From assembly GCA_963741955.1 (NCBI GenBank), contig CAVUKB010000007.1, positions 384,001 through 448,000 on the forward strand: a stretch of DNA of 64,000 bases. The letters run 5' to 3'. The notes beneath the pieces were generated by a model. The model was not told the origin of the DNA, did no database searches, and saw nothing but the letters and a program-made list of their open reading frames with translations. The translations under genes were made by a program, and so were the position numbers. This DNA comes from an uncultured Acidobacteriota bacterium. GTDB lineage: Bacteria > Acidobacteriota > Thermoanaerobaculia > Gp7-AA8. This document shows positions 1-64,000 of the stretch, piece after piece (positions within the stretch are counted from its first letter, which is position 1; each line of letters starts with the position of its first letter).

Positions 1-510
1 CAGGGCGGCGGCGGCCGCGTTGATGTGCACCACCGTTCCACCGGCGAAATCGAGCGCGCCGAGCGAGGAGAGCCAGCCGCCACCCCAGATCCAGTGCGCG
101 ACCGGCGCGTATACCAGAAGCGACCAGGCCGTGATGAAGACGAGGTATCCCTTGAACCGCATCCTCTCCACGATCGCTCCGGAGATCAGAGCCGCGGTAA
201 TGACGGCGAACGTTCCCTGATACCCCATGAAAAGCAGATGCGGGATTGAACCCTTCGGCTCGAGGCCGACGTGACGCAGCAAGAAGAACGACCCGTCACC
301 TGCGACCGGCGTTCCCGCACCGAACGCGATCGAGTAGCCTGCGAGCGCCCAGGCGAGGCCGACGAACCCGAGCGCGGCGAAGCTCATCATCAGCGTGTTG
401 AGTGCGTTCTTCTCCCGCACCAGTCCTCCGTAGAAGAAGCCGAGGGCGGGGGTCATCATCAGCACCAGGGCGGAGGCGACGAGCATCCAGGCGATGTCGG
501 ATCCGTTCAT
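1..510 (-). CDS. amtB: Ammonium transporter, N-terminal part (runs off window edge)
   Basis: Not in ORF track; manual translation from ATG at 510 gives MNGSDIAWMLVASALVLMMTPALGFFYGGLVREKNALNT...FAVITAALISGAIVERM...AHWIWGGGWL..LGALDFAGGTVVHINA, the Amt signature motifs. Confidence 0.96.
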   Translation of the reverse strand, partial: MNGSDIAWMLVASALVLMMTPALGFFYGGLVREKNALNTLMMSFAALGFVGLAWALAGYSIAFGAGTPVAGDGSFFLLRHVGLEPKGSIPHLLFMGYQGTFAVITAALISGAIVERMRFKGYLVFITAWSLLVYAPVAHWIWGGGWLSSLGALDFAGGTVVHINAAAAAL

Positions 511-715
511 GGTCGCAACTCTCCTTCGAGGAAGTGAAGAAGGTGGAGGGGTGGACCGGTCGCGTGCCGGTGGTGCGGGCGCTTCGAGCGACGAGAGAGG
601 GAGGGAATCCCGCGTGCGACGCACGTGGCCGGAAGCTTCGAATGGGGGGCATGAACAAGTTTAGCGGAAGGGTGGAGGAAGAAGAGCGAAAAAAACGGTG
701 GGAGGATGAATTCAG

Positions 716-772
716 AATATATAATTTAGATTTATCATTGCTATATTATAGCGCTGATTCTAATTTATATTT
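716..772. promoter_or_regulatory. AT-rich nested inverted repeat between divergent amtB and kinase genes
   Basis: GCTATA-T-TATAGC at 740-752, flanked by ATATAATTTAGA (719-730) and TCTAATTTATAT (759-770), 1 mismatch. Confidence 0.5.
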
Positions 773-867
773 AAGAGCCATCATGGCGACCGGGCGAGTT
801 CATCGTTGGATGAATGGCTCCGACCTCGGGGCAGGAGTATCATCAGCACGCAGCAGGACAATCCGAC

Positions 868-3615
868 ATGTTGACCGCCGGCACGCGCCTCGGGCCGTAC
901 GAGATCACTGCACCCGCGGGAGCGGGCGGGATGGGAGAGGTCTACCGCGCCCGCGACACGCGCCTCGGCCGCGACGTCGCTGTGAAGATCCTCCCTTCCG
1001 AATTCGGCCAGGACGCCCAGCTGAAACTCCGCTTCGAACGGGAAGCGCAGACGATCTCGCAGCTCAATCACCCGCACATCTGCACTCTGTACGACGTGGG
1101 GGAAGCGACACTCGATGGGGGGGGGTCGGGGGCGGAAGAGACGTCGGGCGCGGCTCTCGAGCCTCGTGTCTTCAGCCTCTCGTATCTGGTGATGGAGCTC
1201 CTCGAGGGGGAAACTCTCGCGGACCAGATCGCACGAGGTCCTCTCCCTCTCGATCTCGCGCTTCGATATGCGATCGAGATCGCCGACGCGCTCGAACGCG
1301 CACACCGAAAGGGAATCGTCCATCGTGATCTCAAGCCGGGCAACGTGATGATCACCCGGTCGGGCGCGAAGCTTCTCGACTTCGGACTGGCGAAATCGGT
1401 CGAGCACGGGCCCCTCCATCTCGCGCGACCCGTCCGTGAAGACGGTTCTGGAGACATGGCCCCCACGAACACTCCGACCGCCTTCAAGCCGCTGACCGTC
1501 GAAGGGATGGTCATTGGCACGTTCCAGTACATGGCTCCGGAGCAGCTCGAAGGGGACGAGGCGGATGCGCGCACCGACATCTTCGCGTTCGGATGTCTGC
1601 TGTACGAGATGATCACCGGACGTCGGGCATTCGAAGGAAAGAGCCGGACCAGCCTCATCGCCGCGATCGTCTCGGGCCAACCGCGATCTCTGGCCGAGCT
1701 TCAGCCTGCCAGCCCACCCACTCTCGAGCGAGTGATCCGTACGTGTCTGGAGAAAGATCCCGACGACCGCTGGCAGAGTGCGCGCGATTTGAAGCGCGAG
1801 CTGGAGTGGATTCGGGAGGGAGCGCCCGGCACTTCGGAGGTGCCGGACGCCGAGAGCGCGCCACGAGCTTCCCGGCGACGCCGACTCGCCTGGTCGCTGG
1901 CGGTCCTCCTTCCGGTCGTCGCCGTTTTCGCTACATGGTTCGTGATCCGGACCCTCGCACCGACCCCGCCCGTACTGGTCTCCGCGATCGCACCACCCGA
2001 CGGGACGGAGCTGATCGTGACCGGCGACGCGGGAGGCCCCGCGACGATCTCGCCTGACGGACGCTGGGTGGTTTACGTTGCAAAGGACGACCATGGTGCG
2101 CGCCTCTGGGTGCAGTCGCTCGCGACCGGAGCACAGAAGCCGCTTCCCGAAACCACCGGCGCGATGTTTCCGTTCTGGAGACCCGACAGCCGCGCGGTCG
2201 GCTTTTTCGCCGGAGGGAAACTCAACGTTCTCGAGCTCGACGGAGCGGAACCCCGTCCGATCGCCGAGGCCGCGGACGCGCGGGGCGGCAGCTGGGGAGC
2301 TGACGGAACGATTCTCTATACCCCCTTCACCCAGGCCGGAATCTGGCGGGTGCCGGCGAACGGAGGTCCGGCCACGGAAGTGGTGAAGCTCGGGCAGCCG
2401 TTCACGACCTTGCGCTGGCCGATGATTCTCCCCGACGGGAAGCATTTCGTTTATCTCGCGGCGAGTCACGTCGATCCGGTCAGTCCTGAGACGTCGGTGT
2501 GGATCGCCGCGGTCGACGGCCGCGAGAACCGGAAACTCGTCTCGACGGTCGGCGGAGCCATCCCGTACCGTGATTACCTTCTGTTTCTCGAGGGCGACCG
2601 CCTCGTCGCGCAGCGGCTGAAAGGAGAGGAGCTCGAAGGAGAGCGGATCCCGGTCCGTGACGACGTCCGCTACGACCCGGGTACGTGGCGCACCATCGCG
2701 TCGGTCTCGAATGACGGTCTGATGGTGGTTCATCCCGGTGGGCGGCGGTCCGGCTCGAGGCTCCTCTGGTTCGACCGAGCGGGGAACATCACCGGCGAGA
2801 TTCAGCCGCAGGATACCTACACCGATGTCGCCATCGCGCCCGACGGGAAGACTCTTGCCATCGGAGTCGGAGATCCGAAGGGAGCCCTCTACCTCTATGA
2901 CCTCGAACGGAAGGTGCGGACGCGGTTCTCATATGTTGATGCGACCACCGCCGACTTTCCGGTCTGGACTCCCGACAGCAGGGAGGTGATCTTTTCCGGT
3001 CTGGATGGGGCGGGAAGGAATCGACTCTACATCAAGCCGGTGGACGGCTCCTCGAACGAGCGGTCTCTCCTCGAGGGAAAGGTGGGAATCCGTCCGACGG
3101 ACGTCTCGCCGGATGGAAAAATCCTGCTGTACGACGAACAGAAGCCGGGAGAGGGAGATGTGATGGGAATCCCGATCGCGGGCGGAAAACCGTTCGTGGT
3201 CATCGGAGGGTCAGGTCAGCAGAATGACGGACACTTCTCTCCCGATGGAAAATGGATCGCCTACGTCTCGATCTGGAGCGGTGGCCGAGCGGTCTTCGTC
3301 ACCCCTTATCCCGGTCCCGGCGGCAAATGGCAGGTCTCCGGTGACAACAGCGCCCTCTACTGCTGGTGGGGAGGTGAGGGGAAAGAGATTCTCTACCTCG
3401 GCGCGGACGGTTCGATGTATGCGGTGAGCGTCTCGTTCGACGGAGGATCGGTCCGGCTCGGCGCGCCGCAGAGACTGTTCAGCATCACCGTCAATACCAA
3501 CAGCCGAAGCCTTGGGGTCAGCCGCGATGGGATGCACTTCCTCGCTCGCGTTCCGGCAGATCAGGCGGGTGGAGCCGCGATGCTGGTCCAGAACTGGGAT
3601 TCGGCGCTGCGATGA
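868..3615 (+). CDS. Ser/Thr (Hanks) protein kinase with TM helix and C-terminal TolB/PD40-like beta-propellers
   Basis: [36 protein letters not shown]; hydrophobic [21 protein letters not shown]; repeated SPDG motifs. Confidence 0.95.
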
Positions 3616-3749
3616 CGCCACGTCGCCCGCACTTCCCGGGAACGAATGCGGAGCGTAGGGCGAGTGCTGACTTCGCTTCTGCGACGAAATTCGTCTCGGT
3701 TCGCTCCGAACACGAATTCCGCGGCGGATTTCGAATCCGCACTCCAGCG

Positions 3750-4214
3750 TCAGAAGCGCAGCCGTGCGATCTTCCGCCCGACGATGCGCATCGTCTCGGG
3801 CGGCAACTGGACGTGAACTTCCTCGTCGGGACTGGTGACGTCGATCATCAGTCCTCCATTGCGCTTTGAGATCTGCACGTGCTGGTCGCCGTCGTGCACT
3901 TCCACCAGCACGGCGTCGGGAATGCGGTCGAGCTCCGCAGCCATGGCCTGGAGTGCGGGACCCCACTGTTCGACATCGTCGTCGTGAACGTCGATCCCCC
4001 AGACTGGTGTGAGCCGGAGCACGGTGTTCACGATTCCGCTGGGGAGGGAGATCGCGACCCGGTCGCCGGAACGGTGGTCGGTGACGTGGACCCGCATTGC
4101 GCCGGGACCCGTGACCGCGTTGTAGACGGCCCACGCTCCTGCGGTGATGGCGACAGCCCCGAGAATCAGAACGGCGAAGACGGCGATGAGTGCGGTTTTC
4201 GCGGCGCGGGTCAT
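3750..4214 (-). CDS. Hypothetical membrane-anchored/exported protein
   Basis: ATG at 4214 with AAGGAG RBS, overlaps stop of upstream gene; N-terminal hydrophobic helix. Confidence 0.75.
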   Translation of the reverse strand: MTRAAKTALIAVFAVLILGAVAITAGAWAVYNAVTGPGAMRVHVTDHRSGDRVAISLPSGIVNTVLRLTPVWGIDVHDDDVEQWGPALQAMAAELDRIPDAVLVEVHDGDQHVQISKRNGGLMIDVTSPDEEVHVQLPPETMRIVGRKIARLRF

Positions 4215-4801
4215 GGCTGGCTCTCCTTTGCTCCGCTGGCGATGGCCGGAGCGGTTGCGGTCATCGCGTCGTCGATCCAGATCCGGACCGTCGCGTCTTC
4301 CGATCTCACGGTGAGGAGCTGGCCGGCTCCGCGACGGATCATCTCTGCCGCGGCGGCCTGCGGATTCACGTGATCGCCGGGTGCGCTGGTGAGTGCCGCG
4401 GCGAGTGCCCATGGCATGGTGATCGTCGCCGGTCCGTCGTGGTGACTCCTGCCGGTGATCTCGATCCATTCGCCCCGGCGTGTGACCGACGCATCGTCGT
4501 CGAGAGTGACGACCGTTCCTTCGGGTTGGTTGCGGACCGCTTCGACCGCGCGGCGCAGATCGGCCCCTTCGACGTGGCCGTTGCGGGTGTGGATCTCACA
4601 GCGATCCCCCGATTCCTTCGGGATAAGGGGTAGCGCATGCTGGATGGCCGAAAGAGGGAAATTGACGTTGACGGTCTTCGGATGGCCATCCCAGCGCGTC
4701 TCCTCCACCCGGAGGTGGATCCAGAGGTCGGCGGCCATCAGCGGCGCGGTGGTGAAGACCACCACACAGACTGCTGCGAGTGTTCTGAGGAGGCTTCTCA
4801 T
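4211..4801 (-). CDS. Hypothetical exported protein
   Basis: Signal peptide MRSLLRTLAAVCVVVFTTAPLMA; beta-rich, resembles downstream partner. Confidence 0.75.
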   Translation of the reverse strand: MRSLLRTLAAVCVVVFTTAPLMAADLWIHLRVEETRWDGHPKTVNVNFPLSAIQHALPLIPKESGDRCEIHTRNGHVEGADLRRAVEAVRNQPEGTVVTLDDDASVTRRGEWIEITGRSHHDGPATITMPWALAAALTSAPGDHVNPQAAAAEMIRRGAGQLLTVRSEDATVRIWIDDAMTATAPAIASGAKESQP

Positions 4802-4936
4802 ACCCTTCTGTACGAAACGGGGAGGGGAAGGTTTACCCCGGATCATTACGGTTACGGGGATGAGCCGGTGCGATCCCGGGACTCCGCATTCGCCGGTGGA
4901 GGCGCGATCGCAGGTGAGAGTGGCTGCGGGAGGGCG

Positions 4937-5102
4937 TCAGTTCGGGGCTTGTGCTCCCTCCAGCCGCTGCAGGAGCGCCCGGAAGCGCGGCTCTTTGCGG
5001 ATCGATGCGAGGTCGGGATCGCGTCCGATCGCGCCTGCATCGGAGACACCGAGTGAAACCGCCCTTTCCAGAGCGTCGAGCGCCTTTTCGGAACGGCCTA
5101 GA
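4937..5102 (-). pseudogene. 3' fragment (TPR-end region) of the IS-interrupted esterase-TPR gene
   Basis: LGRSEKALDALERAVSLGVSDAGAIGRDPDLASIRKEPRFRALL continues in frame from ...WYNTACAEARLG once the IS and one TSD are removed. Confidence 0.92.
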
Positions 5103-5201
5103 CTGAAGTTCCCGGGGGTTTTCGCAGAGAAGTGCTGTGTTTTCTTGAAGATGACCTCGATTTGTATGCAAGAATGTAGCCATGTAAGTGTGATTACTGC
5201 A

Positions 5202-5230
5202 TTGACAGGTGTGAATAGTACTGGCATACT
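5202..5230 (+). promoter_or_regulatory. Sigma70-type promoter of the transposase
   Basis: TTGACA (5202-5207), 17-bp spacer, CATACT (5225-5230), 6 nt before ATG. Confidence 0.7.
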
Positions 5231-5236
5231 GTGGCC

Positions 5237-6943
5237 ATGCACATCGACATCGTGCCGAACCGCAACTCGGCCCCGGCCGTCCTGCTGCGCGAGTCCTACC
5301 GGGTGGGGGCCAAGGTCCGAAAACGCACGCTGGCCAATCTCTCGGCCCTGCCGGCCGATCAGATCGACGCGATTCGCAGAATCTTGAAGGGCGAGAGGCT
5401 CGCCCCGATCGCCGAGCTGTTCGAGATCATTCGATCGGTCCATCACGGTCATGTCGAAGCCGTCCAGATCGCAATCAAGCAACTCGGCTTCGCTTCGCTC
5501 GTTGCATCTCGCTCGTGCCGCGAGCGTGATCTGGTCCTCGCCATGGTGGCGGCTCGTATCCTTGCCCCGCGCAGCAAGCTCAGCACCGTGCGGTCATGGC
5601 ACACCTCGACGATTCCCGAAGTCTTCGGTGTCACCGATGCCGATGAAGACGACCTCTATGGCGCGCTCGATTGGCTGCTTGGCCGACAAGACGCAATCGA
5701 AAAGAAACTCGCAGCGAGACATCTGCCCAAGGGCGGTCTGGTCCTGTACGACCTGAGCTCGAGCTATTTCGAGGGAGAGAGCTGCCCGCTCGCCATGCGC
5801 GGCCACAACCGGGATGGCAAGAAGGGCAAGCTTCAGGTCAACTACGGACTGCTGACCGACCGCCGTGGGTGCCCCGTAGCAGTGAGTGTCTTCGATGGCA
5901 ACACCAGTGACCCCAGGACATTGATGCCTCAGGTCGAGAAACTACAGAAGACCTTCACGATCGAGAAGTTTGTTCTCGTTGGCGATCGCGGCATGATCTC
6001 GCAGAAGCAAATCGATGATCTCCGTCAGCGAGACGGCATTGATTGGATTACGGCCCTCAGGAGCGTGACGATTCAAAAGCTCGTTGACGCCGGTCATATC
6101 CAGCTCGGGCTGTTCGACACGCGCAATCTTTTCGAGATGACCCATCCCGATTTCCCGGGCGAGCGACTGGTGGCCTGTCGCAATGCGGATCTGGCCCGGT
6201 TGCGCGCGCACAAACGCGAGTCGCTCCTCGAGGCTACGCTCAAGGAATTGGAGAAAGTGCGAGGGATGGTCTCGCACGGCAAGCTCCAAGGAAAGGACGT
6301 CATTGGCGTACGCGTCGGCAAGGTGATCGACAAGTACAAGGTCGCCAAACACATTGTCCTGGACATTCGCGATGACGGGCTTGACTTCCACATCGACGCG
6401 GACAAGGTGGCGCGCGAGGCTTCCCTCGATGGGCTCTATGTCGTAAGGACCAGCGTGGCCGCCGAGACTCTTGGCACCGACGACGTCGTGCGCAGTTACA
6501 AGCTGCTCAGTCAGGTCGAGCGGGCCTTTCGCTCACTGAAGACTGTCGATCTCCAGGTGCGGCCCATCCGCCACCGGCTCGAGGAGCGCGTCAAGGCTCA
6601 CATCTTCCTCTGCATGCTGGCCTACTACGTGGCCTGGCACATGATGGAAGCCTGGCGCCCACTGCTTTTCTCCGACGAGGACCAGCAGGCAAAAACGAGC
6701 CGTGATCCCGTTGCTCCCGCAAAACGATCAGCGAAAGCGCTCGATAAGATCCATTCGAAGGTACTCGACGACGGCACTCCCGCCCACAGCTTTCAGACCC
6801 TGCTCGCAGACCTGAGCACCATCGTCCGCAACACCGCTCGCCGTCCGGGCGCATCCAACGACGAGTCCACCTTCGACCTCGTCACCACCCCAGGCCTAAC
6901 TCAACAGCGCGCCTTCGATCTGCTCAAGTCCATCCACTTGTAG
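5237..6943 (+). CDS. IS1634-family DDE transposase
   Basis: LLRESYR..GKVRKRTLANLS, LYDLSSSYFEG, GHNRDGK, VGDRGM, YKLLSQVERAFRSLK, RVKAHIFLCMLAY; uninterrupted ORF. Confidence 0.93.
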   Translation: MHIDIVPNRNSAPAVLLRESYRVGAKVRKRTLANLSALPADQIDAIRRILKGERLAPIAELFEIIRSVHHGHVEAVQIAIKQLGFASLVASRSCRERDLVLAMVAARILAPRSKLSTVRSWHTSTIPEVFGVTDADEDDLYGALDWLLGRQDAIEKKLAARHLPKGGLVLYDLSSSYFEGESCPLAMRGHNRDGKKGKLQVNYGLLTDRRGCPVAVSVFDGNTSDPRTLMPQVEKLQKTFTIEKFVLVGDRGMISQKQIDDLRQRDGIDWITALRSVTIQKLVDAGHIQLGLFDTRNLFEMTHPDFPGERLVACRNADLARLRAHKRESLLEATLKELEKVRGMVSHGKLQGKDVIGVRVGKVIDKYKVAKHIVLDIRDDGLDFHIDADKVAREASLDGLYVVRTSVAAETLGTDDVVRSYKLLSQVERAFRSLKTVDLQVRPIRHRLEERVKAHIFLCMLAYYVAWHMMEAWRPLLFSDEDQQAKTSRDPVAPAKRSAKALDKIHSKVLDDGTPAHSFQTLLADLSTIVRNTARRPGASNDESTFDLVTTPGLTQQRAFDLLKSIHL

Positions 6944-7022
6944 ACAGAAGCCTGCACGCATATTCCTGCCTATCTCCCTGAATTTACAGCGGATCCTTGC
7001 CTATAGCCCCAGGGAACTTCAG

Positions 7023-8272
7023 CCTAGACGCGCCTCGGCGCAAGCAGTGTTGTACCAGGCGAATGGCGCGTCGCCATGGATCCTCAGTGCGATCTCGAGC
7101 ACCAGGAGCGCGTGGTCGTACCGTTTTGCGGCGAGGAAGTCGCGTGTGAGGTAGAACGCGCACTGCACGAAGATCTCTTCGAGTGCCCGCGTCGCGCTCG
7201 ATCCGGCATAATCGTCGCGTCGTGCGAGCTCCGAGAGTCGGTCCAGATCGAGCATCCGCATGGCCGACCCGGGAGTGACGGCTTCATGTCCGCGCACGTC
7301 CGCCACGAAGCGGACGAGACGCTGCTGCTCGTCGCGCTCGAACCGGTCCCAGTCACGCTCTTCTTTCCTGTCGGCGGCAACGCGTGGATCCTGTTCCAGA
7401 CCTTCCATGCGAGTCTTCGCCTCACGGACGTCGCAGAGGCCCTCGTACGTGCCGACGATGGCGCGGAAATGGCGCCACGTGTCGATTGCGCGTTCGCCGT
7501 CGGAAGCTTCGCGGGCGGCCATCAGCTCAGCGACGTACGAACGGGCGATCATCGCCTCGTTGCGTGGTGCCGAGCCTCGACGCATCGCCTGCAGCTCCAT
7601 CCACGCGACTGCTTCGGTGGCGAGATCCTGCGGCATCCAGCTGTGACGGCCGGCGAATACCTCCAGACGATGCGGGATTCCCCTCCGCTCGAGCAGATCG
7701 TCCATCGCCCGCATCTCGAGAAAGTTGAAGTCCGCATCGCCGGTGGTACCGAACATGGGGCAGTTGAAGACCTCCGGAGCCAGTCCCTCCGCGATCCGTC
7801 CGCACGCGGCAATCACCCCCGCGAGTTGTCCGGTCGCTCCGGCGACTCCCCACGCCACAGCCACGCCTCCGGAAAAGCCGGCGGCGTAGATCCGTTGCGG
7901 GTCGGAGCGGAAGCGGGTGTGAACTTCCGGCCAGAGTGCGTTCACCGCCCTCTGGTTCGGTTCCCATGGTCCGTCGCTGCGTGTGTCGTTCGAGCTCACG
8001 ACGATCCAGCCGAAGCGTTCGGCGGCGGGGCGGAAAAGCTCCGCGCCGAGGGTTCCCCTCCCGCGCGGATCGAAGACGAGAAGCACCGGCCATTGGCGGG
8101 AAGCGTCGTAAGCCGATGGCAGATAGAGCGTGTAGCTCTGAGTGGGGTCGGAGCTGCAGTGGAATCCTTCGATGAGCGAGCCGGGAATCAAAGGAGGCGC
8201 TGTTCCGCCCCGCGCTCCCGCTGCGGCGAGGAGCGCGAGGAACGAGAGAATCGCGAGCATCTTTGCCTGCAT
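7023..8272 (-). pseudogene. Exported alpha/beta-hydrolase (esterase) with C-terminal TPR, 5' part, interrupted by IS
   Basis: Signal peptide, YTLYLPSAY, nucleophile elbow AGFSGG, late GRHSW histidine; stop codon supplied by the IS end. Confidence 0.85.
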
Positions 8273-8440
8273 CGATCGAGTATAGAAGGATCCACCGGCC
8301 CGGAATGGCGGGGGAGAAAACGTTTGCGCGAGCGTTGCAGCGCGGAAGGGCCGATGCGGACTCGACCGAACGAATCCGGTCCGGTTCCGCCGGCCCGCGT
8401 TGTGGCGTCGCCAGCTTCGAAGGAATAGGATTGTCTCTTC

Positions 8441-8821
8441 ATGCGAAGAGTTCGGAAACTCCTCCTTGTCGAGGACGACGTCGATGTGGCGGCCGGGCTG
8501 TCGGAGCTCCTCTCTTCCGAAGGGTTCGACGTGGCGGTCGCGGAACGGGGCGGAGAAGCGGAGGACCTGGTGGAGCGGTTCGAACCTGACCTCGTGGTGC
8601 TCGATCTTCGTCTGCCGGACCTCGACGGCAATGAGGTCCGCCGCAGACTCCGCTCGCGCTGGCCGCAGCTTCCGATCGTGTTGTCGAGCGGAAACGCAGA
8701 CGTGCAGCGCCTCGAAGAGACGATCGACCCGAGGGTGACGGCCTTTCTGGCCAAACCGTACGATCTCGACACTCTTCTCGCGGTGATCGAGCGGCTCTGC
8801 GGTGAAGAGGATCGAACGTGA
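8441..8821 (+). CDS. Single-domain response regulator (receiver)
   Basis: LLVEDD, DLVVLDLRLPDLDG, LSSG, FLAKPY. Confidence 0.93.
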   Translation: MRRVRKLLLVEDDVDVAAGLSELLSSEGFDVAVAERGGEAEDLVERFEPDLVVLDLRLPDLDGNEVRRRLRSRWPQLPIVLSSGNADVQRLEETIDPRVTAFLAKPYDLDTLLAVIERLCGEEDRT

Positions 8822-10008
8822 AGAGAGACCGAAGAGAGTTGCTCCTGCTCGGCGTGTCTCTCTTCCTCGCGGCGATCTCGGCGGTACAGACGGAGGGCGC
8901 AGTGAAAGCCAACGAACGCCCGAGACTGAGAGATCTCGGCGTGACGGTCGGTGTTCTCCCGACCGGACCTCTCAATGCCATCACGGATGTCGGCGGCATT
9001 CGAGTCGGCCAGGTGACCCTCATCCGCGGCGAGAACATACGCACCGGGGTCACCGCGATTCTCCCGCACGACGGGAATCTCTTCCGAGAGAAAGTTCCCG
9101 GAGCGATCTTCGTCGGAAACGGATTCGGCAAGCTGATGGGATCCACTCAGGTTCGGGAACTGGGCGAGATCGAGACGCCCATCCTTCTCACCTCCACTCT
9201 CGACGTGCCGAAGGTCGCCGACGCTCTGATCGATTACATGCTCGCACTTCCCGGGAACGAAGACGTCCGTTCGATCAACCCGGTGGTGGGGGAGACGAAC
9301 GACGGCCGCCTGAACGAGATCCGCTCGCGTCCGGTCGGGAAAGAAGAAGTCTTCGCTGCGATCCGGAACGCGCGCGGCGGCGCGATCGAAGAAGGATCGG
9401 TCGGTGCCGGTACCGGGACCATCGCGTTCGGCTTCAAGGGAGGAATCGGCACGGCGTCGAGACGTCTTCCGGAGTCGATGGGCGGCTACACCGTGGGCGT
9501 TCTCGTACAGACCAACTTCGGCGGTGTGCTGTCGATCGCGGGCGTGCCGGTCGGGAAGGAGCTCGGCCGTTACGAGTTGCGCGAAGAGCTCGATCGAGCT
9601 GGGGCGGGTGCCGATCGCGCGGACGGCTCATGCATGATCGTGATCGCAACGGACGCGCCGCTCGACGCACGGAATCTCGAGCGGATGGCGGCCCGCGGGA
9701 TCATGGGACTCGCGCGCACCGGCGCAGGCGGATCGAACGGGAGCGGCGACTACGCCATCGCCTTCTCGACTTCGCCGGATGTGCGTATCCGGGTCGGTGA
9801 GGGAGCGGTCCGCCACGTGAAGCTGGTGGCGAACGATGCGATGTCGCCGCTCTTTCTCGCGGCGATCGAAGCGACCGAAGAAGCGATCGACAACTCGCTT
9901 CTCCGAGCGACGACCATCACGGGCAATGGGATTACTGTCGACGCGCTGCCGATCGACGAGACCGTCGAGATCCTGCGGAGGTACGGTCGCATTCCCGCGA
10001 AGCGTTGA
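8818..10008 (+). CDS. DmpA/P1 (S58) family aminopeptidase, exported
   Basis: NAITDVGGIRVG, RTGVTAILP, PVVGETNDG, GAGTG, FKGGIGTASR, DGS autocleavage site, NGSGD. Confidence 0.93.
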   Translation: MKRDRRELLLLGVSLFLAAISAVQTEGAVKANERPRLRDLGVTVGVLPTGPLNAITDVGGIRVGQVTLIRGENIRTGVTAILPHDGNLFREKVPGAIFVGNGFGKLMGSTQVRELGEIETPILLTSTLDVPKVADALIDYMLALPGNEDVRSINPVVGETNDGRLNEIRSRPVGKEEVFAAIRNARGGAIEEGSVGAGTGTIAFGFKGGIGTASRRLPESMGGYTVGVLVQTNFGGVLSIAGVPVGKELGRYELREELDRAGAGADRADGSCMIVIATDAPLDARNLERMAARGIMGLARTGAGGSNGSGDYAIAFSTSPDVRIRVGEGAVRHVKLVANDAMSPLFLAAIEATEEAIDNSLLRATTITGNGITVDALPIDETVEILRRYGRIPAKR

Positions 10009-10020
10009 AGAAACGCGCCG

Positions 10021-10203
10021 CTATTCCCGCGGCGCCTTCTCCACGTTCGGCACGCTTCTGCGCTCTTCCGGTCGTGCCGGCCGTTCCTCGCGCGACTCCT
10101 CTTCCCGTTCGACGAAGTCGCGCTCCACGTCTGCATCCGAGCGGATCCGGTGATCGCGCTTCTTTTCATGATCGGCAATCGATTTGTTCGTGCTGTCCGA
10201 CAT
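10021..10203 (-). CDS. Small highly charged hypothetical protein
   Basis: GGAGGGAGGA RBS upstream of ATG at 10203; 60 aa, E/R-rich. Confidence 0.55.
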   Translation of the reverse strand: MSDSTNKSIADHEKKRDHRIRSDADVERDFVEREEESREERPARPEERRSVPNVEKAPRE

Positions 10204-10307
10204 GTTCAACTCCTCCCTCCACCGAGTACAGCAAGACTCCGGCCGGATCCGCGCGCCCGGGGCGCGGAACGCTTCTTGCGGAAGAAAGAAGGGGAAGGAG
10301 GAAGTCG

Positions 10308-10541
10308 ATGGCCAAAAACCGGGACAACATGGGTGGTCCGACCGAGAATCAGAGAACGGAAGAGCATCAGAAGGGAGAAGAACGGAGCCGCGGGCACGGC
10401 GAAGGCGGCCTGACCATTCCGGACGACGTCGCCCGTACCCACAAGGCCGAGAGTTCCGGAAAGCTCTTCGAGTCGCAGCACACGGCGAAGAAAGAAGACC
10501 TCAAACGGAAACACGAGGTGAGGAAGAACGATGAAGAATGA
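10308..10541 (+). CDS. Small hydrophilic hypothetical protein
   Basis: AAGGAGG RBS before ATG 10308; 77 aa, E/K/G/H-rich. Confidence 0.65.
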   Translation: MAKNRDNMGGPTENQRTEEHQKGEERSRGHGEGGLTIPDDVARTHKAESSGKLFESQHTAKKEDLKRKHEVRKNDEE

Positions 10542-10719
10542 CGACGATCAGAATCTCCGGCCGAGGAGTCAGATCCAGCGAATCGCCTCGGGTGACAATC
10601 GGATGAAGCAGTACTTCAAACGCTCCCAACCGCAGGGACAGAAGCCGCCGGATTCGGACGAGGCGATCCGTCTGACCACGATTCCGAGCACGGCCGGCGA
10701 CAAACACGGCCGCAGATAG
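10531..10719 (+). CDS. Small hydrophilic hypothetical protein
   Basis: GAGGTGAGG RBS, overlaps upstream stop; 62 aa. Confidence 0.45.
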   Translation: MKNDDDQNLRPRSQIQRIASGDNRMKQYFKRSQPQGQKPPDSDEAIRLTTIPSTAGDKHGRR

Positions 10720-10821
10720 TGCACTCTTCTGCACTCTCCTTCCTTCGCTGAGAGGGCTCGGGATTCGAGCTCGAGGAGTGAGGGGCCCCGCGTCGATCCG
10801 TCCGCGCATTACAATCGCGGG

Positions 10822-12990
10822 GTGCCTCAGCTATCGGCGATCGTCGACCGGATCACTTTTCACAACCCGGAGAACGGGTTCGCCGTTCTGCAGGTGAGCG
10901 TCCTCCCATCGCGCCGGCATGCGACGGTGGTTGCGCGTACGCCTTCGATCCACGTCGGCGAGAACATCGAAGTCTCCGGCGAGTGGAAGGTCGACCCCGT
11001 CCATGGGAAGCAGTTCGACGCGCAGGAGATCCGCGTCTCGCTCCCTCGTGATCCCGACGCGATCGAGAAGTACCTCGGAAGCGGCATGATCAACGGCATC
11101 GGTCCGGCGTTTGCGCACAAGCTGATCCGAAAATTCGGCGCGGACGTGATCGACGTGATCGAGAAGACGCCCGAGAAATTGAAGAAGATTCCCGGCATCG
11201 GTCCGGGGCGCCTCAGAAAGATCACCGAGAGCTGGAGCCGCCAGCGCGCCGTGCGTGACGTGATGGTGTTTCTCCACGCCCACGGCATCGGGCCGGCTCG
11301 TGCGGCCCGGATCTATCGCACCTACGGCGATGAAGCGGTACGCACCATTCGAGAGAATCCGTACCGCCTCGCCGACGACGTCCGCGGAATCGGGTTTCTG
11401 ACCGCGGACGCGATCGCGTTCACTCTCGGGTTTCAGCCCGATTCGGAGGAGCGTGGTCGCGCGGGCGTCCGGTACCTTCTCAGCGAAGCGATGAGCGAGG
11501 GACATTGTGCTCTTCCGCGGGAGGAGCTCCTTCGCCGAGCCGAGGAGCAGCTGAAGATTCCATTGCCCATCGCGGAGAGTGCGCTCGCGACCGAAGTCGC
11601 GGCAGGGACACTGGTGATCGATCGGATCGGCTCGCGGGAGGCGGTATTTCTCACCGCGATGCGTGCGGCCGAACAGAGGATCGCGGCGAACCTTCGCCGG
11701 CTGCTGAACGGCGACGCGCCGTGGCCGTCGATCGATCCCGGCGCGGCGATACCGTGGGTGGAAAAGAAAATCGGGCTCGAGCTCGCCCACTCGCAGCGCG
11801 AGGCGGTGGGTCTCTTTCTCCGCTCGAAGGTGATGGTGCTCACGGGAGGGCCCGGAGTCGGGAAGACGACGATCGTCAACGCGATCCTTTCGATTCTCGG
11901 TACCAAGGGAATCGACGTCGCGCTCGGCGCACCGACCGGACGGGCGGCGAAGCGCCTCGGCGAGAGTACCGGGCGGACGGCGAAGACGCTCCACCGGTTG
12001 CTCGAAGTCGATCCGGTAGAAGGGCGATTCAACCGCGACGAATCGCACCCGCTGGACGCTGATCTCGTGGTCGTCGACGAGAGCTCGATGATCGACGTGC
12101 CACTGATGGATGCCCTGCTTCGTGCGATCCGCTCTCACGCTGCCCTACTTCTGGTCGGGGACGTCGACCAGCTCCCCTCCGTCGGACCGGGTCAGGTCTT
12201 GAGCGACGTGATCGGATCCGGAGTGGTCCCGGTGATTCGGTTGCGCGAGATCTTCCGCCAGGCGGCCGAGAGCCGGATCATCGTCAACGCCCACCTGGTG
12301 AACGAAGGAGTGGTTCCGGATCTCGCGAATACCAGGGAAGACGGTACGCTCTCGGATTTCTTCTTCGTGAAGGCGAGCGACCCCGAACACGCCGCGCGGA
12401 TGGTGGTCCGCGTCGTGGCGGAGCGAATCCCGGAGCGGTTCGGATTTCAGCCGCGTCGCGACGTCCAGGTTCTCAGCCCGATGCGCAAGGGATCCGTTGG
12501 TGTCCTCGCTCTCAATCAGCAGCTCCAGGCGGCGCTGAATCCGGAAGGGGCGAATGTCGGCGTCGTGGAACGCTATGGGAACCGCTTCACGGTTGGTGAC
12601 AAGGTGATGCAGCTCGTCAACGACTACGAACGCGATGTCTTCAACGGAGACACCGGCCTGGTGGAGACGGTCGATCCCGCCGCAGGACGGATGGACGTCC
12701 GCTTCGACGGACGACGGGTCGAATACCCGTTCGATGCTCTCGACGCATTGGCGCTCTCCTACGCCACGACGATCCACAAGTCGCAGGGGTCCGAATATCC
12801 GGCGGTGGTGGTGCCGATCCTGACGCAGCACTACACCATGCTGCAGCGGAATCTCCTCTACACCGCGATGACGCGGGGACGAAAGCTCGTGGTGCTGGTC
12901 GGACAGCGGAAAGCGATCGAGATCGCAGTTCACAACGACCGGAGCGCCCGCCGCTGGTCGAAGCTGCGCGAATGGCTTTGCGGTCAGTGA
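10822..12990 (+). CDS. recD2: ATP-dependent RecD2-like SF1B helicase
   Basis: N-terminal OB/HhH region, GGPGVGKTT, APTGRAA, VDESSM, GDVDQLPSVG, TIHKSQGSEY, LLYTAMTR. Confidence 0.95.
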   Translation: MPQLSAIVDRITFHNPENGFAVLQVSVLPSRRHATVVARTPSIHVGENIEVSGEWKVDPVHGKQFDAQEIRVSLPRDPDAIEKYLGSGMINGIGPAFAHKLIRKFGADVIDVIEKTPEKLKKIPGIGPGRLRKITESWSRQRAVRDVMVFLHAHGIGPARAARIYRTYGDEAVRTIRENPYRLADDVRGIGFLTADAIAFTLGFQPDSEERGRAGVRYLLSEAMSEGHCALPREELLRRAEEQLKIPLPIAESALATEVAAGTLVIDRIGSREAVFLTAMRAAEQRIAANLRRLLNGDAPWPSIDPGAAIPWVEKKIGLELAHSQREAVGLFLRSKVMVLTGGPGVGKTTIVNAILSILGTKGIDVALGAPTGRAAKRLGESTGRTAKTLHRLLEVDPVEGRFNRDESHPLDADLVVVDESSMIDVPLMDALLRAIRSHAALLLVGDVDQLPSVGPGQVLSDVIGSGVVPVIRLREIFRQAAESRIIVNAHLVNEGVVPDLANTREDGTLSDFFFVKASDPEHAARMVVRVVAERIPERFGFQPRRDVQVLSPMRKGSVGVLALNQQLQAALNPEGANVGVVERYGNRFTVGDKVMQLVNDYERDVFNGDTGLVETVDPAAGRMDVRFDGRRVEYPFDALDALALSYATTIHKSQGSEYPAVVVPILTQHYTMLQRNLLYTAMTRGRKLVVLVGQRKAIEIAVHNDRSARRWSKLREWLCGQ

Positions 12991-13186
12991 ACCGCGCGCT
13001 GGGGTAGAACAACGTACCGCCATCGCGCGGCGTCCGCGCTTACCTCGCTTACCGCGCCATGGAATGCGAATTCGAATTTCGCCGCGGCGATCGCGGCCCA
13101 CGCGGACTCGCAAGCCCGCACTCCGCTGATTCTCTGCTAATCTTCACGCCCGAAAGTTCGCCCCCTGGCGATATGGAGACCTGCCG

Positions 13187-13702
13187 ATGAACGACCGACC
13201 CGACTGGACCGCTCGACGAATTTTTGCGGAGCTCTGCGATCCCGAGACACGGACGCAGATGCTCACGTACTTCTGGAAGCACGCCGAGGATCATGTGAGG
13301 ATTCGCACCATCATGACCCTCGCGAAGGCGCTCCATTTCCGTGAGGAGACGATCCGGAAAGCCCCCGCGGAGAAGAAGGCCGCCTGGCTCGCGACGCGGA
13401 TGAGCTCTCCGGAGTTCGAGGACGCTCTCGAAATGGGTCTGATGATTTACCTCACGCGCGAGAAGAAAGAGATGCTCGGCGCGTTCCTCGACTTCTGGGG
13501 AATCCCGCACGAGGAAGGAGCCATCGAAGTGGACGAATACGAGGCTCCGACGGAAGAGAAGGTCGAGTCCGCGGTCGAACAGCTCGCTCCGCGCTTTCCA
13601 CGACAGGAGATGACGATCTATCTCGCGGCGGCGGGGCTTCTGATGGGTCAGGAGTGGAGAGACTCTGCGTGGCCGGTGGTGAACCGGCTGGTCAGCTCCT
13701 GA
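13187..13702 (+). CDS. Hypothetical protein
   Basis: 171-aa ORF, GGAG RBS, protein-like composition. Confidence 0.75.
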   Translation: MNDRPDWTARRIFAELCDPETRTQMLTYFWKHAEDHVRIRTIMTLAKALHFREETIRKAPAEKKAAWLATRMSSPEFEDALEMGLMIYLTREKKEMLGAFLDFWGIPHEEGAIEVDEYEAPTEEKVESAVEQLAPRFPRQEMTIYLAAAGLLMGQEWRDSAWPVVNRLVSS

Positions 13703-13810
13703 AGAGATCTGTTCGCGGCGGGCGCCAGGGAGGTTTCCCCTGACGCCACATCCGCTGAGGGGAGCGATGGCGCGGGCATTCTGCCCGGGCCGCCGTTCCC
13801 GGAGGATCGG

Positions 13811-14203
13811 TCAGACGCCGGTCCGGGTCTCACCTGCGGTCGCACCGCTGGCGAGAGCGCTCCATCCGCCGAGGATGATGATCGCGATTCCGGTCAGCAC
13901 GTTGTTCCACATCGCCTCGGGTGCGATGGAGAAGCCGAGGAACCATGGTGAGACCAGAATCCAGAGTCCGATCAGAGCATTGAGCCAGCTGATCCAGGAA
14001 GCGCGGTAAGCGCCGAAGAACCGGATCGCGGCGAGCACCGCCACGACGATTCCGAATACCACGTCATTGGTGACGGCATTCGGGAGTCCGCGGAACGTGA
14101 TCACGAAGGGACTGATCAGGAGCCAGATCCCGGCAAGAACATCGAGCCCGCTCGCGGTCATGACTTGAGCGCGCCGCTCGGTGTAAGTCGTTGTTTCTGC
14201 CAT
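13811..14203 (-). CDS. SPW-repeat membrane protein
   Basis: GIWLLISPF and GLWILVSPW repeats, four hydrophobic helices, AGGAGG RBS. Confidence 0.9.
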   Translation of the reverse strand: MAETTTYTERRAQVMTASGLDVLAGIWLLISPFVITFRGLPNAVTNDVVFGIVVAVLAAIRFFGAYRASWISWLNALIGLWILVSPWFLGFSIAPEAMWNNVLTGIAIIILGGWSALASGATAGETRTGV

Positions 14204-14359
14204 TTTTCTTTCCTCCTTTCCCGCTGCGCGGGCCGGCGGGGCGCACCTCGCTCACGCAGTGAACTGCACCCGAAATTGTGCAAGTGGCGTGCGCGGGAAG
14301 GACCGGCGGAGGAGTCCGTCGCGTCACGGATCAGACTGCCGGTGTGGAGCGGATGGAGT

Positions 14360-15091
14360 TCACGGATGAGGAGAGACTGCCCCGGCGGGCTCGAGCCCCG
14401 AGAGGCTCTCGATGGGGAGATCGAGGATGTCGAACTGAGGCCATCCGCGGAAATCGAAGTGCCACCATTCGGTCGGAAGCTGCGTGAAACCGTGTCGCTT
14501 CATCACATCTTCGAGCAGGGCCCGGTTCCGGAGGGCATCCTCGGGGAGATTCTGGTAGTCGCTGTGTGCCCGCTCGGTGAAGTCGTCGTAGGGGCTCGGC
14601 ATCACCAGCTCGTTTCCCGTAGCGAGATCGATCAGCGAGACGTCGACCGCCGCTCCGCGGTTGTGTCTGGAGCCTTCCTTCGGATCCGCGACGTAGCGCG
14701 AATCGTGAATCTCGTCCCACATTCTCACCGTGATGCGGTACGGACGATATCCGTCGAATACTTTCAGCCCGAGACCCTTTTGCGCGAGCTCCCGTTCGAC
14801 GTCTGCGAGTGCGGCGGCTGCAGGACGCCGCAGCCAGACCTGGGCGACGGGATAGAGGACGTGTTTCATGAAGTTGTGTGGCGTCGCGTATCGGACGTCG
14901 AGCTTGATTCCTGGAATGGCAGTTTCGAGGTTGACCAGTCTGCGATCGGGTTCACGTTCGGCCAGGAGCTCGTAACTTCCGGGATCCCGCACGACCCGGA
15001 GCCCATAGGGATTCAGGGGGATCGGAATCGCGCAGGCGGCCGCGAGTGCGACGGCGAAGAGTGGTGCGATCCGGCGCAGAATTCGGCTCAT
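14360..15091 (-). CDS. M15D D-Ala-D-Ala dipeptidase (VanX/DdpX family), probable lipoprotein
   Basis: RYAT.HNF, FDGYRP, SRHNRGAAVD, EWWHF; lipobox-like LAAAC. Confidence 0.92.
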   Translation of the reverse strand: MSRILRRIAPLFAVALAAACAIPIPLNPYGLRVVRDPGSYELLAEREPDRRLVNLETAIPGIKLDVRYATPHNFMKHVLYPVAQVWLRRPAAAALADVERELAQKGLGLKVFDGYRPYRITVRMWDEIHDSRYVADPKEGSRHNRGAAVDVSLIDLATGNELVMPSPYDDFTERAHSDYQNLPEDALRNRALLEDVMKRHGFTQLPTEWWHFDFRGWPQFDILDLPIESLSGLEPAGAVSPHP

Positions 15092-15197
15092 GTTCCGATC
15101 TTAAGCCTGAAGGCCGATCCGTGCACGTTCGGAAGCTCCCCTACCTAAGGACAGTTGTTGCGCCTGCTCGGCTCACGTATCCTTCACCCGGACATCC

Positions 15198-17228
15198 ATG
15201 GGCGGATTCAACCTGACGGTTTTTGCGACGTTTCTCGGCCAGGCGGCTGCGGCCGCGGCGGTCGCCATTCTGCTGGTCAGTTTCTACCGGCACTATGGTC
15301 GCCGTTATCTCCTCTACTGGTCGTGGAGCTGGTTTGCTCTCGGGCTCTACCACCTCAGCGCGGGCCTCTCTCTCCTCGAGCGCCAGGCGGCAGGAGTGTC
15401 GAGCACGACGGTGGTGCTCAGTTTCATCGCCGGCGTTGCCGGCTACCTCGAGATGGTGTGGCTTCTGTTCGGCTGTTACGAGCTGACCACCCGGCGGCCC
15501 GTGAAGCTGAAGATCAGTCTCTGGCTTCCGGTGTTCTTCGCTGTTATCGGAGGTGCGCTCACCCTCCTGTTCATCACCACGGCGAGCGAGCGGGGAATGG
15601 AGCTCCGTTTCTTCTCCCGGGTCGGAGTGAGGGCGCTTTTCGCAGTGGTGATCTTCGCCATCTCCGGGTGGTGGGTCTGGAGGTCTCGCCGCGGGCGTAC
15701 CAAGGCTCTCGGATTCGTGCTGGTTGGAGCCACGCTGTTCGCCTACTCACTGGAATATCTTCATTACTTCGTCATCGCGGCATCCGCACTCTTCCTGAGC
15801 GCACCGCTGCAGTTCTCGGTCTACCTGAATTTTCTCGATTTTCTCCTCCAGGGTCTGCTCGGGCTGGGGATGGTGACTTCGCTGCTCGAGGACGAGCGTG
15901 AGGCAGCGGTACTGGCGACGAACGAGATCGAGCACCTCGCCTACCACGACTCGCTGACCGGACTCCCGAATCGCACGCTCTTCGTCGACCGTCTGATCGT
16001 CGCGATCGCGCATGCCGAGAGGCATCGGGAGGGCTTCGCAATCCTCTTTCTCGATCTCGACCGATTCAAGGACATCAACGATTCCCTCGGACATTCGGTC
16101 GGCGACGCACTCCTCAAGTCGGTGGCCGAGCGTATCCGGCGCTGCGTACGGACGGAGGACACCGTCGCCCGTTTCGGGGGAGACGAGTTCACGCTCCTGC
16201 TGCCGCGCATCGAGCGGGCGGAAGATGCGGCCAAGGTCGCGCAGAAGGTGCTCGAAACGATCCGAATTCCGTTCGAGGTCGGCGAGCGTGAGCTCTTCGT
16301 CAGCACTTCGATCGGCATCAGTCTCTTTCCCGCCGACGGTGCGAATACCGAGACTCTGATCAAGAATGCGGACTCGGCGATGTACCGCGCAAAGGAATAC
16401 GGCCGGGACACGTACCAGCTCTACACCCCGGCGATGAATGCCCGCGCTCTCGAACGCCTTGCGCTCGAGAACATGCTTCGAAGGGCGATCAGGGAAGAGG
16501 AGTTCGTCCTCTTCTTCCAACCGCTGATCGACGTGAAACGGATGAAGATCCGTGCGGTCGAAGCGCTGATCCGGTGGCGGCATCCGGAGCTCGGTCTCCT
16601 CCTTCCGGCCCACTTCATGCCGGTTGCAGAGGCGAGCGGTCTGATCGTCCCGATGGGTCACTGGTGCCTTCTCGCCGCATGCCGCCAGGCTCGAGCCTGG
16701 CAGAAGAAGATCGCTCCGATCGGGGTGGCAGTGAATCTCTCTGCACGCCAGTTCTCGGAGCCCGACCTGGTTCAGGTGATTCGTTCGGTCCTGGACGACA
16801 CGGGGCTCGATCCTTCACAGCTGGAACTCGAGATCACCGAGAGTAACGCGATGCAGAACGCGCAGCGGACCATTCACATCCTGCGCGAGCTCAAGTCGAT
16901 CGGAGTCCGCATCTCTATGGACGACTTCGGAACCGGCTACTCGTCTCTCAGTTATCTCAAACAGTTCCCGATCGACACGTTGAAGCTCGACCAGTCGTTC
17001 GTGGGAGGAATCGCGGACGACCCGAACGACGGAGCGATCGCCACGGCGGTGATCTCCATGGCCCACAGCCTCCGGCTCAAGGTGGTTGCCGAAGGTGTGG
17101 AGACCGAGTCCCAATTCGCTTTTCTGAAATCGCAGAGCTGCGATCAGATCCAGGGGTTTTACTTCAGCCGTCCGCTTCCGCTCGACGAGCTCGAACGCTT
17201 TACGGCGGAGAACAATCACCTGCTCTGA
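15198..17228 (+). CDS. Membrane GGDEF-EAL diguanylate cyclase/phosphodiesterase
   Basis: About 7 N-terminal TM helices; DSLTGLPNR, RTED I-site, GGDEF; EALIRW, DDFGTGYSS, AEGVE. Confidence 0.95.
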   Translation: MGGFNLTVFATFLGQAAAAAAVAILLVSFYRHYGRRYLLYWSWSWFALGLYHLSAGLSLLERQAAGVSSTTVVLSFIAGVAGYLEMVWLLFGCYELTTRRPVKLKISLWLPVFFAVIGGALTLLFITTASERGMELRFFSRVGVRALFAVVIFAISGWWVWRSRRGRTKALGFVLVGATLFAYSLEYLHYFVIAASALFLSAPLQFSVYLNFLDFLLQGLLGLGMVTSLLEDEREAAVLATNEIEHLAYHDSLTGLPNRTLFVDRLIVAIAHAERHREGFAILFLDLDRFKDINDSLGHSVGDALLKSVAERIRRCVRTEDTVARFGGDEFTLLLPRIERAEDAAKVAQKVLETIRIPFEVGERELFVSTSIGISLFPADGANTETLIKNADSAMYRAKEYGRDTYQLYTPAMNARALERLALENMLRRAIREEEFVLFFQPLIDVKRMKIRAVEALIRWRHPELGLLLPAHFMPVAEASGLIVPMGHWCLLAACRQARAWQKKIAPIGVAVNLSARQFSEPDLVQVIRSVLDDTGLDPSQLELEITESNAMQNAQRTIHILRELKSIGVRISMDDFGTGYSSLSYLKQFPIDTLKLDQSFVGGIADDPNDGAIATAVISMAHSLRLKVVAEGVETESQFAFLKSQSCDQIQGFYFSRPLPLDELERFTAENNHLL

Positions 17229-17262
17229 GAGTGCCGTCTGCGACTCGCCGTGAGCCTATCCC

Positions 17263-18234
17263 TCAGCCGACGATCTGTTCGGCGAGCTTGAAGAGGGTCA
17301 GAGGAGCACTTCCTTCGGCCTTGTTGTTGGCGACGATCATGACTTCCCCTCCCCGGGTCACGGCGGTCGTCGCGAGCCGCGCCACCGCGTCACGGGTATC
17401 CGAGTCCTCGTCGACCAGGTGGTCGAACGGCGCGTAACGCTCCTTCGCCTCCTCGTACATCATTCCTCCGTGCAGCATCCATCGGATGACCAGGCGATCG
17501 GCGACGGCTTCCGACGCGATCTCCGCCTGCTCGCCCACCGGCGGCATGCGAGGATGCACGTTGACGCAATGAGATGCGCCGGCCACGGAAAGTGCGCCGG
17601 CATAGTCACTGGTGAGAAGCTCCGGATCGCGGATCTCCACCGCATACCATGGACCTTTCGGAAGGGCGGAGAGGAACGCGGCGATATGCGCGATGAATCG
17701 CGCCGGGTCGCGGGTGAAATGAGATCCGAGAGGAGGGAACTGGAAGACGAGAGGTCCTCCGCGATCGCCTACTCCTTCCATGAAGGGAGTCACGACATGC
17801 TCGATCGCCCAGCCGGGATCGAGAAAGTGCGGGTTGGGAGCTGGCGGTCCATCCGTTCCCGTTCGTAGCTCGGGAGATGTGCATGCACGCGCCGCCTTCA
17901 CGAGGAAGCGGAAATCGCCGGGGACCTGTGATGCGTATCCGGCCAGAACGTCCGCGGAAACGGGGGTGTAGTAGGTCCGGTCGACTCCGACGGCGCGAAG
18001 GAGCGGGTGTCGTGAGTAGACGGCGAGTCCCTGCCGGGAGAGAAAGCGGACGTTTGTGGGGCGGTCCCAGACGATTCCTCTCCATCCCGGAAACGACCAG
18101 GAGGACGTTCCGAGCCGGATGCTGCGCGGAATGCGCGAAGCGATCGACTGCAGTGAATCGGGAATCGCCGCCAGTCCGAGCCCTTCTTTCCGGGACGGAG
18201 CGGCGGGGAAGAGCGGAAGCTGCTCATTCGCCAT
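17263..18234 (-). CDS. DUF72 family protein
   Basis: RLGTSSWSFPGW, DRTYY, FRFLVKA, FQFPP, AVEIRD, ANNKAEGSAP in C-terminal part of ORF 17263..19659. Confidence 0.9.
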   Translation of the reverse strand: MANEQLPLFPAAPSRKEGLGLAAIPDSLQSIASRIPRSIRLGTSSWSFPGWRGIVWDRPTNVRFLSRQGLAVYSRHPLLRAVGVDRTYYTPVSADVLAGYASQVPGDFRFLVKAARACTSPELRTGTDGPPAPNPHFLDPGWAIEHVVTPFMEGVGDRGGPLVFQFPPLGSHFTRDPARFIAHIAAFLSALPKGPWYAVEIRDPELLTSDYAGALSVAGASHCVNVHPRMPPVGEQAEIASEAVADRLVIRWMLHGGMMYEEAKERYAPFDHLVDEDSDTRDAVARLATTAVTRGGEVMIVANNKAEGSAPLTLFKLAEQIVG

Positions 18235-18339
18235 CCGGAAAGTTTGCCACGGATCGGTGCCGGTTGGGGCAGGGCGCCGATCGTTCATCCCGTCCTGATA
18301 TAGGATTCCGGGATTGCGGCCCTCAGGAGGAGACGGATC

Positions 18340-19764
18340 ATGACGGAGAGACTGAAAGAACAGCGCCACGCCATCACCCTGCGCGTTCTCGACCGGGCGC
18401 GGCAGGAGGCGCAACGCTTTCTCGACAGTCTCGAGTCGAGGCCGGTGCGCGCTGCAGCCTCGCTCGGCGAGTTGCGTGAGGCGCTCGGTGGCGATCTGCC
18501 GGAGAAGGGAACCGATCCGGTGGCGGAGATCGCCTCCATCGCAGAAGCGATGGACCGCGGGATCGTTGCTTCGGCAGGACCGCGGTATTTCGGATTCGTG
18601 ATCGGCGGGTCGACTCCCGCCACAATCGCGGCGGACTGGTTGACCTCCGTCTGGGACCAGAATCCGGGTCTCTATGCGACGAGTCCGGCGATGTCGGTGG
18701 CGGAGGAGACCGCTGCGCGCTGGGTTCTCGAACTGCTGGGCCTTCCCGCGACTGCGGGCCTCGGATTCGTCACCGGCTGCCAGATGGCGAATTTCACCTG
18801 CCTTGCTGCGGCGCGCCATGCGGTGCTGCGGCGTATCGGATGGGACGTCGAAGAGAATGGACTCCAGGGTGCGCCGAAAGTGAACATCGTCATCAGTGAA
18901 GAAGCCCACGTGACGATTCACACCTCGCTCCGCATGCTCGGTTTCGGCCTCGAGGGCGCGAAGGTGGTTCCGACCGACGATGAGGGTCGGATGCGAGCGG
19001 ACGACCTTCAGTCGGTGCTCGGGCGACTGGAAGGACCGACCATCGTCTGTGCACAGGCGGGAAACGTGAACAGCGGATCGTTCGATCCGATCTCGGAGAT
19101 CGTGGAGATCGCACACGCCCGCGGTGCGTGGGTCCACATCGACGGTGCGTTCGGATTGTGGGCCTCCGTGGTTTCTTCGAGAGCCCATCTGCTTCGGGGA
19201 TTCGAGCGCGCTGACTCCTGGGCGACAGACGCGCACAAATGGCTGAATGTCCCGTACGACTGCGGCATCGCGATCGTCGCGGACCGCAATGCGCAGCGAG
19301 GCGCGATGTCGGTCAAGGCGGCGTATCTCGAGCATGCGGAGAACGCCGAGCGCGATCCGTTCGAATGGGGACCCGAGTTCTCCCGTCGGGGACGAGGGTT
19401 CACCGTCTACACCGCACTCAGAACTCTCGGCCGTCAAGGTGTTGTGGCGATGATCGAGAGGAACTGCGATCAAGCATCGCGGATTGCGAAGCGGCTCGGG
19501 GAGGAAAAGGGCATCGAGATCCTGAATGACGTCGTGTTGAACCAGGTACTGGTCCGTTTCGAGGGGGAGAATGACGAAGCGGGGGATCAGCTCACACGCG
19601 AGGTGATCCGCCGCGTCCAGCAGGAAGGGACGTGCTGGCTCGGGGGGACGGTGTGGCACGGGAAGGGAGCGATGCGCATTTCCGTCTCCAACTGGTCGAC
19701 GACGGACGAGGACATCGACCGCTCCGCCGACGCGATCCTCCGAGCGTGGCGCGAGGGGCGGTGA
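18340..19764 (+). CDS. Group II PLP-dependent decarboxylase
   Basis: PRYFGFV, AHVT, WVHIDGAFG, DAHKWL (PLP lysine), FSRR. Confidence 0.93.
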   Translation: MTERLKEQRHAITLRVLDRARQEAQRFLDSLESRPVRAAASLGELREALGGDLPEKGTDPVAEIASIAEAMDRGIVASAGPRYFGFVIGGSTPATIAADWLTSVWDQNPGLYATSPAMSVAEETAARWVLELLGLPATAGLGFVTGCQMANFTCLAAARHAVLRRIGWDVEENGLQGAPKVNIVISEEAHVTIHTSLRMLGFGLEGAKVVPTDDEGRMRADDLQSVLGRLEGPTIVCAQAGNVNSGSFDPISEIVEIAHARGAWVHIDGAFGLWASVVSSRAHLLRGFERADSWATDAHKWLNVPYDCGIAIVADRNAQRGAMSVKAAYLEHAENAERDPFEWGPEFSRRGRGFTVYTALRTLGRQGVVAMIERNCDQASRIAKRLGEEKGIEILNDVVLNQVLVRFEGENDEAGDQLTREVIRRVQQEGTCWLGGTVWHGKGAMRISVSNWSTTDEDIDRSADAILRAWREGR

Positions 19765-20050
19765 GAAGGAGATGCCGGTTGCAGCTGCGGGCGGATCGCG
19801 ATCGAGAACTTCGCCATCCGGCTCGTACTCTCAGCCCCAACGGCCCGAACTTAAGGGGCACTGTGGGTGTTCACAGAGCCGATGCGCGGAGTTACTGCGC
19901 ATCGGCCGCAGGTGTCGTCTCGTTGCGTTCTGAAGGCGATCTGCCAGGGCCACGGCGGGAGCCGTGGCGCCCCTCGGAGAGGGGATCCTTCGCTGCCCGG
20001 CAAGCTCGCGACGAGATGGTGTGAGAAATGCGGGTCAGCGGGAATGCCGA

Positions 20051-20746
20051 TCAGTGCTGATCGAAGACGCGCGCGATGAGCGAGAGCTCGATCTTTCCGC
20101 CGAGCATCTCCCAGCAGGCGAGGACGTCGTGGCGGTACGGCAGCGGTTTCTGCCCGCCGTCGGTTCTCATCCGCGCGGCGAGTGAATAGCGGGCGCGGTT
20201 GTACCACTTCTGTGCCGCATCGGGATTCGACAGGAGAAACTCACGAGCCGAATCGATCTTCTCGAGATCGGATTCGGACGGTTCTTCGTTCAGAGCCGTC
20301 GCGGTCGCGACGATCGGGCGCGGCAGACTCTCCTGACGCTTTCGTCGTTCCGCGATCGACTGGAGTTTTCTCTCCAGCGTCCCCATCTCCGGGACACCGG
20401 TTGCCCGGATCATCCGGCCGATGAAGCCGGCAGACGCGTTCGACTCTTCGGAAAATCGCAACCCCGAGTGATAGAGGAATTTTCCCTTCGAATCGATCTC
20501 ATGTGACAGCCGGCTCCACACCACGACCGAGCGGATCTGATGCTGTTCGCCGGCTCCGAACGAAAGACGCAGCACCGCGGTGCATCCGAGCTTGATCGGA
20601 TCGAGATGAGTGACCTGCGCGCCTCCGGCGGCGACGTTCACCAGCGCGACTGAAGAACCGTTGAACGTGGCGGAGACGGGTCCCTGAATCAGGAACCGCC
20701 TGGCGGTGCGGCACTCCGCCGCCCGTATCGAATCGTTGTCGTCCAT
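20051..20746 (-). CDS. PilZ-like domain protein
   Basis: RTARRF (RxxxR) and NVAAGG (D/NxSxxG-like), VVWS...SGLRF. Confidence 0.65.
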   Translation of the reverse strand: MDDNDSIRAAECRTARRFLIQGPVSATFNGSSVALVNVAAGGAQVTHLDPIKLGCTAVLRLSFGAGEQHQIRSVVVWSRLSHEIDSKGKFLYHSGLRFSEESNASAGFIGRMIRATGVPEMGTLERKLQSIAERRKRQESLPRPIVATATALNEEPSESDLEKIDSAREFLLSNPDAAQKWYNRARYSLAARMRTDGGQKPLPYRHDVLACWEMLGGKIELSLIARVFDQH

Positions 20747-20946
20747 ACAGAGCTCCCAGGGAAGAACTGACCAGCAGAGACAGCCGGTGCCGTCCGAATC
20801 GGGATGGGCCGCAGGCACCGAACCTGCCGACTATATCGAAGAATCGAAAAGCTGCGTATCCCTCTGTCGGGGGATGCGAAAGACTGCGGTTCTTCGGCCG
20901 TGACGGAGCGTGGCCGGTCGGCCGTCATCCGAAGAAGCCGCACCAT

Positions 20947-22896
20947 TCAGTGGCGCACGCCCCGCCTTCGCGCCGTCTCCACGAGGCTCTTGATCTCGAC
21001 ACCGCGGCTGACGCTGCCGATGAGGAGGCGTTTCCCTGCGGGATCGACGGCGAGTGTCGCGACGCTCTCGGGGAAACCGGCCCAGGTGAGGAACGACCCC
21101 CAGGTCCTTCCATGATCACCCGAGCGGTAGATTCCGCTCCCGTCGATCGCGGCGTAGATCTGCCCGGTGAGCGGATTGGCCGCGACCGCCGATGCAGGGA
21201 AGTCTGTGACCTTCCACGTGACGCCCCAGTCTCCACTGGTCACGAGACGTCGCTGCAGCGAGCCATTGACCGAGACCGATGCGGCCGCGTAGACGTGTGC
21301 CGGCTCCTTCGGGTCGACCGCGATCGCGATGACCGAGATTCCGGAGTCGCTGGTGCGATCCCAGTCGTCGCCGCTGTTGGTACTCCGATAGATGCCGCGG
21401 TCGGTTCCGAGATAGACGTTCCTCGTATCGAGAGGATCGATCGCGATCGAGTGAACTACGGGAGAGAAGGGATCGAACAGAACGCGGTACCAGTTGTCGC
21501 CCGAGTTCTCCGATTTCTCGACCACGAATCCGCCGGTCCAGACGATGGAGGGATCTTTGGGATCGACCGCGACGGTGAGCAGGGGGCCGGACGGGGCAGG
21601 ACGGACGAGATCCCAGGTCGCACCTCCGTCGCTGCTCCGGTACGTGCCGCGGTAGTACGAGACGCCGAAGATCGCGGACGAGTCGGGCGCGGTGGCGATC
21701 GACGTGATGTCGTAAGCGAGTGCCGGCGTGAGCCGGGTCCAGGAGATTCCTCCGTCGTTCGAACCGTACACGTCTCCCTGAATGGTCGCGGCGCGGATGC
21801 GATCGGGATCCGCCGGGTCAGCGCTGATCGAGGTGATGGTGGACGCCACCACGCCGGTCGAATCGGTCAGGGTCGCTCCGCCGTCACTGCTGTAGAGAAG
21901 GCCGTCCTTCGCCCCCGCGACGACGACGTTCTTCCACTGCGGATGAATGCCGACGTCGAACATCGGCCGGTCGGCGAGCCGGGTCCACGTTTCTCCGGCA
22001 TCCGCGCTGAGGTACAGACCACCGCTCGTTGCTGCCAGCACCCGGTCGGCGTTCGAAGGGTCGGCAGCGATGCCCGCCGGAAGTCCGGCCGACGAGGCGA
22101 CGGACTGATCGATCGCGGTCCAGGTGGTGCCTCGATCGTCGCTCCGGTAGAGGACGTGATCCCCGTTCGAGCTCGCGAAAATCCGGTTCGCGTTTGCGGG
22201 GCTGAACGCGAGACGGTCGAACTGCATGGTCTGTGGGAGCGCCTGCCAGCTCTCGCCATGGTCGTCGCTGTGGAGCGTCCCGGCGATCGCGGCGGTGCTG
22301 GTGGCCCAGATCGAACCGGAGGGATCGAGCGTCAGTCCGGTGGTACAGAGCTCGTTCGTGAGGTGGATCCAGTGGACGCCGTCGTCGTAGCTCCGGAACA
22401 CCCCGGCGTCCGACGCGAAGGATGCAGCTCCTCTCGACTTGAAGACCGCCTCACAATCGGCGCCGACGTAGATCGCGGAGTCGTGGGGATCGATGATGAT
22501 CGAGGTTTGTCTCGACGAGCCGGTGTATCCCACTCTCCGCCACGTGTTGCCGCGGTCGGTCGTACGCCAGACGTCTTGCGGCGTCACCGCGAAGAGAGAG
22601 GCGTGATGACCGGGATCGATCGCGGCATCGACCATGGTGAAATTGCTGGCGCGGCTCCAGGTGTGTCCTCCATCCATACTTCGAAAGAGGTATCCGGCAC
22701 TCCGGGTGTCGGCGGTGTGCGTGGCCGTTCCTCCGCTCGCGATCGCGAACATGATGTCGGGACTCGAGGAGTCGAAGATGATCCGGTCGATCTCTCCCCC
22801 GGAGGGGCCGGCTCCGAATGCGGCCGTCGCGACGACGGTCAGGATGGCGAAGCTGGCTGCACGCGCGAACCGGCGGACGAAAATCTTCTGTCGCAC
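20947..22896 (-). CDS. Exported BNR/Asp-box repeat beta-propeller protein
   Basis: Many SxDGGxTW repeats; signal peptide; GTG at 22896 after GGAGGTG; C-terminus ARRRGVRH. Confidence 0.88.
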   Translation of the reverse strand: MRQKIFVRRFARAASFAILTVVATAAFGAGPSGGEIDRIIFDSSSPDIMFAIASGGTATHTADTRSAGYLFRSMDGGHTWSRASNFTMVDAAIDPGHHASLFAVTPQDVWRTTDRGNTWRRVGYTGSSRQTSIIIDPHDSAIYVGADCEAVFKSRGAASFASDAGVFRSYDDGVHWIHLTNELCTTGLTLDPSGSIWATSTAAIAGTLHSDDHGESWQALPQTMQFDRLAFSPANANRIFASSNGDHVLYRSDDRGTTWTAIDQSVASSAGLPAGIAADPSNADRVLAATSGGLYLSADAGETWTRLADRPMFDVGIHPQWKNVVVAGAKDGLLYSSDGGATLTDSTGVVASTITSISADPADPDRIRAATIQGDVYGSNDGGISWTRLTPALAYDITSIATAPDSSAIFGVSYYRGTYRSSDGGATWDLVRPAPSGPLLTVAVDPKDPSIVWTGGFVVEKSENSGDNWYRVLFDPFSPVVHSIAIDPLDTRNVYLGTDRGIYRSTNSGDDWDRTSDSGISVIAIAVDPKEPAHVYAAASVSVNGSLQRRLVTSGDWGVTWKVTDFPASAVAANPLTGQIYAAIDGSGIYRSGDHGRTWGSFLTWAGFPESVATLAVDPAGKRLLIGSVSRGVEIKSLVETARRRGVRH

Positions 22897-22967
22897 TCTC
22901 TCACCTCCGCGACCCGGAATCCGCGACGGTGTGGATTTCGGGATCACTGGTCTGACCGACTCTTATA

Positions 22968-23378
22968 TCACCGCCCGTATTCGGCGGCTTCGACCGCGAC
23001 GCTGCTCCCGCTGATCCGGCCGCGCAGCACGAGATGTGAGCTCGTCGGCGCCACACCGGACGAGGTTGCCGTCGCCCGAAGGGTGAACTGACCGCTGGGG
23101 CTGCGCTGAAAGTCGGCCTTCAGGACTCCGTCGGATGTGGTGACGTCAATGTGCCGGCTCGAGCCGCTCACCATTTGTCTCGCCGCGAGCTCCGCCGCAT
23201 TCTCTGCGAAGATCTCCGACGCGATCCGGCTGTGGAAACCCGCAGCCTCACGGCTCTTCGCCGTCGACTCCATCAGCACCAGTCCCATCAGCGCGAAGTA
23301 GAGGACTGCAAGGACGAGCACGCTCACGAGGGCGAACCCTCGATCACTTCGGGCGCGGCGTGAAGACCTGGTCGACAA
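22968..23378 (-). CDS. PilX/GspK-like minor pilin
   Basis: RGFALVSVLVLAVL class III signal lacking Glu5, then AENAAELA; start uncertain. Confidence 0.7.
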   Translation of the reverse strand: MSTRSSRRARSDRGFALVSVLVLAVLYFALMGLVLMESTAKSREAAGFHSRIASEIFAENAAELAARQMVSGSSRHIDVTTSDGVLKADFQRSPSGQFTLRATATSSGVAPTSSHLVLRGRISGSSVAVEAAEYGR

Positions 23379-23832
23379 TGACCTCTCCTTTCGAATCGGT
23401 TCCCTCCAGCCGGACGGCCGTCTTCCCGTCGGGCATGTCGTAGCTGTCGAACGTGAATGCCGGCACATTGAATGCGGCCCACGCCGATTTCTTCGCGGCA
23501 CCGGTGTATTCGATGCGTCGCGCGGTTCCGCTCTCGGAGACGTCCCAGACGACGGTCGTCGCTGGTGGTGTCGAGAGTCTGAGAATCAGCACCGTGTGTG
23601 ATTGCGACCACTCGTCGAACGGGTCGGGATATCCGGTCGTGTCGAGGACGTCGCGCCGCATCCGGGTGATCACGGCGCTCCTGTCGGGATGGGTGAAGAA
23701 GTCGAGCTGCATGGAGCGGTCGAACCGGACCATTTCGGCCTCGAGAGCGGCCAGGATCAGGATGAGAAGACCGAACATCGCCAGCGCAATGACGATCTCG
23801 AGCATCGAGAACCCCCGGCACCTCCTCACCAC
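23344..23832 (-). CDS. Prepilin-type minor pilin (PilW/GspJ-like)
   Basis: RGFSMLEIVIALAMFGLLILIL. Confidence 0.85.
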   Translation of the reverse strand: MVRRCRGFSMLEIVIALAMFGLLILILAALEAEMVRFDRSMQLDFFTHPDRSAVITRMRRDVLDTTGYPDPFDEWSQSHTVLILRLSTPPATTVVWDVSESGTARRIEYTGAAKKSAWAAFNVPAFTFDSYDMPDGKTAVRLEGTDSKGEVIVDQVFTPRPK

Positions 23833-24221
23833 AGATTCGAGCCTCCGGTGTCGGTCCGGATGACGTCCACGGTGACGGGGGAGGACTTCCCTTCCCAGAT
23901 GATGCTCAGGTGCGCAGTCTTGACATCGGGTGCGGTCTGCTCGATGGAGAGAGTCGCTTTCGCGTTCGGAAGCCGAGCGAGAAGCTTCTGGCCGGTTTGA
24001 AACGGAAGAGCCGTCGTGACGGTCAGTCCGGCGTATTCGACGTGACGGAGATACTCGGCTTCGTCGCCGAGTACCTGCCAGGCGAAGATCGTCTGCTCGG
24101 CCCGCCGAAGACGGGCGCTCCGGTCATAGAAGATTCCGAGTGAGGTCGTGACGATCAGCGCGAGAATCAGAAGCGAGACCAGAATCTCGACCATCGTGAA
24201 TCCGCGCTGTCCGTGTTTCAT
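23826..24221 (-). CDS. Prepilin-type minor pilin (PilV/GspI-like)
   Basis: MKHGQRGFTMVEILVSLLILALI. Confidence 0.85.
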   Translation of the reverse strand: MKHGQRGFTMVEILVSLLILALIVTTSLGIFYDRSARLRRAEQTIFAWQVLGDEAEYLRHVEYAGLTVTTALPFQTGQKLLARLPNAKATLSIEQTAPDVKTAHLSIIWEGKSSPVTVDVIRTDTGGSNLW

Positions 24222-24402
24222 GCGGTTCCGGTTCACGGTGCTCCATTGTGACAGGTCAGGGGCGGAAAGGTTCAGTGTCGAGCGATGGCCTCGAATTCGG
24301 AACGGGGAAGTGGCCGGGTCCTGGCCGGTCGCGCCCCTCATTGCCCGCAATCCACAACCTCGCTTGACGGCTGCTGCGGCTCCTCCATAACATCACCGCG
24401 CC

Positions 24403-25833
24403 ATGTCGTCCCGACCTTTGAAACTCCGCTTCGCTCCTTCTCCCACCGGCTTCCTTCACGTCGGGGGTGCGCGCACCGCGATCTTCAATCTCCTTCACGC
24501 GCGCCGGCACGGCGGGAGTTTTCTCCTCCGGATCGAGGATACCGACGTCGAGCGTTCGCGCCAGCACCATGCGGAGCAGATCGTCAGCTCACTTCACTGG
24601 CTCGGTGTCGAGTGGGACGAGGGGCCGATCTACCAGAGCGACCGCATCGACCGCTACCGGATGCGCGCCGAGGAGCTGCTCGAGAAAGGGGCGGCGTATC
24701 GCTGCTACTGCACGGTGGAGGAGCTGGAAGCGGAGCGGCTGGAGGCGGAGAGCGCAGGTCACCAGTACCGTTACTCGGGGAAGTGCCGGGATCTCGCCGC
24801 GCACGGCATCAGCCGTTCCGGACCCTCGGTGATCCGGTTCCGGGTCTCGCCTGGTCCGATCGAATTTCGCGACCTGATCCGCGGCGACGTTCGTTTCGAG
24901 GCGGATCTGATCGACGACTTCGTCCTGATCCGGAGCGATGGAAACCCCACCTATCATCTCTCTGTGGTCGTCGACGACATCGACATGGAGGTCACGGTCG
25001 TCGCCCGTGGCGAGGATCACCTATCCAACACGCCGAAACACATCCTTCTGTTTCGGGCTTTCGAGGCCGACGTCCCCGATTTCGCGCATGTCCCGCTGAT
25101 CCTGGGGCCGGACAAGAAGCGGCTCTCAAAACGGACCGGGGCGACATCGGTGGAGGAATATCAGAAGCTCGGGATTCTTCCGGAGGCCCTTTTCAATTTT
25201 CTCCTCCTTCTCGGATGGGCGACCAGTGGGGACCGGGAGATCATCTCCCGTGACGAGGCAATCGATCTTTTCGATCTGACCGACGTCAACAAGTCGGCTG
25301 CGGTCTTCGACATGGACAAGCTGTACTGGATCAACGGTCAGTACATGCAGAAGATGACTCCGGAGCAGCTCGAGCCGCATCTCCGTCCTTTTCTTTCCAT
25401 CCCACTTCCCGAGGGGGACGATCTGATCCGCGTTCTGAAGCTGAATCAGACCAGAGCGCGATCGCTGGTCGATCTCGCAGAGCTGGTGGTGCCGTATTTC
25501 TACGACGCGGTCGCGATCGAATACGAGGCGGACGCGGTGAAGAAGCACGTGAAGGGAGAAGAGCTGAAGGCGCGGATGGAAGAGCTGCGGGACGCGTATG
25601 CGACGCTCGATCCGTTCGACGTCGAAACGACCGAGCGCGTGCTTCGCGGTCTCGCGGAGTCGAGCAACCTGGGAGCGGGGAAGTACATTCATCCTCTCCG
25701 GGTCGCCCTCACCGGGAAGATGGCATCGCCTCCGATCTTCGACGTCGCCGTCGCACTCGGACGGGAGAGAACTCTCGATCGGCTGAACCGATTCATCGGC
25801 GAGGTCGACTCGCTTCGCTCCAGCGGCGAGTAG
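24403..25833 (+). CDS. gltX: Glutamate--tRNA ligase
   Basis: RFAPSPTGFLHVGGART, LRIEDTD, RGEDH, RLSKR, LRVALTG anticodon domain. Confidence 0.97.
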   Translation: MSSRPLKLRFAPSPTGFLHVGGARTAIFNLLHARRHGGSFLLRIEDTDVERSRQHHAEQIVSSLHWLGVEWDEGPIYQSDRIDRYRMRAEELLEKGAAYRCYCTVEELEAERLEAESAGHQYRYSGKCRDLAAHGISRSGPSVIRFRVSPGPIEFRDLIRGDVRFEADLIDDFVLIRSDGNPTYHLSVVVDDIDMEVTVVARGEDHLSNTPKHILLFRAFEADVPDFAHVPLILGPDKKRLSKRTGATSVEEYQKLGILPEALFNFLLLLGWATSGDREIISRDEAIDLFDLTDVNKSAAVFDMDKLYWINGQYMQKMTPEQLEPHLRPFLSIPLPEGDDLIRVLKLNQTRARSLVDLAELVVPYFYDAVAIEYEADAVKKHVKGEELKARMEELRDAYATLDPFDVETTERVLRGLAESSNLGAGKYIHPLRVALTGKMASPPIFDVAVALGRERTLDRLNRFIGEVDSLRSSGE

Positions 25834-26001
25834 TCCGGTACGCGCACGCCGCACGCCGATTTTTCGAGTGCGCGATCGGGGTAGTTTCTGACCCCGAGCC
25901 GGGTCAGTTCCTGACATTCGGTGCAACTTCTGACCTGACCCCACCTTCTCCCCGACTTCTCAACTTCCTCACATCCCTCGGCTTACCGGAAATGCACATC
26001 G

Positions 26002-26016
26002 TGGCGTAATCCTTGC
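26002..26016 (+). promoter_or_regulatory. Possible sigma54 (-24/-12) promoter
   Basis: TGGCGTAATCCTTGC with GG-N10-GC spacing, about 80 bp upstream of the MBL gene. Confidence 0.45.
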
Positions 26017-26094
26017 CCTCGGATCCACTTAGAGTGGAATCGCTCTACATTCCGTAGAACACCAACAACGAACGCTTCGACAAGGAGAGCGCAC

Positions 26095-28056
26095 ATGGGC
26101 ATGAGACGCCTTGCGGGACTCACCGCGGTCGCGGTCTGTCTGTTTTTCCTCACCGCAGCAGCATTCGCGCAACAGCTCGAGATCCGTTACATCAACGTCG
26201 GCTGGGGAGACTCGGTCTTCGTGAAGGGACCTGACGGCACCACCGTCCTCCTCGAGGCGGGGAACACGGGAATGGGTAGCGGGCGGGTCGTTCCGTATCT
26301 CGAGTCGGCCGGGATCATGCCGTCGGGCGGACTCGATTACACCATCGCAGGGCATCAGCACTGCGATCACATCGGAGGTCTCGACGAAGTGGTGCAGGCC
26401 GGCTACGACGTCCGCCGGAGAAACTACTACAACGGATCGAGCTACTCCTCGAGCTGCGCAACCGAATGGGACGCGGCTGCCGCCACCACCACGGCAGGAC
26501 CGCTGGTGGTGATGAATCCGGGCGATCAGATTCCACTCGGAAGCGGTGCACTCCTCACCTGCGTCGTCTCGAACGGGCGGGTGATCGGTGGCGGAACGGT
26601 CCCGGTGTCGAATGAGAACGACCGCTCGATCGGAGTTCTCATCCAGTACGGGGGGTTCGACTTTCTCTGGGCATCCGACCTCGGCGGCGGGAGTGATGAC
26701 GGGAGCTGCACCGGCAGGTCGACCTCTCAGGTGAACGTCGAGAGCAGTGTGATTCGGGCGATTTCTCCCGGCGGTGCTCATCCGATGATCTCGACGGGGG
26801 GAATCGACGTACTTCACGTCAACCACCACGGGAGCGAGAGCTCGACCAACGACGACTGGATGAATCTGTCCGCACCGGACGTGGCGATCATCGCGACCGG
26901 AGATGGACAGTCCGGCGGGTGGGACCTTCCGCGAATCGACGTGGTGGACCATGTGCTGCTGGCGGAAGCGTCGTGCATCAGCGCACCTCCGGCGCTCGTA
27001 CTGCAGACGGAGGAGGGAAACCCTGCCGGCAGTCTGACCAGCTACAGCGGTTACTGCGTCGGTGACGTGACCATCACCACGGACGGGATGAACCTCTACA
27101 CCATCAACGCGGATGGAAACGTCTCGGAAGGACCGGACGAGCTCTCCGCCGCAAACCTCCCGCGCAGCTTCACCATCGACGATGCACCGGGTGGTGGCGA
27201 CACGCAGGCGCCGGTCACGTCGATCACCTATCCTGCAGATGGATCGACGGTGGGCGGAACGGTCACCGTGACCGCTACTGCGACCGATGACGTCGGCGTG
27301 ACCGGAGTGGAGTTCTATCTCGACGGCGTCCTTCAGGCCACCGACACGGTGGCGCCGTACAGCTGGAGCTGGGACACGACCGGGGCGGACGGAGCACACT
27401 CGCTCCAGACGCGTGCGTATGACGCGGCGGCGAATGTCGGAAGCTCCGCGATCGTCACCGTGACGGTGAACAACGGAGGAGGCGACACACAGCCGCCGGT
27501 CACGTCGATCACCTCTCCCGCAGATGGATCGACGGTAGGCGGAACGGTCACCGTGACCGCAGCCGCGACCGATGACGTTGGTGTGACCGGGGTGGAGTTC
27601 TACCTCGACGGCGCCCTTCAGGCGACCGACACCACCGCTCCGTACGGCTGGAGCTGGGACACGGCGATGGTCGCAGACGGCAGCCATGTGCTGCAGTCCC
27701 GAGCGACCGACGCGGCGGGGAACAGCGGCAGCTCGCCGCTGGTCACCGTGACGGTGAGCAATGCGACCGCGGACACTCAGGCGCCGACTGCGCCCTCGTC
27801 GTTGTCGGCGAATGCGCGGGGAAAGGGAAAGATCGGACTCTCGTGGGGTGCGTCGACTGACGACGTCGGCGTCGCGGGTTATGAGATCTGGCGCTCGGCT
27901 GGCGGCGGCTGGAGCCGGATCGACATCTCGACCAATACCGGTTACAACGACACGAATGTCGCGGGGAAGCAGACCTACAGCTATTACGTCGTGGCATTCG
28001 ACGCAGCCGGCAATCGTTCGGCGGCTTCGAATACCGCATCTGCCACGGCCCGTTGA
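26095..28056 (+). CDS. Exported ComEC/Rec2-type metallo-beta-lactamase-fold hydrolase with two bacterial Ig-like domains and an FN3 domain
   Basis: Signal peptide; INVGWGDS, HQHCDHIGG, NDRS, HHGS; two near-identical DTQ.PVTSIT.PADGSTVGGTV...AAGN modules; WGASTDDVGVAGYEIWR. Confidence 0.88.
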   Translation: MGMRRLAGLTAVAVCLFFLTAAAFAQQLEIRYINVGWGDSVFVKGPDGTTVLLEAGNTGMGSGRVVPYLESAGIMPSGGLDYTIAGHQHCDHIGGLDEVVQAGYDVRRRNYYNGSSYSSSCATEWDAAAATTTAGPLVVMNPGDQIPLGSGALLTCVVSNGRVIGGGTVPVSNENDRSIGVLIQYGGFDFLWASDLGGGSDDGSCTGRSTSQVNVESSVIRAISPGGAHPMISTGGIDVLHVNHHGSESSTNDDWMNLSAPDVAIIATGDGQSGGWDLPRIDVVDHVLLAEASCISAPPALVLQTEEGNPAGSLTSYSGYCVGDVTITTDGMNLYTINADGNVSEGPDELSAANLPRSFTIDDAPGGGDTQAPVTSITYPADGSTVGGTVTVTATATDDVGVTGVEFYLDGVLQATDTVAPYSWSWDTTGADGAHSLQTRAYDAAANVGSSAIVTVTVNNGGGDTQPPVTSITSPADGSTVGGTVTVTAAATDDVGVTGVEFYLDGALQATDTTAPYGWSWDTAMVADGSHVLQSRATDAAGNSGSSPLVTVTVSNATADTQAPTAPSSLSANARGKGKIGLSWGASTDDVGVAGYEIWRSAGGGWSRIDISTNTGYNDTNVAGKQTYSYYVVAFDAAGNRSAASNTASATAR

Positions 28057-28075
28057 GCGGAATCAGCCTGATCTC

Positions 28076-28101
28076 GAAGGGGCGGCACCGGCCGCCCCTT
28101 C
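28076..28101 (+). terminator. Hairpin, probable terminator
   Basis: GAAGGGGCGGC-ACCG-GCCGCCCCTTC 20 bp after the stop codon; weak U-tract. Confidence 0.6.
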
Positions 28102-28197
28102 CGCTCCCGTGGCACGCTCCCGAGCGCCGTCGAGCTGATCCGGATTAGAATAATCATTCCAGCTCCGCAGTACGTGGTCCGGGAGAGGTAGAGGCGA

Positions 28198-28653
28198 ATG
28201 AAAATCGTGAAAGTCGTACTGGCGCTCGTGGTGGTCTTCGTTCTGATTCAGTTCATTCGTCCCGTCCGCTCGAATCCCCCGGTCGACCAGGTGAAGAGCC
28301 ATCCTGCGAAGTTGCAGGTGCCCGCCCCCGTCGCTTCGATTCTCGCGCGCTCGTGCAACGACTGCCACTCGAGCCTCACGCACTGGCCCTGGTACAGCCG
28401 GGTGGCTCCCGTTTCGTGGCTCGTCGCACACGACGTGAGCGAAGGGAGGGGGGAGCTCTCCTTTTCGGAGTGGGGTGGTTACCCGGATCAGAAGCTCGCG
28501 AAGAAGCTCGATGCGATCTGCCGCGAGGTCAGAAGCGGCGACATGCCTCCGGCGACGTATCTCCCCATGCATCGTTCCGCTCGGTTGAGCGAAACGGATC
28601 GGACCATTCTCTGCGACTGGGCGAAAAGCGAGGCTGCGCATCTGAGGAAGTGA
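28198..28653 (+). CDS. Heme-binding (Haem_bd) monoheme cytochrome c
   Basis: N-terminal TM, CNDCH, WPWYSRVAP, distal MPP. Confidence 0.9.
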   Translation: MKIVKVVLALVVVFVLIQFIRPVRSNPPVDQVKSHPAKLQVPAPVASILARSCNDCHSSLTHWPWYSRVAPVSWLVAHDVSEGRGELSFSEWGGYPDQKLAKKLDAICREVRSGDMPPATYLPMHRSARLSETDRTILCDWAKSEAAHLRK

Positions 28654-28721
28654 ACCGGTGAGCGATTGCGAGCGCGGCTCGCGGATCGCCGCGAACGTGA
28701 ACCCAGACTCCTGACTCTTCT

Positions 28722-30788
28722 TCAGCGGACCAGACCCCGCGGACCGAACGGCCGGAACTTCATCTCCACGTACGAGACTTCGTCGGTCTTCCGGTTCATC
28801 ACCGTCATTGACGCTCCGTGCTCGTCGATGATCCGTTGATCGATGGAAAAACCGAGTCCGGATCTTCCATCGAGATGGAGAAGGTTCGGGTCGAGGGACC
28901 AGCGAAGCTCGCGATCGGTGAAGATCAAGGCGTTCGTACTGACGGTGACGCTGGTCCATTCTTCCTTTCGCCATTCGACGGGCGCGATGACGATGTCGAC
29001 TCGCGCTCCTTCGTTCGTCCGCTCGATGAACATCTCCAGAATGTGCTTGAAGAGCCGGTGGAGGCGGAGGCGGTTCATCATCACTGCGGGATTTCCGCGG
29101 ACGATCCTGAGGCGAAGATCGATGTCGCGAATCCGGGCCGCTCCCGCCAGCTCCCGCATCGCACCTTCCACCACCATCCGGATCTCTCCCGCGCCGGGGT
29201 CGAGCTCGAAAGGACGGGCATACTCTTCGAGCTCTCGAAACAGCGTGGACATGCTGTGCACTGCAGAGCGGGCCTGACGGACTTCGGAAGGGGAGAGCTC
29301 GACCGTCTGCAGTCGTTTGCTCAGCAGATCGCCGATCAGGTTCATCGGCTCGGCGGACTCTCGCGAGAGTCCGCGGATGAGTTGAGTCACGGCGTCGAGA
29401 ACGTCCGCTTCGCGGCGGACCTGCTCGCGCTGCTCTTCGTCCGTTATGTCGCGGGCGATCAATACGATTCGTTCATCCGAGACGAAATGGCTCCCGAAGG
29501 TTCTTGCAGCGATCTGCCAGCTCGTCCCGCGGAGCGGATCACGGCAGACGGCACTCGTTCCCAGATGAGTCTCTGTGATCACGGCCGCGAGCTGGCGCAT
29601 GGTCGACCACGGCTCGCCGTGAGATGCGGAGGGCAGCTGACTCCCGGTCGCTTCTTCGAACGAGATCCCGAGTGCGCGTCGCGCGAGCTCGTTCAGCCGG
29701 AGAATCGTGGTGTTCGTGTCGATCACCACCACCATCGCTTCGAGTGTATCGCACACCATCCGCCATTCCGCCGCAGAGAGCTCGACCAGTGCTTCGAGTC
29801 CCGCACGCTCACGCTCGTCCGGATCGCTCTCCGGATTTTCGTGGATCGTGCCGATGATCTGCAGAGGTGTCGCGCCCGCACCGAAGACTCCTCGAACCGA
29901 GCTCCGAACCTCCAGAACCCTTCCCGACTCGGTGAGCACCCGATGGTCGAGCAGCCACTCGCCCGGCTCGACGAACGCCCGTTCGATCATCCGCACGAAC
30001 GCATTGCGATCTTCGGTATGCACGTGCGCAAGAAACGCCCCGTAGTCGGTGAGCGTCTGCTGCGGATCTGCATCGAGGATCCGGAAGATGGCATCCGACC
30101 ATTGCCAGACGCGATTGCCCCGACTCCAGGCCCAGCTTCCGATCCGTCCGGGCTGCGCCCGACGCTCGATCCGCGCGCGGCTCTCTGCCAGCTCGATCTG
30201 AGTCCGCTTGTTCTCGATCGCCGCGGCGAGGACGTTCGCGATCGACTTCATGAACTCGATCTCGTACGACTTGAAATGGCGCTCACTCCGGCTGTAGGCA
30301 CCGAGGATTCCGAGAGGTCCGGTACGTCCGGGGAGGACCACACTCATCCCGCTGACCACTCCGGCGGGGCCGAGGATCGGCTCTCCGCTGAACCGCGTCT
30401 CCTCGGACAGACGGTCGAATACGACCGGCTCGCTCGACTCGAACGTGAAGATCGCCTCGGAGTCGACTTCCGACTCCGATTCATGATGAGGGTAGCCGAT
30501 GATCGTTCGGGTCCCGAGGCGCTGACGATCGGGCAACCACTCGAGCATCCGGCAGATGTCGACTGCGAGCGTGTCGGCGGCGAGTGCGCACGCCTGCCCG
30601 ATCAGCAGTGAGACGTCGACGCGAGTGAGTGCTGCCTGGCCGAGCTCCGCGACCGCGGTCTGCTGCCGAGTTCGTGCGTCGAGCTCGGACTGCAGCTGCT
30701 GAAAGCGATCAGTGGTGACCACGTTCGAGCCCGCCCCCGCCCCCACTCCCATCTCCGGCGAAGCGAAACGCGCATTCGAAATATCCAT
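28722..30788 (-). CDS. GAF-PAS-PAS histidine-kinase-like protein with degenerate catalytic core
   Basis: GAF (SGMSVVLPG..LGILGAYS), PAS (IGSWAW..WSDAIFRI..VHTEDR); only the G2 box SGLGFSI is retained. Confidence 0.8.
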   Translation of the reverse strand: MDISNARFASPEMGVGAGAGSNVVTTDRFQQLQSELDARTRQQTAVAELGQAALTRVDVSLLIGQACALAADTLAVDICRMLEWLPDRQRLGTRTIIGYPHHESESEVDSEAIFTFESSEPVVFDRLSEETRFSGEPILGPAGVVSGMSVVLPGRTGPLGILGAYSRSERHFKSYEIEFMKSIANVLAAAIENKRTQIELAESRARIERRAQPGRIGSWAWSRGNRVWQWSDAIFRILDADPQQTLTDYGAFLAHVHTEDRNAFVRMIERAFVEPGEWLLDHRVLTESGRVLEVRSSVRGVFGAGATPLQIIGTIHENPESDPDERERAGLEALVELSAAEWRMVCDTLEAMVVVIDTNTTILRLNELARRALGISFEEATGSQLPSASHGEPWSTMRQLAAVITETHLGTSAVCRDPLRGTSWQIAARTFGSHFVSDERIVLIARDITDEEQREQVRREADVLDAVTQLIRGLSRESAEPMNLIGDLLSKRLQTVELSPSEVRQARSAVHSMSTLFRELEEYARPFELDPGAGEIRMVVEGAMRELAGAARIRDIDLRLRIVRGNPAVMMNRLRLHRLFKHILEMFIERTNEGARVDIVIAPVEWRKEEWTSVTVSTNALIFTDRELRWSLDPNLLHLDGRSGLGFSIDQRIIDEHGASMTVMNRKTDEVSYVEMKFRPFGPRGLVR

Positions 30789-30913
30789 GGCCAACTCCTC
30801 GTACTTCGGACCAGAACCGCTCCGGGTAATTTCACAGGCTAGCACTTAACAGCCGCATCCGTAGTCGCGACTGACGAATTTTTGACGTCCTCAGCAGTTT
30901 CCTGGGAGTCGCG

Positions 30914-31345
30914 TCAGGCGGCCCGCTTCGGGCGCTTCCTCGAGAGCTGGTGAACCGCATAGGCGGCGAGAAACGCGCCCCCCGTGATCCAGTGAAGCAC
31001 TGCCATCGAGCTCCGCAGCCATTCTGCTGTGCCGACCTGGAGAAGGTATCCGGAGAGCACCATCGGGGCGATCGACCAGAACGCCGCGAGCCCGCTCCGT
31101 CTCCTCTGTTTCAGGGGCAGCTGCCTCTTGAAAAGGATGTGATCGTGGAGGATCACTCCGAGCCCGAAGAGGAGAAGCGGTGCGAAAACCACATGGACGT
31201 CGAGCATGTACGGCTGTGCGGGATGGTTGGCCACCGCGAACGGATCGTCGGTCTTCATGAAGTACTTCATCCACGCGAACACGACCCCGGTCGCCGCGGT
31301 AACCGCGAACGTGAAGTGGAGATACCACGCCTCCAGCCGGGTCAT
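30914..31345 (-). CDS. Four-TM His-rich membrane protein, probable cytochrome b-like
   Basis: ATG 31345 overlaps upstream stop; His in or flanking helices (YLH, DVH, LHDH, LHWITGGAFLAAYAVH). Confidence 0.7.
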   Translation of the reverse strand: MTRLEAWYLHFTFAVTAATGVVFAWMKYFMKTDDPFAVANHPAQPYMLDVHVVFAPLLLFGLGVILHDHILFKRQLPLKQRRRSGLAAFWSIAPMVLSGYLLQVGTAEWLRSSMAVLHWITGGAFLAAYAVHQLSRKRPKRAA

Positions 31346-31899
31346 CGGGCTCCCTGCGACGCGGGTCGGTTTCCTTCGATGGCATGGTGAATCGCCAGGA
31401 TCTTCCGGGAGGCCCGAACGATCGCGCGACCGCTGAGACTTGCGCCGCTGATCGGCCGGATCGCCCTGTCGAGCGCAAGCTCGTCGTCGAGCGAGTGCCC
31501 GTCGAGCTGCTCGAGCCATCTCTCTTTCGGCAGATAATCCATCGGCTCGTTGAACGAGAGAATGTCCACGCGAGAGATCTTCCCGTCGGGCGTGACGAGC
31601 ACCATGATCGTCTCCGGAAGAGTCCTCACCCGGTGGGCGTCGAAATAGGCCCAGCCGATCACCTTTCCGTCCTTCACTCCGGCATAGCGAATCACGAGTT
31701 TGTCCTCGAAGTCGGAACCGCTCAGCCGCCGGGCAGTCTGGAGCTGTGCATCGGTGAGGAAGACCGTCTCACGACGGACGGTCGTACCGGGTGCGAACGC
31801 GGTGGAGAGTGCGTGCTGTTGATCCATGAAGACCCGCCCGTGAGCGACGGGCGGGGTCATCATGGCCAATACGAACGTGATTGAGATCAGGTATTTCAT
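31342..31899 (-). CDS. Exported FMN-binding domain protein
   Basis: Signal peptide MKYLISITFVLAMM; flavinylation motif ISGASLS. Confidence 0.88.
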   Translation of the reverse strand: MKYLISITFVLAMMTPPVAHGRVFMDQQHALSTAFAPGTTVRRETVFLTDAQLQTARRLSGSDFEDKLVIRYAGVKDGKVIGWAYFDAHRVRTLPETIMVLVTPDGKISRVDILSFNEPMDYLPKERWLEQLDGHSLDDELALDRAIRPISGASLSGRAIVRASRKILAIHHAIEGNRPASQGAR

Positions 31900-31916
31900 T
31901 TCGACTCTCTCCGGAA

Positions 31917-33305
31917 TCAGAAGATGTATCCGAGGGCGATGTTGAACTGATCGACGCCGCTGTTCTCCGCGTCGTCGCGGTTCTGGTAATCGACCTTGAT
32001 CACCGTCTGCGGGATCGGTTTCCATGCGACTCCGGTGGTGAGGGTGGTGACTTCGTTCTCCGGGTCGCGGACGAAGCCGGTGGGAACGCTCTTCTGGGTG
32101 TCGTAACTCTCGTAACGCACGTACGGGGTCACTGAATGAGCACCGAGAGAAAGAACGCTCGCGAGATCGAAGCCTGCTTCCGCGTACCATCCGCCGAACG
32201 TCTTTCCGATCGATTCTTCGCCGGTGAATCCGTTCGCGAGGTTCACCTGTGCGGCATCGCCGACCGATCCGGATGCCCAGAGCGCGCGGAGAGAGACGCC
32301 GCGGAGCCGCGCGCCTGCATGGAGCTCGCCGAGCGTGACCGGTGCGTCGAACGGTTCTCCCGACGGGGTCGTGCGTCCCTGAGCCGAGTTGCCCGAGTAG
32401 ATGGAGCCGCCGAATATCATCCCTTCCACGGGGCTGTAGTCGAGGCGTCCCACCAGAGCGAAGTCCTCAGCATGTGCGACCGACCCATGCTGTCGCCCTT
32501 CCCGGATTCCGTGTGCGGAGAAGTCCTCGGAATCGAGGCCGGATACGAGATATGCACGGTAGGAGATGTTGCCGGTCTCGCCGAAGAGTCCCGCTCCGAT
32601 CTCGCTCCAGGTGGTCGGAATGATCACCTGTTCCACGTCGGGGCGCTTCGCTCCGAGATACGCGGTCGGCTCGTGGAGCTCGTTGATCAGTCCGACCGGC
32701 ATGAGCATCATTCCGGCCCGGACGTTGAGTGCGGGGCGGGAGAGAAAGTCGAGATACCCGAACTCCATCTCCACCGCGCCGGCCTTCTCGGTGTTCGCGT
32801 GCTCGACTTCGAGCTCGGAATTGAAGAGAACCTTGTCGTTGAACTTGTATCCGGTGTAGAGAACCGCGCGGAGGTAATCGATCGAATCGCGGTGTGAATT
32901 CTCCTCTTCTTCTTCCTCCGCTGCGCGCAACGAATCCGTTTCCGCCTCTGCGGAGCTCGAGCTGAAGTTCTGGTACAGCATCTCGCCGTATCCTCCGAAA
33001 GAGACGCCGGGCGAGCTGCGGTAGACCTTCGACGCGGCGGCTCCGAGGCCGTGCTGTTGCGTCTCTGCTTCAGGAACCTTGCGCTCCACCTTCATCGACT
33101 CGATCTCTTCGGTCAGGATCTCGATCTGGCGCTGAATCTCTTTGATCTCCGCCGACTCCGGCTGCTGTTGCGACAGCTGCTGAATTCTGCTTTCGAGCGC
33201 TGTGATCCGAGCTTCCAGATCGTCGATCTTCTTCTGTTCCTGGGCGGCGAGAGGGAAAGCAAACAGAATTGCGAAAACAATGGTGAAGAAGAGGCCTGAC
33301 TTCAT
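31917..33305 (-). CDS. Outer-membrane porin-like beta-barrel with N-terminal coiled coil
   Basis: Signal peptide, coiled coil, FGGYGE, FNSELEVEH, PVGLINE.HEP, C-terminal ALGYIF. Confidence 0.85.
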   Translation of the reverse strand: MKSGLFFTIVFAILFAFPLAAQEQKKIDDLEARITALESRIQQLSQQQPESAEIKEIQRQIEILTEEIESMKVERKVPEAETQQHGLGAAASKVYRSSPGVSFGGYGEMLYQNFSSSSAEAETDSLRAAEEEEEENSHRDSIDYLRAVLYTGYKFNDKVLFNSELEVEHANTEKAGAVEMEFGYLDFLSRPALNVRAGMMLMPVGLINELHEPTAYLGAKRPDVEQVIIPTTWSEIGAGLFGETGNISYRAYLVSGLDSEDFSAHGIREGRQHGSVAHAEDFALVGRLDYSPVEGMIFGGSIYSGNSAQGRTTPSGEPFDAPVTLGELHAGARLRGVSLRALWASGSVGDAAQVNLANGFTGEESIGKTFGGWYAEAGFDLASVLSLGAHSVTPYVRYESYDTQKSVPTGFVRDPENEVTTLTTGVAWKPIPQTVIKVDYQNRDDAENSGVDQFNIALGYIF

Positions 33306-33315
33306 CGAATGATCC

Positions 33316-34371
33316 TCATTTCCTTTGTGATGCGATCTCTTCCAGATCGAATTGCCTGCGGAACGCGAACGTGGCCCGGATTGCGTGATTCCTGCTCGAC
33401 GGGAGGATGTAGACCGCGGCGATTCCGTGACGGTCTGCCCAATCGACTCCGTCGTCGGGACCCATGACGTAGAGAGCAGTGGAGAGGATGTCGGCGAGAA
33501 GCGGATCGTCATTGATGACCGAAACGGATCCGCGCGGCGGGAGAGCGTCACCGGTGCGTGGATCGATGATGTGGGTGAACCGCTTTCCGTCCACCTCGAA
33601 CGTCTGTTCACTGCCGGAGCTCGTCGCGATCGAGCCGTGGTCCATGCGCACGACCGCAAACGGAGCCTGGCGTGCCTCGGGATCGGCGATGGCGATCTCG
33701 ACCGGCTCATGGAATCCGAAAAGCGCGACCTGACCCCCGAAGTCGATCACCGCGTGGGGAACATTCCGAGAGCGGAGGACGTCGAGCGCCCGGCCGATTG
33801 CGTATCCCTTTCCGAAGCCTCCTTCTTCGATCACCGCGCCGCGGTGGCGCGTGATGGTCCCCTCGAGCCATCCGATCTCCACGTTCGTCGGATCGACCCT
33901 GACGAGAGCGCGACGGATTGCCTCCCGACCGGGGAAGGACCCTTCTTCGCGGGTCTTCCAGAGCCGGACCAGTGGACCGACGAGCGGGTTGAACGCCCCG
34001 CCTGTTTCGCCGGTCCAGTGAAATGCAGTCCGAAGGAGTGTGAGGAGCTCCGAGCGAACCGGAACCGGAGCATCCAGCGGAGCGCGATTGATTCGCGAGA
34101 GCTCGCTGTCGTCCCGCCAGGTCGAGAGAAACGTTTCGATCCGTGCGATCTCGTCGAAAGCAGGCTCGATGCTCTTCTCCTGGCCGGCGGGTACGGTAAT
34201 CCGGCAGATGGTCCCCATCAGGAATCTGGCGTGGGTGACGGAATCGGTGACAGGAGTCGAACCAGCTGCTCTTCCGCCACCGGACCGCTGCGGTGAGGAC
34301 GTTCCGGAGGGAGCCGCGAAGACATTGGGAGCCAGGAAGAGCAAGCAGACCGCGATCGCTATTTGAGACAA
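33316..34371 (-). CDS. apbE: FAD:protein FMN transferase
   Basis: FLMGT, DSELSRIN, GAFNPLVGPL, GGFGKGY, DFGG, IATS, HIIDPRTG, ADILSTA; start TTG 34371 (or GTG 34428). Confidence 0.93.
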   Translation of the reverse strand: MSQIAIAVCLLFLAPNVFAAPSGTSSPQRSGGGRAAGSTPVTDSVTHARFLMGTICRITVPAGQEKSIEPAFDEIARIETFLSTWRDDSELSRINRAPLDAPVPVRSELLTLLRTAFHWTGETGGAFNPLVGPLVRLWKTREEGSFPGREAIRRALVRVDPTNVEIGWLEGTITRHRGAVIEEGGFGKGYAIGRALDVLRSRNVPHAVIDFGGQVALFGFHEPVEIAIADPEARQAPFAVVRMDHGSIATSSGSEQTFEVDGKRFTHIIDPRTGDALPPRGSVSVINDDPLLADILSTALYVMGPDDGVDWADRHGIAAVYILPSSRNHAIRATFAFRRQFDLEEIASQRK

Positions 34372-34379
34372 CGTCTCAA
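34363..34379. promoter_or_regulatory. Palindromic operator, second copy
   Basis: TTGAGAC-AAC-GTCTCAA over the probable apbE start codon. Confidence 0.7.
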
Positions 34380-34424
34380 AATTACGAAAGACACGCGTTC
34401 GCCTGGATCGAGTACCGGATGAGA

Positions 34425-35090
34425 TCACTGCGGCCTGACCTCCGGGCGAACGAAGATCTCGTTCGCGATCTCTTCCTCCACCGCGATCGATGTTTCACCG
34501 CACGCAATGACGATGGAGGGACGCCGCTGCATCAGGCGGACCGTCGTTCCCGGAATGACGCCCAGCATCGCGAGCCGGTTGAGCCGCGAGCTCGAGCGCG
34601 GTGTGATGAAGACGATCTTGCCACTGCCGCCGACCGGAAGATCGTACAGACGGGTGATGAGCGGCTCGACCTTGCGGTCGAACTTCCTGCAGCAGAGTCC
34701 CTGAGGAATCGGTTTCCCATGCGGACATTTCGGAGGATGGCCGAGGAACGTGCAGACCCGGTCGACGACCCGCTCGGAGAGCATGTGCTCGAACTCGCAC
34801 GCCGAGGCTTCCGCCTCGTACATGTCGGCCTCCAGCACCTCGGTGAAGAGAATCTCGGCCAGACGGTGCCGCCGGACGATGCCGCGGGCGCGTTCTTCAC
34901 CCACGGGGAGAAGCTCGATGAGCGGATGGAGCCGTACGGCATTGGCGGCGGTCAACTCGGCCAGAGCCGCGTCGAGATTCACCTGAGCGACCTGGACCCG
35001 CAGATCCTCCGCTCTTTCCACCGGGCGGCCCGATTCGCGGAGATACCAGAGTCTTTCGAGAACTTCGTCCGTGACTGGATGTTCGATCAT
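34425..35090 (-). CDS. DtxR/IdeR-type metal-binding protein with C-terminal FeoA domain
   Basis: RRHRLAE, ACEFEH, LGHPPKCPHGKPIP; FeoA-like RLAMLGVIPGTTV; ATG 35090 overlaps upstream stop. Confidence 0.9.
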   Translation of the reverse strand: MIEHPVTDEVLERLWYLRESGRPVERAEDLRVQVAQVNLDAALAELTAANAVRLHPLIELLPVGEERARGIVRRHRLAEILFTEVLEADMYEAEASACEFEHMLSERVVDRVCTFLGHPPKCPHGKPIPQGLCCRKFDRKVEPLITRLYDLPVGGSGKIVFITPRSSSRLNRLAMLGVIPGTTVRLMQRRPSIVIACGETSIAVEEEIANEIFVRPEVRPQ

Positions 35091-35287
35091 GAGGCCTTGG
35101 CTTCCTTGCGGAGTTTCCTGAACAGGCCACGGAAGATGTCGACCACTGCGCTGTCTTCCACGAATTCGTAATTGCAGCGCGGGCACTTCACCATCCGGCA
35201 GCCGTGCGACATCGGGCAGCTGGAGTGGCAGTTCGCGCCGAAGAATTCGTTCGAGCAGAGGGGGCAGGTGTAGATCTTGTCGTCCAT
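35087..35287 (-). CDS. Small Cys-rich metal-binding protein
   Basis: CPLC, CHSSC, GC, CPRC (7 Cys in 66 aa) between feoB and DtxR-FeoA. Confidence 0.8.
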   Translation of the reverse strand: MDDKIYTCPLCSNEFFGANCHSSCPMSHGCRMVKCPRCNYEFVEDSAVVDIFRGLFRKLRKEAKAS

Positions 35288-35299
35288 CGCAGCCGGTTC

Positions 35300-37363
35300 C
35301 TACGCGAGGTTCACGTGAAGACGGGTGAGCACTTCGTACAGGATCCAGCCGATGCCGAACGCGTACGGAATGATGAATGCGGTCATGTAGAGCGCGCTTC
35401 GGACGCCGCGCTCCTTGATCATCACGAAGAAGTTCGCGATGCAGGGAATGAAGAGCGTGATCACCGAGAGTGAGACCACGGTCTGGATCGGATCGAGCTG
35501 ACCTTGCCGCTGCAGCATGAAGAGTCCGGCGGCACCGTAATCGCGACGGAGAAATCCGACCAGGAAGGCGTTCGACGCTTCGATCGGCAGGTGGAGTACT
35601 CCGACGATCAGCGGGGAGATCGCCTTCTGGAAGATCACCAGCGTTCCGGTCAGATCGGCCACGTAGAGAATGAGCGTTCCGATGACGAAGAGAGGGACCG
35701 CCTCCTTCAGATACCACTCCATCCGCGCGACGACCTTGATCAGGATGTTGCCCAGCTTCGGGCGACGGATCGGAGGCAGCTCGAGGAGAAAATCGGAGCG
35801 ATCTCCCTTGATGATCTTGGAGGAGAGAAAACCGACCAGGAAAATGGTTCCCCCGACCACCGACAACCAGACCAGAGTCGCGGTGAAATTCAAGGCGCCG
35901 AGCATGGCCATGATCACCCCGAGCTGGGCAGAACATGGAACGCCCAGAGCCAGAAGAAGAGTCACGATGACGCGTTCTTTCCTGGTCTCGAGAATTCGAG
36001 TGGTGAGCGTCGCCATGGTGTCGCAGCCGAGTCCGAGCACCATCGGAAGGACGGCCTTGCCGTTCAGTCCCATCGCGCGGAAGATCCGGTTGATCATCAC
36101 CGCGAGCCGCGGGAGATATCCCGAATCCTCCAGGATCCCGAAGAAGATGAAGAACGTACCGACCACCGGCAGCACGATGGCAATCGCATAAGTCAGAGCC
36201 ATCGTGACCACGCCGTACGGCCCGACGATCAGATCGTGAAGGAACCGGGCAACGGTATGCCAGCCGGAGACGCTCCCGGTGAGCGTGTACTGCGCGGTGA
36301 TGACTCCGTCGACGATCAGGTGATGGTGCGGAAACCGGAAGATCGCATCCAGGCCGTGAATCAGCCACGGATTCAGGAATCCGTTGAAGACGGTGTTTTC
36401 GAGAAAATCGACCAGGGTGCCGGCGCCGATCTTTCCGACGAAGAACCAGGCGAAGAAGAGGACGAGCCCGAGGAAGGGAAGGCCCCAGATGCGGTGCATG
36501 GTGATCCCGCCGAGCCATGCCCTCACGCCGCTGTTCTCCTCGGCTGCGGCGGTGAAGACTTCCTGGAGAATACGGTCGACCACGGCGAGCCGGTTCCTGC
36601 TGATCCGGTAGGCGAGCGGCTCCGCGAGACCTTTCTGCGTCTCTTCACGCACCAGGTCGAAGTAGCTCAGCGTATCCGGCGTCACCCGCTCGGAGAGGAA
36701 GTCGGTAAGGGTATCGTCGCCTGCGAGAATGGCCACCGCCACCGCACGCTTCTCTCGCCCCATCGTCTCGGGCAGGCGGTCGACGATGCGGGCGATGCCC
36801 TCCTCGAGATCGTCGTCGTAGTCGATGCGGTAGCTGGACTGTCGTGGTGAGAGTGCCTCGCGACGGAGCCGCTCGACGCCCCAGCGACGGATCGCCGAGG
36901 TCTCGATCACGGAGACGCCCAGAATCTCGGAGAGGAGCTCGATCTTCGTGGAGATGCCGCGCTCGCGTGCCTCGTCGACCATATTCAGACAGAGGGTGAA
37001 AGGGACGCCCCATTCGGCGATCTGAATGGTGAGAAGGAGTGTCCGGCGCAGGTTCTTCATGTCTCCGACGTGGATCACGTCCGCATCGGCCGCATCCAGG
37101 AGAACGTCCCGGGTGACTCTTTCGTCCTCCGACTGCGGAATCAGGGAGTTCGTTCCGGGGGTGTCGATGACCTCCCGTTGTTCCGATCCGAACGTCGCAG
37201 TGCCACGCGTGATCTCCACCGTGGTGCCGGGATAATTCGAGACGGTCACGTATTTGCCGGTGAGCGCCCCGAAGATCACGGACTTGCCGACATTGGGGTT
37301 TCCCACCAGCACCAGGCGGCGTCGTGAGGGAGCGGGCGTTTCGAGAATCGGTTCGGCGGTCAT
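35300..37363 (-). CDS. feoB: Ferrous iron transporter B
   Basis: GNPNVGKS, NYPGTTV, DTPG, NMVDE, LEDSGYLPR, GLGC, VPCSAQ, FLLELP, FIPCIA. Confidence 0.97.
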   Translation of the reverse strand: MTAEPILETPAPSRRRLVLVGNPNVGKSVIFGALTGKYVTVSNYPGTTVEITRGTATFGSEQREVIDTPGTNSLIPQSEDERVTRDVLLDAADADVIHVGDMKNLRRTLLLTIQIAEWGVPFTLCLNMVDEARERGISTKIELLSEILGVSVIETSAIRRWGVERLRREALSPRQSSYRIDYDDDLEEGIARIVDRLPETMGREKRAVAVAILAGDDTLTDFLSERVTPDTLSYFDLVREETQKGLAEPLAYRISRNRLAVVDRILQEVFTAAAEENSGVRAWLGGITMHRIWGLPFLGLVLFFAWFFVGKIGAGTLVDFLENTVFNGFLNPWLIHGLDAIFRFPHHHLIVDGVITAQYTLTGSVSGWHTVARFLHDLIVGPYGVVTMALTYAIAIVLPVVGTFFIFFGILEDSGYLPRLAVMINRIFRAMGLNGKAVLPMVLGLGCDTMATLTTRILETRKERVIVTLLLALGVPCSAQLGVIMAMLGALNFTATLVWLSVVGGTIFLVGFLSSKIIKGDRSDFLLELPPIRRPKLGNILIKVVARMEWYLKEAVPLFVIGTLILYVADLTGTLVIFQKAISPLIVGVLHLPIEASNAFLVGFLRRDYGAAGLFMLQRQGQLDPIQTVVSLSVITLFIPCIANFFVMIKERGVRSALYMTAFIIPYAFGIGWILYEVLTRLHVNLA

Positions 37364-37872
37364 TTACGAAGACTCTTTTCGTTGATCTGGATCATCTTGA
37401 CGCGGTCGGGAGAGTCGGGCTGCTCTCCTTTCTTCCGGCACGCGTCGCAAATCCCGAGGATCTGAAGGTTGAGAAACGTCGGAGTGAACTTGCGACGGGC
37501 ACAAATCTCCCGCTGCCGTTGCTGGAGCTCAGCATCGTGGAACTCGAGCACTCCTCCGCAGGCGGTGCAGACGAGGTGATCGTGATGCGAGTTCGACGAG
37601 ACGTGCTCGTAGTGGTAGTGGTCTTCTCCCAGATGCACCCGCCGCACGAGTCCGGAGCGGACCAGAAGGTCGAGCGTCCGGTAGACCGTGGCCCGGGAGA
37701 TCTTCAGGCCCTTTTCCTTCATCCGGAAGAGGAGCTCGTCCGCTTCGAAGTGGTAGTGAGCGGAAAAGATCTCCTCGATCAGCGCGGTGCGCTCGGCGGT
37801 GAGCTTCAGACCGTTCTCGGCCAGAAAGCTCTGGAACCGGGTCATTTCGCGCTTCAGTGTCGTATCCGGCAT
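37360..37872 (-). CDS. fur: Fur-family transcriptional repressor
   Basis: TAER, HFEADEL, SRATVYRTL, HHDHLVCTACG, CDAC. Confidence 0.92.
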   Translation of the reverse strand: MPDTTLKREMTRFQSFLAENGLKLTAERTALIEEIFSAHYHFEADELLFRMKEKGLKISRATVYRTLDLLVRSGLVRRVHLGEDHYHYEHVSSNSHHDHLVCTACGGVLEFHDAELQQRQREICARRKFTPTFLNLQILGICDACRKKGEQPDSPDRVKMIQINEKSLRK

Positions 37873-37890
37873 GTTCGGCGATCCCCAATG

Positions 37891-37907
37891 TTGAGACTGA
37901 GTCTCAA
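37891..37907. promoter_or_regulatory. Palindromic operator (Fur-box-like) upstream of fur
   Basis: TTGAGACT-G-AGTCTCAA, perfect inverted repeat 18 bp before the fur ATG. Confidence 0.8.
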
Positions 37908-37958
37908 TTGCTGATGGAAAGTTTATGCCCGGTCCATGGTGCTGTCAAATGACTTACG

Positions 37959-39080
37959 TCACACCCCTCGTGTGACCTGTGTGTAGAGCTCGACGTAGCG
38001 CGGGACGATCCGGTCCATCCCGAACCGCTCGATCGCGTCCGACCGGCCGGCCCGCCCCATCCGCGTCCGGAGCTCCTCATCCCGGAGAATCTCGGTTGCC
38101 CTCTCGGCCATTCCCGCCACATCGCCCACCGGGCGCAGGTACCCCGTCTCCCCTTCGGTGACCACCTCCGGAAGACCGCCGCTCCGGGTCGCGATCACCG
38201 GCACTTCCGACGCCATCGCTTCGAGTGCCGCCATCCCGAACGACTCGTGCTCGGAAGGGAGCAGCAGGAGATCGCAGCTTCCGATCACCGACTCCACCTC
38301 CGGGAACTGGCCGAGGAAGTAGACCTCGTGAATCAGACCGAGCTCACGACAGAGCGCTTCGGCCTTCGATCGCTCCGGCCCGTCTCCGACCATGATCAGG
38401 CGGCTCGGCACCTCCTCCCGTACCCGGCGGAACACTTCGATCACGTCGAGTACGCGTTTCACCGGGCGGAAGTTCGAGACGTGGCAGATCAGCTTCTTCT
38501 GGGAGTGCGCGAACATCTCGAACGGAAGGTGATTGCGGCGGAACCGTTCCGGATCGACGAAGTTCGGGATCACGTGAATCTCGTTGGAGGTGTGGAAGTC
38601 GCGGATCGTCTCGTCGCGCAGCCATCCGGAGACCGCAGTCACTGCATCCGACGATTCGATTCCGAAGCGGGTGATCGGGAGATAGCTCGCATCGCGACCG
38701 ACCAGGGTGATGTCCGTTCCATGCAGCGTGGTGACCACCTTCAGCTTCTGCTCGCCGAGAATCTGTCGCGCGAGGTGGGCGCTGATGGCGTGCGGAATGG
38801 CGTAATGGACGTGCAGAACGTCGAGCCCTTCGTACTCCGCGACTTCGGCCATCTTCGTGGCGAGTGCGAGTGTGTAGGGAGGAAAGTCGCCGAAGAGCGG
38901 ATACGGTGTCACGCTGACTTCGTGGAAGTGGAGACGCTCGTGCAGCAGATGAAGACGCGACGGAAGCGCATAGCTGATGAAGTGCACTTCGTTTCCGAGG
39001 TTTGCCAGTGCGATTCCGAGCTCGGTCGCGACGACGCCCGAGCCGCCGAACGTCGGATAGCAGGTGATCCCGATCCTCAC
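37959..39080 (-). CDS. bshA: N-acetyl-alpha-D-glucosaminyl L-malate synthase
   Basis: RIGITCYPTFGGSGVVATELG, HVHYAIPHA, TTLHGTDITLVG, HVSNFRPVKR, ESFG. Confidence 0.96.
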   Translation of the reverse strand: MRIGITCYPTFGGSGVVATELGIALANLGNEVHFISYALPSRLHLLHERLHFHEVSVTPYPLFGDFPPYTLALATKMAEVAEYEGLDVLHVHYAIPHAISAHLARQILGEQKLKVVTTLHGTDITLVGRDASYLPITRFGIESSDAVTAVSGWLRDETIRDFHTSNEIHVIPNFVDPERFRRNHLPFEMFAHSQKKLICHVSNFRPVKRVLDVIEVFRRVREEVPSRLIMVGDGPERSKAEALCRELGLIHEVYFLGQFPEVESVIGSCDLLLLPSEHESFGMAALEAMASEVPVIATRSGGLPEVVTEGETGYLRPVGDVAGMAERATEILRDEELRTRMGRAGRSDAIERFGMDRIVPRYVELYTQVTRGV

Positions 39081-39805
39081 GAGAGCTCCCGGCCGCGATA
39101 CGCTGCGATGACGTCGTCGATCCGCGGTGGCTGCTTGGTCACGAATGCCTCGCCGAGCTTCGCGCCGGCGAGCGTTCCGAAGTGCCGCGCCCGTGCCTCG
39201 ATCATGTCGATGAACGACCTCTGCGAGATCCAGGTCTCGGGCTCGTTCGAGGCGGGATTGTAGAACTGCGATCTGAACGCGGCGAGCGCCTCCATCTTCT
39301 TCGGAAATGCCGCCGTCACGTCGACTACGAACGTCGGATGCTGGATGTAATTCTGCGGGTAGTAGATCACCACCTGCGGCCGATGGGGCGCCTGACCCGT
39401 ATCGATCTTCGCGAGGCCCGAATAGAACCAGGCGTCCGTGACCAGCTGTCCGGTGCGGCCGTGATCGGGATGCCGATCGTCGGGCCACGGCGCGTAGATC
39501 ACCGCGGGCCGTCTGGAGCGGAGGATCCGGATGATCTCGATCTCCTCCTCCCGTCCGTGCCGGAGATTGCCGTCGCCGAAATCGAGGGTCTCGCGGAATG
39601 ATGCGCCGAGAATCGCTGCCGACTCGAGCGACTCCTCGCGCCGCTGTTCCGGAGTTCCTCGGGTTCCCATCTCCGCCCGGGTCAGGTCGACGATTCCGAC
39701 TTTCGACCCGCGCCCGACCATGGTCACGATGGTTCCCCCGCAGCCGATCTCGACGTCGTCGGCGTGGGCGCCGAAGAAAATCATGTCGACGTTTTCGGTT
39801 GTCAT
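39077..39805 (-). CDS. bshB1: Bacillithiol biosynthesis deacetylase
   Basis: GAHADDVEIGCGGT, DLTRAEMGTRGT, DRHPDH, SQFY. Confidence 0.93.
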   Translation of the reverse strand: MTTENVDMIFFGAHADDVEIGCGGTIVTMVGRGSKVGIVDLTRAEMGTRGTPEQRREESLESAAILGASFRETLDFGDGNLRHGREEEIEIIRILRSRRPAVIYAPWPDDRHPDHGRTGQLVTDAWFYSGLAKIDTGQAPHRPQVVIYYPQNYIQHPTFVVDVTAAFPKKMEALAAFRSQFYNPASNEPETWISQRSFIDMIEARARHFGTLAGAKLGEAFVTKQPPRIDDVIAAYRGRELS

Positions 39806-39870
39806 GTCACCTCGCCAGGATCTGTGCTCTGCCCGAACGGGCAACGGGGAGAGTACCACCGGGGAGGGGC

Positions 39871-40006
39871 GAGGATCGAGGATCTGAAAGGCATCGAGGA
39901 TCGAGGATCTGAAAGACATCGAGGATCGAGGATTGAGGATCGAGGATCTGAAAGACATCGAGGATTGAGGATCGAGGATTGAGGAACGAGGGTCGAGGGG
40001 GAGGAC
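39871..40006. repeat. GAGGATC heptamer tandem tract with three TGAAAG(A/G)CATC spacers
   Basis: Directly visible between bshB1 and bshC. Confidence 0.95.
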
Positions 40007-40071
40007 GTCACCATCCCGGCTCCGGATCGGACGTAAAGGAGGCTTCCGGTTGCTCGAGCCCGGGCGAAGGA

Positions 40072-41637
40072 TCACAACCCGATCACCGTCACCCGATCCG
40101 AATCGGCGGCAGCGACCGCGCGCATGCGCCGCACCAGCTCGGAGCCGAAGCGGTCCCACCACGTGATCCAGGCCGCGACGCGATCCTGCGGCTGCCCGAG
40201 TGGATTGAGAGCTCCGGTGATTTTCTGAATGGCGCGGAGCCGCTCGACGTCGCGTCTGCCGAGCGCACGTTCGCCCCGTTCCCCGAGCCTTTGGAGTTGA
40301 TAGCGGATCTTCCGCAGCGATCGGGTGACGGGCCGGTCGAGGGAGCCATCGGAACGGCGGACGGCATCCGCTAGCGGCTCGAGCTCGGCGAGAAAAGCAC
40401 GTCGCGCCCTCTCGATCGATACCTCGAGCTCCCGCCGCGCCGGCTCTTCCCGGCGTGCGAGGATCGAATCGACAGGATCGAAGACCTCACTCATGCCGAG
40501 CCCCCAGCGGTCGATCTTCCGCAGAATCTTCGACGACGCGAGGAGGACGTGTCCCCGGAGCGCGACCGCCGGACGAGGGATCTCGCATATTTCGTGGATC
40601 ACCGACGACTGCGCGTAATAGGAGACTTCGGCCGGGCCTCCGACGAAGAGCTGCGGGTGAAGAACGAGATCCTGCAGAGCTGGGCGGGTGAGGGCGGAGG
40701 TGGAGACGGACTCCGGAGCGTCGTGAATGATGGCGAGGAGCTCCTCGGCGGAGCTCTTTCTTCCCGCCAGAGTCCAGACCTGACCCTTTTTCGCGATGGG
40801 GAGCCGGACGCCCTCGCGCGTGAGATAGAGGAGCGTGTAGGTTCCGTCTTCGTCCGCCACGATCTGCGGCGGGTACCCCGCGGATTCGATCGCGGCGCGA
40901 CGCTCTCTCAGACCTTCCTGGACGGCATCCCACTCCCGGACGATCTTTTCGAACAGAGGAGCGCCGGCGCGGCGGAGCTCGGGAAGGAGAGCGTCCACCA
41001 GCACGACCTCTCCCGGCACCACCGAGGCGATCAGGCGTGCGAACGAATCGCGAAAGCTGATCCCCGGACGGAGGAACTCGCCGTCGATTCCGCTCCGCTC
41101 GATGAACGCGCGCCGGAGTGATTCCGGGAGTGCGATCTCTCCGACCATCCGGCGGGTGAGCGGTCGCTCGGCTGCGCGGAGCGTCACCGCGCCGTCCTGT
41201 GAATCGATGGTGATCGTCGCCACCTCGTCGTAGTCGTGGTCTTCCGTCGCGAGCCAGAAGAAGATGGTGCTCTCCACTCCCTTCGCCGCGAGCTCGTCCT
41301 TCGCGTGAAGAAGCGAGGCGATCTTGGCCAGGGTGTAGAGCGGCCCTCCCGCGAATCCGGTCTGCTGTCCCGCGATCAGCGCGACGCTGCGCCCTTCGGC
41401 CCATCGATCCAGCGAGCCACCGACGTCGTTTCCCCATCCGCGATTCTGCTCGTTCAGAGCGGCAACGAGCGCGGAGTCGCGAACGACATCTGCCGGTGAG
41501 AGTGCGCCATCCGGAGGGGTGACGAAACGCGTCGCTGCAGGAGCCCGACGCACCAGATCGAGAGCGAACCGGCTGATCCCCGGGTACTCGCCGAGGGCAA
41601 AGCTGCGACAGTCGGCAGGCGTTTCCGTCGAGGTCAT
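40072..41637 (-). CDS. bshC: Bacillithiol cysteine-adding enzyme
   Basis: AGQQTGFAGGPLYTLAK, FWLATEDHDYDE, LTRP..QD, GGPAEVSYYAQ, PQDR. Confidence 0.93.
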   Translation of the reverse strand: MTSTETPADCRSFALGEYPGISRFALDLVRRAPAATRFVTPPDGALSPADVVRDSALVAALNEQNRGWGNDVGGSLDRWAEGRSVALIAGQQTGFAGGPLYTLAKIASLLHAKDELAAKGVESTIFFWLATEDHDYDEVATITIDSQDGAVTLRAAERPLTRRMVGEIALPESLRRAFIERSGIDGEFLRPGISFRDSFARLIASVVPGEVVLVDALLPELRRAGAPLFEKIVREWDAVQEGLRERRAAIESAGYPPQIVADEDGTYTLLYLTREGVRLPIAKKGQVWTLAGRKSSAEELLAIIHDAPESVSTSALTRPALQDLVLHPQLFVGGPAEVSYYAQSSVIHEICEIPRPAVALRGHVLLASSKILRKIDRWGLGMSEVFDPVDSILARREEPARRELEVSIERARRAFLAELEPLADAVRRSDGSLDRPVTRSLRKIRYQLQRLGERGERALGRRDVERLRAIQKITGALNPLGQPQDRVAAWITWWDRFGSELVRRMRAVAAADSDRVTVIGL

Positions 41638-42347
41638 CGTCTTCGCATTCCGATCACGATCAGCCGCGGACTCATCTCCGCGAGCGGGCTTCCATCGAAA
41701 TCGCCGTACACGTCCCGGATGGCAAAACCCGACGAGGCGAAAAGAGTCGAGATCTCGTCGAGATCATACCCTCTGACCCGCTCGAGATAGCGCCGTGATC
41801 CGATGGTGATCCGCTTGTTGAATGCGCGGCTGCTCGAGTCGAACCATCGCTCGATCTTCACCGTTCCGCTTTCGCTCTCCCGCGTCTCCTCCTGCACCAG
41901 AAGCGAGAGCTCACGGTGAACATTGAGATAGTCGAAGAGGAATGGCGCTTCCGGCTGCAGGACCCGGCACATCTCGCGGACCACCTGCGCGTTCTCTTCC
42001 TCGTGCTCGAAGTAACCGAAGCTGGTGAAGAAGTTCACCAGCGCAGCGAAGCTCGAATCCGCGAACGGGAGGAGCCGCATGTCGGCCCGGCCGACCCGCA
42101 GCCTCGGCTCACGACGCATCCCGGTGCGGAGGAGGACCCAGGAGAGATCGCAGCCGATGGCGTGGTATCCGGCGTCGAGAAATTCTTCGAGGTGACGGCC
42201 GCTGCCGCAGGCGAGATCGAGAATCGGACCACGGCGGTGGCCGAAATGATGCTGGAAAAACGCGACGTGTCGCTTCGCCTCCTCCTCGTCCCGATGCGAG
42301 TAGAGATCGAGATACTCCTCACCGAACCATTCGCGATACCACGTCAC
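41634..42347 (-). CDS. Class I SAM-dependent methyltransferase
   Basis: LDLACGSGRH, GCDLS, ADMR, FTSFGYF; stop overlaps bshC start; start GTG 42347 inferred. Confidence 0.92.
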   Translation of the reverse strand: MTWYREWFGEEYLDLYSHRDEEEAKRHVAFFQHHFGHRRGPILDLACGSGRHLEEFLDAGYHAIGCDLSWVLLRTGMRREPRLRVGRADMRLLPFADSSFAALVNFFTSFGYFEHEEENAQVVREMCRVLQPEAPFLFDYLNVHRELSLLVQEETRESESGTVKIERWFDSSSRAFNKRITIGSRRYLERVRGYDLDEISTLFASSGFAIRDVYGDFDGSPLAEMSPRLIVIGMRRR

Positions 42348-42433
42348 GCGCTCTGCCTCCCCGCTGTTCGTGCAGCACTCCGCGAGCGCTGTTGCCAGAC
42401 TCTCGCCAGAACTCTCCTCCGCCGGTCGCGGTC

Positions 42434-43501
42434 TCAATTCCCGAGCCGCGAGAGAAGCAGCCGCTCCTGCCGCCGGGCAGAGGCGAGCGCCTTCTCGAGC
42501 GTTGCGATCAGATCGCGGGTCTCCGAGAGGAGCTTTTCCGCATCTTCCGAATCGAGCTTCGATCCGGTCGCGAGCGGGATCTCGCTGGAGCCGTCGCTGA
42601 CGATCGCCGAGTCGATGGCGAATGGCTCCGGATCGGGAGCGAAAGGCTCCGTATCCATCACGAACGGCGATCCGGCCCCTGCGGCGAGGACTGCCGGATC
42701 GACTTCGAATGCGTCGGAAGAGACCGCGATCTCGTCGAACGGGGATGCCGCGGGCCCGCTCGCAGCTCGAGGGGGAGCCGAGACACCCGACCGGTGGGCC
42801 GCGGCGTCGGTCGCGGCGGAGGACGTGGTCACGCTCCGGTCGCCCGACGCGCTGATTCCGGACGGGACCGAGAGATTCGGCTTCTGAAGGGGAGCTTCCT
42901 CGTAGAGAGTGGTGTCCACGTTGTTCTTGAGGTTCTCGAGGATCAATCCGACCGCGCTCCTCAGGGTCGCGGTGACTCCGGTCCCCTGAATGGCCACTGC
43001 CTCGAGCACCGGTGCGCGGCCCGGCTGGAGGTACTCGGTGATCTCGTCGACCGGCGAGACGTTCGGCAGGTCGCGCTTGTTGTATTGGAAGACGATCGGG
43101 ACTCTGTCGGGATCGAGCCGGTTGATGCGCAGATTGGTCCGCAGATTTTCGAGACTCTGCAGGTTCGATTCGCGCATCGAATCCTGAGAATCGGCGACGA
43201 AGACCACTCCGTCTGCGCCGCGAAGGACCAGCTTTCGCGTCGCATCGTAGAAGACCTGACCGGGAACGGTATAGAGCTGAACCCGCACTTTCTGGCCGGC
43301 GATGGTTCCGAGCTCCATCGGCATGAAGTCGAAGAAAAGAGTCCGATCGGTCTCGGTGGACATCGAGATCATCTTCCCCTTGTTCTGCAGCTTCGGGTTG
43401 CCGTAGATCTTTTCGAGGTTGGTGGTTTTTCCGCAGAGGCCGGGACCGTAGTAGACGAGCTTTACGGTGACCTCGTTCAGAGCCTTGTTGATCAGAACCA
43501 T
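42434..43501 (-). CDS. MglA-like small GTPase with long C-terminal extension
   Basis: KLVYYGPGLCGKTTNL, TETDRTLFFDF, LYTVPGQVFY, QYNKRDL. Confidence 0.92.
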   Translation of the reverse strand: MVLINKALNEVTVKLVYYGPGLCGKTTNLEKIYGNPKLQNKGKMISMSTETDRTLFFDFMPMELGTIAGQKVRVQLYTVPGQVFYDATRKLVLRGADGVVFVADSQDSMRESNLQSLENLRTNLRINRLDPDRVPIVFQYNKRDLPNVSPVDEITEYLQPGRAPVLEAVAIQGTGVTATLRSAVGLILENLKNNVDTTLYEEAPLQKPNLSVPSGISASGDRSVTTSSAATDAAAHRSGVSAPPRAASGPAASPFDEIAVSSDAFEVDPAVLAAGAGSPFVMDTEPFAPDPEPFAIDSAIVSDGSSEIPLATGSKLDSEDAEKLLSETRDLIATLEKALASARRQERLLLSRLGN

Positions 43502-43601
43502 GGACGCCTCCGTCCTCGAGAAACGATGCGAAGAGCTTAGCACGCCCGAAACGAGTTTCGTCACCCGCCCGAAGCTGCTATAAACAGCGTTGGAGCGGAT
43601 G

Positions 43602-44282
43602 ATGAGCCGAAAAGACGAACTATTCGAGCACGTCCTCAACCACGTGATCATCGGCGTGGTTCGAGAGGAGAATGCAGATGACGCGTGGGAGATCGCCCAG
43701 GCGTACGCCGAGAGCGGACTTCGGGTGATCGAAGTGACGATGACCACCCCGGAGGCGGTCGCGATCGTCTCGCGCCTCTCTGAGCGATACGGTGAGCGCG
43801 GAGTGGTCATTGCGGCCGGGACGGTGCGATCGACCGACGACGCTTCGGCCGCACGGCGCGCCGGAGCGGAGGTGATCGTTTCGCCACACACCGATCGGCG
43901 GGTGATCGAATACTCCATCGAGCACGATCTCCTCTCCGTCGCAGGGGCCGCAACCGCGACCGAGATCATCCGCGCATGGGAGCTCGGCGCTGGCGTGATC
44001 AAGGTCTATCCCGCCGGCCTCCTCGGCGGTCCGGAGTACATCCGCACCGTCCGGCAGCCGATCCGCGGCATCCCGATGCTCGCAGGGGGGCCGGTACCGC
44101 TGGAACTGATCGACTCGTATCTCGATGCGGGATGCGTTGCGCTGAACCTCGGCGGATCACTCGCGGGCGCGGATCTGGTCCGAGCGAAGAACTGGACCGA
44201 GATCGGCCGGAGGGTCACCATGGCCATCTCCGCGGTCAACGCGTGGAAACAGCAGCGTCACTCGTCCGAACTGGTGCACTGA
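43602..44282 (+). CDS. KDPG/KHG aldolase family protein
   Basis: IGVVR, IEVTMTTP, AGTV, IVSPH, TEI, IKVYPA. Confidence 0.88.
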   Translation: MSRKDELFEHVLNHVIIGVVREENADDAWEIAQAYAESGLRVIEVTMTTPEAVAIVSRLSERYGERGVVIAAGTVRSTDDASAARRAGAEVIVSPHTDRRVIEYSIEHDLLSVAGAATATEIIRAWELGAGVIKVYPAGLLGGPEYIRTVRQPIRGIPMLAGGPVPLELIDSYLDAGCVALNLGGSLAGADLVRAKNWTEIGRRVTMAISAVNAWKQQRHSSELVH

Positions 44283-44286
44283 GCCC

Positions 44287-44781
44287 ATGATCCATCTCCT
44301 CTCCTCCATGCTTCTGCTCTTCGCGGGACTCCCGTCGACTTCTCTCACGGGATGGATGCAGCCCGCCTCCTTTCAGCTCTCGATCGGAATGAGCGAGAAA
44401 GCGGCACTGGCGCATCTTCAGGACAGAGGGTGGGATGTGAAAGAAGGAAAAGAGAAGGGGCAGAAGGCGATCGACTACGACGAGGGAAAGAGCGTCACGC
44501 TCGGGTTCTCCCGTGGACGTCTGGAGTCGATCCGTTTCGAGTACGTCGGGTTCGTGCCACAGGTGCAGCTCGCATTCGAGGAAGCGCGGGAACGGCTCCG
44601 GAGAAGACGAGGCTTGCCGCAGACGTCGACGGAGAAGATTCTGATTTACGACACTCCGTCGCCGCTCGATCCGAGCGCTCCGGACGTGACGGTCATTCTC
44701 TCGGCGGACTCTTCGACCAGCTTCGGCCGTCAGGGGCTCGGTTTTCTGGTGATCCGCTACTTCGCGCCGCCGGCGAAGTAG
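44287..44781 (+). CDS. Hypothetical exported protein
   Basis: Starts 4 bp after aldolase stop; hydrophobic N-terminus. Confidence 0.7.
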   Translation: MIHLLSSMLLLFAGLPSTSLTGWMQPASFQLSIGMSEKAALAHLQDRGWDVKEGKEKGQKAIDYDEGKSVTLGFSRGRLESIRFEYVGFVPQVQLAFEEARERLRRRRGLPQTSTEKILIYDTPSPLDPSAPDVTVILSADSSTSFGRQGLGFLVIRYFAPPAK

Positions 44782-46688
44782 TTGGCCGGCTTCTCCGCTT
44801 CGCGGGTCGTCGCCTCGCTCGGGGACGGTTGACCGTTCCAGATGAAGACGCCCTGACCGTCGGTGCCGATGACGATCCGTCCGCCGTTGAACGGGTCGAG
44901 TGCGACGGTCCCGACGGTGGCCGATTCGGCGGGGAGTGAGAACGTCCGCCACTCGCTGCGGCCCTCGTTGACCAGCAGTTTCTTCTGTCCCTCTGCCGCG
45001 ACCACCAGCCGGTCGGGCATTTCTCCCTGCTGGTAGACCGCAACCGGGGCGACGCGCTGCGCCTGCGTCTCGTTCCAGCGGAACTGCGGGTCGACGCTTC
45101 CGGAGAGAAGTCCTTTCGACCCGGCGACGATGACGATTTCACGATCACCGTTCTTTCGGAATCCGACCGTGCGACCGGTCGGTGAGCCGTCGACGTGTCG
45201 CCACGTCTCGCCGTCGAACACACTCAACCCGTCCGCGGTCAGCGTCAGGAGAACCGGCCTTCCGCGCAACGTGCCGATCGTGAGGTCCGTCACGGCGGCC
45301 TTCAGATCGCCGAGCCGGGACCAGCTCCGTCCCGAATCACGGCTGGTGTAGACCCCGTCCGTCGTCGCGGCGAAGAGGCGCGCTCCATTCCAGGGGACGA
45401 TCCGGCCGAACCGGATCGGGTCCATCGCCGGCTCCGCTTTGGTCCACTTCGTTCCGTCCTCACTCCAGAAGACTCCCTGGTCGGTACCGGCCAGGTAGCG
45501 CGGGGCGGCGCTGCGACGCACCACCAGCGAGAGGATCTCGGGAAGCCGGGTCTCGTTGATTTTTCGCCAGCTCCGTCCCTCGTCATCGGACTGATAGATC
45601 CCCGATGCGGCGCCCCCGAAGTAGACCGCGGCGTAGATGCGCCCTTCGACGTTCGGATCGCCGGCGACTGCGGCGACTTTGACGTTGTAGAGCCCTTCGC
45701 TGGAGCGCTGGAATGTCGCTCCACCGTCATTGGAAACGTAGACCCCGTCCCCTTCGGTTCCGAGAATGATCCGCCTGGGGCGATCCCGGTGGAGGGCGAT
45801 CGCGTTGATAGTGAGGTCTTCGGTCGAGATCAGTGCGAACTTCTTTCCTGCGTCCGTCGAGCGATAGAGCCCCGCCACCGAGCCGGCGTAGATGGTGTCG
45901 GGATTGTTCGGATCGATCGCGACGTCGTGAATCCGTCGGTTGTCGAACCCGTCGCGGTAACGGACCCACTTCTCCCCCTGATCGAGTGAGCAGTACGTCC
46001 AGCCGCAGGTCGCGAGCCAGACCCGGTCCGGATTGGCCGGGTCGATGTGGATGGCGAAGACATCCGTGTCGAGCACCATCCCTTCCGCGACGCGCTTCCA
46101 TGTCTTTCCGCCATCGACGGTGCGGAAGGTCTGGCGCCATGTGCCGACGTAGATCGTGTCGGGATGCCGCGGGTCGACGGCGAGGGACTCGACGTTCTCC
46201 TGGTCCGAGATCCGGACCCAGCTCTTCCCTTCATCCGAGCTGCGCCAGATGCCGCCGAGACCACCGGCTACGAGTGAATGCGAATCGCTCGAATCGAGAG
46301 CCAGGGCGCGGATCGACTGATCGCGCAGCCCTTCGTCGCGGCGGAACCACGTCTTCCCTCCATCGTTCGAGACGGCGATTACGCTCCCGCCCCACAGCCC
46401 CCAGCAGGCGGCCCAGAGCCGCCCGCGCAAGTCGATCTCGAGATTGTCGACGACATAGCCGGGAAACGGCGTGCTCCCGCGCGGGTTGGTCCAGCTCTTT
46501 CCGCCGTCGAGCGAACGGTACACCTCGCCCTGGCTGGTGCCGAGATACACGGTGTCGGGATGCGCCGGATCGACGACCAGAGCGCGGACGTCCGCGCCGT
46601 AAAGTCCCGCGCGTGTCCACGCCGCTTCGAGAGGTGCGACTGCAAGAAGTGGCAGAATGATGAAGAGAAGTCCGATTGTCCTTCGCAT
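44757..46688 (-). CDS. Exported BNR/YCF48-like beta-propeller protein
   Basis: Signal peptide; repeated SxDGGKxW and VDPxxPDTIY motifs. Confidence 0.88.
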   Translation of the reverse strand: MRRTIGLLFIILPLLAVAPLEAAWTRAGLYGADVRALVVDPAHPDTVYLGTSQGEVYRSLDGGKSWTNPRGSTPFPGYVVDNLEIDLRGRLWAACWGLWGGSVIAVSNDGGKTWFRRDEGLRDQSIRALALDSSDSHSLVAGGLGGIWRSSDEGKSWVRISDQENVESLAVDPRHPDTIYVGTWRQTFRTVDGGKTWKRVAEGMVLDTDVFAIHIDPANPDRVWLATCGWTYCSLDQGEKWVRYRDGFDNRRIHDVAIDPNNPDTIYAGSVAGLYRSTDAGKKFALISTEDLTINAIALHRDRPRRIILGTEGDGVYVSNDGGATFQRSSEGLYNVKVAAVAGDPNVEGRIYAAVYFGGAASGIYQSDDEGRSWRKINETRLPEILSLVVRRSAAPRYLAGTDQGVFWSEDGTKWTKAEPAMDPIRFGRIVPWNGARLFAATTDGVYTSRDSGRSWSRLGDLKAAVTDLTIGTLRGRPVLLTLTADGLSVFDGETWRHVDGSPTGRTVGFRKNGDREIVIVAGSKGLLSGSVDPQFRWNETQAQRVAPVAVYQQGEMPDRLVVAAEGQKKLLVNEGRSEWRTFSLPAESATVGTVALDPFNGGRIVIGTDGQGVFIWNGQPSPSEATTREAEKPANYFAGGAK

Positions 46689-46978
46689 ACCCGTTCCCAC
46701 CCGATGTCTCCGACCCGGTCGTCGCCGGTTCCAGTGTAATGCCTGATTTCCGCGAGCGCCGCGGCGACTCCATCACGATCGTTCGCGTTTCGTACGGTTC
46801 GGCCGTGGCGGCCCCGATGTTCCGTTCTCGAGCAATTTCCCTGCCGTACTGCGGAGCTTCCCGAATCCGCTGCATCCTGCGTCACGCGCGGGTTCGCGGG
46901 GGTAAGGTACACTAACCGCGCGCAGCGGAACGCGGGAATTGATCCCCGCGACCAACTCTCCTGCGATCAAAAGGACCG

Positions 46979-47845
46979 ATGACGAGAATCCGAACGTGCG
47001 TCTTCCCCTGCGCCGGCTATGGGACGAGATTTCTGCCGGCGACGAAAGTCATCCCGAAGGAGATGCTCCCTCTGGTCGACAAACCGGTCGTCCAGTACGG
47101 AGTGGAGGAAGCGATTGCCTCCGGGCTCGACCGCATCATCATCGTCTCGTCGCGTGGCAAAGAGTCGATGATCGACCACTTCGACCGGAGCGCCGAGCTC
47201 GAGGAGTCGCTGCGAAGCCGTGGCAAGGGCGAGCTCCTCGAGGAGGTCGAGAAGGTCAGCCGGATGGCGGACGTGGTGTCGGTGCGGCAGAAGGAAGCGC
47301 TCGGGCTCGGCCACGCCGTATGGTCCGCGCGGGAGGCGGTCGGGAGCGAGCCGTTCGCGGTCAGCCTCCCGGACGACGTGATCCTGGCCGATCCCCCCTG
47401 TCTCCGTCAGATGCTGGATGTCTACGAGGAGACCGGACGACCGGTGATCGCCCTGATGGAGGTCGCCCCCGACGAGACCAGGCGTTACGGCATCGCCGCG
47501 GGAGAGAAGGTCGGGGATCGCCGCTGGCGTCTGACCGACATGGTCGAGAAGCCGAAGTCGGATCCCCCTTCCAATCTCGCGATCATCGGTCGCTACATCC
47601 TTCCGCCGGAGATCTTCGAGATCCTCGAGAAGACGGGGAGGGGAGCGGGTGGAGAGATTCAGATCACGGACGGACTGCGGGAACTGATGCGCCGCGGGGA
47701 GATCTACGGCTACGTATTCGAAGGGACCCGCTACGATGCGGGGGAGAAGCTCGGATACCTGCAGGCGACGGTCGCGTTCGCGCTCCGTCACCCGACGCTC
47801 GGCCCACCCTTCCGCGAATACCTGAAAAAGACATCTGAGATCTGA
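46979..47845 (+). CDS. galU: UTP--glucose-1-phosphate uridylyltransferase
   Basis: AGYGTRFLPATKVIPKEMLP, LGLGHAV, LPDD, VEKP, EIQITD. Confidence 0.96.
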   Translation: MTRIRTCVFPCAGYGTRFLPATKVIPKEMLPLVDKPVVQYGVEEAIASGLDRIIIVSSRGKESMIDHFDRSAELEESLRSRGKGELLEEVEKVSRMADVVSVRQKEALGLGHAVWSAREAVGSEPFAVSLPDDVILADPPCLRQMLDVYEETGRPVIALMEVAPDETRRYGIAAGEKVGDRRWRLTDMVEKPKSDPPSNLAIIGRYILPPEIFEILEKTGRGAGGEIQITDGLRELMRRGEIYGYVFEGTRYDAGEKLGYLQATVAFALRHPTLGPPFREYLKKTSEI

Positions 47846-48205
47846 GATCTATTATCTATTATCTGATGCTAATATCAGCTATCGATAATGTGTGGGGTAC
47901 GGTTGGTCGAGACCAAGATAGCAGATAGCAGATAGCAGATAGCAGATAGCAGATAGAGACGCAGATAGCAGATCGCAGATAGCAGATCGCAGATCGCAGA
48001 TACCAGATACCGTAGATACCAGATGAAGTTCGTTTTCGAGCGACGGGTTGATGGGGGAACTTCGATACCGCCATCCGCTCCGCTCTGGAAGCATCTCCAA
48101 TCTGATATCTGATTATCGATTATTAAGAACACACTACAATAAAAGCGATACATTTCATTAACACATAGACATCAGATAACAGATAATAGATATCAGATGA
48201 AGTTC
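47834..48205. repeat. AT-rich heptamer repeat region (GCAGATA/CCAGATA and complementary TCTGAGA/TCTATTA units)
   Basis: About 15 units at 47913-48025 plus shorter tracts; CAGATGAAGTTC at 48020 and 48194. Confidence 0.93.
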
Positions 48206-48790
48206 ATTCTTGCTTCCGCCTCTCCCCGCCGTCGCGAGCTGCTCGAGGCTCTCGGGCTGCGGATCCACGTCATTCCGAGCGGCGTCGAGGAGCAACTCGG
48301 TGCCGGAGAGTCGCCGCAGGAGTACGTCAGCCGTCTCGCGGCAGAGAAGGCCGAGGAGGTCGCGCGACGGCATCCGGAAGATTGGGTGATCGCGGCGGAT
48401 ACGGTGGTGTACATCGACGGGCGGATTCTCGAAAAACCCTCCGATCCGGCCGACGCGAAGCGGATGCTCGCGACCATCGCGGGGCGCGAGCACGAAGTCT
48501 TCACCGGAGTGGCGCTGCGGAGGATCTCCCCGGATCATCGGGACGTGAGGGTCAGTCGTACGAGAGTGCGGATGACGGTCCTTTCAGACCAGGAGATCGA
48601 GTGGTACGTGGCGACGGGAGAGCCGCTCGACAAGGCAGGGGCGTACGCGGTTCAGGGTGTCGGGGCCATGTTCATCGAATCCGTCGACGGAAACTACACG
48701 AATGTGGTGGGGCTTCCGCTGGTCACGCTTTTCGGAATGATGAAGGAAGCGGGGATTCATCCACTTCACCTCCACACTGCACTAGAATAG
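48197..48790 (+). CDS. maf: Maf-family nucleoside triphosphate pyrophosphatase
   Basis: ILASASPRRRELL, AADTVV, EKP, DKAGAYAVQG, NVVGLP. Confidence 0.96.
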   Translation: MKFILASASPRRRELLEALGLRIHVIPSGVEEQLGAGESPQEYVSRLAAEKAEEVARRHPEDWVIAADTVVYIDGRILEKPSDPADAKRMLATIAGREHEVFTGVALRRISPDHRDVRVSRTRVRMTVLSDQEIEWYVATGEPLDKAGAYAVQGVGAMFIESVDGNYTNVVGLPLVTLFGMMKEAGIHPLHLHTALE

Positions 48791-48967
48791 CGCGCGGGCC
48801 GGGCCCGGCGGCGATTCTTGCATCGCCACGCGCACGGAACCGCGACGGCAGCGAGCGTCGCGACCCGGTCCGGATCATTTGCTGCAGTTTGGGCACGTGA
48901 TCGCACTCGCGCTTGCGGATGCGACCACCGGGCGGTCCGGTGAACCGAAGGAACTGAGGAGTCCAGC

Positions 48968-50488
48968 ATGTCGTCAGCGGCGAAAGTCGGCATCTTCATG
49001 GTCATCATTCTGGTGATCGCCGGCTATCTCATTCTCAGGATCGAAGACGTCCATTTCGGAGGACCTCCACAGAAGACGGTGGTGGCGGTCTTCAACTCTG
49101 CCGCAGGTCTGGACGAGAAGTCCCCGGTGCGCGTCGCAGGTGTGAGAGAAGGAAAGGTCACCCGGATCCAGATCACTCCCGACGGACGGGCGAAGGTGAC
49201 CATGCAGCTCGACACGAATGTTCCCATTCATCAGGGGGCGTCGGCACAGATCGCGAGTCTCGGGCTGCTGGGCGAAAAGTACGTCGAGATCGACACCGGC
49301 AACCCCTCCGCGCCGCTCCTCCAGGGAAACGAAGAGCAGCCGATCGTGCTCAGCGGCTCACAGCCGCCCTCGATCGATCAGGTCACCGCGCAGGTTTCGG
49401 CCATCGCTTCGGACGTGAAGGCGATTACCGAATCGCTCCGCAATACCATGGCCGGGCAGGCCGGGCAGCAGCGCCTCGAAGACATCGTGGAGAACGTCCG
49501 CGCGTCGACTGCCGAGGTCCGAGAGATGCTCCAGGCGAACCGTGAGAACGTCAACGTCACCGCGGAGAACATCCGGCAGATCACCTCCGATCTCCGGGAA
49601 GCCATTCCGCGCCTCGCGGCGTCGATCCAGAGCGTCGCGGACAACATCGGCGGAACTCTCGGCGAGAACCGCTCCGACGTCCACGAGATCGTCGGGAACC
49701 TCCGCAAGCTCTCCGGTCAGTTGACCGTCACCGCCGCGAACCTGAACGACATCACCGGGCAGGTGAAATCGGGAGAGGGTACAGTCGGGAAGCTCCTGTA
49801 CGACCAGGCGGCGTACGACAAGCTGAACGGCGCCCTCACCGCGGTCGAGAGTGGAGTGAACGAGCTGAAAGAAACCCTCGGGCGCGCCAACCGCCTCGCT
49901 CTGAACATCGGTATCCGCTCCGACTACTACGCAGGACTCGACACCGGCGACACGCCGTTCAACGGAAACAGCCGCAGCTCGCTGCAGCTCGACATCATTC
50001 CGAATCCGGAACGGAACCGCTTCTATCACGTCGAGCTCGCGGACGATCCGAACGGCGTGAAGCGGGAGAAGATCAACGAGTACACCGTCACTCTCCCGGA
50101 CGGCACCGAGCAGACCTATTCGGTGCTCGACACGAGGTACGAGCGTGACTTTCTGCTGTCGGCTCAGGCCGGATGGCGGCTGGACGACTTCAATCTCCGT
50201 CTGGGGCTGTTCGACAACACCGGCGGCGTCGGTGCCGACTACCGGATGGGGAAGAGGATCTCGCTCTCCGGTGAAGTCTTCGACTTCGGGAAGCGTCGGA
50301 ACGACAACGCGCACCTCCGTCTGTTCGGCAATTACGTGATCCGGAAAGAGTCGAAGGAGTTCCCGATGGTTTACGTCTCGGCCGGAGTGGACGACGTCTT
50401 CAATGACCGTGCGTTCACAGTCGGCGGCGGCATCCGTTGGGAGGACCAGGATCTGAAGTACCTCCTGGGGAGCGTTCCGATCAAGTAA
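48968..50488 (+). CDS. Elongated MlaD/MCE protein with helical stalk and C-terminal beta-strand domain
   Basis: AKVGIF TM, AGL..KSPVRVAGVREGKV, LGLLGEKYVEI, GEGTVGKLL, amphipathic strands at the C-terminus. Confidence 0.9.
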   Translation: MSSAAKVGIFMVIILVIAGYLILRIEDVHFGGPPQKTVVAVFNSAAGLDEKSPVRVAGVREGKVTRIQITPDGRAKVTMQLDTNVPIHQGASAQIASLGLLGEKYVEIDTGNPSAPLLQGNEEQPIVLSGSQPPSIDQVTAQVSAIASDVKAITESLRNTMAGQAGQQRLEDIVENVRASTAEVREMLQANRENVNVTAENIRQITSDLREAIPRLAASIQSVADNIGGTLGENRSDVHEIVGNLRKLSGQLTVTAANLNDITGQVKSGEGTVGKLLYDQAAYDKLNGALTAVESGVNELKETLGRANRLALNIGIRSDYYAGLDTGDTPFNGNSRSSLQLDIIPNPERNRFYHVELADDPNGVKREKINEYTVTLPDGTEQTYSVLDTRYERDFLLSAQAGWRLDDFNLRLGLFDNTGGVGADYRMGKRISLSGEVFDFGKRRNDNAHLRLFGNYVIRKESKEFPMVYVSAGVDDVFNDRAFTVGGGIRWEDQDLKYLLGSVPIK

Positions 50489-50618
50489 GAGTCTGCGCGA
50501 TAGAAACGTCCGTAGCGAGAAAGCGGAGCAACGAGGCCAGATTCGTTCGGATTTGGACCGCTGATCCGCAGCAGGACAGTTTCTACCGCGCAGACTCCTG
50601 GGACAGTTTTTGCCGCGC
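50489..50618. repeat. Intergenic inverted repeat, REPIN-like
   Basis: GAGTCTGCGCGATAGAAACGTCC (50489-50511) pairs with GGACAGTTTCTACCGCGCAGACTC (50574-50597); partial third copy at 50601. Confidence 0.65.
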
Positions 50619-50684
50619 TGGCGCTGGCGGGAGAATCGCATTTCACTGAGCGAAACGGCGCGAGCCGGGTCGAGAAAGGTCAGG

Positions 50685-51782
50685 ATGTCTTCGAACGGGG
50701 TAGTCAGAGTCGCACTCATCTTCGGCGGACGCAGCGCCGAGCACGAGGTCTCCATTCTCTCCGCGCGCTCGATCCGGGATGCCGCGCCGAAAGAGAAGAT
50801 GGAGATCGTGCCGATATGCATCGCGCAGGACGGACGATTCCTTCCTCCCGACCGGAGCGCCGCGATTCTCGACCGTCACGACCGCGCGCTGGAGGGTGAT
50901 CCCGGCTTCTCGTTCGAGAGCTGGTACCACAACGAGCACATCGACGTCGCTTTTCCCATCGTGCACGGCACGTTCGGAGAGGACGGCACGCTCCAGGGGT
51001 ATCTCGAGATCCTCGGGCTTCCTTACGTCGGCAGCGGTGTGACCGGATCCGCGGTGGGGATGGACAAGATGGTGATGAAGAGCGCATTCGCCGCGGCGAA
51101 GCTCCCGATCGTCGAGTACGTGCCGATGTACGAATGGGAATGGGCGAACGAGCGGGAGCGGCTGACGCGGGGCATCGCGAACGCACTGCGCCTTCCTTAC
51201 TTCGTGAAGCCGGCCAATGCCGGCTCGTCGGTCGGCGTCTCGAAAGTCAAGCGATTGGCCGAGCTCGACGCTGCGATCGACAAGGCGCTTCGCTTCGACG
51301 AAAAGGTTCTCGTCGAGCGCGGCCTCGACGCCCGGGAGATCGAAGTTTCCGTTCTCGGGAACGATGAGCCGGAAGCGTCGCTGCCGGGAGAAGTCGTGGT
51401 CGGCCGGGAGTTCTACGATTACGAAGACAAGTACATCGAGAACAAATCGTCGCTCGTGATTCCGGCGAAGCTCCCGGAGGAAAAGATCGAAGAGATCCGC
51501 CGGCTCGCCGTCAGTGCCTTCAAGTCGATCGGCGCTTCGGGATACGCTCGGGTGGATTTCTTTCTCGAGCGCGGCACCAGCCGCCTCTATCTTAACGAGA
51601 TCAACACCATTCCCGGCTTCACCCGCATTTCGATGTATCCGAAGCTTTGGGAGGCGACGGAGCTCAAGTTCTCACACCTGATCGACCGCCTGGTGCAACT
51701 CGCGATCGAGCGCCACGGGAAGCGCGGTGAGCGCTTCGCGAGCACGATGAAGTTCTTCGAAGACGTCAAGAGCCTCGAATAG
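50685..51782 (+). CDS. ddl: D-alanine--D-alanine ligase
   Basis: FGGRSAEHEVS, HGTFGEDG, MDK, KPANAGSSVG, YDYEDKY, NEINTIPGFT. Confidence 0.96.
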   Translation: MSSNGVVRVALIFGGRSAEHEVSILSARSIRDAAPKEKMEIVPICIAQDGRFLPPDRSAAILDRHDRALEGDPGFSFESWYHNEHIDVAFPIVHGTFGEDGTLQGYLEILGLPYVGSGVTGSAVGMDKMVMKSAFAAAKLPIVEYVPMYEWEWANERERLTRGIANALRLPYFVKPANAGSSVGVSKVKRLAELDAAIDKALRFDEKVLVERGLDAREIEVSVLGNDEPEASLPGEVVVGREFYDYEDKYIENKSSLVIPAKLPEEKIEEIRRLAVSAFKSIGASGYARVDFFLERGTSRLYLNEINTIPGFTRISMYPKLWEATELKFSHLIDRLVQLAIERHGKRGERFASTMKFFEDVKSLE

Positions 51783-51934
51783 AACAGCGAGAGAATCACA
51801 CGCGGCGTGCGAGCCTCATCGATTGCGCGTTGTGACCTCGCTGCAGACCCGTCCATCGAGAATCCTCCTTGTGATCGCGACCTTCCCGCCGTACGATGGC
51901 GCAACCTCCCGCATTCCTCCATAAGGAGATTCAG

Positions 51935-53986
51935 ATGATCCTCCGCAGGCTCTTCCTCCTTCCCTTCCTCCTGATCCTTCCATTTGCCCTCAATGCGGCG
52001 GAACCGGCCACCGCGAATTCGAGCGCGTTCGCCTCGCGACTCGCAGAATACGATCACCCCTCTCTCGGCGCGGCGAAGACGCTCGCCGCGCCAGTGAGTA
52101 TCCCCATCGCGCACATCACGTTCGATCTCGCAGCGGGAGCCGTGGCTCCCTTGCTCGGCAGCGACGGCACGCGCCTCGGCATCTTCTTCCACGGCAAGGG
52201 GACCTACACCTACCACTCCGTCGACTCGGTCGAGACGCCGCTCGTGGTCTGGGAGGCGAAACGCTTCCGTCGCACTGCGAACGAGGAGAAGGACGGAACC
52301 GTCTCGCTGACCGGCACGTTCGTCGACCTTCTTCTCCTGACCGGAGGGACCGACCTCCCTTCCTTCGACGGACCCGATGCCGCGCCTCTCGGCGACGCGT
52401 TCGCGGATCATCAGCGCTCGTTCGACACCGTCCGCTGGACGCCGCCTTCTCATCTCTTGGTTCGGCAGCGGCTCGACGCGCCCGAGCTCCGGACCGCGCT
52501 CGCCGAGATCGGAGGCGATCAGCGCGCGGCGTGGATTCTCGACCCGCTCGAGATGCAGGAAGAGCAGCTCCTGGTCGTGGCACCACCGCAACGGGGAGAT
52601 CCGCGGGTCCGCGAGCTGAAGGGATTCCTCGATGCGTTCCCGATCTCCTCGCAGCCGATCGGATGGAAGCACGGGACGTTCCGTCAGCCGCAGTTCCTCC
52701 TGGTCGACGTCGACTTCCAGCTCGTGGACGAAGGCGACGCGTCGATGAAGCTCTCGGTCACGGAGACGGTCGTGCCGCGCGAGTCTCCCGTCAGCGCGTT
52801 CCGCTTCGACCTGATCGAGGGCGAATGGGACACCGACGCCCGCCTCCGGCGGCTCCATGTCGACTCGGTGCGCGACGCCGGGGGTCACGACATCCCGTTC
52901 TCCTTCGACCGCGGCAGTCTTCTGGTCGGCCTTCCGGAGAAAGTTCAGCGAGGAGCCGCGGCAAAGATCCGCTTCGAGATCTCGGGGGACGTCCTGTTCC
53001 GTCCGAACAACGACAGCTTCTGGGAACTGGGGACGGAGCCGTGGTTCCCGCAGCCGGGACTGAACGGGCAGTACTACACCCTCCACTCGGTGGTGAAGGC
53101 GCGCAAGCCGTGGATCGCCTTCGTTCCAGGTACGACCGTCTCGAGATCGGAAGAAGAAAAGTACGACGTGGTGGAGAGCCGGATGGAGCATCCGGTGCAG
53201 TTCGCGACGGTTCACGCCGGCAAGTACGTGGTGACGAAGAACACCGAAGACGGCCTGACCATCGAAGTGGCGTCGTATGCGATGGGAAACCGCGACACCC
53301 AGGAGCGGATCGAGCGACTGGCGCGGAAGATCATCAAGTTCTACGAGCCGTGGCTCGGACCATTCCCGTTCAAGGAGTTCAGCATCATCGAGATCCAGGC
53401 CCTCGGGTTCGGCCAGGCCCCTCCCGGCACGATGTTCATTACCAGGGAGGCGTTCAATCCTCTTCAGAGCGTCGAGAACCAGCTCTACTCACAGGGGATC
53501 AACCAGCGCTTCGCCCATGAGATCGCGCACCAGTACTGGGGACACGTGGTGAAGATGGGGAGCATCGAGGAGCAGTGGCTGACCGAGGCGTTCGCCGAAT
53601 ATTGCTCGTCGCAGGTGGTGATGCAGATCGACGGGAAGAAGGGGTACGACCACCTGGTGACGCAGTGGCGGACGTCCGCGCACGACGCGGGTCGCTACGC
53701 GCCGGTGGCGCTCGCCGCCCGGATCGTCAATCCCGTCGATCCGTATCAGGGGATGCGCGACCGGATCGGGCTGATGTACGGGAAGGGGGCGTTGATCCTG
53801 GCCACACTGCACAAGGAGCTCGGCGACCAGAAGTTCTTCACCCTCCTGCGCAACCTCCAGGGACTCTATCAGTGGCGTTTCCTCACCACGAACGACGTCG
53901 TTGCCCTCCTCGAGCGGATCGACGACGGAAAGGACTACACGGACTTCTTCGACAAATACTTCTGGGGAACGGAGATGCCGAAGTAG
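51935..53986 (+). CDS. Exported M1-family (gluzincin) metallopeptidase
   Basis: Signal peptide; AHEIAHQYWG, WLTEAFAEY, YGKG. Confidence 0.88.
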   Translation: MILRRLFLLPFLLILPFALNAAEPATANSSAFASRLAEYDHPSLGAAKTLAAPVSIPIAHITFDLAAGAVAPLLGSDGTRLGIFFHGKGTYTYHSVDSVETPLVVWEAKRFRRTANEEKDGTVSLTGTFVDLLLLTGGTDLPSFDGPDAAPLGDAFADHQRSFDTVRWTPPSHLLVRQRLDAPELRTALAEIGGDQRAAWILDPLEMQEEQLLVVAPPQRGDPRVRELKGFLDAFPISSQPIGWKHGTFRQPQFLLVDVDFQLVDEGDASMKLSVTETVVPRESPVSAFRFDLIEGEWDTDARLRRLHVDSVRDAGGHDIPFSFDRGSLLVGLPEKVQRGAAAKIRFEISGDVLFRPNNDSFWELGTEPWFPQPGLNGQYYTLHSVVKARKPWIAFVPGTTVSRSEEEKYDVVESRMEHPVQFATVHAGKYVVTKNTEDGLTIEVASYAMGNRDTQERIERLARKIIKFYEPWLGPFPFKEFSIIEIQALGFGQAPPGTMFITREAFNPLQSVENQLYSQGINQRFAHEIAHQYWGHVVKMGSIEEQWLTEAFAEYCSSQVVMQIDGKKGYDHLVTQWRTSAHDAGRYAPVALAARIVNPVDPYQGMRDRIGLMYGKGALILATLHKELGDQKFFTLLRNLQGLYQWRFLTTNDVVALLERIDDGKDYTDFFDKYFWGTEMPK

Positions 53987-53995
53987 AGGAGCGAA

Positions 53996-54182
53996 GTGGG
54001 TCGCGCCATAGTGGGTCGCCCCATAGTGGATCGCGCCCAGTGGATCGCGCCCAGTGGATCGCGCCAGGTGGGTCGCGCCCAGTGGGTCGCGCCTCCGGCG
54101 CGAAGCTCCCCGGCATCGTGCCGGGGAGTCGAGTGGGTCGCACGTCCCCGTGCGAAGCCCTCCGGCGTCGCGCCGGAGGGCA
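53996..54182 (+). repeat. Cluster of REP-like elements and tandem 14-15-nt REP half-units
   Basis: Seven GTGG(G/A)TCGC(G/C)CC units at 53996-54093; full hairpins GTGGG-TCGCGCC-TCC-GGCGCGA and GTGGG-TCGCACG-TCCC-CGTGCGA (54133-54155). Confidence 0.85.
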
Positions 54183-55287
54183 ATGGTGGATTGGTACGCT
54201 GTCCGTGCGTCTCGCGGTGAACGAGCAACCGTGAGTCGCTCCGAGCCCCCTCCCGGCACCGGGGAGGACCTCCGTTGCGCTGTTCCCCGACAAACACTCC
54301 CCCGCAACGCCTTGCCTTCTCCTGACCGGAATCAAGTCTTCAGTCGACGACCTTTGCATTTCGGTGAGAGGTGAAGGTGACGCGCCCCCGAAACGGATCG
54401 ACGCCGCTCCTGCCTGCCGGCGCTCATCCGCCGCAGGCCCACGTTGCACCACTCATCCCGGCCATCCGCACTTCCATAACTGTGGTGGCGCGCTCCCACG
54501 AAGCACGATCCACGTTCTCTCGCGCCGCGCCCTCGCTACCCCCGCCGGGGTCAAGTCTTCAGTCGGCGCCGGACCCATCGGGCTTCGCTCCCACGGAGCG
54601 ACACCCACTCCCACTCGCGCGGCCTGGCGAGCGCCGAAGGCGCGATTGACAGTTGCCCCGGGGATCACGCGCGCCACGACAATGCTTGTTGTCCATCACC
54701 TGAATCCAGGGGGGCGCGACGCGTGCCCGCGATGCCAACGTCACCGCGCTGAAGAATGTTCTGCACGCGGCGTGACCGCCGAGGCCACCGCCGGAATCGA
54801 GGTTCTCGTGGCGAAGCTTCAACGAGTACTGGAAGGAGGCCGCGGATGCGATCGACCACGCCGTGGATCTCGCCACGCGGTTCGACGACCCGAATCGTGG
54901 GGCGTTCGTCGAGCACGGAAGAAAGATCCGGGAGAAGCTGACCGCAGCACCGAATGGCGCAGATTCGCACGAGTAGAGGGTCGCGCGAGCTCACCGCGCA
55001 CGCCCTCGTCTCTTCAACCGACAAACGCTCCTTCGGACGATTCTCACTCTCCGCGTTCCGGGGTCATGTCTTCAGCGATGAAGCCGTTTTGGGAAGATTG
55101 AAGGGTGAGGACGCCCTAATCCGGGCTCCGGCCCCCGGATGTAAAGGAGGTTCCCGGTCTAATGTAAAGGAGGCTCCCGGTTGTTCCCCCCCCCCGACCC
55201 CCGACCCCCGGTTCCCCGTCCCCCAGCTCGCACAACTCACCTCTCACTTCTCACCCTTCACCTCTCTCCTGCTATCCTGGCCCCCGC

Positions 55288-57598
55288 ATGCCCTCCCGTC
55301 CGCTTCCGCCCGGCCTGTATGATCTCCCGCTCACCACGGGTCTCGCGCGCCGGATCGCGGAGCTCGATCGCGAGCGCCTGCGCGCCGAGGTTGCCGCCGC
55401 CGACCCGGCCGACGCGGACCTTCTCCTCGCGCGCCATCTCGCCGCGATCGTCCGGCAGACTCTCCAGTCGGTCCCGAAGGAAGATCGCCTCACGCGCCAG
55501 GCCGAGATCATCAACGAGCTCCTCGCCGCCCTCGAACGCACGAGCCCCAGCAGCGTCGATTCCGGAGAACACCTCTCCGTTCCGACGCAGCGCCTCGCGT
55601 CCATCTCACGCATCCCGGATATCCCACCCGACCGCTCACCGACCCCTGACCCCCGAACCCCGTCTCCGCACCTCCGCCCCCTGATCCCCCTCTCCCAATC
55701 CGACCTCCTCACCAACGCCCGCGGCGAGCCCGCGATCGCCGAAGCCCTCGGGCGGGAGATCGAGTCGGCGGACCGCATCGATCTTCTCTGTGCGTTCATC
55801 CGCTGGAGCGGGCTACGTCTCCTCCTCGATCCGCTTGGGCGCTTCTTCGCTCGTGGCGGGAAGATGAGAGTGATCACCACCACCTACATCGGGGCGACGC
55901 AGCGTCGCGCGGTGGACCGCCTCGCCCAGCTCGGCGCCGAAGTCCGGATCTCGTATCTGGACAAGTCGACGCGCCTCCACGCGAAGGCGTGGCTCTTCCA
56001 TCGCGACTCCGGATTCCCGACCGCCTACATCGGCTCCTCGAATCTCTCCACCGCCGCGATGCTCGACGGCCTGGAGTGGAACGTCCGCCTGTCGCGACCC
56101 GACGCGCCGACGATCCTCGAGAAATTCGAGGCGACGTTCGATTCCTACTGGGCCGATCCCGACTTCGAGCGGTACGACCCCGCGCGCGACACGGAGAAAT
56201 TCGACCGCGCGATCCACAGTGCCAGCACGGCCGATCGTGAGCCGGACCTCACGCTCTTCGACCTTCACCCGCATCCCTATCAGGAAGAGATCCTCCAGAC
56301 GTTGGAAGTGGAGCGGTACCGGCACAACCGCTGGCAGAACCTCGTCGTCGCGGCCACCGGGACGGGGAAGACCGTCATCGCCGCGTTCGACTACCGCCGC
56401 CTCTGTGAGCAACTCAGCGACGGCCGGCCCCTTCGACTCCTCTTCGTCGCGCACCGCCGCGAGATCCTCCGGCAGTCGATGAGCACCTTCCGTCACGTGA
56501 TGCGCGACGGCACCCTCGGCGAGTTGTATGTCGACGGGCATCGACCGGAGGAATGGGGCCAGGTCTTCGCTTCGGTCCAGTCGCTCCAGAACCTCGACCT
56601 CGAGCGGACGCCGCCGGACGCCTTCGACGTCATCGTCATCGACGAGTTCCACCACGCCGCGGCGCCGACGTACGAAACGATCCTCCACCATTTCACCCCG
56701 CGTGTCCTCCTCGGCCTCACCGCCACACCCGAGCGGATGGACGGGCGATCGATCCTCGGCTGGTTCGGGAGTCGCATCGCCGCGGAGTTGCGCCTCTGGG
56801 ACGCGCTCGACCGCGGCTTTCTCGTGCCGTTCCACTACTTCGGCATCGGCGACGAGATCGACCTCTCCTCGGTGAAGTGGACGCGCGGCCGGTACGATCC
56901 GCGGGAACTCGAGAACCTCTACACCGCAGACGACGCGCGCATCCGCTTGATCCTGCGCGAGCTGGGGGAGAAGGTTGCGGACGTGCGGCAGATGCGTGCG
57001 CTCGGCTTCTGTGTCGGCATCGACCACGCGCGGATGATGGCCCGGCGGTTCAACGAAGCAGGGATTCCGTCGGTGGCGACGCTGGGGGAGACGGAGCACG
57101 AGGAGCGCGACCGTGCGCTGCGGGACCTGCGCGACCGGACGATCAACTGCATCTTCGCGGTGGACATCTTCAACGAAGGCGTCGACGTCCCGGCGATCGA
57201 TACGGTGCTCTTCCTCCGGCCGACCGAGAGCGCCACGATCTTCCTTCAGCAGCTCGGCCGCGGACTCAGACGCACCGGGACGAAAGACTGCCTGACCGTC
57301 CTCGACTTCATCGGCAACGCGAACCGCAACTTCCGTTTCGACCGCCGCTACCGCGCGATCCTCGGCGGCACGCGGAAGGAGATCGAGACCGCGGCGAGGC
57401 ATGACTTCCCGTTCCTCCCGCCCGGCTGTTCGATGCACCTCGACCGGGTCGCCCGCGAGCACGTGCTCCACAATCTCAAGGAGTCGCTCGGGAGCGGCAT
57501 CCGAGGGCTGGTCGAGGAGCTGCGGTCCATCGGAGAGCCGGTGACGCTCGGCGAGTTCCTCGAACGCGCGGGCATCGAGCCCGAGGACATCTACTCTG
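55288..57598 (+). pseudogene. PLD nuclease-SF2 helicase (SauUSI/DUF3427-type), C-terminally truncated
   Basis: LHAKAW..IGSSNLS, AATGTGKT, DEFHH, TATPER, QQLGRGLR; protein-like sequence ends at PEDIYS and the rest of the ORF is antisense to vsr. Confidence 0.8.
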
Positions 57599-58030
57599 CT
57601 ACCCGTGGAACTCTAGACGTCTTCGATTCAGGACCGTTTCAATTCTCTGAACGCAGCGCTCCGGCTCGTGAAGCACCTCATGTTCCCAGAACCGAAGCAC
57701 GTTCCACCCCATCTGCTCGAGCTCTCTCGTGCGCGCTTCGTCGCGGCGCCGGTTCATCGTCCTTTTCTCGATCCAGTAGCCGGTGTTGGAGACCGGTGCC
57801 CGCCCGTCAGGACAGTCCGGGCATCCATGCCAGAAACAGCCATCCACGAACACCGCGACCTTCGCGCGCCCGAACGAGATGTCGGGCTTTCCAGGAAGGC
57901 GCCGGTGAAGGCGATAGCCGCGCAACCCGCAGAGCCAAAGGAGTTTCCTGAGCCGGACTTCCGGCTTGGTATCCCGAGACCGGATGCGTGACATGTTGTA
58001 CGAACGAGTGGGTTTGTCGTGGACATCCAT
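57599..58030 (-). CDS. vsr: Very short patch repair endonuclease
   Basis: RSYNMSRIRSRDTKPE, LPGKPDI, FVDGCFWHGC, GW.VLRFWE. Confidence 0.96.
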   Translation of the reverse strand: MDVHDKPTRSYNMSRIRSRDTKPEVRLRKLLWLCGLRGYRLHRRLPGKPDISFGRAKVAVFVDGCFWHGCPDCPDGRAPVSNTGYWIEKRTMNRRRDEARTRELEQMGWNVLRFWEHEVLHEPERCVQRIETVLNRRRLEFHG

Positions 58031-58038
58031 CAGCAAAA

Positions 58039-58089
58039 TCTACCTAATGTAGAAAGCTCGCACTTTGTTTCAGTGTTCGCTACACTGAA
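58039..58089. promoter_or_regulatory. Two inverted repeats in the divergent vsr/MTase spacer
   Basis: TCTAC-N5-GTAGA (58039-58053); TTCAGTGT-N5-ACACTGAA (58069-58089). Confidence 0.55.
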
Positions 58090-58094
58090 CCGGA

Positions 58095-59102
58095 ATGTCC
58101 CCGACAGTGTTCGAAATCTGCGCCGGAGGTGGCGGCCAGGCTCTCGGGTTGGAAGCCGCGGGATTCGGTTGCGTCGGCGCCGTGGAGATCGAGTCACCGG
58201 CCTGCGCCACGCTGCGTCTGAACAGGCCAGAGTGGAACGTGATGGAGGCTGACGTCCGGAACGTTAGCGGACAGGATTTCCGGGGTGTCGATCTTCTCGC
58301 GGGTGGCGTTCCGTGTCCCCCGTTTTCGATCGCGGGGAAGCAACTCGGAAGCGGTGACGAACGGGATCTCTTCCCCGAGGCGCTGCGGCTGACCGAAGAA
58401 ATTCGCCCTCGAGCCGTGATGCTCGAGAACGTCCCAGGTTTCGCTTCGGAGAAGTTTCGCGACTACCGGCAGGGACTCTTCGCGAAGTTTCGCAAACTTG
58501 GCTACAACCCGGACTTCCGGATCTTGAACGCCCGCGATTTCGGTGTACCGCAACTGCGGCCCCGGTGCATCATCGTCGCTCTTCGCGAAGATGAGATGAA
58601 CTACTTTCGCTGGCCATCTCCAGGAGAAAGGTGCCCAAGGACCGTCGGCGCTGCCGTGGGCGATCTGATGGGGTCCCGGAGATGGGCGGGCGCCGAGAGA
58701 TGGGCAGAGGGTGCCGATCACGTGGCGCCAACGATCGTCGGTGGCTCGAAGAAGCACGGCGGACCAGATCTCGGACCGACGCGCGCTCGTGAGCAGTGGG
58801 CGAAGCTGGGCGTGGACGGTCTGGGCGTCGCCGCCGAGCCACCCGGGCCCGATTTTCCGCTCGACGGCAAACCCAAGCTTACCGTTCGCATGGTTGCCAG
58901 AATCCAGGGTTTTCCAGACGAGTGGGAGTTCTTCGGGAAGAAGACTCCAGCATATCGCCAAGTTGGCAACGCGTTTCCGCCACCCGTTGCCGAGGCCGTG
59001 GGCAGGGCGATTCTGGCGGCGTTCGAGGGCGCATACGAGCCCGCGTTTGACGGACGCCAGATGAGAATATTCGACGGCGATGAGAAGAGCGCTACTGCGT
59101 GA
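58095..59102 (+). CDS. DNA (cytosine-5)-methyltransferase, M.NgoMIV/M.NaeI-like
   Basis: CAGGGG, GVPCPPFS, ENV, PQLRPR, QVGNAFPP; TRD APTIVGGSKKHGGPDLGPTRA recalled from GCCGGC-specific enzymes. Confidence 0.95.
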   Translation: MSPTVFEICAGGGGQALGLEAAGFGCVGAVEIESPACATLRLNRPEWNVMEADVRNVSGQDFRGVDLLAGGVPCPPFSIAGKQLGSGDERDLFPEALRLTEEIRPRAVMLENVPGFASEKFRDYRQGLFAKFRKLGYNPDFRILNARDFGVPQLRPRCIIVALREDEMNYFRWPSPGERCPRTVGAAVGDLMGSRRWAGAERWAEGADHVAPTIVGGSKKHGGPDLGPTRAREQWAKLGVDGLGVAAEPPGPDFPLDGKPKLTVRMVARIQGFPDEWEFFGKKTPAYRQVGNAFPPPVAEAVGRAILAAFEGAYEPAFDGRQMRIFDGDEKSATA

Positions 59103-59105
59103 GGG

Positions 59106-59678
59106 GTGGCCACGATAGAAAGCCGAAAAGGGTCGAAGACGCGAATACGCGAGTTTCTCCTCGCGAACCTGGGTAGGGTCGTCACGTCGGATGAAATTCG
59201 TGAGGCTTCAGGCAATGCTTCAGAGTGGGCCCGGCGTCTGCGTGAACTGCGCAACGAGGAGGGCTATCAGATCCTCTCCCACCGTGATCGCGACTTCCTC
59301 AAGCCGGGCGAATATCTGCTCGAGACGAACAAGCGGCTTCCGGCATTCGAGAGATCGATTTCAAAAGAAACCAGAGCCTTCGTGCTCGAGAGGAACGGCT
59401 ATACCTGCCAGATGTGTGGTGCCGCAGCCGGTGACGAGGACACTCTTTACCCGACCAGGACTGTCCGGCTGACAATCGGACACATCGTTGAAAAGGACAA
59501 AGGTGGCGGTGATCATCCAGGAAACCTTCGTGCCCTCTGCACCAATTGCAACGAAGGTCTTCAGAACATCTCCCCACCAAAGCCCGACCGCCTTCAACTA
59601 CTCACCTATGTGAGAAAGGCCACTCGTGATGATCAGCGAGCTGTGCTCGAGTGGCTGAAGACCAAGTTCGCCGATTAG
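59106..59678 (+). CDS. wHTH-HNH endonuclease, probable cognate restriction enzyme
   Basis: WARRLRELR helix; CQMC, IGHI...GG...NLRALCTNCN; starts 3 bp after MTase stop. Confidence 0.85.
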   Translation: MATIESRKGSKTRIREFLLANLGRVVTSDEIREASGNASEWARRLRELRNEEGYQILSHRDRDFLKPGEYLLETNKRLPAFERSISKETRAFVLERNGYTCQMCGAAAGDEDTLYPTRTVRLTIGHIVEKDKGGGDHPGNLRALCTNCNEGLQNISPPKPDRLQLLTYVRKATRDDQRAVLEWLKTKFAD

Positions 59679-59733
59679 GCCGAAGCTGTTGACTCGGAAT
59701 CCCGCACCTGTCGGTCGTCCCGCCGCTTGGTCT

Positions 59734-60704
59734 TTACTTCGTTCGAAGTTCGAGCGCTTCGTGGAAAGCCGGGTTTACCACCAATATCGCACCGCCGGAC
59801 GCGGAAGCCTTGCGTAGAATCGCCTTTAGAATTGGCATTTCATAGTTGCAGTTGTAAATGTACGTAACGCCGGTGTCTCCACGACGAATGCCCAGAACTC
59901 CGAACCAGAGCAGAAGCTCTTTCGCAGCAGCGGCAGCGTCGGCACTGAGCCCGAGCCCAGAGAGAATTTTGGAGAGATACTCCTCGCTGAACTCGGTGGG
60001 TTCTTCCAGGAACGCGAGGAGCAGATCCTCAGCCTCCGGTCGGATGTCTCGGATCTCGAGACCGACATCGCGGACGAGGTCCATAGAATAGGCCCGCAGA
60101 CCTTTGGAGATGTCACTTTCCAAAATAGTGTCGTGGCCGAGATTGACAGCAGATCCCCTGCAATGATTAACGAGATCGATTAGTGCACGAGGTCGCATGA
60201 GGCAGCGATCGATTAAGTATTGAGAGGATTCCTCACCGCTGACGTGGCTCACACAGATTGCCCTCCAGAGTTCCTCGAAGGGCTGGTCCGGCATATCGGA
60301 GAAGACCATTCGTCGGCGAAGCAACTCCCTCAGCAAATCCTCGTCCGACCAATCAGTGTAGCTCGCCCCTCCTTTCCGCGGTCCGGAGTCGTATCGACGA
60401 GCAGCTCAAAGACATCGTTGCGCAGAAACACGACCGTTTGCGCGGCGACCTTTTCGCGATGAAGATGGCGCTCAATCTTCCTGGAGGCCTCGAGAAGGCA
60501 ACGGATTAACAGAAGGTCAGCGCCCTCCACCCCTTGGGTTGGCCACCCCTTATCTAAATTGTCGAACAGAAGCCACAGCCCATTCTTCCAACCCAGGTAG
60601 CGAGTGCATTCCTCTCTCAACCTGGGCACGTCGTGACGGTACAGTAGCTGAGTAATCTCGGGCGCATCGAGTCGGGAGCTTCTTCGCGAGCCGTAGCGCT
60701 CACG
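59734..60704 (-). pseudogene. P-loop ATPase (Sll1717/KAP-like) C-terminal remnant, frameshifted
   Basis: LWLLFDNLDKGW, VVFLRNDVFE, frameshift near 60355 into DWSDEDLLRELLRRR, MRPRALI; no Walker A, 5' end replaced by the duplication. Confidence 0.7.
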
Positions 60705-61095
60705 GGCCAGAAGATCGGGGCCAGGCCTTCGATTCTCGCTTGCAGGTGTAAGCGACTCGATGGCCTGTAGTTAGCGACACGGTGACTTTGACTCTGAACG
60801 GAGAAAGCGGTGTGAGCGCGTCGCTTCTCGGATAATTCGTAAGATGCTCGATCGAATGCGGCGTAGTGGACTGGTGTCGATGAAGATCGGAACGGATTCA
60901 GGCCAGAAGATCGGGGCCAGGCCTTCGATTCTCGCTTGCAGGTGTAAGCGACTCGATGGCCTGTAGTTAGCGACACGGTGACTTTGACTCTGAACGGAGA
61001 AAGCGGTGTGAGCGCGTCGCTTCTCGGATAATTCGTAAGATGCTCGATCGAATGCGGCGTAGTGGACTGGTGTCGATGAAGATCGGAACGGATTC
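60705..61095. repeat. Tandem duplication with 196-bp period
   Basis: 60705-60899 and 60901-61095 read identical (GGCCAGAAGATCGGGG...GAACGGATTC). Confidence 0.95.
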
Positions 61096-61199
61096 GGCCT
61101 CCGTCTCGTGGCGAAACCTGGACCGGGCGTCACTTGGAACGAGGCTCCGCCAGGGCGAATCGTGAAGAGTGGTCAGTTTTCAGGAAATCGCGGTTCGCG

Positions 61200-62252
61200 T
61201 CAGAACGGCGGCGGGCCGGGCGAGTCGCGGATGATGTCCGGCGGCGGGAGCATCGGCCAGATCGGAACGGGGCGCGCAGGAGCGGAATCCGCGTTGCCTG
61301 CGAGGAGCGACGCGAGGCAGCGGTCGGCGAGATCACGGAGAAGCCGGTCGTTCGCGAGCTCGCGCTCGCAGCGGGCGATGAGGTTCGAGACATGGCCGGT
61401 GCTGCCGAGGCGGAGGGTCGCGGCGATCGGACGGAGCTGCTCGGCGCTCTCGTAGCGTCCGAGCCACGCGGTCAGCATCCGTGCCGCTCCGCCGCGGCCG
61501 TGACGGATCTCGCGCTCGTCGATGTCGAACACCGAGGCGACCGTGTCGACGACCTTGCCGAGCTTCGCACGGCCGACGGTGCGCTGCGTCTTCGGATGTT
61601 CATCACTGCGCGGCTTCTGCTTCGACGATCGCCCGCATTGTCTCGATCCACGGCTCGGTGCCGAGGTAGATCTGATTCACGAGCTTGTCCCAGAGGCGGC
61701 TGCGGTCGTGGAGCTTCTCGTAGACGAACGCGCGGTAGTTCTCCTGAGCTTCGTCACGCGTCGCGCCGCGGCGGAGCATCCAGTCGAGACAGAGCCACTC
61801 CGGCGCGGGCTCGAACCCCGCCATCGCGCGGTAACTCGACCAGCGGTACTGCTCGGGAAGCTCGACCATCTTCGCACGAACGGGATTCAGCACGACGTAC
61901 CGCATTACTTCCGCGAGGTACGCTTCCTTCTCGATCAGGAAGCTGCTGAACCGTCCCTGGAGCAGGTGCCCGACGCGTTTGTACTTCCGGTTGAACCACT
62001 GAGCGTACGTGCCGTTGAGCCAGTGCATCCCTTCGGAGAGCGTCTCGCGGGGCGTCTCGATGACGAGGTGGAAATGATTCGTCAGCAGAACCTACGCATG
62101 GACATCCAGTCGAACCGCCGCACTGCCTCGGCGAGAAGGGTGAGGAACTTCAGGCGATCCGCATCGCATCGGAAGATCGTCTTCCGTTCATTCCCGCGCG
62201 AGGTAACGTGGAAAACCGCGCCGGGGAACTCGAGTCGAAGTGGTCGTGCCAT
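61200..62252 (-). pseudogene. REP-associated tyrosine transposase (RAYT, Y1 HUH) pseudogene
   Basis: MARPLRLEFPGAVFHVTSRGNERK, NHFHL, GHLLQGRF, YVVLNPVRA, YRWSSY; frameshifts near 62105 and 61620, in-frame TAG near 62093. Confidence 0.9.
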
Positions 62253-62480
62253 GCGATCGAGAGTACCTCGGATTTGTGCGAGATACCGAGGGTTCTACTC
62301 CTCGTAGAATCCGGACGGCGACTCCCGAGGCCCTGCTCGGAGGTGTAACGCGGTGATCCGGCAGCGGGTATCGTAGAATATCGAGCAGCAAGGGAGGCGA
62401 CGAAGTGAAGCCGTGACAAAGAGTTAGGGGAGAGAACCGACAGGCGAAGCCCTGACCCCAAAGTTCGACCCCAAAGTTCC

Positions 62481-62770
62481 GGGGGAATCGGAATACAAGG
62501 GAGTCGTGGTGAAGGATCGCCCTCGGCCAAGTTCGGTGAGTGGATCTTGAGCGGAGTACCAAACGTATTCGGCGGGTTCCGAAACAGTCGCCTCGACCGA
62601 GAGAGTGGCAGATTCACCGTAATGAACTTCCGTGTCCTTAGGGTCGCTCGTCACGATAGGCCAGAGGCACTGCGGCACCGAACATTCGAGTGAGAGGTAG
62701 TACTCCCCGCCGGCGCCCTCGTCCTGAGTCGTGGCGGTCAGGTCATAGGCTCCGGCCTGGTTGAAAGTTC
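62481..62770 (-). pseudogene. Internal fragment of an Ig-domain surface protein
   Basis: AGAYDLTATT..GGEYYLSLEC..PIVTSDPKDTEVHYGESATLSVEA..YVWY..GRSFTTTPL; no native start, bounded by AAAGTTC repeats. Confidence 0.6.
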
Positions 62771-62916
62771 CTCAAAGTTCCTTTTGTTGCAGGAGGCTCG
62801 GGCGCAGAGCGTCTTCTGTCGGATTACCCCCATTCGCATGCGCCTCCACGGCGCGAGGTTTCCGCGCGTCGGAGTGCTTCGGCGACGGCCGGAAGAAGAC
62901 GAAGCTCGGGCCCCGC

Positions 62917-64000
62917 TCAATCGACCGGCTCGATCGTCACCGGAGAGGTCCAGGGGAACGGGATGGTCGTCGCGAGTGCGGCGAAGGAGGGATCGCGCAG
63001 CGCCGTCCCGCGAACCGACGCCAGAACCCGCAACGGCGCCGGAGGAAGGTTCGCCGCCCGCCACACTCCGTGCGCATCGCTCGCCACCTCACTCCACGTC
63101 GCGATGGCGAGAGGAATCCCGGTCAGCTCGACGCCTTCCAGCCACGCAGCGATCTGCGCCGAGCCGCCGGTCACCAGCGTCAACGGCGGGGCGGGTGGCT
63201 CGAGTGTCCACTGCGCCGTCTCATTCCCCCACCGGCGCACGAGCGTTGCCCCCTCCCGGTGCCTCACCAGGAGCAGCGACCGATCCGCCGCGTCGGGAAT
63301 CTCCACCGACCCAGCTCCGTCCGCCACCCCGCGCCAGAGTGGATTCAGTCCGGAGTCGAACGCCCAGACCTCAGCCCCGGCCGCTCCGCGCCCGCCGGCG
63401 AGCGCGATGTGCAGCGTCGCCGAAGCCGAAGTCTTTCGCAGTCGGATCTCCACCTCCCCAGTGCGGTTCGAATCATCGAGGATCATGTCCACAGTTTCGC
63501 CTGGATCATAGTGTTCGGCACGGACCGCGGCGTGCACCTTCCCGCTTCGCAAGGGAGGAAAAACGACCACGCCCTCCGCGTCGCTCTGCAGACGGAGAAC
63601 CGTCGTCTGCTCTTCGCCCCGATCGTCGATCCATATGTTTCCCACCGTCGCAGCGGCACCGGCAATTCCGCGTCCGGTCGACGCGTCGACCACGCGGATC
63701 TTCCAGTCGGTGCGCGGGATGCGGAAGTCGACGGTCCCGCTCTCCTCGATCCGCCGGAACGGTTCGAGCCAGGGAGGGAGGGAGAGCTCCTTCAGTCGAA
63801 CCCGGACGGTATAGGTCCCGTCGTACCAGAGCGTCGTTTCGTACGATCCGTCTTCCGCGGTCTCCACCCGCACCCACTCCGCGCCATTGCGGAACGAGAT
63901 CTCGGCGGGAACCGGGTCGTCGCCGTAGACGACGTCGCCGTGAATCCGGAGAGGATGGAGATCGAAGACGGCGTCTCCGTCGTCGCCCGAGCCGAGATCG
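62917..64000 (-). CDS. Carboxypeptidase-regulatory-like (transthyretin-fold) repeat protein, C-terminal part
   Basis: Frame open to window edge; IRVVDASTGRGIAGA, SDAEG, GAAGAEV, ADGAG modules. Confidence 0.75.
   Translation of the reverse strand, partial: DLGSGDDGDAVFDLHPLRIHGDVVYGDDPVPAEISFRNGAEWVRVETAEDGSYETTLWYDGTYTVRVRLKELSLPPWLEPFRRIEESGTVDFRIPRTDWKIRVVDASTGRGIAGAAATVGNIWIDDRGEEQTTVLRLQSDAEGVVVFPPLRSGKVHAAVRAEHYDPGETVDMILDDSNRTGEVEIRLRKTSASATLHIALAGGRGAAGAEVWAFDSGLNPLWRGVADGAGSVEIPDAADRSLLLVRHREGATLVRRWGNETAQWTLEPPAPPLTLVTGGSAQIAAWLEGVELTGIPLAIATWSEVASDAHGVWRAANLPPAPLRVLASVRGTALRDPSFAALATTIPFPWTSPVTIEPVD

Follow-up and report, generated by a model that had tools for sequence, protein, structure and literature searches.

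The window, which is the whole 64-kb stretch of DNA that was analysed, carries eight genes that we regard, with slightly better than even confidence, as an iron-regulated, envelope-spanning iron-acquisition cluster built of two joined units. The first, fur-feoB-Cys-rich ORF-dtxR-like, would provide a regulator, an inner-membrane Fe(II) permease and two accessory or regulatory proteins. The second is a core of apbE, a porin gene and the genes of an FMN-binding protein and a four-helix membrane protein (4TM), and judging by gene order in related loci it is this core that is the conserved unit, not the set of eight genes. The permease slot beside it appears to be exchangeable, being filled by FeoB in the window and by FTR1 in most relatives.

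All eight open reading frames lie on the minus strand within positions 30914..37907, the end coordinate 37907 being the end of a palindrome 35 nt past the fur start codon; the coordinates and every assignment that a first-pass annotation had given to these co-oriented genes hold. The fur product (37360..37872, 170 aa) is a Fur-family metalloregulator that scores 110 bits against a Pfam cut-off of 23.1 (PF01475). In NCBIfam the Fur models give 80.6 and 78.8 bits and PerR 77.2, no equivalog reaching its cut-off, and these near-equal scores leave the sensed signal ambiguous between the Fur and PerR types; the Irr models give only 37.6-39 bits, against 80.6 as Fur. FeoB (35300..37363, 687 aa) is an Fe(II) permease with an N-terminal GTPase, carrying the Pfam domains FeoB_N, FeoB_Cyto, Gate and FeoB_C and reaching 368.7 bits against the TIGR00437 cut-off of 315.65. 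The Cys-rich ORF (35087..35287) encodes 66 residues, seven of them Cys and including two CxxC pairs, and has zero matches in Pfam or NCBIfam; it has 14 unnamed homologues, lies likewise between feoB and a DtxR-like gene in the related loci L001 and L046, and its product is likely a zinc-ribbon-like cytoplasmic protein. The DtxR/IdeR-family gene (34425..35090, 221 aa) matches Fe_dep_repr_C at 89 bits and the SH3-like FeoA domain at 53.6 bits in Pfam. Residues 11-187 of its product align to the DtxR-family chain 7b25_A (E 8.5e-15), with low per-residue confidence over residues 11-60, and the PF01325 helix-turn-helix is unmatched at the N-terminus at E<=0.01. From these matches, the protein appears to be composed of metal-binding/dimerisation and SH3-like domains with a divergent N-terminal domain. 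The genes are tightly packed: fur and feoB overlap by 4 bp, feoB and the Cys-rich ORF are 12 bp apart, the latter overlaps the dtxR-like gene by 4 bp, and so does the dtxR-like gene apbE if apbE starts at GTG 34428; gaps of 10 bp (apbE/porin) and 17 bp (porin/FMN) and a 4-bp overlap (FMN/4TM) complete the series.

The conservation of this arrangement was surveyed among species-representative genomes, where the 4TM gene has 211 relatives; the best 80 of these, from Acidobacteriota, Planctomycetota and Gemmatimonadota, were taken, and neighbouring genes were called by tblastn (E<=1e-5, same strand). The FMN-protein gene is present in 78 of these 80 loci, the porin gene in 66, apbE in 67 and all four core genes in 60. 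One of them, L001, repeats all eight genes in identical order, and taken with the core in 60 of 80 this argues that the eight-gene layout is beyond chance. The eight-gene combination had been put forward as an entity; what is conserved instead is the core of four. Feo linkage is a minority state, seen in 6 of the 80 loci and with at least three origins on a porin tree, FTR1 being the usual partner.

There are two exact copies of a 17-bp palindrome, TTGAGAC-N3-GTCTCAA, in the 64-kb window, a feature absent from the first-pass annotation. Copy 1 (TTGAGACTGAGTCTCAA, 7-3-7, 37891..37907) lies 19-35 nt 5' of the fur ATG and 3' of the -10 hexamer of a sigma-70-like promoter found by motif scan (TTGACA-17-TAAACT, minus strand, 37920..37948), which falls inside the 86-bp gap that separates fur from a bshA-like GT4 gene. 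This is the single promoter-like site in 30500-38300, one found against 1.1 expected from shuffles, and taken alone the promoter call is weak. Copy 2 (TTGAGACAACGTCTCAA, 34363..34379) lies at the dtxR/apbE junction, 49 nt 3' of GTG 34428, either within the coding part of apbE or in the leader ahead of it, and L001 has the palindrome at the same junction. Across 1.22 Mb of loci there are 48 sites within two mismatches, 30 just upstream of fur and 18 just upstream of apbE, and none away from these two genes. The core pattern gives 51 sites, each no more than 450 nt upstream of fur or apbE, and such a site stands at the cluster head in 44 of the 55 assessable loci, meaning those with all four core genes and 2.5 kb or more of upstream sequence. 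On this distribution, the palindrome is most likely a candidate operator of the adjacent Fur-family protein. The Irr ICE of Bradyrhizobium (TTTAGAA-N3-TTCTAAA) is bound by a Fur-family protein (PMC1698941) and shares with the palindrome the 7-3-7 layout and TT-AGA/TCT-AA, but differs at two of seven half-site positions, and the regulator in the window fits the Fur and PerR models far better than Irr.

The eight genes had been taken as one simple operon, and the second palindrome, lying where dtxR meets apbE, points instead to two regulatory units that have been joined. A stronger version, in which fur-feoB-Cys-dtxR and apbE-porin-FMN-4TM merely abut and are transcribed independently, is a possibility to be taken seriously, though we do not favour it. 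It would account for the second exact palindrome at the junction, in L001 as well as in the window, and for the 18 loci in which the core stands alone behind a palindrome of its own. Against it, the dtxR stop overlaps the GTG at 34428, which is preceded by GGAGG at 10 nt; L001, whose ApbE has a lipobox, offers no canonical start between palindrome and lipobox Cys, and its apbE seemingly starts upstream; and neither a promoter-like site nor a terminator was found at the junction. The same operator would in any case govern both units. In the scan no sigma-70-like promoter precedes apbE and the 4TM gene is followed by no terminator, so that the ends of any operon are putative.

The tie of the apbE half to iron, asserted at the outset, is borne out in the 55 assessable loci, where Fur accompanies the core in 28, an iron permease in 29 and the palindromic operator in 44. 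FTR1 (verified by Pfam, 2.6e-30) is the permease in 23 and FeoB in 6; locus L068 has FeoA, FeoB and DtxR, and five loci carry an FTR1 fusion with FtsX/ABC genes. A synteny survey thus upholds linkage of the core to iron genes in general (31 of 55) but the proposed linkage to feo in only 6 of 55. In the porin tree the window and L001 nest in a 22-row set with 19 FTR1 loci (SH-aLRT 98), and the FeoB label changes four times, at least three of them forced. This nesting within the Fur-FTR1 clade implies that feoB replaced FTR1 in the lineage of the window. The Fur-FTR1 loci number 20 and, being closely related, amount to few independent observations.

A role outside transport is unlikely, in our estimate: the core would then be a periplasmic redox system induced by iron limitation, its proximity to feoB or FTR1 reflecting shared regulation only, and might be a flavin-based stand-in for an electron carrier rich in iron, or an MsrPQ-style protective or repair reductase. 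This would suit the 24 of 55 assessable loci, including all Planctomycetota loci, that lack Fur, DtxR or an iron permease beside the core, many of which, Planctomycetota among them, retain the palindrome, and the genomic literature does raise the possibility that flavinylation is of advantage where iron is scarce (PMC8238504). But at least four recruitments altogether, involving two unrelated Fe permeases, have filled the one slot, and a dedicated porin that is kept in 66 of 80 loci implies that a substrate is imported.

An uptake function could also run with the electron flow reversed, the FMN protein and the 4TM protein taking electrons from periplasmic Fe(II) as in the FTR1-type oxidase-permeases (FtrABCD, EfeUOB), and the core in the window would then be a leftover of such a system now beside feoB. 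In other bacteria the usual account of FTR1 systems couples them to oxidation of Fe(II), not to reduction. In keeping with a reversed flow, FTR1 is the commonest partner (23 of 55), the window cluster descends from the Fur-FTR1 clade, and the five loci that combine an FTR1 fusion with FtsX/ABC genes resemble the Campylobacter cFtr1-P19 cluster. We nevertheless hold this reading improbable: the substrate of FeoB is Fe(II), so that in the seven FeoB clusters a partner that oxidises it would work against uptake, and FMN bound to protein has a low potential and oxidises Fe(II) poorly. The clusters moreover contain no cupredoxin gene, and in the 20 Fur-FTR1 loci the matches to fur, FTR1 and apbE lie well under 100 nt apart, a spacing by which there is no room for P19 between them.

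The porin (31917..33305, 462 aa) consists of a signal peptide, a coiled coil at about residues 20-76 and a 16-strand beta-barrel, which AlphaFold2 models at pLDDT 87.8, and it ends in ...GYIF with an aromatic last residue. Foldseek returns 301 matches to the PDB at E<=0.001, with OmpM1, OmpU and OmpC at about 1e-11 and OprP at 8.5e-10. In Pfam and NCBIfam the window porin has zero matches, and Porin_O_P (PF07396) gives none at E<=1, while it is found in 11 of 34 porin relatives (best 9.4e-8). Residues N162, E164, E166 and E168 are invariant on one strand, and a NELHEP motif occupies 208-213 in a long loop. OprP has an arginine ladder, according to the title of PDB entry 2o4v; where OprP has this ladder the window porin has its acidic stripe, and its N-terminal coiled coil sets it apart from OprP/OprO and the general 16-strand porins, with which it shares the strand count. 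The invariant stripe points to a porin that passes cations rather than ferric chelates, and on this point the uptake path first proposed is not supported as it stood.

The assignment of the flavinylation pair rests on family models and motifs. ApbE (33316..34428, 370 aa from GTG 34428) is an FAD:protein FMN transferase that matches PF02424 over residues 71-339 at 224.4 bits against a cut-off of 25.6; its N-terminus, read by eye and with the start codon uncertain, is hydrophobic and a candidate export signal. The FMN protein (31342..31899, 185 aa), predicted to be periplasmic from a signal peptide read by eye, scores 21.1 bits with FMN_bind (PF04205), slightly under the cut-off of 22; its family profile matches RnfG (9eri_G, E 2.3e-6) with the TGA[ST] site aligned, and this supports homology despite the score. 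Its SGAS motif (ISGAS in context) occupies residues 151-154, Ser154 being the predicted attachment site. All 36 relatives keep G-A-[ST], and 30 of the 36 have S/T at position 151, but the aspartate of D-x-x-[ST]-G-A-[ST] is present in none of the 36, Arg standing there in 24. Changing that aspartate to alanine had minor effects only, according to the available part of the source that gives the motif as D-x-x-[S/T]-G-A-[S/T] (PMC12052999). The protein thus differs from RnfG/NqrC in this Asp-to-Arg replacement, in its own invariant D87, H89, R92, E118 and W128, and in being stand-alone and secreted, without Rnf or Nqr partners.

The 4TM protein (30914..31345, 143 aa), predicted to lie in the inner membrane, is modelled by AlphaFold2 as four helices (pLDDT 91.9). 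Five of its seven His are invariant in an alignment of 25 relatives: His51 and His69 on helix 2, His118 and His132 on helix 4, and His41 in the first outer loop. Judging from the charges of the loops, the two pairs would lie at two membrane levels. The spacing of His51 and His69 is 18 residues, against 14 in classical cytochrome b. The protein has no match of its own in Pfam or NCBIfam: it scores 11.8 bits against a cut-off of 26.7 for DUF4405 (PF14358), and PF01292 likewise gives nothing above its cut-off. Sub-threshold matches among the 25 relatives are to Ni_hydr_CYTB (9) and DUF4405 (7), and structural neighbours of the family in the Atlas weakly resemble cytochrome b561 and DUF4405. Against PDB structures the model gives nothing significant (best E 0.46) and the sequence profile zero matches. 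Consequently, of the original description as cytochrome b-like, the His pattern and the weak family resemblance stand, family membership at the PF14358 and PF01292 cut-offs does not, and we treat the protein as a candidate di-haem b-type cytochrome. DUF4405 and FezC are small membrane proteins that also sit beside apbE with four conserved central His; when purified they bind haem b, and an iron redox role has been proposed for them (PMC11334425). They were reported from Proteobacteria and Firmicutes, taxa other than those of the 4TM loci here, and DUF4405 has six transmembrane helices (PMC11334425), against four in the model of the 4TM protein.

The predicted complex of the 4TM and FMN proteins scores 0.52 against 0.01 for the best control, and its runs share >=97% of contacts with partner pLDDT >=88. 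Under a rough calibration, with self-made alignments and riding ligands, 116 of 157 solved complexes came up to the mark for this score, as did 2 of 215 mismatched pairs, but scores of <=0.60 at the mark comprise only 18 of the 157 solved complexes and both passing mismatches. The proposed contact between the two proteins thereby gains weak support. That the 4TM protein is instead a membrane partner of ApbE, such as an anchor or an exporter of FAD to the periplasm, with the FMN protein drawing electrons from another source, seems to us a slim prospect: among the best 150 family representatives no fewer than 10 are fusions of 4TM and ApbE (three more by a word-based search), the route of FAD to periplasmic ApbE in Gram-negative bacteria is to our knowledge not settled and the 4TM model matches no structure significantly, but four invariant His paired on two helices, probably at two levels, look like a bis-His haem signature and not that of a transporter, the relatives weakly resemble cytochrome b561 and DUF4405, and the fusions mirror the 4TM-apbE gene order of one sub-lineage and may reflect adjacency only.

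These gene identities, conserved gene orders, motifs and predicted folds are compatible with a single path for iron across the envelope. An iron species, probably a cation, would cross the outer membrane through the porin. Two b-haems could be held between the paired His of the 4TM protein, which would take electrons out of the quinol pool and across to the periplasmic side. FMN, joined covalently by ApbE to Ser154 of the RnfG-like protein, would make of it a flavoprotein that reduces Fe(III), or maintains Fe(II), for the inner-membrane permease. Through the common palindrome in both units, the whole set may be derepressed together under iron limitation.

Flavin-based transfer of electrons to iron outside the cytosol has precedents. 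In Listeria (FmnB, PplA, EetA/B, Ndh2) ferric iron receives electrons from an extracytosolic protein that has been flavinylated by an ApbE-type enzyme; that system is Gram-positive, respiratory and not assimilatory, has another membrane component, and is not known to include a porin or Fe permease. Closer still, a genomic study describes, in its available text, ApbE/FMN-binding clusters with PepSY-like, MsrQ-like, DsbD or NQR/RNF-like membrane parts and with VIT1 or P19/FTR1, and reads colocalised flavinylation and iron-transporter genes as assimilatory iron reduction, some of the clusters being Fur-regulated (PMC8238504). The grouping of ApbE, extracytosolic FMN substrate, membrane conduit and iron permease is alike. 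The membrane part in the window, in contrast, is a 143-aa four-helix family without a Pfam model, the core has a dedicated porin ('porin' occurs 0 times in the main text of that paper), and the permease is FeoB, without FTR1 or P19 ('Feo' occurs only in its reference list). In Geobacter feoB-1 adjoins fur, and the accessible part of that account mentions neither the small ORF and ideR that the first-pass annotation had placed there nor an apbE core beside feoB-1 (PMC2700814).

The novelty is consequently narrower than implied at first, the general idea being in print, with an iron transporter, a membrane cytochrome and flavinylated proteins of the periplasm joined in reductive assimilation of iron: as far as the consulted text of these papers goes, the cluster is a variant of flavinylation-linked iron assimilation already proposed from genomics (PMC8238504; PMC11334425). 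Within that frame, the core probably supplies reduced iron for uptake, and the data favour a redox module for uptake, under iron control, into which different transporters can fit.

Eight co-oriented genes, all on the minus strand, occupy the stretch at 30914–37907 that the first-pass annotation had read as an operon. The first is fur (37872–37360), assigned to Fur by Pfam and NCBIfam, followed by feoB (37363–35300; TIGR00437, 368.7 bits against a cut-off of 315.65), an open reading frame for a Cys-rich protein of 66 aa with 7 Cys (35287–35087) and a DtxR-like gene (35090–34425). Then come apbE (34428–33316; ApbE, 224 bits), the genes for a secreted 462-aa porin (33305–31917) and a secreted 185-aa FMN protein (31899–31342), and the 4TM gene (31345–30914), which encodes a 143-aa membrane protein; we refer to these last four as the core. 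Neighbouring genes overlap by 4 bp at four of the junctions and are separated by 10, 12 and 17 bp at the other three. Pfam and NCBIfam scans returned nothing for the porin, the Cys-rich ORF or the 4TM protein of the window, and none of the 14 homologues of the Cys-rich ORF is named. The DtxR-like product, earlier described as DtxR-FeoA, does match Fe_dep_repr_C and FeoA (Pfam/NCBIfam), and no Pfam helix-turn-helix model was reached by its N-terminal domain; with residues 11–187 aligning to full-length DtxR/IdeR structures (7b25_A, E 8.5e-15), it is better described as a DtxR/IdeR homologue of three domains, the SH3-like one being what scores as FeoA.

The genes flanking the cluster are unrelated to it. 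Directly upstream of fur, at 37959–41637 on the minus strand, stand bshC (Rossmann-like_BshC, 3.2e-46) and a GT4 glycosyltransferase gene taken as bshA, with an ORF between them that by eye resembles LmbE/BshB deacetylases; this group is probably an operon for bacillithiol biosynthesis. The downstream flank holds a GAF-PAS sensor gene. About 2.3 kb downstream of the cluster, on the opposite strand (28198–28653, plus), a gene encodes a protein of 151 aa whose Haem_bd domain (PF14376, 6.6e-43) may or may not have to do with the cluster. A secreted protein of 653 aa encoded at 26095–28056 (plus), metallo-beta-lactamase-like in its N-terminal part and with two Big_7 Ig-like repeats, appears unrelated.

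Relatives of the 4TM gene number 211 in species-representative genomes, and the best 80, given L numbers below, were taken with flanks of up to 10 kb per side. Gene content was scored with a tblastn panel (E≤1e-5, same strand, -9 to +4 kb), which was preferred to greedy longest-ORF calling, a procedure that took many antisense ORFs in these GC-rich loci. Acidobacteriota (mostly Thermoanaerobaculia), Planctomycetota and Gemmatimonadota are represented among the 80 loci; 78 carry the FMN gene, 66 the porin gene and 67 apbE, and the core is complete in 60, many of the misses coinciding with contig ends. Of the four-gene loci, 55 have 2.5 kb or more upstream and were assessable; 28 of these have Fur, 23 FTR1 and 6 FeoB, while 29 have some Fe permease and 31 some iron gene.

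The company kept by the core is varied. Fur-FTR1-core is seen at 20 loci (FTR1 Pfam, 2.6e-30), and in five others Fur is followed by an FTR1 with a fused Cys-rich domain, then by FtsX, FtsX, ABC and the core. FeoB follows Fur ahead of the core at L001, L046, L025, L037 and L038, L068 has the order DtxR-porin-apbE-FMN-4TM-FeoA-FeoB, and L076 is a plain Fur-core locus, as is L080 except that apbE is missing. The core stands alone in every Planctomycetota locus and in others besides. All eight window genes recur in full only at L001, so the eight-gene order, common to L001 and approximately L046, was rejected as the typical state. In a tree of the porins (62 rows, three ORFs of aberrant length excluded), the window and L001 fall within a set of 22 rows that contains 19 Fur-FTR1 loci (SH-aLRT 98), and the FeoB label needs 4 changes, of which at least 3 are forced. 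These results imply that new permeases have repeatedly filled the slot, and that FTR1 was replaced by feoB-Cys-dtxR in the lineage of the window.

Other arrangements were observed in passing. In one sub-lineage, a family-3 solute-binding protein gene precedes FMN-4TM-apbE and the porin is absent from most loci, L024 and L041 being those that have it; at L015, L016 (4837–11543), L018, L026, L028 and L030 both the porin and the palindrome described below are absent, and these genes lie beside a NifU/IscA-type fusion and a radical SAM enzyme. At L065, an example of the Fur-FTR1-ABC variant, the 432-aa FTR1 (2522–3820) bears the fused Cys-rich domain at its C-terminus, and the C-terminal tail of the ABC ATPase (5889–6938) matches the DtxR metal-binding domain (residues 58–134 of the window protein).

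The 86-bp gap ahead of fur contains a promoter-like TTGACA-17-TAAACT followed by a perfect palindrome, TTGAGAC-TGA-GTCTCAA (37891–37907), of which a second exact copy lies at the dtxR/apbE junction (34363–34379). With up to 2 mismatches allowed, the best 80 of the 211 loci (1.22 Mb) hold 48 such sites, all immediately upstream of fur (30) or apbE (18), and none elsewhere. A 10-base core pattern, expected by chance about once per 1.2 Mb on our own estimate from base counts, has 51 matches, each no more than 450 nt ahead of fur or apbE, and is present in 44 of the 55 assessable loci. Whenever fur leads, the palindrome lies ahead of fur, and otherwise ahead of apbE; the simplest reading is autoregulation by a Fur-family protein, which makes it a candidate operator. 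NCBIfam scores do not tell Fur and PerR apart for the window protein, and the 7-3-7 layout resembles the ICE element of Irr (PMC1698941). A third site (17098–17114, TGGAGACCGAGTCCCAA), with 2 mismatches and inside a 676-aa ORF, was judged a chance match because shuffles yield 2.3 such matches.

The junction copy bears on whether the cluster is one transcript or two. An apbE start at GTG 34428, with GGAGG 10 nt upstream, would put this copy inside the ORF, and at L001 no canonical start codon lies between palindrome and lipobox; the copy may work as a roadblock, or it may survive from the event that joined two units. A terminator scan gave 7 sites against 4.5 expected, every one intragenic and none after the 4TM gene, and an Rfam scan of 30000–38500 (E≤1) gave no matches. 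Two separate transcripts are a serious but, in our judgement, unlikely alternative to a single one.

In the porin model (AlphaFold, 34 sequences, pLDDT 87.8), a signal peptide precedes a coiled coil (about residues 20–76) and 16 beta-strands. Foldseek matched it to 301 PDB chains at E≤0.001, with OmpM1, OmpU, OmpC and OprP on top; a profile search of PDB sequences returned coiled-coil noise only (best E 0.058), and Porin_O_P was matched by 11 of the 34 relatives, the window porin not being one of them. Invariant N162, E164, E166 and E168 alternate with hydrophobic residues along the strand at 159–171, so their side chains should face the lumen, and an invariant NELHEP (208–213) sits in the long loop following strand 5. 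From these conserved residues, we infer an acidic, cation-selective channel, whose glutamate ladder would be the charge-reversed counterpart of the arginine ladder of OprP.

The FMN protein scores 21.1 bits with FMN_bind, whose cut-off is 22, and a 36-sequence profile matches RnfG (9eri_G, E 2.3e-6) with the TGA[ST] site aligned. The predicted attachment position, Ser154 in the window, is occupied by S or T in all 36 relatives, after an invariant G-A. The aspartate of the published motif D-x-x-[ST]-G-A-[ST] (PMC12052999) occurs in 0 of 36, Arg taking its place in 24. Outside the motif, D87, H89, R92, E118 and W128 are invariant in all 36 relatives and could form a metal or substrate site.

The 4TM protein belongs to a large, unannotated family lacking a Pfam model. 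None of its 81 close homologues is informatively named, two having a generic DUF202 label only, and a profile search reached 1,391 clusters (50% identity) at E≤0.001. The model has four helices (pLDDT 91.9), and in 25 sequences His51 and His69 of helix 2, His118 and His132 of helix 4 and His41 of the first loop are invariant. Loop charges, judged by eye, suggest that both termini are cytoplasmic, which would put the two His pairs near the outer and inner faces. Neither Foldseek against the PDB (none at E≤0.001, best 0.46) nor a profile search of PDB sequences (none at E≤10) found a match; cytochrome b chains, which came up only at TM 0.46–0.59, were set aside as evidence. Sub-threshold matches among the 25 relatives are to cytochrome b561 (9) and DUF4405 (7), and neighbours in the ESM Atlas include clusters with these two domains (TM 0.76 and 0.74). 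DUF4405 proteins adjoin apbE and have been shown to bind haem b (PMC11334425).

We lean towards reading the cluster as an iron-regulated module of porin, 4TM di-haem protein, ApbE-matured flavoprotein and permease. The iron cation would enter through the porin; the 4TM protein would carry quinol electrons outward to the flavoprotein, which would reduce Fe(III) or keep iron ferrous for import by FeoB in the window and FTR1 elsewhere. That the core instead has a redox role under iron limitation, rather than one in transport, seems improbable.

A single complex prediction combined the 4TM alignment with residues 22–185 of the FMN protein, two haems and FMN. The score of 0.52 (best control 0.01) lends weak support to the contact foreseen in the first-pass annotation; runs share at least 97% of contacts, with partner pLDDT of at least 88. 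Among 157 solved complexes, 116 passed the mark, against 2 among 215 mismatched pairs; passing scores of 0.60 or less comprised just 18 of the 157 and both mismatches. The calibration is a rough one for this prediction, given its use of our own alignments and riding ligands. Natural fusions of an N-terminal 4TM to a C-terminal ApbE make up at least 10 of the 150 best representatives of the family (P0106, P0134, P0148, P0190, P0196, P0200, P0214, P0234, P0238, P0198), and three more (P0096–P0098) came from a word-based search; the linker of 30–75 residues could contain a fifth helix. These fusions tie the two genes functionally, and they also lend something to the rival view of a 4TM protein that serves ApbE rather than electron transfer; that it is an ApbE partner or a flavin exporter nevertheless strikes us as quite improbable, as does a reversed, FTR1-style electron flow. 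Two FMN-4TM fusions (P0104, P0235) were set aside, their topology being odd in that a periplasmic domain is joined directly to a helix beginning in the cytoplasm; P0104 is without the flavinylation segment, and, given the 4-bp overlap of the two genes, an error of a single base could create such a fusion. P0232 joins a member of the family, by fusion or merging, to an outer-membrane barrel domain (Phenol_MetA_deg), which hints at a different outer-membrane channel in other lineages.

Flavinylation-linked iron assimilation was already proposed by Meheust et al. (PMC8238504), and in the available text of that paper and of the one on DUF4405-type cytochromes (PMC11334425) the concept is that of the window cluster. 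To this the present analysis adds the four-helix family, the dedicated porin, the partnership with FeoB, the candidate operator and the permease swapping. By title and abstract, literature holding both ApbE and FeoB included nothing on this topic; among the matches listed for FTR1, FMN-binding, ApbE, porin and iron uptake were the eLife paper (PMC8238504) and one on bifidobacterial growth under iron limitation, the latter without the word 'porin'. Tentatively, and with less than even confidence in the whole, we propose that apbE-porin-FMN-4TM is an unrecognised, self-contained module for reductive iron entry across both membranes, which would be common to Acidobacteriota, Planctomycetota and Gemmatimonadota. 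It would combine a dedicated porin, selective for cations and bearing a glutamate ladder, a new minimal family of four-helix di-haem cytochromes and a new 7-3-7 Fur-family operator, TTGAGAC-N3-GTCTCAA, and evolution would have docked it repeatedly onto the unrelated Fe(II) permeases FeoB, FTR1 and FTR1-ABC.

How Fe(II) is supplied to FeoB or FTR1 without TonB-dependent receptors in Gram-negatives is poorly understood, as is the identity of the periplasmic Fe(III) reducer. Four genes of the cluster form a compact set of candidates, encoding a channel of the outer membrane, a membrane conduit for electrons, a flavoprotein of the periplasm and the enzyme that matures it. The sharply defined candidate operator of the cluster could serve to map the iron regulon of abundant, mostly uncultured phyla of soil and sediment.
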